From contig CM102286.1 in the NCBI GenBank assembly GCA_046563655.1, forward strand, positions 2,356,001-2,420,000: DNA of 64,000 nucleotides, written 5' to 3'. The DNA comes from Yuukianura sp. NJ FZ-2021. Its lineage: Eukaryota. The position numbers and the translations under genes were made by a program. The notes below the pieces were generated by a model, which did not search any database, was not told where the DNA came from, and was given only the letters and a program-made list of their open reading frames with translations. This document shows positions 1 to 64,000 of the stretch, in pieces (position 1 is the first letter of the stretch; every line of letters begins with the position of its first letter).

Positions 1-3000
1 ATAGTCAGAGCACAGCATAGTTAAGAGCTCAAGGTGCACAACATTTTTATGGAAACGGTTTTTTCACATTTGGTGCAATTGTGCACAAAAAGGCCCCACA
101 TCTGAACTGAAAATTATGAGCGACGTTTCGTTGCTTAAATCTCGTGAAAAAGGCTTCCTAATATTTTCCTTGAACCGGTTTACGGACAGCCGGTCTAGAA
201 GCCGTATCAATTGTCAACGCCCTTCAGAAGAAAAATGCTCAACCCTTGAGCATCACCCTACCTTGTTCTGAAGTGTGAAAGTGGCTTTAGTGAAAAAATC
301 TCAAATGACGCATTTTTTGAAGTGTGAAGGTGGCTTTAGTGAAAAAATCTCAAATGACGCATTTTTTGAAGTGTGAAGGTGGCTTTAGTGAAAAAATCTC
401 AAATGACGCATTTTTTGAAGTGTGAAAGTGGCTTTAGTGAAAAAATCTCAAATGACGCATTTTTTGAAGTGTGAAAGTGGCTTTAGTGAAAAAATCTCAA
501 ATGACACATTTCTTGAAGCGTGAAAGTGGCTTTAGTGAAACTAAACGGGTTGCAGCTTAAAGGCTAACACAAACAACAGCATCAACATAGGCTAACCATA
601 GCCATAACATAGCAACAACATAGGTTAAACATAGCCATAACATAGCAACAACATTGGCTGAACATAGCCATAACATAGCGACAACATTGGCTATACATAG
701 CCATAACATAGCAACAACATAGCCACAACATAGTCACAACATAGTCACAACATAGCAACAACATTGGCTAAACATAGCCATAACATAGCAACAACATTGG
801 CTATACATACCCATAACATAGCAACAACATTGGCTGAACATAGCCATAACATAGCAACAACATTGGCTGAACATAGCCATAACATAGCAACAACATTGGC
901 TGAACATAGCCATAACATAGCAACAACATAGCCACAACATAGTCACAACATAGTCTAAACACAGCCACAACATAGTCAGAGCACAGCATAGTTAAGAGCT
1001 CAAGGTGCACAACATTTTTATGGAAACGGTTTTTTCACATTTGGTGCAATTGTGCACAAAAAGGCCCCACATCTGAACTGAAAATTATGAGCGACGTTTC
1101 GTTGCTTAAATCTCGTGAAAAAGGCTTCCTAATATTTTCCTTGAACCGGTTTACGGACAGCCGGTCTAGAAGCCGTATCAATTGTCAACGCCCTTCAGAA
1201 GAAAAATGCTCAACCCTTGAGCATCACCCTACCTTGTTCTGAAGTGTGAAAGTGGCTTTAGTGAAAAAATCTCAAATGACGCATTTTTTGAAGTGTGAAG
1301 GTGGCTTTAGTGAAAAAATCTCAAATGACGCATTTTTTGAAGTGTGAAGGTGGCTTTAGTGAAAAAATCTCAAATGACGCATTTTTTGAAGTGTGAAAGT
1401 GGCTTTAGTGAAAAAATCTCAAATGACACATTTCTTGAAGTGTGAAAGTGGCTTTAGTGAAACTAAACGGGTTGCAGCTTAAAGGCTAACACAAACAACA
1501 GCATCAACATAGGCTAACCATAGCCATAACATAGCAACAACATAGGTTAAACATAGCCATAACATAGCAACAACATAGGTTAAACATAGCCATAACATAG
1601 CAACAACATTGGCTGAACATAGCCATAACATAGCGACAACATTGGCTATACATAGCCATAACATAGCAACAACATAGCCACAACATAGTCACAACATAGC
1701 AACAACATTGGCTAAACATAGCCATAACATAGCAACAACATTGGCTATACATACCCATAACATAGCAACAACATTGGCTGAACATAGCCATAACATAGCA
1801 ACAACATTGGCTGAACATAGCCATAACATAGCAACAACATTGGCTGAACATAGCCATAACATAGCAACAACATAGCCACAACATAGTCACAACATAGTCT
1901 AAACACAGCCACAACATAGTCAGAGCACAGCATAGTTAAGAGCTCAAGGTGCACAACATTTTTATGGAAACGGTTTTTTCACATTTGGTGCAATTGTGCA
2001 CAAAAAGGCCCCACATCTGAACTGAAAATTATGAGCGACGTTTCGTTGCTTAAATCTCGTGAAAAAGGCTTCCTAATATTTTCCTTGAACCGGTTTACGG
2101 ACAGCCGGTCTAGAAGCCGTATCAATTGTCAACGCCCTTCAGAAGAAAAATGCTCAACCCTTGAGCATCACCCTACCTTGTTCTGAAGTGTGAAAGTGGC
2201 TTTAGTGAAAAAATCTCAAATGACGCATTTTTTGAAGTGTGAAGGTGGCTTTAGTGAAAAAATCTCAAATGACGCATTTTTTGAAGTGTGAAGGTGGCTT
2301 TAGTGAAAAAATCTCAAATGACGCATTTTTTGAAGTGTGAAAGTGGCTTTAGTGAAAAAATCTCAAATGACACATTTCTTGAAGTGTGAAAGTGGCTTTA
2401 GTGAAACTAAACGGGTTGCAGCTTAAAGGCTAACACAAACAACAGCATCAACATAGGCTAACCATAGCCATAACATAGCAACAACATAGGTTAAACATAG
2501 CCATAACATAGCAACAACATTGGCTGAACATAGCCATAACATAGCGACAACATTGGCTATACATAGCCATAACATAGCAACAACATAGCCACAACATAGT
2601 CACAACATAGTCACAACATAGCAACAACATTGGCTAAACATAGCCATAACATAGCAACAACATTGGCTATACATACCCATAACATAGCAACAACATTGGC
2701 TGAACATAGCCATAACATAGCAACAACATAGCCACAACATAGTCACAACATAGTCTAAACACAGCCACAACATAGTCAGAGCACAGCTTAGTTAAGAGCT
2801 CAAGGTGCACAACATTTTTATGGAAACGGTTTTTTCACATTTGGTGCAATTGTGCACAAAAAGGCCCCACATCTGAACTGAAAATTATGAGCGACGTTTC
2901 GTTGCTTAAATCTCGTGAAAAAGGCTTCCTAATATTTTCCTTGAACCGGTTTACGGACAGCCGGTCTAGAAGCCGTATCAATTGTCAACGCCCTTCAGAA

Positions 3001-6000
3001 GAAAAATGCTCAACCCTTGAGCATCACCCTACCTTGTTCTGAAGTGTGAAAGTGGCTTTAGTGAAAAAATCTCAAATGACGCATTTTTTGAAGTGTGAAG
3101 GTGGCTTTAGTGAAAAAATCTCAAATGACGCATTTTTTGAAGTGTGAAGGTGGCTTTAGTGAAAAAATCTCAAATGACGCATTTTTTGAAGTGTGAAAGT
3201 GGCTTTAGTGAAAAAATCTCAAATGACGCATTTTTTGAAGTGTGAAAGTGGCTTTAGTGAAAAAATCTCAAATGACACATTTCTTGAAGTGTGAAAGTGG
3301 CTTTAGTGAAACTAAACGGGTTGCAGCTTAAAGGCTAACACAAACAACAGCATCAACATAGGCTAACCATAGCCATAACATAGCAACAACATAGGTTAAA
3401 CATAGCCATAACATAGCAACAACATTGGCTGAACATAGCCATAACATAGCGACAACATTGGCTATACATAGCCATAACATAGCAACAACATAGCCACAAC
3501 ATAGTCACAACATAGTCACAACATAGCAACAACATTGGCTAAACATAGCCATAACATAGCAACAACATTGGCTATACATACCCATAACATAGCAACAACA
3601 TTGGCTGAACATAGCCATAACATAGCAACAACATTGGCTGAACATAGCCATAACATAGCAACAACATAGTCTAAACACAGCCACAACATAGTCAGAGCAC
3701 AGCATAGTTAAGAGCTCAAGGTGCACAACATTTTTATGGAAACGGTTTTTTCACATTTGGTGCAATTGTGCACAAAAAGGCCCCACATCTGAACTGAAAA
3801 TTATGAGCGACGTTTCGTTGCTTAAATCTCGTGAAAAAGGCTTCCTAATATTTTCCTTGAACCGGTTTACGGACAGCCGGTCTAGAAGCCGTATCAATTG
3901 TCAACGCCCTTCAGAAGAAAAATGCTCAACCCTTGAGCATCACCCTACCTTGTTCTGAAGTGTGAAAGTGGCTTTAGTGAAAAAATCTCAAATGACGCAT
4001 TTTTTGAAGTGTGAAGGTGGCTTTAGTGAAAAAATCTCAAATGACGCATTTTTTGAAGTGTGAAGGTGGCTTTAGTGAAAAAATCTCAAATGACGCATTT
4101 TTTGAAGTGTGAAAGTGGCTTTAGTGAAAAAATCTCAAATGACACATTTCTTGAAGTGTGAAAGTGGCTTTAGTGAAACTAAACGGGTTGCAGCTTAAAG
4201 GCTAACACAAACAACAGCATCAACATAGGCTAACCATAGCCATAACATAGCAACAACATAGGTTAAACATAGCCATAACATAGCAACAACATTGGCTGAA
4301 CATAGCCATAACATAGCGACAACATTGGCTATACATAGCCATAACATAGCAACAACATAGCCACAACATAGTCACAACATAGTCACAACATAGCAACAAC
4401 ATTGGCTAAACATAGCCATAACATAGCAACAACATTGGCTATACATACCCATAACATAGCAACAACATTGGCTGAACATAGCCATAACATAGCAACAACA
4501 TAGCCACAACATAGTCACAACATAGTCTAAACACAGCCACAACATAGTCAGAGCACAGCTTAGTTAAGAGCTCAAGGTGCACAACATTTTTATGGAAACG
4601 GTTTTTTCACATTTGGTGCAATTGTGCACAAAAAGGCCCCACATCTGAACTGAAAATTATGAGCGACGTTTCGTTGCTTAAATCTCGTGAAAAAGGCTTC
4701 CTAATATTTTCCTTGAACCGGTTTACGGACAGCCGGTCTAGAAGCCGTATCAATTGTCAACGCCCTTCAGAAGAAAAATGCTCAACCCTTGAGCATCACC
4801 CTACCTTGTTCTGAAGTGTGAAAGTGGCTTTAGTGAAAAAATCTCAAATGACGCATTTTTTGAAGTGTGAAGGTGGCTTTAGTGAAAAAATCTCAAATGA
4901 CGCATTTTTTGAAGTGTGAAGGTGGCTTTAGTGAAAAAATCTCAAATGACGCATTTTTTGAAGTGTGAAAGTGGCTTTAGTGAAAAAATCTCAAATGACG
5001 CATTTTTTGAAGTGTGAAAGTGGCTTTAGTGAAAAAATCTCAAATGACACATTTCTTGAAGTGTGAAAGTGGCTTTAGTGAAACTAAACGGGTTGCAGCT
5101 TAAAGGCTAACACAAACAACAGCATCAACATAGGCTAACCATAGCCATAACATAGCAACAACATAGGTTAAACATAGCCATAACATAGCAACAACATTGG
5201 CTGAACATAGCCATAACATAGCGACAACATTGGCTATACATAGCCATAACATAGCAACAACATAGCCACAACATAGTCACAACATAGTCACAACATAGCA
5301 ACAACATTGGCTAAACATAGCCATAACATAGCAACAACATTGGCTATACATACCCATAACATAGCAACAACATTGGCTGAACATAGCCATAACATAGCAA
5401 CAACATTGGCTGAACATAGCCATAACATAGCAACAACATTGGCTGAACATAGCCATAACATAGCAACAACATAGCCACAACATAGTCACAACATAGTCTA
5501 AACACAGCCACAACATAGTCAGAGCACAGCATAGTTAAGAGCTCAAGGTGCACAACATTTTTATGGAAACGGTTTTTTCACATTTGGTGCAATTGTGCAC
5601 AAAAAGGCCCCACATCTGAACTGAAAATTATGAGCGACGTTTCGTTGCTTAAATCTCGTGAAAAAGGCTTCCTAATATTTTCCTTGAACCGGTTTACGGA
5701 CAGCCGGTCTAAAAGCCGTATCAATTGTCAACGCCCTTCAGAAGAAAAATGCTCAACCCTTGAGCATCGCCCTACCTTGTTTTGAAGTGTGAAAGTGGCT
5801 TTAGTAAAAAAATCTCAAATGGCACATTTTTTGAAGTGTGAACATGTCTTTAGCGAACAAATCTCAAATGGAACATTTTTTGAAGTGTGAAAGTGTCTTA
5901 GTGGCTTTAGTAAAAAAACCTCAAATGACACATTTTTTGAAGTGTGAAAGTGGCTTTAGTAAAAAAACCTCAAATGACACATTTTTTGAAGTGTGAAAGT

Positions 6001-9000
6001 GGCTTTAGTGAAAAAATCTCAAATGACGCATTTTTTGAAGTGTGAAGGTGGCTTTAGTGAAAAAATCTCAAATGACGCATTTTTTGAAGTGTGAAGGTGG
6101 CTTTAGTGAAAAAATCTCAAATGACGCATTTTTTGAAGTGTGAAGGTGGCTTTAGTGAAGAAATCTCAAATGACGCATTTTTTGAAGTGTGAAGGTGGCT
6201 TTAGTGAAAAAATCTCGAATGACACATTTCTTGAAGTGTGAAAGTGGCTTTAGTGAAGAAATCTCAAATGACACATTTCTTGAAGTGTGAAAGTGGCTTT
6301 AGTGAAGAAATCTCAAATGGCACATTTTTTGAAGTGTGAAAGTGGCTTTAGTGAAAAAATCTCAAATGACACATTTCTTGAAGTGTGAAAGTGGCTTTAG
6401 TGAAAAAATCACAAATGACACATTTTTTGAAGTGTGAAAGTGGCTTTAGTGAAAAAATCTCAAATGACGCATTTTTTGAAGTGTGAAGGTGGCTTTAGTG
6501 AAAAAATCTCAAATGACACAGTTTTTGAACTGTGAAAGTGGCTTTAGTGAAAAAATCTCAAATGACACAGTTTTTGAACTGTGAAAGTGGCTTTAGTGAA
6601 AAAATCTCAAATGACACATTTTTTGAAGTGTGAAAGTGGCTTTAGTGAAGAAAAACCCAAATGGCACATTTTTTGAAGTGTGAAAGTGGCTTTAGTGAAA
6701 AAATCTCAAATGACACATTTTTTGAAGTGTGAAAGTGACTTTAGTGAAAAAATCTCAAATGACACATTTCTTGAAGTGTGAAAGTGGCTTTAGTGAAACT
6801 AAACGGGTTGCAACTTAAAGGCTAACACAAACAACAGCATCAGCATAGGCTAACCATAGCCATATCATAGCAACAACATAGGTTAAACATAGCCATAACA
6901 TAGAAACAACATCGGCTGAACATAGCCATAACATAGCAGCAACATTGGCTATACATAGCCATAACATAGCAACAACATAGCAACAACATAGCAACAACAT
7001 TGGCTATACATAGCCATAACATAGCAACAACATAGCCACAACATAGTCACAACATAGCAACAACATTTGCTAAACATAGCCATGACATAGCAACAACATA
7101 GCCACAACATAGTCACAACATAGTCACAACATAGTCTAAACACAGCCACAACATAGTCAGAGCATAGCATAGTAAAGAGCTCAAGGTGCACAACATTTTT
7201 ATGGAAACGGTTTTTTCACATTTTGGTGCAATTGTGCACAAAAAGGCCCCACATCTGAACTGAAAATTATGAGCGACGTTTCGTTGCTTAAATCTCGTGA
7301 AAAAGGCTTCCTAATATTTTCCTTGAACCGGTTTACGGACAGCCGGTCAAAAAGCCGTATCAATTGTCAACGCCCTCCAGAAGACCAATGCTCAACCCTT
7401 GAGCATCGCCCTACCTTGTTTTGAAGTGTGAAACTGGCTTTAGTGAAAAAATCTCAAATGGCACATTTTTTGAAGTTTGAAAGTGGCTTTAGTGAAAAAA
7501 TCTCAAATGACACATTTCTTGAAGTGTGAAAGTGGCTTTAGTGAAACTAAACGGGTTGCAACTTAAAGGCTAACACAAACAACAGCATCAACACAGGCTA
7601 ACCATAGCCATAACATAGCAACAACATAAGTTAAACATAGCCATAACATAGCAACAACATTGGCTGAACATAGCCATAACATAGCAACAACATTGGCTAT
7701 ACATAGCCATAACATAGCAACAACATAGCCACAACATAGTCACAACATAGCAACAACATTGGCTAAACATAGCCATAACATAGCAACAACATTGGCTATA
7801 CATAGCCATAACATAACAACAACATTGGCTAAACATAGCCATAACATAGCAACAACATTGGCTATACATAGCCATAACATAGCAACAACATTGGCTATAC
7901 ATAGCCATAACATAGCAACAACATTGGCTAAACATAGCCATAACATAGCAAGTGTGAAAGAAGTGTGAAAGTGGCTTAGTGGCTTTAGTAAAAAATCTCA
8001 AATGACACATTTTTTGAAGTGTGAAAGTGGCTTTAGTGAAAAAATCTCAAATGACATTTTTTGAAGTGTGAAGGTGGCTTTAGTGAAAAAATCTCGAATG
8101 ACACATTTCTTGAAGTGTGAAAGTGGCTTTAGTGAAGAAATCTCAAATGACACATTTCTTGAAGTGTGAAAGTGGCTTTAGTGAAAAAATCTCAAATGAC
8201 ACATTTTTTGAAGTGTGAAAGTGACTTTAGTGAAAAAATCTCAAATGACACATTTCTTGAAGTGTGAAAGTGGCTTTAGTGAAACTAAACGGGTTGCAAC
8301 TTAAAGGCTAACACAAACAACAGCATCAGCATAGGCTAACCATAGCCATATCATAGCAACAACATAGGTTAAACATAGCCATAACATAGAAACAACATCG
8401 GCTGAACATAGCCATAACATAGCAGCAACATTGGCTATACATAGCCATAACATAGCAACAACATAGCAACAACATAGCAACAACATTGGCTATACATAGC
8501 CATAACATAGCAACAACATAGCCACAACATAGTCACAACATAGCAACAACATTGGCTAAACATAGCCATGACATAGCAACAACATAGCCACAACATAGTC
8601 ACAACATAGTCACAACATAGTCTAAACACAGCCACAACATAGTCAGAGCATAGCATAGTAAAGAGCTCAAGGTGCACAACATTTTTATGGAAACGGTTTT
8701 TTCACATTTTGGTGCAATTGTGCACAAAAAGGCCCCACATCTGAACTGAAAATTATGAGCGACGTTTCGTTGCTTAAATCTCGTGAAAAAGGCTTCCTAA
8801 TATTTTCCTTGAACCGGTTTACGGACAGCCGGTCAAAAAGCCGTATCAATTGTCAACGCCCTCCAGAAGACCAATGCTCAACCCTTGAGCATCGCCCTAC
8901 CTTGTTTTGAAGTGTGAAACTGGCTTTAGTGAAAAAATCTCAAATGGCACATTTTTTGAAGTTTGAAAGTGGCTTTAGTGAAAAAATCTCAAATGACACA

Positions 9001-9816
9001 TTTCTTGAAGTGTGAAAGTGGCTTTAGTGAAACTAAACGGGTTGCAACTTAAAGGCTAACACAAACAACAGCATCAACACAGGCTAACCATAGCCATAAC
9101 ATAGCAACAACATAAGTTAAACATAGCCATAACATAGCAACAACATTGGCTGAACATAGCCATAACATAGCAACAACATTGGCTATACATAGCCATAACA
9201 TAGCAACAACATAGCCACAACATAGTCACAACATAGCAACAACATTGGCTAAACATAGCCATAACATAGCAACAACATTGGCTATACATAGCCATAACAT
9301 AACAACAACATTGGCTAAACATAGCCATAACATAGCAACAACATTGGCTATACATAGCCATAACATAGCAACAACATTGGCTATACATAGCCATAACATA
9401 GCAACAACATTGGCTAAACATAGCCATAACATAGCAAGTGTGAAAGAAGTGTGAAAGTGGCTTAGTGGCTTTAGTAAAAAATCTCAAATGACACATTTTT
9501 TGAAGTGTGAAAGTGGCTTTAGTGAAAAAATCTCAAATGACATTTTTTGAAGTGTGAAAGTGGCTTTAGTGAAAAAATCTCAAATGACACATTTCTTGAT
9601 ACGTGAAAGTGGCTTTAGTGAAAAAATCTCAAATGACACATTTTTTTAAGTGTGAAAGTGGCTTTAGTGAAAAAATCTCAAATAGCACATTTTTTGAAGT
9701 TTGAAAGTGGCTTTAGTGAAACTAAACGGGTTGCAACTTAGCCATAACATAGCAACAACATTGGCTGAACATAGCCACAACATAGCAACAACATTGGCTA
9801 TACATAGCCATAGCAT
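1..9816. repeat. Nested (composite) satellite array, running off the left edge of the window
   Basis: The spacer beginning GAGCTCAAGGTGCAC recurs at 25, 996, 1940, 2796, 3712, 4568, 5539, 7177 and 8663. Each unit is a ~240-bp spacer, tandem 49-mers (TGAAGTGTGAAAGTGGCTTTAGTGAAAAAATCTCAAATGACGCATTTTT), a linker (CTAAACGGGTTGCAGCTTAAAGGCTAACAC...) and an 11-bp-based array (AACATAGCCAT/AACATAGCAAC/AACATTGGCTG, 33-bp super-period). Confidence 0.97.
5783..6798. repeat. Locally expanded 49-bp subarray (about 20 copies)
   Basis: Run of 49-mer variants with no spacer or 11-mer block, against 4-5 full copies in the units to the left. Confidence 0.9.
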
Positions 9817-10005
9817 AAATGTTAATAAAAGCTAAAATGTTTTTTACGTTTGTTAATAAAACGAAATCTTGCTTAGCTTTTAGCATCAAGTGGACTGGAG
9901 AAGATTGTTCTAAAGGTAAATCATTCAATTTCGAAATTTCAGAATTTCAGTTTCGAAATTTTGATTACGCAAAGTTGTAAATGCCTCTAATTCAATTACT
10001 TTTAG

Positions 10006-11122
10006 AACTTTGTGACACTGACTGCGGTCAAACGGAGTGTGCATCGGGCGGAGTTGTCAGTGTTCCGAGGAATGGTCAGGCCCCCCCCTGCAACCAACGT
10101 GTTTTTGACAAGCGGTAAGTTCAAACTTTGTTAAAAATTGCAAAAATCAAAAATGGAATAAAATTTTGAACTTCCCGCCTGTTTGTAGGTGTAGGGACCA
10201 TGGTCAGTGCAAAAACGGAACCTGTCTGTGTGTCACCGGGTGGAACGGGAGACGTTGTACTCTTGAAGGGTGCCCCAACAGTTGCAGTGGCCATGCCAGT
10301 TGCAAGGCCAACATGGAAGGACTCTCACTCTGGGGATGTAGGTGTCACAATGGATGGACCGGACCGGAGTGTTCCACCGGAATGGAACAAAACTGCAACG
10401 ATGGACTTTTGTCCGTCGTTGTGCTACCCTAACACCGACAAAGGTTCGAAATATCAAAACTGAACTTTCAACTTTGGTTTTTTGAAATTGAAAAACGTTT
10501 TGAAGCGTTGTTGTTGAATCGTTGTTTTGTCGTTCCAGACGGACTGACAGAAAGTGAGCAACACAAATGTTGCTCTCAACCGTCGTGTGAAAAGAGCCAA
10601 CTCTGCGTTTTCGCTGAGAAACCACGTGAACTCGCTCGGTGATTGGTTGACATTGTATGGATTTCCACCAGAGGCCATCTTTGGCCAGAAGTACACTCGA
10701 CCGACTTCCTTCGAGCCAAAAGTGGACAGTTCCTTGGGGCCAGAGTTTGGCACTGCCAGTGCATTGACATGTACAGCAGAAACGACCAGTTCTGGCTACC
10801 TCACCATGGGCTTCCAACAGCACTCAAAACTCAATCCAGAGAGGATTCTAACTAAAGTGCCAGCCAGAAACTGAGTTTTTGAGCAAACTGTCCAATAAGC
10901 GATCTCCATTCGGTACCGGTTTGTTGCTATCCAGACTCAAAGGCGGGAAAACTCTTGTGAGTGCGGTGGAAAACAGTGTTGTCCAGGGCGTCCTCACTTC
11001 GGTTCTCAACGGTTCGTTGTTTGTGGACTTCCGATCGAGCCATGCCAGTGCCTATCACTTTGTCAAAGACAATCCGCTCAAACTCCGAGATGATCTCGAA
11101 GATCTGAAACGAATCGGCGGAT
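10006..11122 (+). pseudogene. Teneurin fragment: EGF repeats joined to the C-terminal region, frameshifted
   Basis: DHGQCKNGTCLCVTGWNGRRCTLEGCPNSCSGH...CRCHNGWTGPECSTGMEQNCNDG matches teneurin EGF repeats. SPFGTGLLLSR...NSVVQGVLTSVLNGSLFVDF...YHFVKDNPLKLRDDLEDLKRIGG matches the teneurin C-terminal region. The first exon has frameshifts, and a stop plus frame change occurs at ~10872-10880. Introns are retained. Confidence 0.85.
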
Positions 11123-11595
11123 ACACTCACGGAAAAACATGCTACATGAATTCTCAACTCCAGAAGACGTAACGTTCAACTATACTGTTACACGGAATCA
11201 AATGATTCCGTCCAGTTCAGTGTCTAAGTTCTCATCAATTTCGTGCAAAATTTGTTTCAAAATTTTAGTGCTGACGAATCCTTGCCCTCAAAATTAAAAA
11301 TCTTTAACAAAAAAAAAAGTTGAATTTATTTTTTCAAAATTCCATTTTTTATTTTTTAATCAGCTCACCTTCTTTGTCATAGAGCCTTTTGGCTCTATGT
11401 TCAAATGTAATAACGTATCATCTTCGTCTACTTCCGCGATAGACAAAGACAAAAACAAAACATTTTAACGATTTTGAAGTTTTTTTTTTCATTTTTAAAC
11501 AGAAGCTTCCTTTGATGCTCAAAATTGAACAGTTGTTGGATATTTTTAGACTCTTTTTTCCATAAAGAGTGAAACCTTGTACTTTTTTAAACTTA

Positions 11596-12507
11596 CCGTA
11601 TTTTCCCTAATAGTACACCGTACTTTAATAGTACACCGGGTCCCTAATAGTACACCGGGGTCGGGGCCCCAAAAATTAATTAGTACACCGTCCCAAATAG
11701 TACACCGGGTCTCCAATAGTACACCGGGTATTTGGTCTTTGGTAATACACCCAAGGAGTATGCCCAGTGTTGCTGTATGCTTAAACATCCAGTGGCTTAA
11801 TCCATCCGGATATCCAATAGAATAAACCTGGTTGTAGTGGACGGTGAATGCAACAAATTAAAAATTCAGCGGAGTTCAAATAAATTTAAGTTAACTATTA
11901 TAAGATAATTTATTTGCATTTTAAACCGTCTCTCTTGATATGCGCACCCATTGACGAAATATCGAAAAAGTGGATTTCCAGCAACTCTGAGTATATGCCT
12001 ACTGGAAAAGTTTAGCTATATTTAATTAAATACAGTGTTGGTGGATGGATAAAATACTTCTTCCACTTCCCTCAAAAGTGCTGGATATATCCGGATTTTC
12101 TTGGTTTCTTCCGGACGAAACTCAATTTCGTCCATCTGAAACTGGATTTCATCCGGATTTATCCATTTATCCAGTGGATATATCCTGGACGAAATGCTCA
12201 AAAACTGGATATCCACCAACACTGATTAAATACGACAAAAAAAAACATTAATGTTCTTTCTATCTTGTTCCTACACAAGTAATTCTACAAAATACACATC
12301 ATTTAGAGGCTTCTTTAAAAATTTTCCAAGCAAAATTCGAATATTTCTTGCGTAATTCCAATGAGAGGTTAGTAAAAAATAATATGCTTTTTGGGAAAAA
12401 GAATTAATACACCGTCCCTAATAGTACACCAGGTCCCTAATAGTACACCACCCCCAGAAGTCGAAAACAAAATTAGTACACCGGGTGTATTATTTGGGAA
12501 AATACGG
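11596..12507. mobile_element. Non-autonomous Tc1/mariner-superfamily (Tc2/pogo-like) MITE
   Basis: TIRs CCGTATTTTCCCTAATAGTACACC and GGTGTATTATTTGGGAAAATACGG, flanked by TA on both sides (11594-95 and 12508-09). The motif AATAGTACACC is repeated subterminally. Confidence 0.85.
12033..12224. mobile_element. 192-bp hAT-type MITE nested in the Tc2-like element
   Basis: Perfect 14-bp TIRs CAGTGTTGGTGGAT / ATCCACCAACACTG and an exact 8-bp TSD ATTAAATA (12025-32 and 12225-32). Confidence 0.92.
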
Positions 12508-12901
12508 TAGGCCAAAATCAAGTCATAACAAATACTAGTGTAACTCAGAAAAACCAAAATGCGAAACATCCGAAATTGAAAAAAAAAACAGGTTCTGTAA
12601 AAAACGCTTCTGTTTTTGAAATCCATCATATTATTCACACAGAGCAGAGCACAGTTGTCTAATGGTTCATCACTTGGCTCAACTAACTTCTACTTTAGTA
12701 CAGATTCTAGAATGCTTAAAACTCAAGTGGATTTAAAAACTAAAGGCAAGCTAACATTTTCATAACATCCAACAGCCACGGTCAACTTAAATTAAACTAA
12801 ACGTTATTGCTACAATTTGGACACAATCCACATCATTTTGTCCAAAAATACTAAAAAGTTGACCTTTGACAGGTGAATTATCCGTGGTCAGGAGAAGCAC
12901 A

Positions 12902-13848
12902 CTAAGATCCGAAGAGAGTGTCGTCCTTGTACTGTGAAAACATGAGTCTCTTGTCTTTAAGTTGATGAAAGAGTTGCAGAGCGTCTGCGTACTGCAGCAG
13001 CACGTCGCTGAGCCAAGGGACGTAGCACTCTGTCTGAAAACAGTCGAACTTCACATCTCCCCGAGCCTGGAGCATCACATACACTGCAAATACTAATGGA
13101 TGTAAAAACTGACTGCAACATCTTGTTTGAGGGCGGGCAGAAGTGACTTCATGTTGCGACTCGAGATCAGTTCGTCTGTCATCCTTTTCTTAGGAATGAT
13201 GAGTGCATTTCGTCCTTTGTGGAAACAGCTGATGATTGTTGAGCGTATAGAGTGCCTCTTCGGTTGACTTGACAGGATCCTGCAGAGTTGCTTGGAGAAA
13301 GTGAAGACAGTTCTGGAGATGGTTGCAGAGTCCTGGACTTGCTGTAACTTCCAATTCCCATGCAGAATAGAGTGAATATGAGTGCGGCATTTGCTCCGCT
13401 TAATCGTGATGTCAGCCTGCATTCGTGATGTTATTCTGTTCTCCGAGCAGAGTGGCTGTGCACTTGATGGTGTCAAGGGCGTTGCGAGAGGCTGTGGCCA
13501 ACACGAGCTTGTCCAGTTTGAGAGGAGTCAGCAGTCCGCCCACTGGCATCGGAAAATGACGAGCACATTCCTACGTTAAACACAATGTATATGTGAGTTA
13601 ACTCTGTCACATAAAAGGCAAAGGTCAAAAGGTCAAACTGACTGTATTTTATGGATTACCTCGACTACTAGGCTCAGACCACTGAGGGATAACGGAACTT
13701 GATGTTGTAGGATCCAGTCGAATTCTTGCTGCTGTAAAATCATGAAAAAACTTTCATTTTTAAGAGTTTGCATAAACTAGTTAAAACGTTGGTTAAACGA
13801 TTAGAGACTTACCAATGCCAATAGTTCCCACTTCTCCGGATCCGTCAT
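12902..13848 (-). pseudogene. ROGDI: Rogdi homolog, frameshifted copy
   Basis: Spliced MTDPEKWELLAL|QQEFDWILQHQVP...|ECARHFP..., then WKLQQVQD, KGRNALIIPKK, LPALKQDVAVSFYI and ECYVPWLSDVLLQYADALQLFHQLKDKRLMFSQY match the Rogdi family. The last exon needs several frame changes and has an in-frame stop at 13093-13095. Confidence 0.85.
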
Positions 13849-14408
13849 TGTGAAGATCAGAGGTCAAAGGTCAGCACTGCCAGTTAGTTGGACTTGGAAA
13901 AATCGATTAAAAGCCAGTGTCAGTTCCAACTTTAATTTAAGACCAGCTGACGGCTGAAGGAATGTTTAACGACACTTATTGTAGCCACAAAGTGGAGCCA
14001 CGTTGCGGATACACGTAATGACCACCTTTTGTGTCAATCTATGTTGCCATATTATAATATCTTACATTAAATGAACGTGGCTGCATTAGTTGCCACCCAT
14101 ACAAAGCCATTTACTCTGTTTAAAAAAAAGAAAAGAGGTGGATACACTGCATGACTACAACAATAACCTTTAAAGCTTACTCCAACCCACCTCGCAATAT
14201 GAATTACCATAGGGGCTGACTAAAAGTCGGATTCGTTAGATCCGTTTTGGTTTGGTGCGAAAATTATGGCGTCTTTTGCTACTTTCTTTAAAAGTCTACA
14301 GTCGATTTACTGAAATAATTTTTTTTCCCGAAAAGTGGAATAAAATTGAAATGACCATCAAAATATTACCAAAACTGCAAAATTTCATGTTTTTTTTTTT
14401 GGATACGT
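13482..14408. repeat. ~930-bp direct segmental duplication, copy 1 (copy 2 at 20291-21220)
   Basis: Collinear from TTGYGAGAGGCTGTGGCC to TTTTGGATACGT. Covers the Rogdi 5' exons and upstream region. Confidence 0.93.
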
Positions 14409-15144
14409 TGTACTCATTGTGTTTGTGTCTTTCGTTTGCATGAGCCTGTTAATGAACAATCAAAGTGCAAAAAACAGTGTTTTGAAACTTTCACTATTTT
14501 TGTCTTTGATCTAACGCGGATGCGGATGTGGAGTTGATTACAAAAATGACTGTAATTTTGTTGTGACTTCCGATTTGTTGTGGTTCACATCCACAATGCA
14601 GGAAAGTGTAAAAAGCAAATTTTTGGCACACTTTTGTGGTTGGGCGTGAGATACTGTTTGAAGGCAAGTCAAAAACAGGTTTTCGTCAATTTTTGGGGTA
14701 ATATGCTCCTTGAATTTTGAAGAAACAATTTACCAACTTTATATTTAATTATATGTAATAAATTATACGTAATCTTTATTGTCACTACAAACCGTGTGGA
14801 GAAGTTAAACAAAAACCTTGGAATGCTTTGAAAAGGGACAAATTTTGTGAGTATTTTGGAATATTTTGAAAGTACTAAATTCGATAGTGTTTTGAATGTC
14901 GTTGTGACTATTTAACAATACGACTCCTAGCAAAAATCAGTTGGATTTACAAAATTGGAAAAAAACATTATTACAATTTATAGATTTGTTACAAAAAAGC
15001 CTAGTTGAATAAATTATGAACGTAATTAGAGTTAGTTAAGTTTAGATGAGGAGATATCACTCCGTACGCTTATGCTGAGATAGCTTTATCCCGGGATAAG
15101 CTCTTATCCTAATGCATAGTTGTTGCCATTTGGTGTGGAGTAGT

Positions 15145-18100
15145 TCAGTATTCTGGTGGGAGACTGACGATACACTGCTTCTGTTCGAGGCATTTCCTGT
15201 TGACCAAGTCCAAGAGGACAGGAAGGGCTTCAGGGGGCACACGGAAGTTATCCTTTGTGCAACTGAAGGCGTCTGCTGCAACAATCCCCAAGTAGCAAGA
15301 TATTTCCCACAAAGCCAGGTACAGCCCAATCACAGCAATCCGACGGTTACCATTCGCCATGTTCCGCCACATCCTATCCACACCCTCACTACAACCAGAA
15401 AAACAGTTACATCAACACAACTTACAGCAACACAAGTTAAATCAACAGAGTACTTACAGTGTAGTTGGCCGAACTTCCTTGGAGTCTGCGTTCCACATAC
15501 AGATTGCGAGACTACGCGATCTCTCGCAAACCATAATTTCACCCTGTTTACAAAAATCCACATTGGAACAACGTTTTTGAAATTGACATTGTTATAGAGA
15601 GAGAAGTTTTGTTGTAAAAACTAACATGGTAGTTGAGGGGATCCAAGAATTTATGAAAAACTGTGCGCATCTTCTGAATGTAACCAAGAACACTATCGCG
15701 AGACTGTTGGGCATAATTCGCCAACTTCTGTTCCAAGTCCTTCAAAAATTGAATTCAAATTACAACAAATCCTACACACTTTCTATTCTACTCAATTTAA
15801 AAATTACTTTTCTCTCATTCGCCAACTGATTCAGTTCTGTCGTGCATTTCCGATGATTCGTCCACTCCTCTTCAATCACTTGCCTGATTTTCTCAGAATC
15901 CACAGGACGCCAGCCCAACCGAGATTGGAACCACTCCCATCGCTGTTTCAAAAAACAAAATTTCCAAAATTCTATGCAAAATTTCTATTTCAAAAATTAC
16001 CTCTCGTTGGAGCTTCTCCTTCCCATCCAGAATTTCGAGCAGAAACTGAGTTTCATTCATAGCATGCATTTCCGATTCTTCCACAGCAGCTTCGAACAGT
16101 ACATACCTTGGCAATAATACAGATATAATAATTATATAATATAATAATAAATTACACTTTCCAACATTTTTTAAAATTCATAAAGTCATTGGAAGTGACA
16201 ATTTCTTTTTTCAAGTTGCCATTACCACAAGTGTGTGTTATCCATGAAGTACTTGACATTTTCTTCGTCGAGAAGCATAAGGCGCAGTCTTTCCGGTGAC
16301 AGTTTAAGCTGTCGGAGGAATTTGGTTAACTCCCTTCCGGTGAACATCTTGGGACGAACCTGTTGGAACTGAGGACGAGGATCGGCAGAAGTGATGGTAA
16401 TCACGTTGGCCAGTAGTGGGTTTCTGCGTTCGATTCTTCTGGAAAACTTGATTTGGGATCCAAAGTCTTTCTGGAGCTGAGGAAAGGCACGGAGAGAGAC
16501 AGTCAGCTCAACGGAACCAAAGTCCTGTCCATCACTAATGGCATCTAAACACATATCATTATTGAAATAAACAATTAGTTATATTATAATAACACAAATG
16601 AGTTGTACTATGGAGGTTGCGTCCACAGATGCTGGTAGTTTCGTCACGGTGGTCCAGCACAAGATCATAGCCCAGTCCCAGCATCACGGCCAAAATGTAC
16701 GAACTCTTCCCCTCCTCCGAGTTCCCCTTCAACTTCAGAATTCCATGAGTAGACACATCCGCCACCGTGGGCTCTTGGTTCTTCGCCATGATGTTCGTAA
16801 TTCGGATGTTCGAAATGAAAAACTGACCAGACTGAACATCAAAATCAGAATATCCAAATAAAAACTTTAAAATTTCCTTAAAAAAAAAGAATTTTGAAAC
16901 ATTTTCCAATAAAGTCCTTACCCCTCCGCGCGATTCGTGAACAGATAAAGTTGACACTGTTGAAGCAGAAGAAGGAGATGGAGATGGTGAGGCCGGCGAG
17001 CGTGAAGTTTCTAAAAAGAACACAATATTTAACAACAAATCAAATAAAATGAATAAATTAAACTACAATGTGTTTTTTTTAATGCTGAACTGACCTCCCC
17101 GGAATGGGATTAGTTGTCCATTGGTAGTTTCGTTGACTTGTTGATGTTGAACGGTGTGTGCCAACTTGTGGTTATTGAGTTCCTGGATGGAACCAGCTGA
17201 GTAAGTGCATTGGTTGCATCCATACTTGGACTTGACTTCGTGTCCCTGTCGGTGGGTTACTAGAAATGCGTACTTGGTAGTGGCATAAGGGCAATGCCAG
17301 CACTTGAACGAAGTCTCCACGGGAAGGGGCTCTCCACTTGTCGTCACTGTCATGTAAGTGAACTTCGGATTTCCAGAAATCAACTTCTCGTAATCTTCCG
17401 GAGTCAGAGTTTCCGGAGGGGCTCCGTTCGTGCCATAATCTATAAGTTACAATTTCACAATTTTAGTCTTAAGTTAAAAGTGAAAAAGTGAAAAAGTTGA
17501 GAACTTACTTGATGATGCGGTAGCGGGACTGGTGTTTCCGAAACTGGGAGAGGAAGGAAGTGATGCATTGTTGACAGAGTTGACATGAGCATCCATGTGG
17601 TTCCGCATGTAGTCATCTCGGTTGGATGCATAGTCACAGTAGGTGCAGTTGAACTTCAATCCAGTCTTCCCATGTTGTTCCAGGTGGATCTTCAAGTTGA
17701 ATGCAGTAGAAAGTATGGAGGGACACTTTGGACATTGGAAATGAGCGTTAGTCCGAGTGCCCACCACTTTTGGGGGGCGTCTTCCTGGTCCACTTCCTCT
17801 GCACTTCCGCCTCGTCCTAGCTCCCACCGTCACTGGATCATCAACCTCAACGGCAGTTTCGTTGATTTGGGCATGTTGAGTGGTATGAGCCACTTGGTTG
17901 TTGTTGAGGTCTGGTGGGTCTGGAATTGCCCCGCTCGTGTCTTGACCTGTAAGGGACAATTTTTTGGGTGAATTGCAATTACCCGGACGAAGTTGAAAAG
18001 TGGAGGAGGAGGAGGAGGGTATATGAAATGCACTTTTCAAATCTGTCCGGATAACTGCAATTCACCCTATTTTTTTTAGTTTTACCGCGTTTTTTTTAAG

Positions 18101-18948
18101 TTAAAAGTTGAATTTACCTGATAATGCTGGACTGGCATTTCTGGGAGGAGTTTGGACGGAAGTGGATGGCCGAGAACAAACAACTTTTGGGGAACGTGTA
18201 GGCCCACCTCCACTGCCATGCCGCTTCCGCTTAGCTCCTGGAATCTCCGCTGCATTTTCACTTCCTAAGTACATAAAGCATTCAGGTTAAAGTTGACATG
18301 TGGTTAAGGGTGAGAAAGTTCCCTTTCGTTTTTTCAAAATTTTGGCTGGTCTTTTTAATTTTTTTAAAAATTCTTCGTATGTTTGTGAGTTCAGAACCGT
18401 CGAGTTTACGTCTTTATCACGTTTTGTTTACAAGTTATGAATTTTCAAAAACTTTCAAAATTTCAAAGAATAATTCAAAATTTTTGAAAATTCATAACTT
18501 GAGAACGAAAAGTGATAGAAAGGTAACCTCGACGGTTCTGAACTCGCAAAAGGATGTAGAATTTTCTAGACAATTAAAAAGACTACCCAAAATTTTGAAA
18601 CAAAAATTCGAATTTTTTTTTTGAAAAATTTGAAAATTCATAACTTTGGAACGGAAAGTGGTACAGGGCTCATCTTTCACGTAAGTACATTTACACATAT
18701 GAAAAATTGTTAAAAACTTTAAAAGGGCCGAAAAAAAAAATTCCAACGCAGCAATGTTTTCGGAATTTTTTCAAAATTTTGGGTGGTCTTCGTCTTAGGT
18801 ATTTCGAAAAATTTTTTTTTCAAAACTTTGAAAATTCATTTAATGACTCTTTTGCAGGAAAATTGTATGTTTTCTTACCTCTATCTACCTTCCGCAGACG
18901 TCCACAAAAGCGACATCCCCGGCTTCCTCCACAACTGCAATCGCTGCT
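15145..18948 (-). CDS. Four C2H2 zinc fingers fused to a hinge-less SMC6-like (SMC5/6 family) ATPase head; start exon not located
   Basis: Twelve phase-consistent GT-AG exons: 18948-18879, 18264-18118, 17946-17509, 17439-17095, 17010-16922, 16831-16609, 16544-16226, 16106-16001, 15942-15808, 15739-15626, 15543-15458, 15388-15145. They total 2316 nt = 771 aa plus stop, with no internal stop seen. Four CX2CX12HX3H fingers; Walker A GNSEEGKSS followed by YILAVMLGLG; NLHNAISDGQDFGSVELTV; C-lobe RNMANGNRRIAVIGLYLALWEI...IVAADAF...KQCIVSLP. Confidence 0.82.
18387..18545. repeat. Intronic inverted repeat (foldback or MITE remnant)
   Basis: Perfect 18-bp arms GAGTTCAGAACCGTCGAG (18387-404) and CTCGACGGTTCTGAACTC (18528-545), with weaker internal symmetry, inside the 614-bp intron of the ZnF-SMC gene. 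Confidence 0.7.
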
Positions 18949-20290
18949 CTTTAAAACAAAAATAAAATAAGTTTAGTCTTTAGTTTCACGATTATTAGTC
19001 TCCAATGAAATCGAAGGGTCTCCACTTTGTTTTCGAATTCCCAGATTCAGAATTTTCTGGCGCTAAAAAATGGGACACCCCAAGGTTGCTATAGGAAGAG
19101 AATGTCTTTAACAGGTTAGGCAATACCTCCCGTTTTTCAAAAATCTCGCGACGAACTTTTTTTTTCACTCAAGTTTCACCCAGACTTTTTTAAATAGTGC
19201 AAATTTTATTGCTGAACAATTAAATTTGAGTTCACAGTCACCTGCCAAAGGCAGACTTGTTTTGTGCAAAAATTTAAAGGTTTGTATCAAACTGAACGTT
19301 CAAAATGAATGAGAAAATTCGTTTTCCAAAAATTGTCCAGGAAACGAGACTTGCTGTGATTGTCTGTTCATTTTTGAATGGGAATGGCACAAAGTCCATA
19401 AGAAAGTGTCCTTGGTGGTATTCGAACGAAAGTTTTAACAATTGTTGGGGTCAATACTGGGATCATATTTGCAAATTTTCAGCCCCCCAGAAACGATAGG
19501 TCAACGGAGACTTGAAGTCAAAGGTCAACATATCATCCTATGACAACCCCATGCACACAGCATATCGCTAGAACGGGCTTGACCTCGTGATTCAGAAAAT
19601 ATATATGTGTCAATATTTATGACGTAAGAGAACGAAGTTGTGGTGCCTTGAGTTGCTAAACAAAAAAGGTTCAATGGGAAGCTCTTGGGTTTGTTACACT
19701 TTGACCTTTTTTGCATTGCACTTTTTTGGGCTTTATTTCAGTGAAAAATTACCAACTGCAATTTTTCACTTTATTGAATGCCAAGTCTGTTCTATTCTAT
19801 CATCCTTCCTGGTGGAAACCACGAAGCAACAACAATGGAAAACAAGCGCGAAAATGGAATGGAATGCAACGCGAATGGAACAGGAATACCACGAAGTATG
19901 GATTCAGCGTAACTAGACTGCCTAACCTCTTGTTCACGAACATTAGGAAACCTCCAGTATGATATTCGGCTCATCTAGTTACTACAAGGCGTCTTCCCAT
20001 CATCGTACAATGGAAGAGCAAGTAATCAAAGCCCGGGAAATTCTTTTAAAAAAAAGTTCTAACCTCCCATTGAAAGTTCGTAGTGGAATCTGAACTTTCG
20101 CTCATTGTTGTCTTCACTTTAGCGATTTTTGAAGTTTGTCTCTCGTTGCACTAGAGCTGTCACTTTAAAAACTTGTACTTCCGATATGCTGTCCAGTAGA
20201 GTAGGTTGTTGGTGTTCTGGAGCAGATTATCTTTGGTAAGTGTGGTAATGCTGGTTAAAGTGGGAACAGTTCTCAAGTAGTTGTAAGAAA

Positions 20291-20662
20291 TTGTGAGAGG
20301 CTGTGGCCTACACGAACTTGTCCAGTTTGAGAGGAGTCAGCAGTCCGCCTACTGGCATCGGAAAATGACGAGCACACTCCTACGTCAAACACAATGTATA
20401 TGTTAGTGTTAGGTAACTCTGTCACTTAAATGGCAAAGGTCAAAAGGTCACACTTTAGTTTATGAATTACCTCCACTACTAGGCTCAGACCACTGAGGGA
20501 TAACGGAACTTGGTGTTGTCGGATCCAGTCAAATTCTTGCTGCTGTAAAATCATGTAAAACATTCATTTTTAACAGTTGGCTAGCATAAACTAGTTAAAA
20601 CGTTGGTTAAACGATAAGAGACTTACCAATGCCAATCGTTCCCACTTCTCCCGATCCGTCAC
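20291..20662 (-). pseudogene. ROGDI: Second, 3'-truncated Rogdi copy
   Basis: Same first two exons and start of the third as 13482-13848. The start codon is changed from ATG to GTG (20662-60) and homology ends at 20291. Confidence 0.85.
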
Positions 20663-21025
20663 TGTGAAGATCAGAGGTCAAAGGTCAGCACTGCCAGTTA
20701 GTTGGACTTGGAAAAATCGATTAAAAGCCAGTGTCAGTTCCAACCTTAATTTAAGAGCAGCTGACGGCTGAAGGAATGTTTAACACCACGTATTGTAGCC
20801 ACAAAGTGGAACCACGTCGCGGATACAAGTAATGACCACCTTTTGTGTCAATCTATGCTGCCATATTATAATATCTTACATTAAATGAACGTGGCTGCAT
20901 TAGTTGCCACCCATACAAAGCCATTTACTCTGTTTAAAAAAAAGAAAAGAGGTGGATACACTGCATGACTACAACAATAACGTTTAAAGCTTACTCCAAC
21001 CCACCTCGCAATATGAATTACCATA

Positions 21026-22161
21026 GGGGCTGACTAAAAGTCGGATTCGTTAGATCCGTTTTGGTTTGGTGCGAAAATTATGGCGTCTTTTGCTACTTTC
21101 TTTAAAAGTCTACAGTCGATTTACTGAAATAATTTTTTTTCCCGAAAAGTGGAATAAAATTGAAATGACCATCAAAATATTACCAAAACTGCAAAATTTC
21201 ATGTTTTTTTTTGGATACGTCCAGCATTAGGTTAGGTATTGAATTATTTCAGTATTGAAGTAAGTAAGTAAGTAAGTAAGGAAGTGAGTAAGTTCAACCT
21301 TACTAGGGTAAGGTTGAACCTAACATAAGGATACAATTAGTTAATCCATGGCGTACGTCAACACTTTTCAAAAAACACAATGGTGCTACTAATCCAAAGA
21401 ATTGGCTGAACATGACTTCAAGTAACACACTAATCCTAATCTTTGCGATATTAGCGTCGCGCGCGAGAAACTTCTAATCTGTTCATTTGATAGCTAAATT
21501 TTAAACAAGTAATTATACCGATTTAGTCGATAATTAGCGAAATTCGGGTGCTTCTCAACGTCACACGTTAAGAAGCTGATTTCAAAAATGAGTTGTTCCA
21601 CTGGGAACTCAAGCTTCCTTGACAACCAAATCGTCTTAAGAGGTTACGTACTACCTCCGTTGTTGTTTACCAAAAAAATAAAAATAACAAAAAACTGAGT
21701 ACCATTGGTACCAATTTTAAAAAAATAAAATTTTGGTACCACTATCCTATGTAAAATGCGCAAAAATTGTTTATAATGTCATGGTTACAACACCCAGAAA
21801 TGCAACTGAACTTTTTTCAAAATTTAGAAAAAACATGTTGTAGTACGTAACCTTGTATTCACAAACCTTGCTGGGAACTAATGTTCTTGATACTGAGCGT
21901 GATTTTTGTAACTCCTCAGCATTTCGCATGTTCGCAGCCAATAGTTCGCAGCGGTTCGCAGCGGAATAGTAGGGTGAACTTCAGACACCAGAAGAAAGGG
22001 GTAGTTTTTTCATCCAGTGACTTCCTAGCATTTCCCAGTGGTGGACTCGAACAAGGAGGTTACGGTTTTTGTCGTTCCCTGTTATTTCCCACGCTCCTGG
22101 ACAATGTTACGTCACTTTAGACAGTAACTTCGATAGCACTTCAGACTTTTAGTCAGGGCCC
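21026..22161. mobile_element. Candidate non-autonomous TIR element
   Basis: Left end GGGGCTGACTAAAAGTCGGA against right end TCAGACTTTTAGTCAGGGCCC (imperfect inverted). Contains (GTAA)n and a 12-bp-stem hairpin at 21292-21319. No exact TSD. A solo left end also occurs at ~14212. Confidence 0.45.
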
Positions 22162-22899
22162 ATTGGATCTCACCTAGACCTAACACTCATTTTCTAACTA
22201 TAAAAACAAGGTCTGACTATTCCGCTGATACTTTTTTCCTCGTTCAATTCAATGAAAAAAACAATGGTCAGGGGAATAGGCAGACCCGATTTTTAAAGTT
22301 AGCAACTGAGTCTTGGTACTACTTCTTATCGACATATCAACGATATTTGGCTCAAAGTGTCGATTTTTTCACTGGCGAAAACACAACTGAAGAAAATCTT
22401 AACGGTTCGTCTTCAGAAATTCCGTTAGTTGGTTCGTCTTCCGGAAGTGGATGACAGTTGCCCTCCGCAAAAGAAATCATTTGTGATGCTCAAGTAAGAT
22501 TTAAACTTTAGGTTTTGCAGTGTTATTTTTTGAATAATTGTTTATTTTTCTATCTGGAAAAGTTTTGGAATCGGGGCTTGACCCAGATTTTACGAATTTC
22601 TACATCTAATCAAATCTAACCTAAACGTTACCGAATGTAACTTTGCTAAATTGAAGCAAAAACCGAATTTCGGAAAAAATTATCATGTGTCTTTATGGAG
22701 AAATTTCAATTTTCAAAATTTCCAGAAAAAATACTTCCGTTCATTTCCGGAAAATTTTTTTTTCATAATCGGTTTCAGCTCCCTCGAATTAGTCTAGAAA
22801 AAAATATGGCACCAAAATCTGCGTAGCCCGATTCCGAAGATTTACCTTCTATTTTTGATTACTGTATATAACCGAAAGATTGCTGTATTTTATCCAGGT

Positions 22900-23489
22900 T
22901 CATCCACTTTGGTTTCCTTGATCGTCATCTGCAGGATCTCTAATGGTATCATCGTCACTATGCTCATCAAGGAAGTTCTCGACATTCCGAGCGTACCGTT
23001 GCGCCTCCTTCCTGACCTTGCGTAGTTTCTTGTTTTTAAGTTTCAGGTCAGCCTCTAAATCTCTATTCATTAATTAAGAGAAAAATTATTTAATTTTGTA
23101 GTACTTTTGCCAGAAAAAAAAACAAAGAAGAACAACCTATCGTAAAGTTTTTTTAAATTTTGGGCATTAAGTTTTTGACACTTACGCAATTCTTTGCTGG
23201 TAAGCCGCATTTTGCCGTTGTAAATCAGCAGATCTTGCGGCTTCCGCACGGGCCGTCGTGAGTTGTTGCTGAAGACGCCGATTTTCGTCTACTAACTCGC
23301 GTTTCTGCCGCACCACCCTAATAATTCATTTTATTTCTCACTTTTTATTCTCATTAATTATATTTTTGGATCATTCGAATTTTTAGAATGATGACCTTAC
23401 CGCAAGACTAAAGCCGTGTCCTCATCAGTATCAGATGGTCGCTGATGGTTGGCTCTTGGTTGGCTCGTTGATGGTATGTTGCCATCCAT
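22900..23489 (-). CDS. Small three-exon coiled-coil protein (127 aa), family unknown
   Basis: Exons 23489-23401, 23317-23186 and 23062-22900 (both introns phase 2, GT-AG) give [10 protein letters not shown]...[67 protein letters not shown]...DDDQGNQSG*. It is not in the ORF track because each exon is under 60 codons. Confidence 0.65.
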
Positions 23490-23550
23490 CTTAGTTTTTG
23501 CAACGCTGAAACAGTCAATGAAAAGCATTAAAATAATTAGGATTCAAGTC

Positions 23551-24085
23551 ACCGCTCGCCTCATTCCTTTCTACAAGCACGAATCATGTGGTCAATGCAC
23601 ACCGTGTCGAGCAGGCGTTGGCTGGATGAATAAAATTATGCTAAGATTCGGTATGAATATAATCCTTTTTTCATGTTGCATAATCAAAGTTTTTTAAAAG
23701 CATTCCATCTAAATCTAAAAATCTGTGTTTTTCTTTTTTCAGTGCAAGGTCAAGGAAAGGCTGAAGAAATCGACATGCTGTGGGAATTGAGCAAGCAGAT
23801 CGAGGGACACACAATCTATGCTCTGGGTGACGGAGCTGCTTGGCCAGTTCAGGTTAGTTATCTATCAGCACTACCGTAAAACCTTTGATAAACGCCCGGG
23901 AGTTTATTAAAATGTTCGACTCTGAATTCTTGCTTTTGTTCTGCGTTTATCAGAAGCTTTACCGTGTTTTGATGTCTCCCCTCGGAACATACATAATCTG
24001 TTTTGCATTCCAGGGATTGATTCCTGATTTTCAACCTGTCATCCTGGAGAGAATGAAGAGTTACGAAGAAAAAGAGGCAAAGTAG
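23551..24085 (+). pseudogene. NDUFV1: NADH dehydrogenase 51-kDa flavoprotein, C-terminal exons
   Basis: [19 protein letters not shown]...|...[37 protein letters not shown]...*. The Fe-S ligand Cys of HTICALG is Tyr here. Confidence 0.92.
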
Positions 24086-24141
24086 CTGCAAAATCGTGAA
24101 TGAACTGACTCCAGGGAACCATTCAGTTCTAAGAAATCCAA

Positions 24142-25004
24142 AGGTCAAAGTATCTGGTAGTGAATGCTGATGAAGGAGAGCCCGGTACTTGTAAAGATCG
24201 TGACATCATGCGGCACGACCCACACAAGTTAGTGGAAGGATGCTTAGTGGCTGGAAGAGCAATGGGAGCCAGGGCTGCTTACATCTACATCAGAGGAGAG
24301 TTCTACAATGAGGCATCTAACATGCAAGTAGCCATCAACGAGGTAAGCTAACAAATACTTCGACCAATCAGCTGTTTGCCTAAATGTCTCAAATTGGAGG
24401 TTTTCCAACTTCATTTTATGAAATCTGCCTTTCGTTTTTAGGCTTACCAACGTGAGCTGATTGGAAAGAATGCTTGTGACTCAGGCTACGACTTTGACGT
24501 GTTTATGCATCGTGATGCTGGTGCCTACATCTGCGGAGAGGAAACTAATCGAAAACTGATCGAAAGCCTGGAAGGAAAACCTCGCCTCAAGCCTCCTTTC
24601 CCAGCTGACATTGGGGTATTCGGATGTCCAACGACAGTGGCCAACGTCGAAACCGTGGCAGTAGCCCCTGCGATTTGTCGACGCGGCGGAACATGGTTTC
24701 TGTCCTTTGGGAGGCCCCGCAACTCGGGAACGAAGTTCTTCAATATCTCTGGGCATGTAAAATATCCATGCACCGAGCACCGTTGAAGAAGAAATGTCAA
24801 TTCTACTAAAGTAAGTCTTTTACTACAGTACAAGTTAGAAAGATGCGATCCCGTAACTATAAATGCACGCCAATTTCAAAATTGTTCTGTTCTTGTATTT
24901 TAGGGAGTTGATTGAGCGCCATTGTGGTGGAGTGACTGGCGGATGGGACAATTTGCTGGGTGTCATTCCTGGGGGGCTCCTCTACTCCGATTATCCCAAA
25001 AAAG
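24142..25004 (+). pseudogene. NDUFV1: NADH dehydrogenase 51-kDa flavoprotein, central exons
   Basis: [18 protein letters not shown]...[10 protein letters not shown]...[26 protein letters not shown]...[13 protein letters not shown]. Frameshifts come from a 7-bp duplication (~24775) and an extra G (~24975), and there are indels around [16 protein letters not shown]. Confidence 0.93.
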
Positions 25005-25069
25005 GTCTGATCCGAAATTAATCTTAAACTTAACTTTTCAACACTAAAAAATGCTTAAAAGTCGCTTAC

Positions 25070-25596
25070 TGTAGATTAGTTGTTGCAAGGATCTGGAGAC
25101 AACTGCTGATGACAGATAGAGAGTGAAAGCGGCGGGCGAGTGACTGGAGAGGAGTTGTTGGAAGGTCAGTTAACTCCCTTCTTGTGTTCTTGAAACGAAT
25201 TCACCCAAACGTCGTTCCGAATCGAAAGAACAATCTGATGACATCAAGACAAAAAAAAATCAAAGTAAACCAATTGAACTAAAATACGACAAGAATACTG
25301 TTGAATATAACTTACTTTTCCTGTAAAAGTGGAACCCAGAATATTGCTCTCACTGATCACGCGTACAACGTTTGGAGAAAACGTCGATTCGTTGCCGAAT
25401 GGCTTAATCCCAGCCAAGTAAACGGTGACACACAAAGGTTTCACGGATTCGACGCCCAGAGTGTCCGGAAGAACAAAGATTTGCTTCGTGGCCCTAACGA
25501 GGAAGTTGCCGCAATCTATGAGGAAGACACGGATCTGAGGATTCTCTGAGTTTTCGCCCAAAATACTGTCCACTCGTCCTCGACGATTTAATTTGA
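25070..25596 (-). pseudogene. Extended Tudor domain gene fragment (TDRD-like)
   Basis: RRGRVDSIL...IRVFLIDCG...IFVLPDTL...PLCVTVYLAGIKP...FS fits the extended Tudor pattern. There is a GT-AG intron at ~25316-25244 and no start or upstream exons were found. Confidence 0.6.
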
Positions 25597-25695
25597 GTTG
25601 GCGGTGAGTGTTGACCTCTTAGAATTTGTGCCAATGGCTTGTTTCCCTACGACTGCTAGAATGGAAGTGGGGACAGAAAAGCTAGGGAAGAAAAG

Positions 25696-26560
25696 CAGGG
25701 GTGGTAAAGCTCCAGTTCCGTTCCGTGTCTGTTCCAGTTCCGTTCCGTTTCTGTTCCATAATTTTTTGGAACATGAAATCCGATTCGGTTTCGTTCCTGT
25801 TCCAAAATTGGAAACGGAACTGCAACAGAACGGAAGGTTCTGTGTTCCTCCGTGTTCCGCGATTTTTAGCAGTAAAAATGTCGAAAACGGAATTTTTGAC
25901 GACGAAATTTAGTTTTTAACAGATTTTCTTCATGCTGATGGATATGGTTAGCGATTCAAATGGCTATCTGGTACATTTGCAAACTTTCGAAATTGACGGC
26001 TAAGATGCATTGGCAACGGTTTCTCTACAAAGCAGGAATTTCTTGTTTCTTTTCCGTTTCTGTTTCCAGACACGCTGTTCCAGGGTTGGGTGGTTTTTGT
26101 TTTTTTTTTAAATAAAAACCAAAAAAAAAACCTGGTTTTTGGTTTAAATCAGGTTTTTTTTATGATTTAAATCAAAAGCGGGTTTATATCCAAAACAGTA
26201 TACTGAAAAGGTGTATTTTAGTAAACATATTTTCAAGTAACTAGTTATTCTAGTCATGTAACTAGTTATTCTACTTTTGACTAAAATTTGACAACTGAAG
26301 AGAAAAAGAGTTAAATAGAATAAGGAGCAGCATATAAAACAACAATTTGCGTGGAATTCGCTATTTCGAGGTGAAAAATTTCAAGAGTTACCCGTTTTCC
26401 ATGCTAATTTCTTTTTCATTTAACTCAGGTTTTATTAAATAAACAACTTGGTTTAATCCATGGTTTAAATCGATTGGTTTAAACCTGCCAACCCTGCGCT
26501 GTTCCGTTCCATTTCTGATTCTATCGAGAAACGAAACGGAACGGAACTTTCCTACCCCTA
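25696..26560. mobile_element. hAT-type non-autonomous element with GTTCC subterminal repeats
   Basis: Ends CAGGGGTGGTAAAG...GTTCCGTTCCG and CGGAACGGAACTTTCCTACCCCTA. Flanks AAGAAAAG / CAGAAAAG form a 7/8 TSD. Confidence 0.75.
26081..26496. mobile_element. 416-bp hAT-type MITE nested in the previous element
   Basis: TIRs CAGGGTTGG / CCAACCCTG and an exact 8-bp TSD CGCTGTTC (26073-80 and 26497-504). Confidence 0.92.
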
Positions 26561-26792
26561 CAGAAAAGGCATGCTTACCTTGGGTGAAGGTCATTCCTCC
26601 ATTCCCAGCTAAAGTTTATCACCATAGGTAATTAAAAAGTTGCGTCCAGCAAGAAGGAAGAGTAGGCGTCTTCCTCCTGCTCTTCGTTCCAACAAATTCT
26701 CCAGCAGAATCTGTTGGTCTTTCATTTCATTTAGATTTTTCTTTTTAGTCTTTTTACAGTGCATTTGCATTTTTCTTTTTTTTTCTTTTTAG

Positions 26793-27610
26793 TGCACGAC
26801 TCCTACAACCCAGCACCAGCAACCAATGCAGTTTACAACGGCGGCAGGATCTTTTACTGGATTTGGTATTCCAATTACCCAGGCCATGTTCAACGGAAAC
26901 ACAGTTCTTCTGCCTCAACTTCAACTTGCTGTTATAGGAAACAGCGCTCAGATTACAAGCAAGAGAGGGAATAACTTACCGGTGAAAAGGCTGGACAAGG
27001 AGGGGAGTCGGGGTGGTCGGAAGAACGAGACAACAACGCGCAGAAGTTCACACAACGCCATTGAGAGACGGTATCGCTCAAGTATCAACGACGAGTTCAT
27101 TGAGTTGAAGAATTTGGTTAGTAATCAAAAACATACTTACTACTAACTAATCCGAAGGTTAGTTAAATCTAGTTGTGTTTTGGATATTTTTAGGTATGTT
27201 CTCCGAGCGATCCTAAACGGAGAACGTTCATAAAGCTGCAATTCTGCGTTCATCGATTGCCACAATCCGTTATCTCCAAACGTCAAATGGTCGATTGGAT
27301 TTGGATAAAGAGAATTGTGAGCTGAAGAAGTCGATGTCGCAGTGTTTGACTTGTCGAAACGACATGACATTTCGTGGAATCTTGGCTGGAGCGAATCCTG
27401 GAACTCCGCCACAAACCGAAACAGAATCCACGGATTCCTCGAATCGTCCTTCACCAAACGAAGATGTCAAACCCAACGCCAAGATCAATAAATCTCCACT
27501 TCTGCTCTTCAGTCTCGCCGCAGGACTGTTTCTAATTAACCCAATTACCAACCACATTGACTCTAACCACTCCACTGCTCATCCGCATAGTCGTGTCGAA
27601 CGATCAATCG
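26793..27610 (+). pseudogene. SREBP-like fragment (bHLH-Zip and first TM helix), frameshifted
   Basis: [26 protein letters not shown] carries the SREBP-type Tyr in the basic region. Helix 2 is HKAAILRSSIATIRYLQTSN and the TM is NKSPLLLFSLAAGLFLINP with the NP motif. Exon 2 (from 27194) needs a frameshift near 27215-27225; otherwise it stops at 27323-25. Confidence 0.8.
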
Positions 27611-27686
27611 GTAACTTACTTAACTTACTTAACCTTACTGTAACGATTTATTGTTTAATAATCTTGTTTCGTTCGATTACTTACAG

Positions 27687-29228
27687 CTTTAGTCCATCCT
27701 GACAACCAAATGCTTGGGTTTTTGGCATACAACCCAGTAGATGCGTTGTGTGCCATTGAACTTCCTCACAATGAGTTCCTTCTCGTCTTCAATACGTTGG
27801 GTGTCTTTGTGGATGTGCAAGGAAGGAAATCCAGGGACACTGAAATCATGTATCCGGCTATCCCCACCTTTGTTGCCTTCTCCGACGGAAATCTACTCAT
27901 TTACAGCGAAACTCACATTGACGTGTTCGATTCTGACACTGGAGAGTGGCTCCAGACGCTGAATCTCAAGAAGAGTCGGCCACTTTGCCGAAACGGGGAG
28001 CTTGGTTTTGCATTCGTCGCGGATTTGCCACACATCATTTACTTGTCCGATCTAAGCAAAGGTTTGTTCAGCTAAATTTTATTATGAGTTCAGTAATTTT
28101 AAAAATTCAATTTCAAATTTTTGGAATTTTGATTTCAGTTGATCGTGTCCGAATTCCGGATCCAGAAATTGTACGACAGAGGACACGAAGGAAGTTTTCA
28201 GTGAGGGAGAACGCTAAAGCAGCTAAAGCGTAAGAAATTTTCGGTTTAATGCTATGTGGCTTGTCCTAAAAACTTGATAGAAAGTTAAACTCATTTTGTG
28301 ATACGTCTGGTGTCACTTGCTTAATTGCTCTCTCAGGAAACTGATGCTGCTGCTGGAAAATCAGCAACTCATTCGGTTAGTCTTTTGGTGGAAACTTGTG
28401 GTTGTTGTGATTTTAAAGTTTGAACTTTTTTTTTCTGATTTTTTAAACTTTTCTTTTTAGTTTGATTCTGAACAAACAAGAGTGTATTGATTTACATGCT
28501 TGTTTTTAAATTAAAACTTCTGGCTTTAACTGTGATTAACGAAAAGCTTGCTTACTAATTCACGGCTGTTTGGCACTCGTACCGTTTTATGTGAAATGAA
28601 ATATGAAATGAACTTAGAATTTAACACTGGGTTTTGTTTTTTTTTAGGAACACTGATCGGAGGTCAAAGTTGATTTCAGCTCCCTCCAACTTCAATCATA
28701 TTAGTCACATGGGCCCTGGAGATGGAATTCAAATTCAGCGATTGATGGATCTACCATCAGCCTTAGAAGCCACATCAGACGCACAGGGCATGCAGAGAGT
28801 GCGAAGTATGCTGCATAATTCAGCCAATCGTGGGTCTCCGTCACAGCGTCAGTTTCCGGAACCACCAAGACGATCTCTAAGTCATCAAGGAAATATACCC
28901 AATCAACCACCGCATTACAATGGAGTCAGTCCCCCTGGACTACCGCCAAGGAGACCAATGGTTCCGCCGCCAATGAGGCCACAAGCTAGATCTCCACGTG
29001 ATAATAACTCAGAGGTATTTTTTAGTCTAACTTTTCAAAATTTTGAAGTTATGTTTTTCAAAATTTGTGTTATATTTAACTTTTTAGGAAGGAACTTTGG
29101 ATGGGAGTCCTCGCCATTCGCTGACTTCCAATAACAGTTCAAATCTGAGCAGTCCACCATCACCTTCCGGAAGGCCGGGTTCGTCAAGCTATGAAAGTCA
29201 AATGGATCAGAATGACGAGAGATTGTAG
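27687..29228 (+). CDS. gek: MRCK/genghis khan (CDC42-binding kinase), 3' exons only: distal CNH, CRIB and tail
   Basis: CNH sequence [21 protein letters not shown]...[36 protein letters not shown]; tail [13 protein letters not shown]. Exons 27687-28061, 28139-28229, 28648-29014, 29088-29228. Kinase, C1 and PH exons are absent from the window. Confidence 0.88.
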
Positions 29229-30794
29229 TTTGGGCGACAACCACCGTGAAATTGTGAAATGATAACGCAAAGGCTGGGGAAAATTCGGAATTCCAAAGTT
29301 GCTGTTTTGAAAACTCGGGAATTCCAAAGTTGCTGTTTTGTTTTGCGACGAAAGTGCACAAGAGTTGTGAGTTGTAGACGAAAGTAGAAGTGAAGTATTT
29401 AGAAGATTCTTCAAACGCAAGGTGAGAAGACACGTTTTAGCAATGTTTTTCAAAGTGGTGATGCGATAGGCTACGACGTTGTTGTTTGATTTTTGGCCCT
29501 AAACGGAGACAATACTATGCTCTGTATCTGCTCTTCCATTTGCAAAAACTTTGAAATACTCTGGATTTCTCTGGAAACGTAGAAATCTAAAGTATACCAT
29601 GACCTAATTTACTTACCTTATGCCTTACATTATGCTAAAATGTACACAGTGAGTATTTAGGAGTCTTCTTCAGTTGACGTATGTGAAAAATGGCGGGCAT
29701 TAGCAGTGTACATTGCGTAAGATTTAACATGGACAACGAAGTAGCCGGTCTTTTAGGTAGAAAATGTTAATCGTTCAAAGATGGTTTGTAAACACCAGCC
29801 CAGGAGACACAGAATCACAAAAACGTAACTCGGGTATTTCCTAACTTTGTCAGAATTAATTATTATATTAATTAAGTATTAACATTATTTAATTGGTTTT
29901 GTTGAAATTCAACAGGATTTGTAAAAATCAAAGAATCTTTTTGTCTCCTATCGAATGTTTAAGGAGACGTTCGAACTGTACTTACGAGGTTACTGTTTGT
30001 TTCGAACGATTTATGAATTGAGAGTTCAACTTTTTGACAAAACAATTAATTGTATTTGGAGTCCTCTTTTTTAGCTTTACTTTGTGATATGTGATTTTTT
30101 CTTAATTTGTATTGACAAAAATGCTGAGTTGATTGTGTTTTTGACTTAAATGGGACGACAAAATGACCCAAGCAACACAAGTTCACAGGTCAAGTATTAC
30201 ATATAGCCAGTTTGTATTATTGAAGAAATACCATTTGGATAATAGAGTTAATTTAATAGATTTGAAAACTAGACTAAACTTTTCGTAGAATGTTCTTTAG
30301 GCAGTAATTAATTAAGTTTCTCTTGACGTTTCGTGTTATTATAGTTTTTTTTTTAAATTTTCCTTACCGGAAAAGTTCTTGAAATAACACACGCTTACCT
30401 AATATCACAAATTACATGAAGGAAATTGAATAAAATAATAAATTGTTCGTAGAGATGTGAATTATTGGCGTAGTATTCAGTATCAACGTTTTTACATGTT
30501 TTTTCTTAGCATGGGTAACAAGTCAATGAAACTTAACTAAAATAGGTACTTACTAACCAACCTTATATTCTTTTTTTTTTTGTAGGTGTTACAGACCCGA
30601 GATTTGAAACTGCATTCCAGAAAAGCACTTTTTCAAGGCTATGAGCATCGACGGATACTGGATGTGAAAATGCGTTAATCACTCACTCATCTCCAAACCG
30701 TATTACTTGTTGGTTGCTGGTTGTAAACCATAGGTGGGACTCTTCATGAAGAATTCTTCAATGAGGGGTAAACTTCACGAGTTATTCTTCAAAT

Positions 30795-31470
30795 TCTTGA
30801 ATTTTGAAGGGTGAAGTTTTGAGGGGTACAAATCCGGTGAAGAGTGAGGTGTTGAATTTTTGAGTTGTACGCAGATATGTGAATTTGAAGGTCTGAAGAT
30901 TTGAAGTGTATGTAGGAATTGAAGTTTGAAGTTTTGAATAGTTGAGTGGTCGCTAGCCAAGTGAATTTGAAGAGATGAAGAGATCTTCATTTCACTTCAA
31001 GCTATCCATGTTGTTGCTCCATCTCTCGCTTAGCATTAGCAAAAAGCGTTGTGGTATGCGAGTTTCAAACAACCGCGGTTGTTTACAGTTTTCGATTATC
31101 TTTGTATTTTCTCAAGCATATTCCCGTCTTGATTAAGTGCAAAATCGTTTATAACACCATAAAATGACCAGTAAATTTAAGCAAACTGTTTTGGCCGCGA
31201 AGCCTGGTATTGACGGGGATAACGACGTCATGGAGGTTCGTCCAGATGCTGCTGATACATCTGATTTTTGAAGTGAAGGTTACATGATGTTGAGGGGATG
31301 AAGTTTTGAGTTGTAAGACTGCATGTGAGTTTGAGGGGATGAGTTTTTGAAGAGCTCGATTGCAAATGAATTTGAGGGTTGAATATTTGAAGTGTAACCT
31401 AGCCAGTGAAGTTGAAGAGTTGAATATTTGAAGTGTAACTGTGCCAATGAGGTTGAAGAGTTGAGGGGTT
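30795..31470. repeat. Degenerate ~40-bp tandem repeat in two patches
   Basis: Recurrent GAATTTGAAG(G/A)GTTGAA..TTTGAAGTGTA motif at ~30795-30980 and ~31270-31470. Confidence 0.55.
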
Positions 31471-31690
31471 CTTCATTTGAAGATTCCCACCTATGTTGTA
31501 AACAATACTGTATTTACGTTTTTTTTTGTTTGGACATGTGTTTTCAGTTCTATCCAGTTCATTTTGTTCATGTGTAGTTTATTTTTTACGTTTTGCGCTT
31601 ACGATTTATTAGCGTATCTGCGACTCCGCCTATTTACTCTTTTGTTGACAGGGATCGGCGGGGTATAAGTTTCGTGGAATGGGCTGCACG

Positions 31691-31741
31691 GATGTGATAC
31701 GAGACGAGGAGGGGACTCCCCTCCTCGTCTCGTATCACATC
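31691..31741. repeat. 51-bp perfect inverted repeat upstream of ARID4
   Basis: GATGTGATACGAGACGAGGAGGGGA-C-TCCCCTCCTCGTCTCGTATCACATC: 25-bp arms with a 1-nt spacer. Confidence 0.95.
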
Positions 31742-31954
31742 TCGTCTCGCCTCAGGGGAGGGCTGAAGAGGAAGACATAGCAAGAGGATGAGAGGAGAAA
31801 ATCAAGGCGGCTTGCTAGTAATCAAGCTTTCAGTCAGATGTGAAGTACAAGTAAACAGTCTGCGTATAAGGTTGTATTGGCTAATTAATCAATCGTTTTA
31901 GGAAAGGGCTGCATTAACCGACGTGCTGGAACTCCAGCGATTGTCGAATGCGAA

Positions 31955-34900
31955 ATGGTAAGCTATTATTAGGATTTGTACTTCAAAAATTATTTACGAC
32001 CTTGTTGAAGAAGAAGCCGCTTTCTGTTTGTACGGGCGGAAAACGTTACACCTACGCTTTAACTACATAGTGAATTTATTTGTATGTTACAGCAAGAAAA
32101 CGATCCGCCATATTTGACTGTCGGGACGGAAGTGAGTGCCAAGTACAAAGGGGCCTTCTGTGAAGCCAAGATCCGAAAAGTTGTGAGAGTCGTCAAATGC
32201 AAGGTAAATATGATTAACAATGATTTTAAATGACGTTTTTTTTTTATCAGTGACTAGTAAGTGAATACGAATATGATGAATCAGATGTTAGTAATAAGTG
32301 ATTTGATCTTTCAGGTAACATTCAAGTCCGGACTGGGCAGTGTTCTCTTGTCAGATGACCAAATCAAAGGAAGTCTTCGGGTAAATTCATGCAAAGTGTC
32401 ATGCTCATCCTGATTCTACTATGTACTATGATAACTTTATAAGGCATTAACTAAAAAGATGTTCTATACAGGTAGGTGCAAACGTTGAAGCGAGACACCC
32501 CGACAAGAATGCATACATCGAAGCAGTAATCAACAAAATACAAGACTGCAGTCAATACACAGTTGTTTTTGACGATGGAGATATAACAACTCTTCGTCGT
32601 TCTGCTTTGTGTCTCAAAAGTGGACGACATTTTAATGAGAGCGATACCTTGGATCATTTGCCACTGACCCATCCAGAACATTTTAGTAATCCTGTTGTAG
32701 GAGGCAGGCGGAATGTTCGGAGGAGACGAGATGCATTGTGAGTCCTCTTTTTATTAACCTGATTCAGCCATAAAACTGGTTCTTTAATTTGATTTCGGTT
32801 GCAGGTCGGATGATATTGGTGAAGGAGATGACAGCGGAGATGATGAGTCGTTACCGTCAAGCACCAAAGGAATGTCGCAGTTCAATCAAGACGACGGAGA
32901 CGTCGATATTGGAAAAGTAGTCTGTGTGGAAATCACGGACAAGAAGAAGGGAAAAGATAGCTGGTTCCCTGCTGTCATCGTCAGTCCTTCGGCTCAGGAG
33001 ACTGTCAAGATTCGGACCAAAGATGAGTACCTTGTCAGGTCTTTCCGAGATGGACGATAGTAAGTGTATCTTGTTGCACTTAAGTTTCTTCGATGCCTAA
33101 TATGACTTGTGACATTACTAATATCATTCCAACTTTTTAGCTATACAGTTCCGAAGAAGGAAATCACAAGTTTTTCCAAAGACAGCCACGGTCTAAAGAA
33201 CGATGCAAATTCGAACATTCTCAAAACCGGTAAGGTTATGGTTTAAACAGCATAAGAGCAAAAAGTGAACCATTTTGTAATTGCCTCCTACTGTTTTTAG
33301 CTATTGAGAAGGCGATTCAATTCATTGACAAAAATGAGCTGCCAGCACACTGGGATAAGGACATCCTGTTTTCCGCTGTTGACGATCCCACTGAAGAAAT
33401 TGAAGATCCCGGTGAGGGTTCCGATTCAGAGGTAAGTTTTCCTCTTCTTTATTCAGAAAACCCATGAATTCTTAACTAAACTTCATGCATTTCGGACTTG
33501 TAGGATTCGGAGGAAGATTCTCAGGCGGAGGAGAAGGACTTATTTGTGGCTAAATTGTACAAGTACATGGAGGACAGGGGAACACCAATCAACAAAGTAC
33601 CTATAGTATGTAACCGAGACCTGGATTTACACAAACTGTACAAAGTGGTAGTTGGACGTGGCGGCTACAACAAAGTGACTAATTCCAGTCAGTGGAAGTC
33701 CGTTACGGTTAAGATGGGATTCGGATCCATGCCAAGCACGTCCACGATCAATCTCGTCAAGCAAGGATACAAAAAGTATGTAAAATATAATTCCTAAGTC
33801 TTTCATGACCAAGGATGTCGAAATTATTACATTTCCTTCCATTATCTCCAGGTTTATCCACAACTTAGAAGAGTTTACGCGAAAATTGGGCTGTAATTTT
33901 CCTGCTGGAGGTTCTTCTACATCTGCACGAGCTAATCGAATTATGTTCAGAGATCGGCATACTTCTAGTTCGTCAAAGGAGTTGAAGAAAGCAGAGGAAG
34001 CCAAGGCTGCCCAAAAAGAAGCCATCAAAGAGCCTACTCCACCAGTGGAAGTTGTGGCTCCAACAATCGAGTCAACGCCTACGGTTGCCCCACCGACTCC
34101 GACCCCACCACAACCTTCTGTATCAGCAGCAACTGAAGACATAGAAGCCAAGAAGGTCGATGATGCCGAAGAGATTCCACGGAGAGCTCGCAGTCGCCAA
34201 GAAAATCGACAGAAAACGAAGGAAGAAGAGATGGAAGAGAAGGAAAAGGGAGAACAGACTCCGAGTCCTGTGAAAAAACGAAGACGAATGGCGAACAAGG
34301 ACAAGGAAGAGAAATCGTTGCCAGTAGTCACTACACCAGTCGTGCGAGCAGTATCGGAACCAGCATCATCAACATCTTCAATATCTACGCCTATAATGGC
34401 TCCTGCTTCTCCCACGAAACGAAGTATTGGAAGAGGGAAGTACAAGAGGAAAGACGAGAAAAAGGAAATGCTGGAGCCAGTTATTCCACCCGAAGAGTAT
34501 CCCACTGGCAGAGAATTTGTTGGGAAGGAGATTCAGATACAAATAGGCGATAAGCTCAGCGTTTACTATGGGAAGGAATCGGAGGGAAAGAAATACGAAG
34601 CTAAGGTAAGTAACTCAAAACTTGAATTTCAAAAATTTCATTCAGTACTTTTCAAAAATTACACTTCATCAGTTACTAACTTTCTGCAATTTAATAGGTT
34701 GTTGATCGAAACGAAAATCAAGAGCTGTTCTTTGTGCATTATGCTGGCTGGAATACGCGTTATGATGAGTGGATCCCGCGCTATCGAATCGCTGAAAATT
34801 TAAGTTTAAGGACTGAACAAGTAACTTCAGTTCCACAAGGTTGGTACTTGCAAAGCTAATTTTTGTGAATTTGAATTGTAATTTCTAATCTGAATACTAA

Positions 34901-37900
34901 TGTTACCTTAATTGCGACGGTTTTATTTGATTCATTCGTATTGCTTTGTGATCGTTTAAAATACGTTTAGTAGCTTTTTGCTTTTTTAGCACTGTGTGGC
35001 TCTTCGCTTAGTGTCTTACTTTTATGCATTTTAGGTAGGATTTGTGCTTTGGTAGTGTAGTAGTGGTGTTGATGAATTTGCTGTGTTGGTGTTCATGGAA
35101 TTACTAACGCCTAATACTAACAATCGGTACTGAATTTCAGATGAGAGGAATGAAACTAGTGGAAGAGTAAATAGAAAATTTAACGCTTCTCTTAAAGGTC
35201 GCGGTCCATCTCAGTCGTCTACGTCTGATGGAACTGTGAGTGATTCAGGGACGCCTGGAAGCTTCAAGGGTCCAACCCCTGGGGCTAAACCTGCCAGAAA
35301 GAAACTAAAGCAGCCGACAATGTCAACTCCCGCCAGTGCAACCAAAACCAAATCCAATGTTACGCCGAGAAAACGTTTGTCAAGTGAAGGAGACGCGAAA
35401 TTGACTAAGAGAACAAGGAAAAGAGGCAAGTTATTTTATCGCTAGCTCTTTTTGATTTTTTAAACAGTTTAAACAAAGTTCTCAGTTTTCTTATAAGTTA
35501 AATTTGTTTCAGCACTTTCAGGTGGAGAACCTACGGGAGATTCGTCAGAATCCGAAGGAAAGGCAAAACCATTGAAACGCATTCGAAAACCAAAGAAAAT
35601 CTATGACCCAGGAGAGGGTGATTGGAAAAACAGTGTTCCAAGTCCAGATATTTTGGATTTCTCTAATGAAGAAAGACGTAAAGAACCAACTCAGTCGAAT
35701 CAAGTAATTGACTTGAATAAGCTACGATCCGAAATGAAGGGAATTGATAAAATGGTCAAAGTTTCTGCTGTTGTACCGGAAATGGCCCAAGTCACCTCGG
35801 AACTTCCTGGAAAAGGGACTGAGTTGGACACAAAACTGGAGATTCGTGCTTCCAAGCCAGACATGCCTAGGGCTACTATGGAAGTGAAAGAAGAAACGAA
35901 AGTGACGGAGGAACTGTCACAGATGCTGCAAAATGCTGAAAAGAGTGTTGAAATTCCAAAGGAAGAGAAAGTTGATGCTGATACGGATGTGAAACAGGAG
36001 AAGAGTGTTGAACGAGGGCCTAGTCTGAAGGAAACAGCGAATTCCGACAAACTAAGGTTGTTGCCAGAAGTTGATGTGAAGAAGGAGGCTGAAGAGTCCA
36101 AACCTGAGACAAAGATGGCGGCGAGGGACCTCCTGAAGCAAGATGTTAAACCTACGGAAGATGCTGAAGTTGAAGTTGTCAAGTCTACGCAGATCGAAAA
36201 ATCGAGAAATAGTATCATGGAAACTATTGAGCAAGTATCGTCTAATACTGCTGGAGTTAATCAAGTCTCATCAATCGATATTATACCTGCACCGTCATCG
36301 AAACCTACGAAAACACTGGCGGAACCAATCACTAGTATTCCCCGTCCACCACTGCCAGCTCTACTGAGAGCATCAGCTCCAACACCAGTAAGTTAGCATA
36401 TATAAAGTCAAATTGTTCATGAAACGACAATTTTTTGTCTAAAATACTGTATATGCGACGATCCTTTCTGTACATACAACGCTTTATGATTGTTTTTGCT
36501 TTTCTGTTTCAGATTTTACCAAATTTGATTCCACCGGTTCGAAGCACAACACCAATTACAATTACAATTCCACCGCGAGCTCAACGACCAATTTTAATCA
36601 AATGTCCAACTCCTACAAGTTCAACTATTGCGGTTCCTACTACAATAACAATCTCTACGCCTTCTTCAGCTCCAGCTCCAACGCCACCACAGCTGATAAT
36701 AGCCAAACCTTTGATTACTATTCCGAAGAGTCTGCCAGCCACTGCGAAACTGACAGGAATGGACGAAAAAGAGAAAGATTCTGCGCAGGTCCAACAACAC
36801 CAGCAAATTCAGAGTGTAGCATCGCCTGTCCCACCAAAGACTTCATTGGAGAAGGTGTCACCTACTATAACCTTGATCACCACAACTTCACCTGTAAAAG
36901 GAGCTGCGTTAGCTGCTGCACAAAGTACTCCAACGGTCCATGTTCGTCCAAAACTGACAGAAACTGGGCCTAAACTGGCTTCTTACCCGACAGCACGCAT
37001 TCGTGCGCCTACTGGAGTAAGTTCTGGGCAACTACTTCCATTAACTCCTGGATTTGGCGGAGTTAAGAAGCGGAGGAAGGTCAAGAGTAAACAAATTGTC
37101 GAGTCTTCTGGCTCCTCGGATGAACAGGAAGCGAAAAGACAAAAACGACAAGTTTATGCTCCCAAGACTTTTAAGCAAGTTACCTTGCAAGTTAATCAGC
37201 CACCGAAAACTTCACAAGGAAGTTCTGTAACTCCGGCAGCAACTACGACTATTTCTACTACAATAGGTGCAGTAGTTGCCTCAGCATCGACTTCATCTTC
37301 AACTTTGACTGGTGCACCACCAACTCTTGCACAAAAGAAGCAACAAATTCCTTCTGCTAAGGTGACGCCGATACTGAAAGTGCAGTATGGCTCGGAGAAG
37401 AGACCGATGTCGCCAGGAGGAAAAATTGTTTCTGGAAAATACACAAGAGTGGAACCTCTGCTTAAAGTTGTCAAGAAACCGACATCTTCTGCGTCTAAAT
37501 CACAACCGCCAGCATCCAGTACTCAAGTATTGCCAGCATCCAGTACTCAAGTATCGCAGGCTCAACAACCAATTGCCAAAAAAGTACAACCAGAGGCAGT
37601 ATCTTCGCCATCACAAGCACCAGTGACTCTAATATCACGACCCACTTTGCTGTCGGAGTCCGACCAATTAAAAAGCTCCATCGTTGCTCCGCCTATCCAA
37701 CGGTCACCTTCCCCGCCAACAATACAACTTCCTGAACTGGAGTCTCCGATGGAACAGCAAGAGCCGTTTGTTCCGTTCAAATCGTTGTTGCCACTCATTG
37801 ACTCCACCGCGACTCCACCAACAGTCGTTCCTGACACGTTCAATGTTAATGTCAAGAGTGATGTTACGTCAAGAAGGAAATTGTGGCAGAGGGAGCCAAA

Positions 37901-39405
37901 AACTTTTCAGTTTCGGTTTTTGAATCACGTGGGACGCTTGGAACTGAAAACGAAGATGAGCATGAGACGAAGGCAATAATCTCTACTGGGCCAATGGAAC
38001 TACCAGCTCCAGGAGAAGAATCTTGTCACTCCTTGCTTTGCGAAGAAGAAATTCCTGGAAGTCCAACGCCAGGAGCAGATTCCAAACCGTTTCTATTTGA
38101 AGACACGAATGCCATGGAGTTCCCACCGCACAAGATGACTCTACCGGTTGGCAGAGCTGAAAGTGTGCTGAACCAAAGCATATTTTCTTCACCGCCAACA
38201 GTAGTGCCACCGACGGAGAAAGCACTCGCATCTTTTCCGGTGACAACGTCGGCTACTCCAACCAAAACTGGTGATTCAGTGCTTGAGACGACATCGACCA
38301 CAGATTCAGCTGCATCTGTGGCGCAAGAGAGAGCATTTACGGCAGTTAGCTCGATATCGGCCCTTTATAGGCATGCATTTGACAAGGATTTGGTAAAACC
38401 GAAACAACTTTCCAGTGGAGAGGAAAACCAGGTTGAAAATTCACCGCTGCCAATGTCATCGACTAGCAGCATTTCGACGGGATCTCCTCGCGCGTTAGTT
38501 TTAATGTTAACTTTAACCGTATAGTGGCGTAGTTAAGTTTATGTTAACCTTTGAATTTCTTAAATTACAGGGGAGACGGTGAGACTAAGCTGAGCAGTGG
38601 AGAAAACAAGTCCAAAGAGCCCTCGGATACGGACAGCATTGACTGTTTACCAAAATGTGAAGACATCGTTGACGGTAAGCTACTAAACAGGCGCATGCAT
38701 AATGTTTAATTGTTTGTGTATTTTGATTTATATGTTCATTTGTCACTTAGAAATAGAAAATACGAGCTCTGATGAAGACGATCATGATGGTGACAAGTAC
38801 GGTGGACGTTCGTTGTACGAGAAATCTTCTGGCAGAAGCCGAAGTCCATCTTCGTCACCAAGGAAACGACGGCTTGCCCGTCGAGATTCTCCGGACGACT
38901 CTCCACCAAGGTCATACAGGATGGGGCACCGATCTTCTGTTAAACGAGGTAAGAGTGTTAAAAAAAATTTGTTCAACGGGTCAATGTGACAAAAATGCTG
39001 AAATTCTGTTGGAGCAGGACTGGACGCCGACTATGGACGAATGCCACCGCCGCAGCCTCCAGTCAACTTGGGAAAACCTCCGTATTCTGAAAAATATAAC
39101 TTCATTCCTGTCCTGAGTAAGTTTTAGTTAATGTTAATTAAGCTGAGTTTAGTGTTAGCTTTTGGTTTTCTAAAACAGTTGTCTAAGTTTTTTATTCTAA
39201 AATAGCGGATTCAATGTCATCCGAAGAACGTGTTGATCTGTGTATGACAAGTATGACCAATTTGCGAGAAAAGTGGAGGGAACTGAAAGCGGAACTGAGT
39301 TTCTACGACAGAAAGAAGAAGCGAATTCGGAAACGAAAAAGGGAGCAGGAGAAGCGCGAAAAAGAAGCGCTTCTGAAAAATTCGGCATCGACTACGAACA
39401 GTTAG
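31955..39405 (+). CDS. ARID4: ARID4A/B (RBBP1, hat-trick) ortholog; apparent frameshift near 37867
   Basis: [28 protein letters not shown] (Tudor), [11 protein letters not shown] (RBB1NT), [24 protein letters not shown]...LDLHKLY, chromobarrel [15 protein letters not shown], and C-terminal KYNFIP...[21 protein letters not shown]. Confidence 0.93.
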
Positions 39406-41337
39406 GTCCAGAAAGTTAGGAAACGTTTTTTATGATTGACTTCATACTTTTTTTTTGTACTTATCAAGACCATCTTCACACTGTTTTTAGCTAGGTAAAG
39501 TTTAGGTAATGTTATTTTTAAAATTGTGAGTTCTGACAACTCTATGGTGGTAGATTTTGAAAACGTAAGTACTACGAATTTACAGATTCATTGATAATGC
39601 ATTTAACATGCAGACTTGTTAAGTAAATACTTTCTCTATGTTAAAGCTTTGGTTAATCGTTTTTACAGGGGGTAATGCGATGGTTACCAAAAAGTTAATG
39701 ACCTACTCCAGAACAACCCATCCCATCTTCCCATCCTGAGTACCAGCAGATCCAATTTTAATCCGAATTGCTAAGGAATTGAGAGTAGATTTTGGCCAAC
39801 AGCAGCAAAAATGACGACAAGACATGGAGATGGGGATTCTGTAAATGGGCTGACTGGGTTGTGCAGTAACTGCGTGGGAATCAGCAGTACTAGACGTAGA
39901 AGGCCAACGTTCAGTTGTTCTATTTCTTCATACCGTCGTTGGAATTTGTGCCGGAGCCGGATATGTCCGAACTTTACCTTGTCGAGGTAAGTTAATCACT
40001 ATTCCCTTGTTTTAGCAGCTTTGAACATTCAGAATTTTAATGGAATACCAACGAAGTTAGCATATAAATGGATCAATGCGTTGCACTAGTGGCGCTGCTG
40101 GTACCGTAGGGTGTCAGTTGTACAGTACAACTTTACACTACTGTGGGAATGTACTAGAACGTAAACGCATTCCTCGGAAGAGAATGCACATGTTCACAAG
40201 TTTGAAAATGCTATTAGACGAACGGCGGCATGACGAAGGCTGAGACGGAGCGGGGAAAAAGGAAATTTCATGTTTGGGGGTTAGGTTGTAATTGTAAACT
40301 GTTTACGTTTAAACTATTTAAAACTCATTTAATTCATGATTATAGAATTAAGGATTTATTCTACTTATCAAGATCAACTGTGAGTGACCATCTCGTATTA
40401 ACATTGTAATAGTAAATACAGAAACATATGATGTCATTTATTTCCCGCTATGTTTTTGTTGTGCTTTAGGTGACTGGAAAGTGCCGATAGTTGAGCTCAA
40501 AAGTCGGACAAGAGGAGAGGAAATCCAGCCAGAAGACCCCACAGCAGCAGCCAACCGATCCCTTTGTTTTGTATGAGAAGAAAAAAGTCTGCTCTGAATC
40601 TGCTCTTCTGCTGTTGTCATTCATTGGTGTTGTTCTACTGAAAACAGGACAGGACATACGAAAGTTGTAACTGAATTCATTACAGTTAGATTCTGTTTAG
40701 TTAGCAGTTTATTAGTTGGAGGTTGTGCTACTAAAGTAGTGTTAGTTTACAGTGAAGTGACTACTGTCACGTAAGCAATCGGTTTCAAAACATTTCACGA
40801 AGACATACGAAAAGCGAAAAGGGACTCGGAATCGGAATCACCGAAAAAGGACAGGTAATGTTTACTTTATCAGGCCCTTTATAACGTTTTAATCTAGAAG
40901 TAGCAGTCCAGCACGGTAAGTAAGTGACCTTTCTACTTTGAACATCAGTGGCAAGTAAGCTGACTTGGGATAATGTATACTGGCTAGCCGGTGAGTCGTT
41001 TAGTGTTTACATTCACTTATTATGTGCAAATCGATACTTTTGGGATCATTCGATCATTGTCATTATCGGTAGTTCATCAGCTGGTGGCTTCCCGGAAAGC
41101 AATTACATAGAATAAGTTATAACGATAAGGCAGTTGACGGTTGTACAAGTATCAATGCACTAACAATTCGGCAGCACTATATTCCAGCACCTTATCTTAT
41201 CTAGGAGAACGTGGGGAACGTTGTCATTGCGGACGGAGTGGAGGTGTCATGTAGAACAAATCAAGCAGCAAGTGGACTAAACTGTTTATAGTCTTGGATA
41301 TTTCTTCAGGCATTGAGTGTCGCTATCGTTTTTCATC

Positions 41338-44300
41338 ATGGGAAACGGCAAGATTTGCGACTGTTGCATGGAGTTTACATCCCTTCTGCAATCATGTAAG
41401 TACATTGCATCTTTGTATCGTTTTTTTAACATAAACCGTGTCCAGTGTTAACTAAACTTACTTTGGATGGATTGTTTTTCAGATGATTCCAAAAGAGCGC
41501 AACTGTCAAGCATCGACGACATCAATATAAGCCGTGAGGAAATTGAAACCGTGATTTTGTACATGCAGTCATGGACTCAGCGTCAATGCAGTTGCTGTTT
41601 CCGTGATAGTCGAAACTTTGAGCGATACAACTGGGCTCTTCAGGTTCTTATCCTTGTGGCAGTGGAAATTCTCAAGCACTATCACGACAAGTCAGATTTG
41701 ACACCCAAGGATACAAAACCCGCCACTACTTCGGGGGAAAGCGATGAACCTGTGTCTATCGTCGAGGATACTGCTGGGGGTGAACGCCAAAACGCGGTCT
41801 GGGACATCGACGAGAAGGATAAGTTGATCCATTTCGTCTCAAAGGTTTTCCAGAGTAATTTCCAAACTTACATTGCGTTCAAGCAGCATATACAGATGAG
41901 AGCTGAGGAAGTATCCCAGCAGGAAATTCAGTCATTTGGATTGTTTTGTGAACTGAACGAACCTGATGTGTCGCCATACCTGTATCGGAATATCACGCTA
42001 TTTTGCAAAGTAAGATTCGCAACTTTAGTTTACTACTATGCTTTTGCTAAACATAAGTCACGTAAAGTTATAAAGCCAATGTTATTTTTTGTCTTTTTAG
42101 AACGGGGGACTGGTGGCTATTCAGCAGTTTATGAAAAATCAAACACCGGAATCGTTGCCACTTCATCTGGCGAACATGATTGTTGGTTTAGCCACAACTG
42201 TGAAGGCATGGCTAAACTTTCCTGCATTGCTGAACTTTTTTGTGCCATTCCGGTCAAGTGTGCTGTCTTATTTGAACAAATTGGTGGACACAGAGTTGAA
42301 GACAACGTCAGCCAGAAACATGAACGGTGAGCAGTAATTGTGAATTTTTCGACGTTTCTAACACGTTTCTACGAAATACTAAAAATTGTGTTCGTAAAAG
42401 TGCGAAATGAAGGCTTATTGGCATGCTTTATTTATAGAGTTTATTTGGAGTGCTGTGAAGGATCCTATTGATGCTCATTTGTCTTTCGATCGAGATGGAC
42501 TTGATCTCGCTTTCAAGTACTTCCTCAGTTCTACACTTACCATGAGACTGTCCGGCGTGACGCAGATTACGAACCACATTAATCTCCTAAATGAACTTCT
42601 CAACTCGGACAGTATTTTGGATTCGGAGAGCTTGGATCATCAACTTAACCTTTGGCTCATGGAGAACCAAATACTGGAACACATGTTTGGCCCAAATCTA
42701 CACGTAGAAGTTATCAAACAAAGTAATACACTGCTTACTTACTTGGCCATTGAAGGAAAAATTACAAAAGAGCACATTGACATCATGTGGTCAGCGGCCC
42801 AGTTGAAACATTGTTCCAGAACTGTCTACGATGTTCTCTCCATGCTCATTGGCAACTTGGAACCTCAGCTGATTCTTCATCTCAGAGATTTACTTCTCAA
42901 ATTGGAACCAAAGGAACATACTGAAGCGGTAAGTACTAAAATGTTTGAACTTTTAGATTTACATATCGATAATTCGATCATGTTTTCCTTATTTTCAGAG
43001 TCTTTTTCTCACATCGAACTTGACGAAGTTCATGTGGAACAATGCTGCCGTTCCGGTCGAATCCCCGGTGCTTGTGGCACCAACAAAGTACACTCATCGT
43101 TTGCGCCAACTGAGTAACATGGTGGAAAGTTCTAGTGAAAATTCTGTCAGTATTGGCGGAAGTCACTCAGAAGATGAAATTCAGGTATACTTGCAAACTT
43201 TTCTTTTTTTGTTTTCAAAATACTCCCATGTTCATTTTGTTTACACTGTAGCCTTTGCAACTTCCGCGAGTCCTTGATACATGTAACATGGTGCCCCACC
43301 TTGTCCGAGACGATGGAGTGCCAAACAGTAGCAAGTTACGTATCAGCAGTCGAATTTCGCAGGCTCGCTTACGACACTTGGCCCGAGTCGTTGCTGAAGA
43401 CTCTTCGGATGATGATTCTGTTGAAATCAGTGGAGGCGACAGTGGCAAGTCAGAGGATCAAGAGAATCAACAAGTCAGTTCTTCAGGATACGTTGAATCA
43501 CACAGTGATTCAGATGCGGATGCCGAAAAGTCTGGAAACGAAGAGACTCACAATAAGGAAAGACGACGAAAACGTGTACTGCGACGTCGTAAGAGCAAGA
43601 GCAAGTCACAAGGAGGTTCTCTGGAAAACATCGGACCGAAAATTGGAAGTCCGGCTACCCCAGGAGTAGTAAGTGGAACACGAATGGATGTCACGGCTGA
43701 TGACACTGGCTTACTCAATACACTGAGTGACAAGGAAAACGATTCGAGTCAAGCTACAAAGATGGATCTTAGTTCCGGAAGTGGAAGTGTGCCGGATCTA
43801 CTAGAGCCTAATGCAGTTATGCACGAGTTGAGCAATTTAGTACAGATGACGGAGTCACCGATGATTCAAGAAATTGTGCCTAACTTGCATGTAAACAGTG
43901 ATGCTGGAAGCTACTCGTCGCGTATGAGCACAAAATCGGAGAAGAACATGGCGGATTTTGATGGAGAAGAGGAATCTATTTGTGAAGATGAGATTATGCA
44001 GTCTCTTTCCCAGAACCAATTGGCAGAAATAGCAGCACGTAGCGGAGACTCCGTAAGTTTTGTGTCTATGTTTCTAAATATTTCGATTAGAGATTTCAAT
44101 TAGTTTAATCTTGTTCATTTTGTATGTCATAAAGGTCCGGCTCACTGGGATTGGGCCAATGTTTGGTCCTAGGCCAGTCCGCCCATTCAGTCGTCGTCGA
44201 AGAGGAGTTTCTTCGAATGATGGATTCAATTTTCAAATAGAGGACGTCTGTTCTCCGGGGCAAACAATTTTGTGGGATCTAATTCAAGATGATAAAATTG

Positions 44301-47300
44301 TAAGTTAAATAGTGCAATGCATTTTTTTTTTGGTTTATAATTCTTGTTTATTAATTCTCTCGTATATTTCTAGACTCAGCTTCCAGACGGCCTCGCGCTA
44401 GAAGTTCAGAAAGCGCTCTCAACACTGCTCTGCTACAACAGTGACAAACGGATTAAATACAAGTTCATTGAACATTGCATCCAAAACCTTACGGAGAATA
44501 AGTATATCCAAATTTTGCTAAATAGAAATATACGACATGACTCGGAAGTACCAATCTGAATTAACCTTTTTGCGTTTTTCTGTGACAGATCGATCGTGAT
44601 TTCTCTGCGTTTGCTGCCAAAACTGTTTCCTAATTACCCACAGCCAAGAACTGCAGAAACATACCAGGTAAACTGTCTTCTTCTTTCAATTTTTAAATTT
44701 TTCATAAAGCAAAGTGAGTAGGAGTTTATACTCACTGGGTTTTGTAGATGACGCTATGGGTGGATCGAGAATTTCAGATGCGAAACAAGTTTTTTGAAAA
44801 CTTGAAAATCTTCAAAAACCAGGACACTGTTTGGTTTCCATTTCCGTACCAAGCACATCTCCAAGTCCGTTTCGAGTTCCTTTCAGTCCTGTTTACCAGC
44901 ATGACGTCGCCAGAGGATTTCAGGTAAGAGAAAACATCAAGTGTGTGAATTTCTTAAATTAATTATATAAGTATGAAATAGGCTTAGCATTGATCATGTG
45001 GATATCCTCTGGGACTGCTTGGCAACTGATCCTCGTTCGGCTGACGATCTATTTATTTGGATGCTGGGGCAAGTGCGGATTCGAGATCAGCATGCGCTGT
45101 CTCCTGCAGCTCTTCGTCACATATTTATCAAAAAGCTTCCATCACTTCCACCCGAAGCTGTCACGATGCATGCTTTGAACTTGTTCCAGCAACTGTGCAA
45201 CATTGCGCGGAACTCTGGAGAGCAAGATGTTGAAGCGGCTGCTGCCAGCATGGATTATCTCTGGATAATTGCACTTTGTGCTCTTAGAACTGGTAAGTAG
45301 GAAACAATTTTTAGTCTTAATTTTGTATTTTGAGTAAATAATTTTCAAATTACTTTGTCAATTACTTTCTCTAATTTTCAAATTAATTTTTCTAGATGTG
45401 AGCATGACAGCAATTCAGTGCTTGAACGACTACTACGTCAGTCTCCAGTTGGAAAAGGAAGATGAGTTCATTCAGCGATGTATGAGTCACCTTGCAGAAG
45501 CTACGGAGGAGTTGAGTCATTGTACTCCCTCAGATGAAGCACCGCTGCTCAGAATTCAAAGGGCGCTGCTTCTTCTCAAGACGCATCTAGAAACTTTTAG
45601 AAGAAAGTATGATAACCTCACAACTCTATATGACATGCAGGTACATTTTTTTAAAACTTGTATTTTTTTTTAGATACGCTTACCACTTGCGGAAATGGTA
45701 CCTTGAAGGAAGCTGGGTGGGGAGCCATGCTCAGCTGATTGGAGAGAAGGGAGCTGTTCCGATTAAAGTTCTAATGCAAGCTGCGGGATGGATGGAGAAA
45801 GCTACGTTGGAACTACAGTCGACAGATTATGTGGCGGATTTGAGAGCCGAAGTTGTCAAGTGGTGGGAAAGTTTACAGGTAAACTGATCAAAAGTTGCCG
45901 AAAATTGAACCGAACCTTGGAACCTTACATGAATTGGACGATTAGACGATAATTGCAACGCCATGTTCTTGATTTTGAAGGGTCATGGAACTGTAGAGAA
46001 AAACACTTCCACTCCTGTTCTAGGATCTCTTCTGACCGAAGGTCCTATTCGGATGATCACAAATGGAATTGAATTGTCAGCAGAGTATGATGAGAAATGT
46101 ATAAGCGAAGTTCCTATCAAGGATATGCAGGTGATTTATTACATTCAGAAGCACAGAATTTTGGAGGAAGATTTGCTTTAGTTTTCGTATTTTAACTTTA
46201 CTGTTACATATGCTAGCTTGTCTATGTATCGCCTGGAGCGGGAAGATCGCATAAGAAGAAGGACACTGCAGAGTATTCGTCCTCACTTCTACCACCTCCA
46301 AGGGACAAGTTACCGGTTACCCTGTTGCTTCAAATGCCATACTTTGAGCAGCTTTTTTCACTTACGCAGTCACTTGCAACTTTGAAATCGTCGGATCGCT
46401 CAGGAGTAAGTATTTTATACAGTAAACCATCGACATATAGCTAATTTACACATCTGTGGTTTGTAGGAGTCGCAGCCACACACAAAAGGACAAGTCTTGT
46501 CCAGGCGCGTCTGGGATATTCTGATGCTGCTTCCTACTAATCCCGCCATACACGAAGGAATTGCAAATTCAATGCAGACGGAAGAAAACTCTTTCAGGAC
46601 ACTCCTTGATCCTGCGTCACCGCAAAAACTCATGTACTCTTTCTACATTGTTGAAGCTCTCGTCAAGAACAGCCCATCGAAGATAAAAGATGTAAGTTAT
46701 CGTGGAACTGGAACTGAGGAAATAATAGATAAGTCAACTGCGATACTGTATTGAAGAATTTGTGTGTTTTTCAGGGTCAAAGTTCAGATTCCACTGCTTG
46801 GCGTCAAAACTTCATTGAGAGAGGAGGACTTCGTCACTTATTTGACATCTTCGCTTCTGGTACGCAAAAAGTCGATTTAAAAAGTTTGGAGCTATTGTAG
46901 TTACTCGTTTTTTTTTGTTTTAGGCGTTCTTGAATCGATGGAAGGAGGTGACTGGAGTGAATGGAAACAAGACTGTTTGGCATCTCTTCTCAAGATTCTC
47001 TGTTTCTTGGGAATAATGACCGAAGATACGGATTTTCTCAATGAACAATTGTATGACGTGAATGAAGTATCGCGGAAGAAGGCGAAGCGTCGAAAATGTT
47101 CAAATGATAAATCTCCTATTCCAAGGCTGAATGACGTAAGTTCTTACGACATAAACAATTCACCTCAACTATTAAGGCAGATTATTATCAACGCTGATTG
47201 ATCTACAGACAATGTTGGCGATGATGGATGTTGGACAAGTGATGGCACGTTTGACGAATATTTTTCAAGCATGCTCCCTGCCACGAGATCCAAATCACTA

Positions 47301-50300
47301 CAAAACTGGATTTTGGGGTCGTGCTCAGGTGAATAATTGTTTATTAGCTGATTACTTTTAGAAAAATTGAATGATGCTCTAATTCAAAAGGTTGTGCATT
47401 ATGCCATGGCTCTATTGGTCTGCTGGGCTTTCTCTCGGGATGAGGTCAAGGCTGCTTTATACTCTCAAAAAGATTTCCCAAATTGGCTCCGGCGATTAGT
47501 ACTGGAAGATCCAGAGCCTGCTGTACGGCGTGAAGTTTGTACGGGATTGTACAGACTCTGCTTTGGAATTTCGTCTGATGGGAAAACTGGAACTTGTCAT
47601 GCTCCTGAACTTATTAGTCACCTTCTCCACTCCTTGAAAGCTTCACTTACTATAAAACCACAACAAAAACAAGAGGTAAGACTAAAATGTTTCTCATTAA
47701 TTGAAGCTAATTCACAATGTCAGGCATTGTTTGTATGTTTTCCGATGCAGGTTCCTGTGCAGAACTTCGATGATGGAAAGGAGCCCTACGGGCCTGCTTG
47801 CCGAGACTATTTTTGGCTTCTTGGAAGACTGCTGGATTGCTTGGAGGAAGATTTTGTTAAAGGTAAATTCTTAAAATTTAGTTAAGAATTTGAAATTTTT
47901 TGACACTGATAAATATCTTGAAACGCAGAGAGTATTGAAAATCCGGATACTTGTGTGATTGACCTGGACGGACTAGCTCGGACTCTGAGCAAAGCCATAA
48001 TCAACAGAGAATACTACGAAACGCGACACAACACAGTTACAGATGACGCCCTTGTGGGTCTTCTCAACACTTGTACGATGGTCATGAAGCACAATCCTCC
48101 GTTCAAAACAAGTAAACAGGGTCAAGACTTTCTGAAGGAGGTCAGTTTCCTATTACTAATCTCAGCTGATTAATACGTATTGAGGGAGGTTGTTAACATG
48201 TTGTGTTTTTGGCTATGAACAGATTTTTGACTGCCTGTTCGCATTGCCTTCTCCACAAATGCGTTACCTTCCGAAATGCAAGTCGCTACTTTGCAGATCT
48301 GCGGCCTTTGATTTGCTCACAGAAATGGCTAGATCAGCTGTTCAGAACTACTATCTTCTCCAAAACCTACTCATTGGACAGCATCAATCGAGTATGAAAG
48401 TACAAGTAATAGAGCAAGAGCATATTCTCCTAACTGAATTGACGTTCTTTTTATGTTTTGATAGTATCACACACCTACGGTTGGGATTATTGGCCACATG
48501 AAGACGGACGTTCGTCATGTGGATATGTTGGACTGACGAATCTTGGAGCAACTTGTTACATGGCGTCGTGCATGCAACATTTGTACATGATGCCACAGGC
48601 AAGAGCTGCCATTCTCGGAGCTAAATTCTACTCGCAGAATAAGCATGAGCAAACGCTGCGTGAACTTCAAAGAATGTTTGCTTATTTGATGGTAAGTTAT
48701 CTAAATGGTATTGGAGGAGTTACAGAAGTACTAAAAACGATTGATTCCATGTTCCAGGAGAGTGAGCGAAAAGCATATAATCCTCGCAGCTTTTGCAAAG
48801 TTTACCAAATGGATCATCAGCCGCTAAACACTGGTGAGATTTTTCATCATAAGACTTTCATTGAAATGTTGAAAACATGTTAATTCTTTTGTTATTCAAA
48901 ATGTTGAAAATACTTTCTTGAAACTTAAAGGTGAACAGAAGGACATGGCGGAGTTCTTCATTGACCTTGTCTCAAAATTGGAGGAGATGACACCTGAATT
49001 GCAGAAGCTAATCAAGACTTTGTTTTGTGGAGTGACGAGTAACAACGTCGTTTCCCTTGTAAGTATGACAAAAGATTTACAATTTGATTTAAAGTGAAAG
49101 TTTTCATAAGGAATTTTAATATTTTTACAGGATTGCCCACATGTCAGTCGAACATTAGAGGAATTTTACACGGTTCGTTGCCAAGTCTCAGATATGCGTA
49201 CGCTCTTTGACTCTCTAAATGAAGTAACGGTGAGTGCTTTAACTTAACTTGGTGTTGACCATCATCGTTCCATCATACTTTATGATATCTTGTTTACTAT
49301 GTTTGGAATTAGGTGAAGGATACTCTGGAAGGAGACAACATGTACACTTGCTCTCAATGCGGCAAGAAAGTGAGAGCAGAGAAAAGAGCTTGCTTCAAGA
49401 AACTACCGAAGATCCTCTGCTTCAATACTATGCGTTACACCTTCAACATGATTACAATGACCAAGGAAAAAGTCAATACTCACTTTTCGTTTCCACTTCA
49501 TCTGGACATGTCTGGATATGTCGAGAAAACGTTGATGCCACAACAGTATCAAGGTATAGCTAAAACATAGCTTCTTGCTCATCATGCTTTCGGATTTTGC
49601 ACTCTTCACAACATGTTTTTGTTTTGTAAACAGAAGAGAAACTGAAGAAAATGCCGGTAAAGAAGGAGGGTGAAGAGGAAGTAACTCCTGCTGCAACTGC
49701 TGAAGTTGAGGAAGACGATGAGGATTGTCTGGAGTATGATTTGATTGGAGTCACTGTTCACACTGGAACTGCTGATGGAGGGCACTACTACTCCTTCATT
49801 CGAGATCGTGTATCCCCTAACAAGGACAAATGGTATTTGTTCAATGACGCTGAAGTGAAACCGTTCGACCCAAATCAAATCGCTGCTGAATGCTTTGGTG
49901 GAGAGATGAGTGTAAGGCTGTAAGATTCATTTTGGAGTTGATTTTATAATTTGTGCATAATTTTGTTTTGTTTTTTTTTTTGTATTTTTAGACGAAGACC
50001 TACGATTCGGTGACGGACAAGTTTATGGATTTTAGTTTCGAGAAAACGAATAGCGCTTACATGCTGTTCTATGAAAGACGCACCTCTTCAGCTCAATTCG
50101 TACCTGGGACACTAGTTCCGGCTTTACCTGGTGGATCTTCTCAGCGTCACCACCAATCACAAATTGTGCCTACACAAACTTTCGAACTAAGCAAGGAACT
50201 GGAAGACTGGATTTGGCAAGATAATACGCACTTTTTGAGAGACAAGAATATTTTTGAGCATACCTACTTCAAGTAAGGGGCCGCGGATTGAATTGTGGAG

Positions 50301-53300
50301 TTTGGAGTTACAGGATTTGGTCAATGGAAATTTATGTTTCAGTTTTATGTGGCAAATTTGTGGATACATTCCACAATCACTGGTAGCCGAGGAGGACGTG
50401 TCCCTACTCGCTGCCAAGCTGTCGGTTACGTTCTTCTTGGAGACGTTTATTCATGCCAAGGAGAAACCGACAATGGTGCAATGGGTCGAACATTTGACGA
50501 AGCAGCTCTCTGCATCACAAAGTGCAGCGGCGTGGTTTCTAGATCATATGGGTGAAACGGATTGGTGGCCAGTTCAAATCCTGCTGAAGTGTTCTAATCA
50601 AATTGTGCGACAAATGTTTCAACGTCTCTGCATTCATGATGTGCAGCAAGTCAGGTAAGATGTTATAGTTTTAAGCTGAATTTTCTGAAAATAAATTGTG
50701 CAATTGCAATGTTTTTGCAGCCGAGCCCACCATGTTTCCCTTCTGTATCCGAAACCATTTGTGGATCAGCCAGGGGATCCAGATGCCCTTACCATTGCGG
50801 AATATACAAACTATTCTTGTATTACAAGATTCATCAAACGATTACTTTCATTGGTAAGAACCAAATTCTGGAATTACATGAGATAAAGATCTATACGCGT
50901 GTGAAACTAAAATACTATGTTTTGTGATGCAGTTGGAACATGGTGCCAAGCAGTACTTGAAGAACTTGACTGAATACTTTACGCTGTTACACGACTTTAG
51001 CAAGTTGGGAGATGAAGAGTGCCTTTTTCTGATTAACATGGATGCTATCACGGTCATGGTTAACTTCTATTTGGGAAAGAAGGAGGATCCTGTAAGGAAA
51101 TCTTTGTATTTTTTTTTTAGGAAAAATTTTCAAGTGTAACTTTTTTTTTTCGAAATTTAATTCAGATTGAACATGGAAGCGAAGAAGAAGAGGAAGAGGA
51201 GGAAGTGGTGTGTATTCCTGCAGAAAAGAACAAAGTGACTTCTCTGGAGAAGATGATTGCATTAGTTGCAATTTTAGTGGAGAAATCTCGGGATGATTCA
51301 AATCATCTTAAATTGTCACCGAATGATATGAACTCTCTCACTGGAAATGTAAAAGGACCGCCAGATCAGGTAAAGCCTTCCTTGGATTGAAAATTTATGT
51401 AAAACGCGTGTTTCTGAATTCTTGTTTTTTTTCTTTAAATTGTAGAAGTTCCAGTTTATTCTTCAGCAAATTCGAGATGGAATTAATTTGCAAAGTACAA
51501 GGAATATGATCTTCTCGCTGTGTCGCTGGAATGAACCGTTAGCAAGAGATATTGTTGGTGCCATTATTAGTACCATACGGAAGCATCCAGAGGTAAACAA
51601 CTCTTGATACATGACAGTCTTGGGCTAAACACTTGAATGATGACAAGTTTTCACTTAAGTTTTCCTCTATTTTCAGATTTGCAATCCTTTCTTCAAAGTG
51701 CTTACTTTGTTGTCTGAATTGGGAGGAATGCCACCAGGAATGCCGCCGTTTACTGACTTCATCTTAGGCAAGATTTTGGATGTAATCGAGTGTTGTGCGT
51801 ATCCAACACTGGAGTGGTTGGCCTCACAGGTTCGTTTTGATCTTGTTGTTAAAAATATAAAATAGAACATGTGAAATATAATAATGAAGTTCTTCTCCTT
51901 TTACAGGTTCCGCGGAACAAAACTGTTCAAGCGTGGTGCCTCGACACAATGGGGACATGGACGGAACATTTTCTTCTAAGTCATTCGCAACAACGTGTCA
52001 GAAATGGTAATGCGATTGAAAAACCTCCATGATGACATAAGGAGACAATGTACTAATACCTTCTTTTTTAATAAATCTGTTACTGGGAAATAGGAGCCGC
52101 ATCACTTCTTGTGTCTCTTGTGCCAAATCAGGCATTCCGTCAAGGGTTCCGCAGTTCTAAAATATTCACGGGTCACCATTGCAGGGAAAATTACTCTTTG
52201 AGTCCAGAAGCTCTTGGTATTTTGCATACCGTAAGTAATTGTTATGTGCTCTGTATATGATTATATTGTATGAGTTTTAAGTGATTTGAAGATAAAATAT
52301 GTTTCTCATCATTGATGCCTTGCAGATTTATTTGAGACTATTGAATCTACTGAAGCCTGCAAAACATTACACGGATCCAGCAACCCATGGAACGACAAAG
52401 CTCACTGGTTACTTTGCCGTCCTCACCTACTTTACCATTTCGAAGGCGGAAAGGCTGCTCGTAAGTTAGACAATAAGCTGTTACCAATAGAAAGCGCGGC
52501 TTTTCATACATAGCTGATTTACTTTGTTTGCAGTTTGGCCAGTATTTCTTAGATTTGTGGAACCTCTTCCACCCGAAATTATCTGAACCTGCAATTTCTT
52601 GTCATCACAACAAACAGTCCCTTCTTCTATTTTGGCATCACGCGTTGATTGATTGTCCGGAAAATGTTCAGCGAATTTTACAAAATCCAGTGATCAAGAC
52701 ACATATTGCTTTCAATTATATCTTGTAAGTGAATTTTTAGCTCAGCCCAAACCATATTTAGTTATTGTAACAACTTCTGCCTGTTTTTTTTAGGGCTGAT
52801 CACGAGGAACAGGACGTCGTTACGTTCAACAGAACAATGCTGCCGGCATATTACGCCATTCTGCGTTACTGCTGTCAAGCTTCTCGTCAATTCTCGAGTC
52901 AACTTGCGCGCCATCAGAATATGAGTTGGGCCTTCAAGAACATAAGTCCATTTCCCAACCAATACCCAGCGGTAAGAAAACTAATTAAATTAGACACAAT
53001 GCATTTATTCCGTTTGTTTTGAAATTTTCATGTTGAGTTTTTCATAATTTGGTATAGGCCGTGGAGGAGCTGTTGAAACTAATGAAGCTGTTTGTTTACC
53101 GTCCGAACGATGCAACTGAGCAAGAAATCGAAGAAATCTCAATGTTCAAACGAAATACACTGCAGTTGTATTTGTCAGTTCTAGATGGAAGATCCCATTG
53201 GACAACACTTATTTCAGCTTTTCGAATTCTGGTTGAAACTTTTGAAGATCGTCTATTCGTCGTGGCCCATAATGGTTTAAATCTGCTGTTTGATGTAAGA

Positions 53301-55264
53301 TTGTTATGATTTAACTGAGAATGGGAATATTTTTTGACTCGATTTTGACAACGTAAAATTCTTATCTAGGCGCTCCATAATTTACATACTATGCATCACG
53401 AAGCTACCGCTTGCCATGTGACTGGAGAAATTGTTGACCTTCTGAATCTGATCAGCAGCATTTTGCATAGTTTTCGAGCCAGAGATGTTCCTCAGCCAGT
53501 GCAGGTTTACGGGTCCAGTGAAGCAGTACAGATTCACAAGATTATTGGGGCTTGTAAGGAGTGGCCAGAAGTTTTACGGAAGCTTGCTACTTTCCTCAAC
53601 ACTTACAACAGTGCTGAACTCAGGGTAGCTGCCATTGGTGAGTTTAGTTACTAGTACGTAGCTTACGACACGATCCTCTCCCGTTTATAATGTTTTCATT
53701 TGCCTTTTTTGCAGATACTATGACTGAATTCCTTTACCTGATGCCCTTGGACACGCTAAAGACGTTAGTTCCGTTGATGAGTCATTGTCACAGTGCTTAC
53801 CAAGATGCTCAAAATACCGGGATGGGACCAGCTCTTGGTCCTACCTTTCCAAAACGGACTCATCATACACACGGAGTCCCCATCAAGCCGTCCGTGAGAC
53901 CGCCGCGGCCTATGCTCCAAATGGCTATACCACATCTAAACAGAGATGCTAGCAGAGAGAGGGCAGGATATAAGGTGATAACAGATTTTACAATGGTGAG
54001 GAATGTTGGTATAACTTTTTAACGGGGTTCCGAATTCTTTTTAGGGATTTGAGGATGAATACGATCACCAACTTCGGGAATTTTATGCTCCATATCATGT
54101 CTTCGTAGACTTGATGTGTCGCTTTGCGTTCTTGAAGGATTTCATTACCCAAGAATTAATCGCGTTGAGTGCAATGGTAGGATACGAAGGGGCTCCACTT
54201 CGTATGGTCCACTTCCCAAAATTGTGGACAGAAGTCAAAAAATCTCCGGTAACAAGCTCGTTAAATACAAATCTGATATCAGTGAAGCTAAATTAGCGTT
54301 ATTTGTTGAATATTTTCAGAATATTGACCGAAAGTACTTGCAAATACTAGTCAACACAACCCATTTTACTGACTATGTCGAACTGGTCATAACACAGGAA
54401 CGTTTTTCTATGAGTCATGAGTTTATCTACAAGTTCATGAGGAACTTTATGCCAATTGTACGTATTTGTTTACGCTTATAACGAATAATCAAATGTTAGA
54501 TACTTGACCTTGTAATTTTGAAGTTTTTTTTTTTTTAATTTCAGGTTTATGACAAAATTATAGCTATACCTTCAGTGGCAAAGGTAGCCGCTATCGTAGT
54601 GTCGGATCTACACAATGTGGTGACCAAGCAGATGACGGATTTTGAAGAGTTGGCTGCACGAATAATTGCCGATCTAAAAACCTTGGGCTTGTTGTACGTT
54701 CCGTCCATTGGGAAACCAATTCTCGACGCTCCGCTGCCAAATCCAGCTCCCTCAACGGCACAAGTCTGTGAATGCTTACGTAAACTTTACGTTTACGTAA
54801 AAGCATGTGTAGCCGAGATGCTTATCACAAACCAGACGGAAAAGGAACCAAGTAAGCACCGAATACATTTGTATCTGTTATATAAATAGCATCTACATCA
54901 ATTATATGTGGATGTTATGTTCTTTTGGTATGTTTTATGAAAATGCTGAGCAACTTAATTGTCTTCTTGTTTAATCTAAGACGAATGTCCTCCCAAACGT
55001 CGACGAATGCAGGACCAGGGGCAAGGCGACACTCACGTTTGTGAATTGCCGCTTATTGAACCGTCGGTTGATAGCGAAGAGCATGAGAGGAACACTGCGT
55101 TGAAAGTGTCAATAGAATACGACCTGGATTGTGGAATACTGGGAGCTATTGCTAAAATTTTGAAGAGACTTGACTGTGATATCGAGTCGAGCGAAGTACA
55201 AGCCCCGGCAGTGGAACAGCAAGCAGCAACGGACGGTCCTCCTAGTGCTCCGCCCCCATCTTAA
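41338..55264 (+). CDS. USP34: Ubiquitin carboxyl-terminal hydrolase 34 (multi-exon)
   Basis: Cys box GYVGLTNLGATCYMASCMQHLY; His box YDLIGVTVHTGTADGGHYYSFIRD...WYLFNDAEV. USP34-type segments include GLDLAFKYFLSSTLTMRLSG, SEKNMADFDGEE, DKFMDFSFEKTNSAYMLFY and MHHEATACHVTGE. Only some splice junctions were checked. Confidence 0.96.
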
Positions 55265-56277
55265 GTATGTGGTGTCGAAATTACACTGCAAGCACAAAAT
55301 TCATTTGAAGGAAGTCTCAATTTCAACAAGGAATCGCAGCCCATGGTTTTTTACGGTTACACTTTTTTATTTATCATCACAAAGAAAAATTAAATGGATG
55401 ATGGATCTCATACGATTGAATTTATCCGAAATAACATTTAGGATTCACGCACGGTAAGAAGTAAAAGCTTAACAATTTCTAAGAAAATTTTAATCTACAG
55501 CAATCCGGTGCGACTCTTTTTACAATGGCAAAATTTTGTTTGAGAAAAAAAGTCCGGTTTGCATAGCCATGGGCTGTGCTTGGGAGATTTCAGTTATCGG
55601 GAGCACACGCATCCTGCTTCGTAGTATTTTTATTTTTTATTTTCAACTTCCGGAGTCATACATTACACTTTGTAAATCCTTGTAGGTACTCAACTCTTAA
55701 GTGTTTGGCCACTTTTTCTGAATGACGTAAAGTATGGTTATTTTCGATGGACGAGTGAGTCTTGTCTTGGTCAATTGAATGATTACATTTTTTTTCTTCT
55801 GGGAGAGCCTGTACTGAGATTCTTAGAACTGAACAATTCCTTCATTTTTTCCAGACATGTAACTTTTTGTAACCTGAAAAAATGAGACGTCTACGTAGGT
55901 AATTTATGTTATGTAAGGTGACGAATGCTTCATCACTTAATTTTCAAAATATAAAGAAAAAAGTGTGGCAAAAGATGATAACAATGCATCATCATTGACC
56001 AGTTGAATAACAACAACAAGATTGGTGAAAACTGAGGTATAAAGCTAGGACTGACCTTGGTAAAAACTAACTTAACCTATGGGAAATTTCCAATTGATTT
56101 TAATTGGCGTTTTCCTCAAATTAACAATTTGAATAAGATTCTGGTTGCCATAAAATGTACTTTTAGCTGCCCTGTCTTTCCAATAACCAACATTGAAAAT
56201 TTACGACAACGAGTTAAGGTAGTAGTATAAGGTATGTACCTCAAACTTAAAAACTTGTCACTATCATGTGCTTTTTT

Positions 56278-57618
56278 TTAAATGATTTCATTGTCAATTA
56301 ATGTCAGGTTGACGCATCCGGGTCTTCCGTGTCGTGTGAAAGCCACTATTTGTCCGGAACCACATTGGTCAGAAACGGATCCCAGTTCTGCGCAAGTATC
56401 ATTGAGCGGAACGAATTCTTTAAATTCAAGTTCATTTTCTGACAAGGATCCAATGTCAAGGCACGGATTTGGGGAACACCGTGGTCGGTCGTCGTCGTCC
56501 AAGACAAGCCACTCCGTTGATGGACAGTACCCCTAAATTAGCACGTAAAACGAAACCGATTTAATTGAGTCCACTTTGGGATTTGAGGTGACTACGTATC
56601 ACCTCACTTTATGAATATTATAATAACTTGTAAACAAGGAAAGTGGTTACAAGTTTGTTTTTTGTTAAAGCTCCGTTACCTGTTTATACACGAAATAGCA
56701 GTCATTGGTCTCAAAGTGATGAATCAGAGGACGAAAGGCATTAGTAGAGGTCAACTGAGGTGGACGACAAATACATTTTCCGATTGCCAAGGTCGAAGGT
56801 TGCTTAACGAAAATCATGTTTGAACCGCAAGGGCCCCTTGAACCAACTTCATAGCATTTCCGTGAAATCAGATGAAATCGGTAGATTGGAAGCAAATCTG
56901 GTGGAATATTCGGACAGAGCCTTGCCCTTCAAAAAAATGAAAAAAAAAACAAATGACAATTTTTATTAAATTTGGAAACCAGTTTAGGTAGCGACATTTT
57001 AGCAGCATGACTCACGATGAGCCGTCACGCGTGGAATGTGATGCAACAGAAACGTTTTTTTTTGTTTGCACTTTTCAAATTATAATGTTTCGAGTCGTAG
57101 CAAATTTGCAAAACGCAGTTAGTTTGTTTGTGAGTTAAATTGAATTTTATATAATTGCGTGGCCTACTTTAACCTTTTTTGCCTCTATCCTTCCTTATCC
57201 TATCAGATTTACTTTTACGGATTTCTTGTTTTGCAGGTTTTTCAAAATTTCAAGATTTACTACATTCCTTGAGGGCATTAGAGTGTAACGCACTTTAAGT
57301 TGAGACGTTAGGACAGGTTGTTCCCTAGAGCTTTTTTTGCGCGTAGTCGTGGTTTAGCTTACATTTCAAATACAATTTTCAGACAAAGTTTTATGAGCAA
57401 TGAAACATTTATGGTTTTCGAAAGAAAAAAGTCAAGTCTTACCTGAATTCTAGTGCCCGGACGGAATTTTCCAACAGGCTCATCAACGGACGCTGCTGCT
57501 GATACTGTTGGTAGTACGAGCGATGGTACACTTGATTGTAGCTGATGCCAATTGCGTTTCCATTTCCGCCAGAAGCTAATCCCAGCGTTAGGATTATCAG
57601 AAACTGAATCTTGTGCAT
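56278..57618 (-). CDS. Secreted cysteine-rich protein, DUF4789-like (225 aa)
   Basis: Exons 57618-57443, 56926-56680 and 56532-56278 are in phase. Signal-like MHKIQFLIILTLGLASG; motifs CYEVGSRGPCGSNMIF, CYFVYKQGYCPSTEWLVL and PRCSPNPC. Confidence 0.8.
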
Positions 57619-60233
57619 TGTAGTTTGCTTAATTTTTGTACTAATGAAAGGCTTAAGAGAGTCTTCGTCTTTAACGAAATTGTTTTTAATTCCAAATTGT
57701 TAATACTTAAGTCACTTAAAAACTTGCTCAAAACTGCTCACATTATGCTCTCATAAGTTTCTTTAGACTACTACTGGTCAATTGAATTGGAAAACGAAGA
57801 CTGAATTGTGTACTGTTTTCAGTTTAAGTTCAAATTTTCAACTGACGGTGCAATTCTATTGTTGGAAATGAAGTTTCGAGAAGATGAAGTTGCGGAGGCG
57901 TCTTTTCAGAAACACAGCAGCACCACGAATGAAGACAGGCGACAAGATCTCTTAAGTTTTTAAGTGGGATAACACCTAACGAAAAGTGCAAGATCAAACA
58001 AGATCGTGTTTTTTGTTGTGAATTTCCTATTTGTCAAGTTTACGGGATTGGATATTGTTTGGTTCTGACCTCAGAGAACGTCAGACGTACGTTGATTCAC
58101 ACTCGAAACATTTTTGCAACTAACCTTTTCGGCGTCGTTAAAGTTCAAAAGAACAAAGGAAACAAAAATCTCATTGGAGGAGATTGAAACGGTGAAACGT
58201 TATTTACCCCCTCAGATTTCTGGACAAAACTGGTACAGATTCACAGAATTCTTTTTTTGGGTGGAAAAACTCTAAAAAGTTGATCATCCTTACAAGGTAT
58301 TTTGTAGAAGTTGGTTTCAGTACTAGTAATTATGGTAGGCGTTAACGCCAAAATTTAATAAACGAAAGTTTATCGCCAATTGCGTATAATTTGCAGTTCA
58401 AATTTTGACCTGGATTTGATGCCGTACTTTCCGATGTCCCTGGATGGTACTTAGCTTTAGAACTTAATAAATTTCAATTAAAAAATCATTAAGAAAACTG
58501 TTTGAATCGATCTGTGTTCAGCGGTGAAGCAATCATTTCAGTTAGAAATTTTGAAAAGAAATTTATAAAAAGAAAGAAATTTAATTTCGGTTTTTCGAAA
58601 AAAAAATTGCTCCATGGAATTGAAGATGCTGCTTCTTATGGCTCGAACCCCGAACGCTTCGTTCGATACGCAGGACATCACTTCTCGTTGGTTGGAATTA
58701 AAATTTAAAAAAAAATGAATTCAAAAATTTTGTAGAATTTTAAAAGAAAAAATCATTTGGAAGAATCATGAAGAGATTAGCTCTCTACGGCATTCCATTC
58801 CGGAGATTCGAATTTCGAAAGTTTTTGAAATTTGGAAAAGATTTTGCTGTGTAAAGTTAAAGGTTCTGCTGGGAAACTGACCGGAGCTGCAAGGGGATCG
58901 TACGGCCGAAAAAGGCTCCTCTCCTTTTCTCAACTTTTTTCCGCCACTCGATTTCTTTTTCTGTAGTGAACAAAGGAGGGTCGTGGAGCCTGTTTGGTCC
59001 GCATAATCCCCTATCTCAAACCTACAAAATTCAGTTGTGCTCCTCACGGTTTTTCTGCGCCCATCGAAGCGCTGCAAATGCTTCAGACCAACGCTAAATT
59101 AAACAAATCGGAACCGCTCGATATTCTAAACACAATTTTCAATTCTTTATGTTTTAAATTTTTAGAAAATTTTAAAAATCGCAACTTTTCCCTTGTAAAT
59201 TTTAAAATTTGCAAGTTTTCGCTAAAAAATGTTAAAATTCGTAACTTTTAGCTAGATAATTTTAAAAATCGTAATTTTTCGCTGGAAAATGCTAAAAATA
59301 GCCACGTTTCGAAGGAATTTCAGAAGTTTCAGTAGTGTTTTTATTTACACATGCATCTAAAAACGCAGTTTGATTTTAAGACGTCATCCTAGCCAGTAAG
59401 AGGATTTTAACAAGTTTTAGAATAAGGTTATATAAATTCTTTTAACTCAAAAGAGGCCTCTTACTAATTAGAATTAGCAATTAGTTTTGGTCGATCGATA
59501 CGTGTCCAGTTTTGTTGTAAGTCTGGCGTGTGTGGCTGGTGATTTTCTAAAATCTACGTAGTAAACAGGCTAAATAACAGGAAAATTTTGTAATTTGAAC
59601 TTTCTGTGTCTGTTCTGTATTAAATATGGTAAAAGGACTCCTTGCAAACACTGCTACATTAAACGCTGTCTTCGTAAACTAATACGATAATTGTATACCT
59701 CCATTTGGAAACGGATAAATTAGTTAAGTGCACTGCTGAAACTTAAAACCATTTCATGAACATACACTCATGGATCTGTGTACTACCTCCCATTTGTTTT
59801 TTAAAATAACAGTGTTTTATACTATTAACCACTCTAAATTTTTAACTTTATAAATAAAAGTAAACAAAAAAAAAAAGGAACAAATGTACAATTTGTAAAT
59901 AATCAAGAGTAGACATTTAGAAAACAAACAGGAATTACACACGCTTATTCCGTCGTTCTTTTTAGCTTAATATATAATAGTGAAAAATTTGAACGGGAGA
60001 ACAGATGGACTTGTGTGCTTTAAATGTGTGTTACGACCTAATAGAATCACAACTTCATCAGGCAATTTCCATGTGCATCCATCCAACATCCATCACACTT
60101 CCAGCGCCAGTTCCCGCTTGGCCATTGGTTCGGGACTGTTCGTAACAACTTCAACCAAAAAATTAACTGTACTTCTTTTGTGTTCAACACGGACGCTGTA
60201 GGAGTGGGAATAAATTAAACTTTAGCTCTTCAG

Positions 60234-63200
60234 TCAACGACGTTCATGATGAGATGATGTTTCGGCTGGAGAAATTGATCTCCAGACGGGTACGACTTTT
60301 GTATCTGCTAAAATAGGACTGGATATTGACGCTGCTAAGTTGGATACAGATAGAGCCGCTGGTGTTGGAGGAACAATCCGTGGACGAGGCATCATCGACT
60401 CTGGAATTCCTTTTGAAATCAAACAAAAAACTTAGCAAATGTGAATCAAAGTACGAAAAAACAAGAAAACAAACACGCATCGGCTTACCGGCATTTACAG
60501 GGAGGTGAACTTTCTTGCACGGAGAACGGGCTAACCGACGCATTTCACTTGCTGTCAGGGTCCTCCGAATTTTTCTGGAACAAAAATACGATAAACGTAT
60601 TTCATAGAAATCGTAGACGAAACGATTTCTATCAAGAAAAAAAGGTATTAAATATTTACTTGGAAAGGTCGGTGGAGCAAAAATAGAGGTCATCTGGGGC
60701 ATCCATCCATGAAATAATTTGCTTTCTAGACCCAATTCGAGTAACAGTAGCTACTTTTGCCTTTGTCCCGTTGACGTGGTTCACAACTGCTCGAGCATTG
60801 AGAGTGAGAGTCGTTCCCACTGCGGGGAGACCTTGAGCGACAAAGGGGAGTGGATGCGGTGAGCCATCGCGACTTCGCGGATGATTTATGGTTTCGGGCA
60901 TATCCCATCCCATTCTTTTCATAGGTGGACCTGCAAATTAGGACAGGACATCATTATCGTAATAAATAATCATAGTCGTCAAATGCTGAAAAGCTAGAAT
61001 TTTGACCAAGATGAAGCATGAAAACTTGTCCCTTACCGTCAATTCCGTTGATTTCTTCATAGCCTCGTTTCTTTAGTAGTGTTGGTGACAACATTCCTGG
61101 AACCATGACGGCAAATTTCTCAGGAACACGTTCGTATATCAGTGAACCATCTGTAACAGACAATTCAGAAATATGGTTTAGAAAAAAAAAGTCATGCTTA
61201 GGCTAACAAATTTTTCTAAAATGTAACTTCCTCAGTCATGTGAAATTGAAATGCGAAATATTGTTTTTTTTAAAGCATCATCTTCATCACACTCTCTAAC
61301 TTTCCATAGTATTACTTTAAAAAAAAGTCTTCATCAGGCTAAAAAATTGGAACGATTGAATAGGTTTGTGGCGAAGCCCCAGCACGCAAGCGTAGCATCC
61401 ATTTTAGTTCTAAGTACCAAACATAATGTTGTACTAGATCTAGTAGCAAAATCAAACCTGGAGCTTTTGGTGGCTTTGGATATGCTTCCTTGATAGGCCT
61501 AGGTAACTTTGACTTGTCGGTGAGAATTAGCCACTCTGGAGTTACTCTCATCACTTGACCAAGAGACTGCGCAATATCGGAAACTCTAAAATTGGTTAAC
61601 TTTCTTCTCCTGTTGGTCACGATAGCCTTCAATTCTTCGGCCGATCTACCCATAACTTGTTGTTGACCTGGAATAACAAGTTTGGCATTAACAATTTAGC
61701 ATAATCATGTTAATGCCGTAATTTTGCAATAACTCCTACGTTATATAATATAGTGAAAGTGACTTACATTCCTGCTTGATCAGGAGCACATTAATTGGCC
61801 AGAATGGTGATCTCGAAGCATGTCTGGGCCTCAAAATATCACTGCAAATCCGACGAGCTATACGAGTCATTGGTGTTGTGTGGAGGTAGAAGGCAGTCCG
61901 AGTTTTCATGACAGGACGAGGAGAACCAGTCCTCATTCCAAAATTATGGGATGTAGCGTAGTGTCGACCCAACTGGCTTTTCATTTTGAAATCCTGGAAA
62001 CATTGTAATCAAACGAATATCAGTTAGAGTAACTCGAACAGTCGGAGTGCCGAATTCAGAATTCTGTTTAAGTGTTTCCTTAAAATCAATGTTAACGAGC
62101 ACCTTTACCTTTCCACAGCCTGGCACAGCACATCGATGTAGCCGTTGTTGGAGTAAACCCGGAGTGCGTTCAGGAGGTTGAATGTCTCCGTCCTCCGATG
62201 ATGGGCCCTTCGCTTTCTTAATCTCCATTTCACCATCAACTGGGAATAACAAAGTAACACACATTTTAATAAAACAAAATACACATCGTGGACCACGTAA
62301 TTTAAGGCCTTATGATACTTACAAAGTTTATTTGGTTGTTTCATTCCTCCATATTTTCTCCAGTAGTTCCAGCAATTGTTGCATAATTTAGCTTGAATTC
62401 CGCTGGGTCCCGTCCAGGCGAACCATTGCACAGAAGCCGTTTCTACAACAAATATTATAGAATATTAACCGAAAAATAGTTGAGACGATCGTGAGAGCGA
62501 GTAGTCAATTTATAGATGTAAGTTGTTAAACTTACGAGAACATGATTCGCACGTCTGTCCTGTGATGAGTGTGTCCGCTGCATTGCTTCCGTTCACCATT
62601 CTGTTTCCAATTGACATTAGTGCAGCAGGATTAGGCTTATTGCTGAAAACAAAGTTAATGTTAAGTCAAGCTTGAGTAAAAACACATCGGAAGTTATTAC
62701 ATAACGCACAAATTCTTGTGAAAATGCTTACTAATTTGGAATATAGACTTGTTTAAGTTTAGACTCGTTCTCGGCCGCTTTCACCCGCTTTTGTTGAACA
62801 TATCTGTCCGTTGTCTTCCACATGTAATAGTACTCGACAATGTTCTTGGCAGTTTTCCAAGGGAGATAGTCACATCGAATGTCGTGAAAGTCCTTTCCAT
62901 ACTTCTCAAGAGCCTCCTCAAACAAATTCGCCTGGTGACATACAAGTCATACTAATCAATTACAAGATCATCCCAGACGAGTACAAAATGGCAGTTTTAA
63001 AAATGAATGTCACTTGCGAACCTCTGATGCCGACCACTCCTCAATTTCGTCTCTACAGAGTAGAGGGCCAGTAGAAGGTACAAGATCTGAGACGGCTTCG
63101 GTAAGATCATAATTATTCTTGTGTAGAGTATTCATGGCATGAAACTAGAGAAATAATTCATGTCAACCACCAACCAACATCTACATCGCCACCTCTTTCT

Positions 63201-64000
63201 CATTCCAAGTCACTCACCAAGGTTACATCCCTTGACGCCGCAGCAGCACTCATGTGGAGACTCGGCTGCTTGATTGAGCTGGAGCAATCCAGGGCCCTGG
63301 CAAACGTCCCAACAGAACGCGATATGACTAAGAACTGGTCGATTTGTTTGTCCGTCAACTGGTGGTCTGGGTGCCAGACGAGCGTTTCCAGCTCACTCAG
63401 GTTTCTTCCATCAGTTTCCCCTGGAGGTAAAACCATAAAGTAAGTAAAACGTTTCAAAATTAATGACATTGAATTGGTTTACCTTCGCGGAGTGTAGCCC
63501 TTGGTGTGTCTGCCTGGTACCTTTGCCCTACTCGAATTTCCCCGCGGTCTGCCAACAACGTCTTCTGCTGTGGGTCATAGACCAGTGAGTAGAAAAACGT
63601 ATCCTGAAAGGCAAAAAGCAACCGCCGTCATAAACATTAGCTTCCAAAGTGCCAAGTATAGAAAGTAGCCTCTCACATCTTTGTTCAGGTAGGATTGGAG
63701 CGCTTCTGTTTCATTGAGAAGCGTCACAGAGCACTTCCCACGTATTTGTGTGGCAGGAAGCGTCTCCACTTGTCTGGAAAGAAAAAGCTCTCGGTGCCTG
63801 AGCAAGTGTTTGTCCTTGGCTCCCAGGGCGTCACGATCCTTCCCTTCCTCTTCATCTAAGGCACCTACAAAATTATGAAACAAATCAAATAAAAATGGTC
63901 CAGCATCCAAATTTCAAATTTCATCTAATTCAGTAGCAACTTATTTATGAAAATCTTAATCCAAAATCCTTCTACTTCAGGCACCCTTCTGTCAAATGTG
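60234..64000 (-). CDS. MTA1: Metastasis-associated protein (NuRD subunit), 5' part outside the window
   Basis: [34 protein letters not shown]2 [43 protein letters not shown]...[16 protein letters not shown], and GATA-like finger CESC...[14 protein letters not shown]. The exact last exon is uncertain. Confidence 0.95.

What the first reader, a model, noticed from the sequence alone, without database searches (positions are those of the whole stretch)
15626..16226. SMC arm collapsed to ~110 aa: no hinge, naturally head-only SMC
Seen: only three small exons (106, 135 and 114 nt) separate the N-lobe from the C-lobe: WYVLFEAAVEESEMH...EKLQRE-RWEWFQSRLGWRPVDSEKIRQVIEEEW...ELNQLANERKDLEQKLANYAQQSRD. 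This reads as two short helical, heptad-like stretches with a turn. The introns (58-119 bp) are too small to hide missing exons. Known: SMCs have several hundred residues of antiparallel coiled coil and a hinge, and Rad50 has a CXXC hook; neither is visible here. Inference: a clean in-frame internal deletion kept the head and the neck coiled coil, the region where the kleisin N-terminus binds. The protein could not form a hinge-closed ring.
Basis: partly seen in the sequence, partly recalled or inferred. Interest (0 to 1): 0.8.

Follow-up and report, generated by a model that had tools for sequence, protein, structure and literature searches.

The report
Zinc-finger protein with hingeless SMC-like head
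This is a real, spliced gene for a DNA-binding zinc-finger protein whose other half looks like the ATPase head of a chromosome-organising SMC protein, with the long arm and hinge replaced by a short stub and the catalytic residues lost, so it probably acts as a tethered adaptor or decoy rather than a motor.

Summary
On the minus strand, exons of 106, 135 and 114 nt (16106-16001, 15942-15808, 15739-15626) are all that lies between two lobe-like regions. Contigs of run X4 skip exactly these introns. DNA contigs of X1-X3 are colinear with the window, so there is no sign of assembly collapse.

The gene is larger than the finding says. At least 12 exons encode four C2H2 zinc fingers followed by a 408-aa SMC-like part. 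Eight other family members turned up in metagenome data. Three of them could be modelled and share all six intron positions and phases and a 118-126 aa stub. All regions are under purifying selection.

N-lobe support is weak but coherent:
- an invariant Walker A motif;
- language-model neighbours from AAA_23/AAA_29/MukB;
- sub-threshold Rad50 P-loop hits only;

No tool recognised the C-lobe. Its reading as a degenerate signature motif plus a Walker B motif with Asp-Ala instead of Asp-Glu is by eye.

This is not a recent clean deletion of SMC6. It is an old family of ATPase-dead, head-plus-stub SMC-like proteins fused to zinc fingers. The closest precedent is C. elegans SMCL-1. SMC6 ancestry and the hairpin fold remain unproven.

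The parts
18879..18948 (-). Upstream exon ('exon 0'). Its 3' border is fixed by the X4 contig. Its 5' border (acceptor at 18949-18950) is predicted only. It has no in-frame ATG, so the true start lies in at least one further upstream exon that was not found.
   Evidence: An X4 contig runs on 5' of exon 1 with letters that match 18881-18903 exactly. Sequence read.
18118..18264 (-). Exon 1, a basic Ser/Pro-rich N-terminal region. The ATG at 18274 used in my first model lies in the intron and is not in the mRNA.
   Evidence: (joint 17946/18118; loose end at 18266).
17509..17946 (-). Exon 2, with C2H2 zinc fingers 1 and 2.
   Evidence: Pfam zf-C2H2 E 6.5e-07, 29.9 bits against a cut-off of 25.2, two stretches. 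The intron 1->2 joint is seen in X4.
17095..17439 (-). Exon 3, with C2H2 zinc fingers 3 and 4.
   Evidence: Sub-threshold Pfam zinc-finger hits (zf-C2H2_7th_ZNF462 E 2.2e-05; zf-C2H2 E 0.0086) and a CxxC...HxxxH pattern. Intron 2->3 is predicted only.
16922..17010 (-). Exon 4, a Ser/Pro-rich linker between the fingers and the SMC-like part.
   Evidence: One X4 contig of 364 nt joins exon 3, exon 4 and exon 5, so fingers and SMC-like part are on one mRNA.
16609..16831 (-). Exon 5, first part of the N-lobe with Walker A (GNSEEGKS at 16703-16726).
   Evidence: Walker A GxxxxGKS is kept in 4 of 4 homologues. Atlas neighbours are AAA_29/AAA_23/MukB at 0.96-0.97. 9 of 9 PDB profile hits are the Rad50 P-loop, E 0.3-1.1. 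LmuB E 0.017-0.045 in 2 of 3. AAA_29 E 0.024-0.048 in 2 of the 3 relatives' exon-5 pieces, none for the window's own. All of these are below significance.
16226..16544 (-). Exon 6, second part of the N-lobe. It has strands and helices up to the Q-loop position, which holds Asp or Asn instead of Gln in 9 of 9 family sequences.
16001..16106 (-). Exon 7 (106 nt), ascending part of the stub.
15808..15942 (-). Exon 8 (135 nt), middle of the stub with the invariant Pro (15904-15906), the presumed turn.
15626..15739 (-). Exon 9 (114 nt), descending part of the stub. This is the only part with significant 3.5-residue periodicity.
15458..15543 (-). Exon 10, presumed first strands of the C-lobe.
   Evidence: Conserved in L001-L003. 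Assignment to an ABC C-lobe is by eye only.
15145..15388 (-). Exon 11, presumed C-lobe. It holds a degenerate signature (15346-15360), Walker-B-like hydrophobic strand + Asp-Ala (15268-15285) and the stop codon TGA (15145-15147). The protein ends right after the strand where the H-loop would sit.
   Evidence: 'A-D-A' is invariant in 4 of 4. No tool recognised it. The AF2 model is useless at pLDDT 45.

Best explanation
A real, expressed gene of a small-intron eukaryote. The splice sites look nematode-like, but the organism was not identified. It encodes a protein of more than 750 aa.

Architecture:
- The N-terminal half carries four C2H2 zinc fingers.
- The C-terminal 408 aa are a divergent SMC-type (most like Smc5/6) ABC-ATPase head.
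- The several hundred residues of coiled-coil arm and the hinge are replaced by a conserved stub of about 119 aa, probably a helical hairpin around an invariant proline.
- Walker A and the Walker B aspartate are kept.
- The catalytic glutamate (Ala in 4 of 4), the signature motif and the Q-loop glutamine are lost in the whole family.

Shown: the gene structure, the splicing, the fusion of fingers and head, the family, purifying selection, and the motif states.

Inferred, about 0.8: the 408-aa part is derived from an SMC head.

Inferred, about 0.3: the mechanism. The protein cannot dimerise through a hinge or hydrolyse ATP. It would act as a DNA-sequence-tethered adaptor or 'poison head' that binds a partner SMC head or kleisin, most likely of the SMC5/6 complex, and so recruits or blocks that complex at the sites its fingers read. 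This is analogous to what SMCL-1 does to condensin in C. elegans.
For: Gene and splicing:
- X4 contigs skip 8 of 10 predicted introns at the predicted borders and join exon 3, exon 4 and exon 5.

Family:
- phmmer of exon 6 against 1.84 billion representatives gave 5 hits, all short ORF fragments.
- Four metagenome loci were fetched.
- In L001, L002 and L003, all six junctions between exons 5-11 have homologous GT..AG sites with the same phases.
- The three stub exons are 106/135/114 nt (window), 115/138/114 (L001, L002) and 124/153/102 (L003), from the exon borders. All models have open frames.

Selection:
- Window against L001/L002/L003: pN 0.13-0.48 against pS 0.71-0.87 in every region, including the stub.
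- L001 against L002: dN/dS 0.18, 0.17 (stub) and 0.24.

N-lobe:
- Walker A is kept in 4 of 4.
- Atlas first hit 0.97, with named neighbours AAA_29/AAA_23/MukB.
- 9 of 9 PDB profile hits are the Rad50 P-loop, chain residues 22-62.
- The exon-6 model matches Rad50 residues 61-132. The sequence and structure alignments to one protein therefore abut colinearly.
- In the VIA second look, rows 1-23 of the 50 shown are all SMC or Rad50 heads, and the top 8 are Smc5/6.
- 9 of the first 12 Foldseek ranks are Smc5/6, probability up to 0.94.

Zinc fingers: Pfam. Relatives also carry finger exons upstream.

Precedent: passages of PMC5373644 describe SMCL-1 with the same motif triad.
Against: - No sequence search reached significance for any SMC family. 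Pfam, NCBIfam and PADLOC gave nothing above cut-off on single exons. PDB E-values were 0.3 or higher.
- No tool recognised the C-lobe, and its model had pLDDT 45. That it is an ABC C-lobe rests on my reading of motif order.
- Hairpin: periodicity is not significant in the N-terminal half of the stub.
- No interaction, ATP binding or DNA binding was tested.
- All four relatives' loci come from one metagenome. They may be paralogues of one genome, so the family's breadth is unknown.
Confidence: 0.55

Rival explanations
1. The ATPase-like part is not SMC-derived. It would be another P-loop ABC-type domain of the AAA_23/AAA_29 kind (RecF-, Rad50- or OLD/Lamassu-like, possibly acquired from bacteria) that naturally has a short helical insert, and was later fused to zinc fingers.
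For: Only generic P-loop-region signals were found: Rad50, LmuB, AAA_29 and bacterial or viral Atlas clusters. The C-lobe was unrecognised. A 400-aa head with an insert of about 120 aa has the proportions I recall for RecF (recalled, not tested).
Against: The exon-6 model's best matches are eukaryotic Smc5/6 chains, followed by condensin, cohesin and Rad50 heads. LmuACB chains appear only at ranks 28 and 50. The introns are spliceosomal and conserved. No prokaryotic protein came up among 1.84 billion representatives.
Confidence: 0.15
2. It is an orthologue or close relative of C. elegans SMCL-1, that is, a condensin (SMC-4-class) derived head-only regulator.
For: It has the same defining triad as the paper lists: Walker A kept, imperfect signature, Walker B without the catalytic Glu, short, no hinge (passages of PMC5373644).
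Against: Exon 6 found no annotated protein at all, only 5 unnamed or 'hypothetical' fragments. The best structural matches are Smc5/6, not condensin. The word 'zinc' occurs 0 times in the SMCL-1 paper's main text, and SMCL-1 is said to lack predicted coils. Here a conserved stub remains.
Confidence: 0.1
3. One reading: a recent clean in-frame deletion of the arm and hinge of the organism's own SMC6, leaving an otherwise ordinary SMC6 head plus neck.
For: The lobes are in SMC order. Smc5/6 chains are the best structural matches.
Against: The short stub, its three exons and the intron phases are shared by relatives whose synonymous sites are saturated. Catalytic motifs are lost family-wide. The gene is fused to zinc fingers. 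Exon-level sequence identity to any solved SMC is undetectable.
Confidence: 0.05
4. Assembly artefact or decaying pseudogene.
For: Loose ends of other contigs at 15561 and 16220, and raised depth over several exons, show that near-identical copies exist and could confuse an assembler.
Against: Colinear DNA contigs come from a second assembler. Intron-less contigs match the model. Frames are open in 4 of 4 modelled genes. Purifying selection is seen in every region.
Confidence: 0.02

Closest known systems
SMCL-1 (C44C10.4) of Caenorhabditis elegans, an SMC-like negative regulator of condensins (PMC5373644; abstract and passages read)
   Same: A short SMC paralogue with N- and C-terminal ATPase lobes and no hinge. 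Walker A is kept, the signature is imperfect, and Walker B lacks the catalytic glutamate. It is restricted to one lineage and is proposed to act as a 'poison head' or binding regulator rather than a motor.
   Different: SMCL-1 is described as lacking predicted coils and as binding condensin SMCs. The word 'zinc' does not occur in the paper. Here a conserved stub of about 119 aa remains, four (eight in L001) C2H2 fingers are fused upstream, and the best structural matches are Smc5/6, not condensin. No sequence link to SMCL-1 was seen. A direct alignment was not possible.
Smc6/Smc5 heads of the SMC5/6 complex (PDB 8i13, 8i4w, 7yqh, 8hqs, 7tve, 8t8e, 8t8f)
   Different: There is no arm, no hinge, no catalytic Glu and a degenerate signature. 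The C-terminus ends early. Sequence identity is 14-17% over the aligned part, and no sequence search finds these chains.
Rad50 ABC-ATPase (P. furiosus; PDB 1f2t, 1us8, 3qku, 4ncj)
   Different: The stub has no CxxC zinc hook (one Cys only). E-values are 0.3-1.1.
Canonical SMC architecture (abstract of PMC4255302 as listed: a coiled coil of about 50 nm between head and hinge)
   Same: The order N-lobe, helical region, C-lobe.
   Different: 119 aa instead of the long arm plus hinge. At most about 7 nm if it is a two-helix hairpin (my estimate).

Membership tests
SMC proteins (SMC1-6) | Walker A P-loop near the start of the N-lobe | tested here: met
   GxxxxGKS is kept in 4 of 4 exon-5 homologues.
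SMC proteins (SMC1-6) | N-lobe fold of an SMC/Rad50 head | tested here: inconclusive
SMC proteins (SMC1-6) | Significant match to an SMC sequence profile (such as Pfam SMC_N) | tested here: inconclusive
   No hit on single exons. The whole spliced protein could not be scanned.
SMC proteins (SMC1-6) | ABC signature motif (LSGG type) in the C-lobe | tested here: not met
   The position reads MANGN, MSNGR, MSNGK or LSTGK in the four genes. The assignment of the position is by eye.
SMC proteins (SMC1-6) | Walker B with catalytic glutamate (hhhhDE) | tested here: not met
   Asp is followed by Ala in 4 of 4.
SMC proteins (SMC1-6) | Long antiparallel coiled-coil arm and hinge dimerisation domain | tested here: not met
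   There are 119 aa between the lobes in the window and 118-126 aa (by exon lengths) in L001-L003. Spliced contigs show no further exon.
SMC6 specifically | Groups with SMC6 rather than SMC5 or other SMCs in a tree, or shares intron positions with the organism's SMC6 | not testable with these tools
The top structural rows are one Smc5/6 chain numbered 142-221, which I take to be Smc6 from recalled protein lengths only.
SMCL-1-like proteins (criteria of PMC5373644) | Short length, Walker A kept, imperfect signature, Walker B without Glu, no hinge | tested here: met
   Criteria as quoted.
SMCL-1-like proteins (criteria of PMC5373644) | No predicted coiled coil | tested here: inconclusive
   A helical-looking stub is kept. 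Heptad-like periodicity is significant only in its C-terminal half. No coiled-coil predictor was on hand.
SMCL-1-like proteins (criteria of PMC5373644) | BLAST similarity to C. elegans SMCL-1 | not tested
   No SMCL-1 sequence was available. Indirectly, exon 6 found no annotated protein.
C2H2 zinc-finger proteins | Pfam zf-C2H2 above the gathering score | tested here: met
   Exon 2: 29.9 bits against a cut-off of 25.2, two fingers. The exon 3 fingers are below cut-off (16.9 bits) but have the Cys2-His2 spacing.
Rad50/SbcC | CxxC zinc hook at the apex of the coiled coil | tested here: not met
   The stub has a single Cys and no CxxC.

The most novel reading that the evidence does not exclude
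A family of sequence-specific 'SMC5/6 pilots or decoys'. An array of C2H2 fingers reads particular DNA, perhaps repeats or mobile elements, since the family is multi-copy and its fingers vary in number. A catalytically dead Smc6-like head plus neck then captures the SMC5 head and/or the NSE-4 kleisin. This would either load SMC5/6 at those sites or poison it there. It would be a natural, genetically encoded way of aiming an SMC complex at DNA sequences, and a second, independent invention of the head-only SMC regulator after SMCL-1.
Probability: 0.22. Interest if true: 0.85.

Novelty: new variant of a known kind. Interest (0 to 1): 0.6.

Why it matters
Head-only, hydrolysis-dead SMC paralogues are so far known from one case, SMCL-1, a condensin regulator in some Caenorhabditis species. 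A second family would show that 'poison heads' are a recurrent way to regulate SMC complexes, if it proves to be built on an Smc5/6-like head, keeps the neck-like stub and is welded to a zinc-finger array. It would also offer a natural example of sequence-directed SMC control. How SMC5/6 is brought to or kept from particular DNA is an open question, and this protein would make it testable: find what the head binds and where the fingers sit.

The family is absent from annotated protein sets. Only unnamed or 'hypothetical' ORF fragments were found. Three full-text searches found no description of a zinc-finger-SMC fusion.

Tried and rejected
- Word-index homology searches found nothing: exon 6 'longer' and exon 8 'longer'. 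Exon 11 'near' gave one 71-aa fragment, P0006.
- PDB sequence searches gave only chance-level, unrelated rows or nothing: exon 6 alone, the exon-6 profile, exon 11 and L003 exon 11.
- The Atlas search with exon 11 had a best score of 0.84 and low recognition, so it gave no lead.
- The AF2 model of exon 11 with a 4-row alignment had pLDDT 45 and was not searched further.
- Complex prediction was intended to ask whether the exon-5, 6, 10 and 11 pieces pack together. Nothing was folded.
- No RNA holder was listed among the sequencing runs. X4 is on record as 'DNA?' (guessed), although its contigs lack introns. A processed retrocopy could in principle give the same contigs.
The organism's own SMC6, its intron positions and the paralogue count could therefore not be examined.
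- The search for related loci with the 6-row alignment had no conserved stretch. The 3-row alignment worked.
- LTR-element idea for the 930-bp direct repeats that flank the gene: they have no ORF over 58 aa, no TG..CA ends and no matching flanking duplication, so I rejected it as unsupported.
- Synteny: no flank of L001-L004 resembles the window outside the gene.
- Rfam and tRNA scans of the window found nothing.
- The ATG at 18274 or 18255 as start codon was rejected. 18274 lies in an intron, and 18255 is in a frame that closes in exon 2.
- The 5' end of the gene was not resolved.
Full report
**What is there**

The window is eukaryotic DNA with short GT..AG introns. On the minus strand I built a gene model from coordinates. 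Exon 1 is quoted here with the acceptor corrected.

| Exon | Coordinates | Note |
|---|---|---|
| 1 | 18264-18118 | |
| 2 | 17946-17509 | |
| 3 | 17439-17095 | |
| 4 | 17010-16922 | |
| 5 | 16831-16609 | |
| 6 | 16544-16226 | |
| 7 | 16106-16001 | 106 nt |
| 8 | 15942-15808 | 135 nt |
| 9 | 15739-15626 | 114 nt |
| 10 | 15543-15458 | |
| 11 | 15388-15145 | stop TGA at 15147-15145 |

The finding's coordinates (15626-16226) run from the last base of exon 9 to the last base of exon 6.

**Is the structure real?**

Four runs of one sample hold the stretch. Laid on 15000-18400, the contigs of X1, X2 and X3 are colinear with the window. One X1 contig covers 15307-16261 without a difference.

The contigs of X4 skip 8 of the 10 predicted introns at exactly the predicted borders: 1->2, 3->4, 4->5, 6->7, 7->8, 8->9, 9->10 and 10->11. 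Introns 2->3 and 5->6 were not bridged.
- One X4 contig runs from exon 6 through exons 7, 8, 9 and 10 into exon 11.
- Another joins exon 3, exon 4 and exon 5.

So the three small exons are all that lies between the lobes in the mature message, and the zinc-finger half and the SMC-like half are one transcript.

X4 is on record only as 'DNA?' (guessed). If it were DNA, the contigs would be a processed copy, which also derives from the spliced mRNA.

An X4 contig continues 5' of exon 1 into letters that lie at 18881-18903. An upstream exon therefore ends at 18879. It has no in-frame ATG, so the true start is further upstream and remains unknown.

**The zinc fingers**

Pfam finds zf-C2H2 in exon 2 (E 6.5e-07, 29.9 bits against a cut-off of 25.2, two fingers). 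It gives sub-threshold finger hits in exon 3. The translation shows four Cys2-His2 units.

**The family**

Word-index searches found nothing for exons 6 and 8. A full phmmer scan of 1.84 billion representatives with exon 6 found 5 proteins of 106-276 aa, at 68-35% identity. All are unnamed or 'hypothetical' ORF fragments from metagenome assemblies.

A scan of metagenome contigs gave four loci, L001-L004, all from one metagenome. tblastn with the window model shows the same order in them: finger exons, N-lobe exons, stub exons, C-lobe exons.

A junction search found homologous GT..AG sites with identical phases (1, 2, 0, 0, 0, 2) for all six junctions between exons 5 and 11. This holds in L001, L002 and L003.

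| Gene | Stub exons 7 / 8 / 9 (nt) | SMC-like part (aa) |
|---|---|---|
| Window | 106 / 135 / 114 | 408 |
| L001 | 115 / 138 / 114 | 412 |
| L002 | 115 / 138 / 114 | cut by the contig end |
| L003 | 124 / 153 / 102 | 417 |

All frames are open. With P0002-P0005 there are nine distinct exon-6 sequences. L001 carries eight fingers upstream. No flank is shared between the window and the loci.

**Selection**

Against the window, synonymous sites are saturated (pS 0.71-0.87). Non-synonymous differences are far lower: pN 0.13-0.21 in exon 5, 0.20-0.28 in exon 6, 0.32-0.48 in the stub and 0.20-0.31 in the C-lobe.

For the closest pair, L001 and L002, dN/dS is 0.18, 0.17 (stub) and 0.24.

The stub evolves fastest in amino-acid terms: 30-49% identity to the window, against 49-78% for the lobes. 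It is nevertheless constrained, and its length is conserved. This excludes a pseudogene and a recent deletion.

**Is it an SMC head? N-lobe**

- Walker A (GxxxxGKS) is kept in 4 of 4.
- Exon 5's language-model neighbours are P-loop N-terminal fragments carrying AAA_29, AAA_23 and MukB families. The first hit scores 0.97 with recognition 3417. The tool notes that shuffled sequences reach 0.95 about once in 100.
- The exon-5 profile hits only the Rad50 ABC-ATPase in the PDB: 9 of 9 rows, chain residues 22-62. The E-values of 0.3-1.1 are not significant.
- LmuB (E 0.017-0.045, 2 of 3 sequences) and AAA_29 (E 0.024-0.048 in 2 of the 3 relatives' exon-5 pieces; none for the window's own) are below their cut-offs.
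- Exon 6, folded with a 9-row alignment, gave a usable model (pLDDT 75.5, pTM 0.65).
- Foldseek found no match at E <= 0.001. However, 9 of its first 12 ranks are Smc5/6 entries, with probability up to 0.94 and TM up to 0.52.
- The Rad50 alignments are colinear. The exon-5 profile matches residues 22-62, and the exon-6 model matches residues 61-132.

Taken together this is coherent but weak evidence for an SMC-type N-lobe, nearest to Smc5/6.

**C-lobe**

No tool recognised exons 10-11. The exon-11 model is unusable (pLDDT 45). What follows is my reading of the family alignment:
- a signature-like word (MANGN, MSNGR, MSNGK or LSTGK);
- a conserved helix-like stretch;
- then a hydrophobic strand ending in Asp-Ala, with A-D-A invariant in 4 of 4, where Walker B would have Asp-Glu;
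- then a last hydrophobic strand, after which the protein ends.

At the Q-loop position in exon 6, all nine family sequences have Asp or Asn. Taking this as the Q-loop position is also my reading. The order and spacing fit an ABC C-lobe. The motif states equal those listed for SMCL-1.

Whether the two lobes pack into one head is therefore open.

**The stub**

It is 119 aa with one Cys (no CxxC hook), and is rich in Glu, Leu, Gln, Arg and Lys. A Pro invariant in 4 of 4 lies at position 229 of the SMC-like part (window 15904-15906), dividing it into about 48 and 70 residues.

A 3.5-residue hydrophobic periodicity on the family profile beats shuffles only in the descending half. There, 0.012-0.048 of shuffles reached the observed value in four windows. 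None of the ascending windows was below 0.2.

A helical hairpin is the natural reading, but it is inferred.

**What it most likely does**

With no hinge, it cannot form the hinge-closed SMC dimer. With Ala for the catalytic Glu and a degenerate signature, it should not hydrolyse ATP. Walker A and the Walker B Asp are invariant, so nucleotide binding may remain.

The fingers give DNA-sequence binding. The best-supported model is a DNA-tethered, ATPase-dead head-plus-neck module that binds a partner head or kleisin and recruits or blocks an SMC complex, most likely SMC5/6. The proposed action of SMCL-1 on condensin is the precedent (PMC5373644, passages).

PMC12629237 (passages) reports no SMC-5/6 duplications in the nematodes it analysed, and it removed orthologues shorter than half the length of SMC-4. 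A family like this one would therefore not have been seen there.

**Comparison and novelty**

It fails the defining features of a canonical SMC: arm, hinge, signature and catalytic Glu. It meets the SMCL-1 criteria that could be tested.

It differs from SMCL-1 in three ways: the zinc-finger fusion, the retained stub and the Smc5/6-like rather than condensin-like N-lobe.

Three full-text searches found no paper describing a zinc-finger-SMC-head fusion. I rate it a new variant of a known kind.

**Limits**

- The organism is unidentified.
- SMC6 against SMC5 ancestry is untested.
- The relatives come from one metagenome.
- The 5' exon(s) are missing.
- All functional statements are inference.

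Noticed in passing
window 13482-14408 and 20291-21220: A 930-bp non-coding direct repeat, 94.5% identical, brackets the gene at a spacing of about 6.81 kb. It has no LTR-like ends, no flanking duplication and no ORF over 58 aa. Its origin is unexplained: a dispersed repeat, or the footprint of a segmental duplication.
   Followed up: partly
window 269-9770: The first 9.7 kb are a complex satellite. Arrays of a 49-nt unit alternate with arrays of a 33-nt (11/22-nt sub-period) unit in a higher-order pattern of roughly 0.9-1.5 kb. The long 'ORFs' there are repeat artefacts.
   Followed up: no
window 17199-17320, 15456-15569, 15798-15911, 16482-16709; loose ends at 15561 and 16220: In X2-X4 a second contig with 5 differences and 3-4 times the depth covers part of finger exon 3. 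Depth is also raised over exons 5, 6, 8 and 10. Other contigs diverge inside introns 6 and 9. The genome therefore holds one or more further copies or a divergent allele at 95% identity or more. The stub length of that copy is unknown.
   Followed up: partly
window 18329-18458 / 18474-18603: An inverted repeat with 130-nt arms, 82% complementary and 15 nt apart, lies inside the 614-nt intron between the upstream exon and exon 1.
   Followed up: no
window 18879-20290: The 5' end of the gene is unresolved. The X4 contig holds about 344 nt upstream of exon 1, but only about 70 nt are accounted for by the exon ending at 18879.
   Followed up: partly
L001 1454-3934: The L001 relative has four pairs of C2H2 fingers (eight fingers) and an acidic N-terminal region, against two pairs in the window gene. 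Finger number therefore varies in the family.
   Followed up: partly
window 24442-24786 (+), 26793-27702 (+), 41452-54889 (+), 61944-62464 (-): Other long open exons look like ordinary cellular genes: an NADH dehydrogenase flavoprotein-like piece, a bHLH piece, a very large multi-exon gene and a GATA-finger piece. These names are from my reading, not from a search.
   Followed up: no
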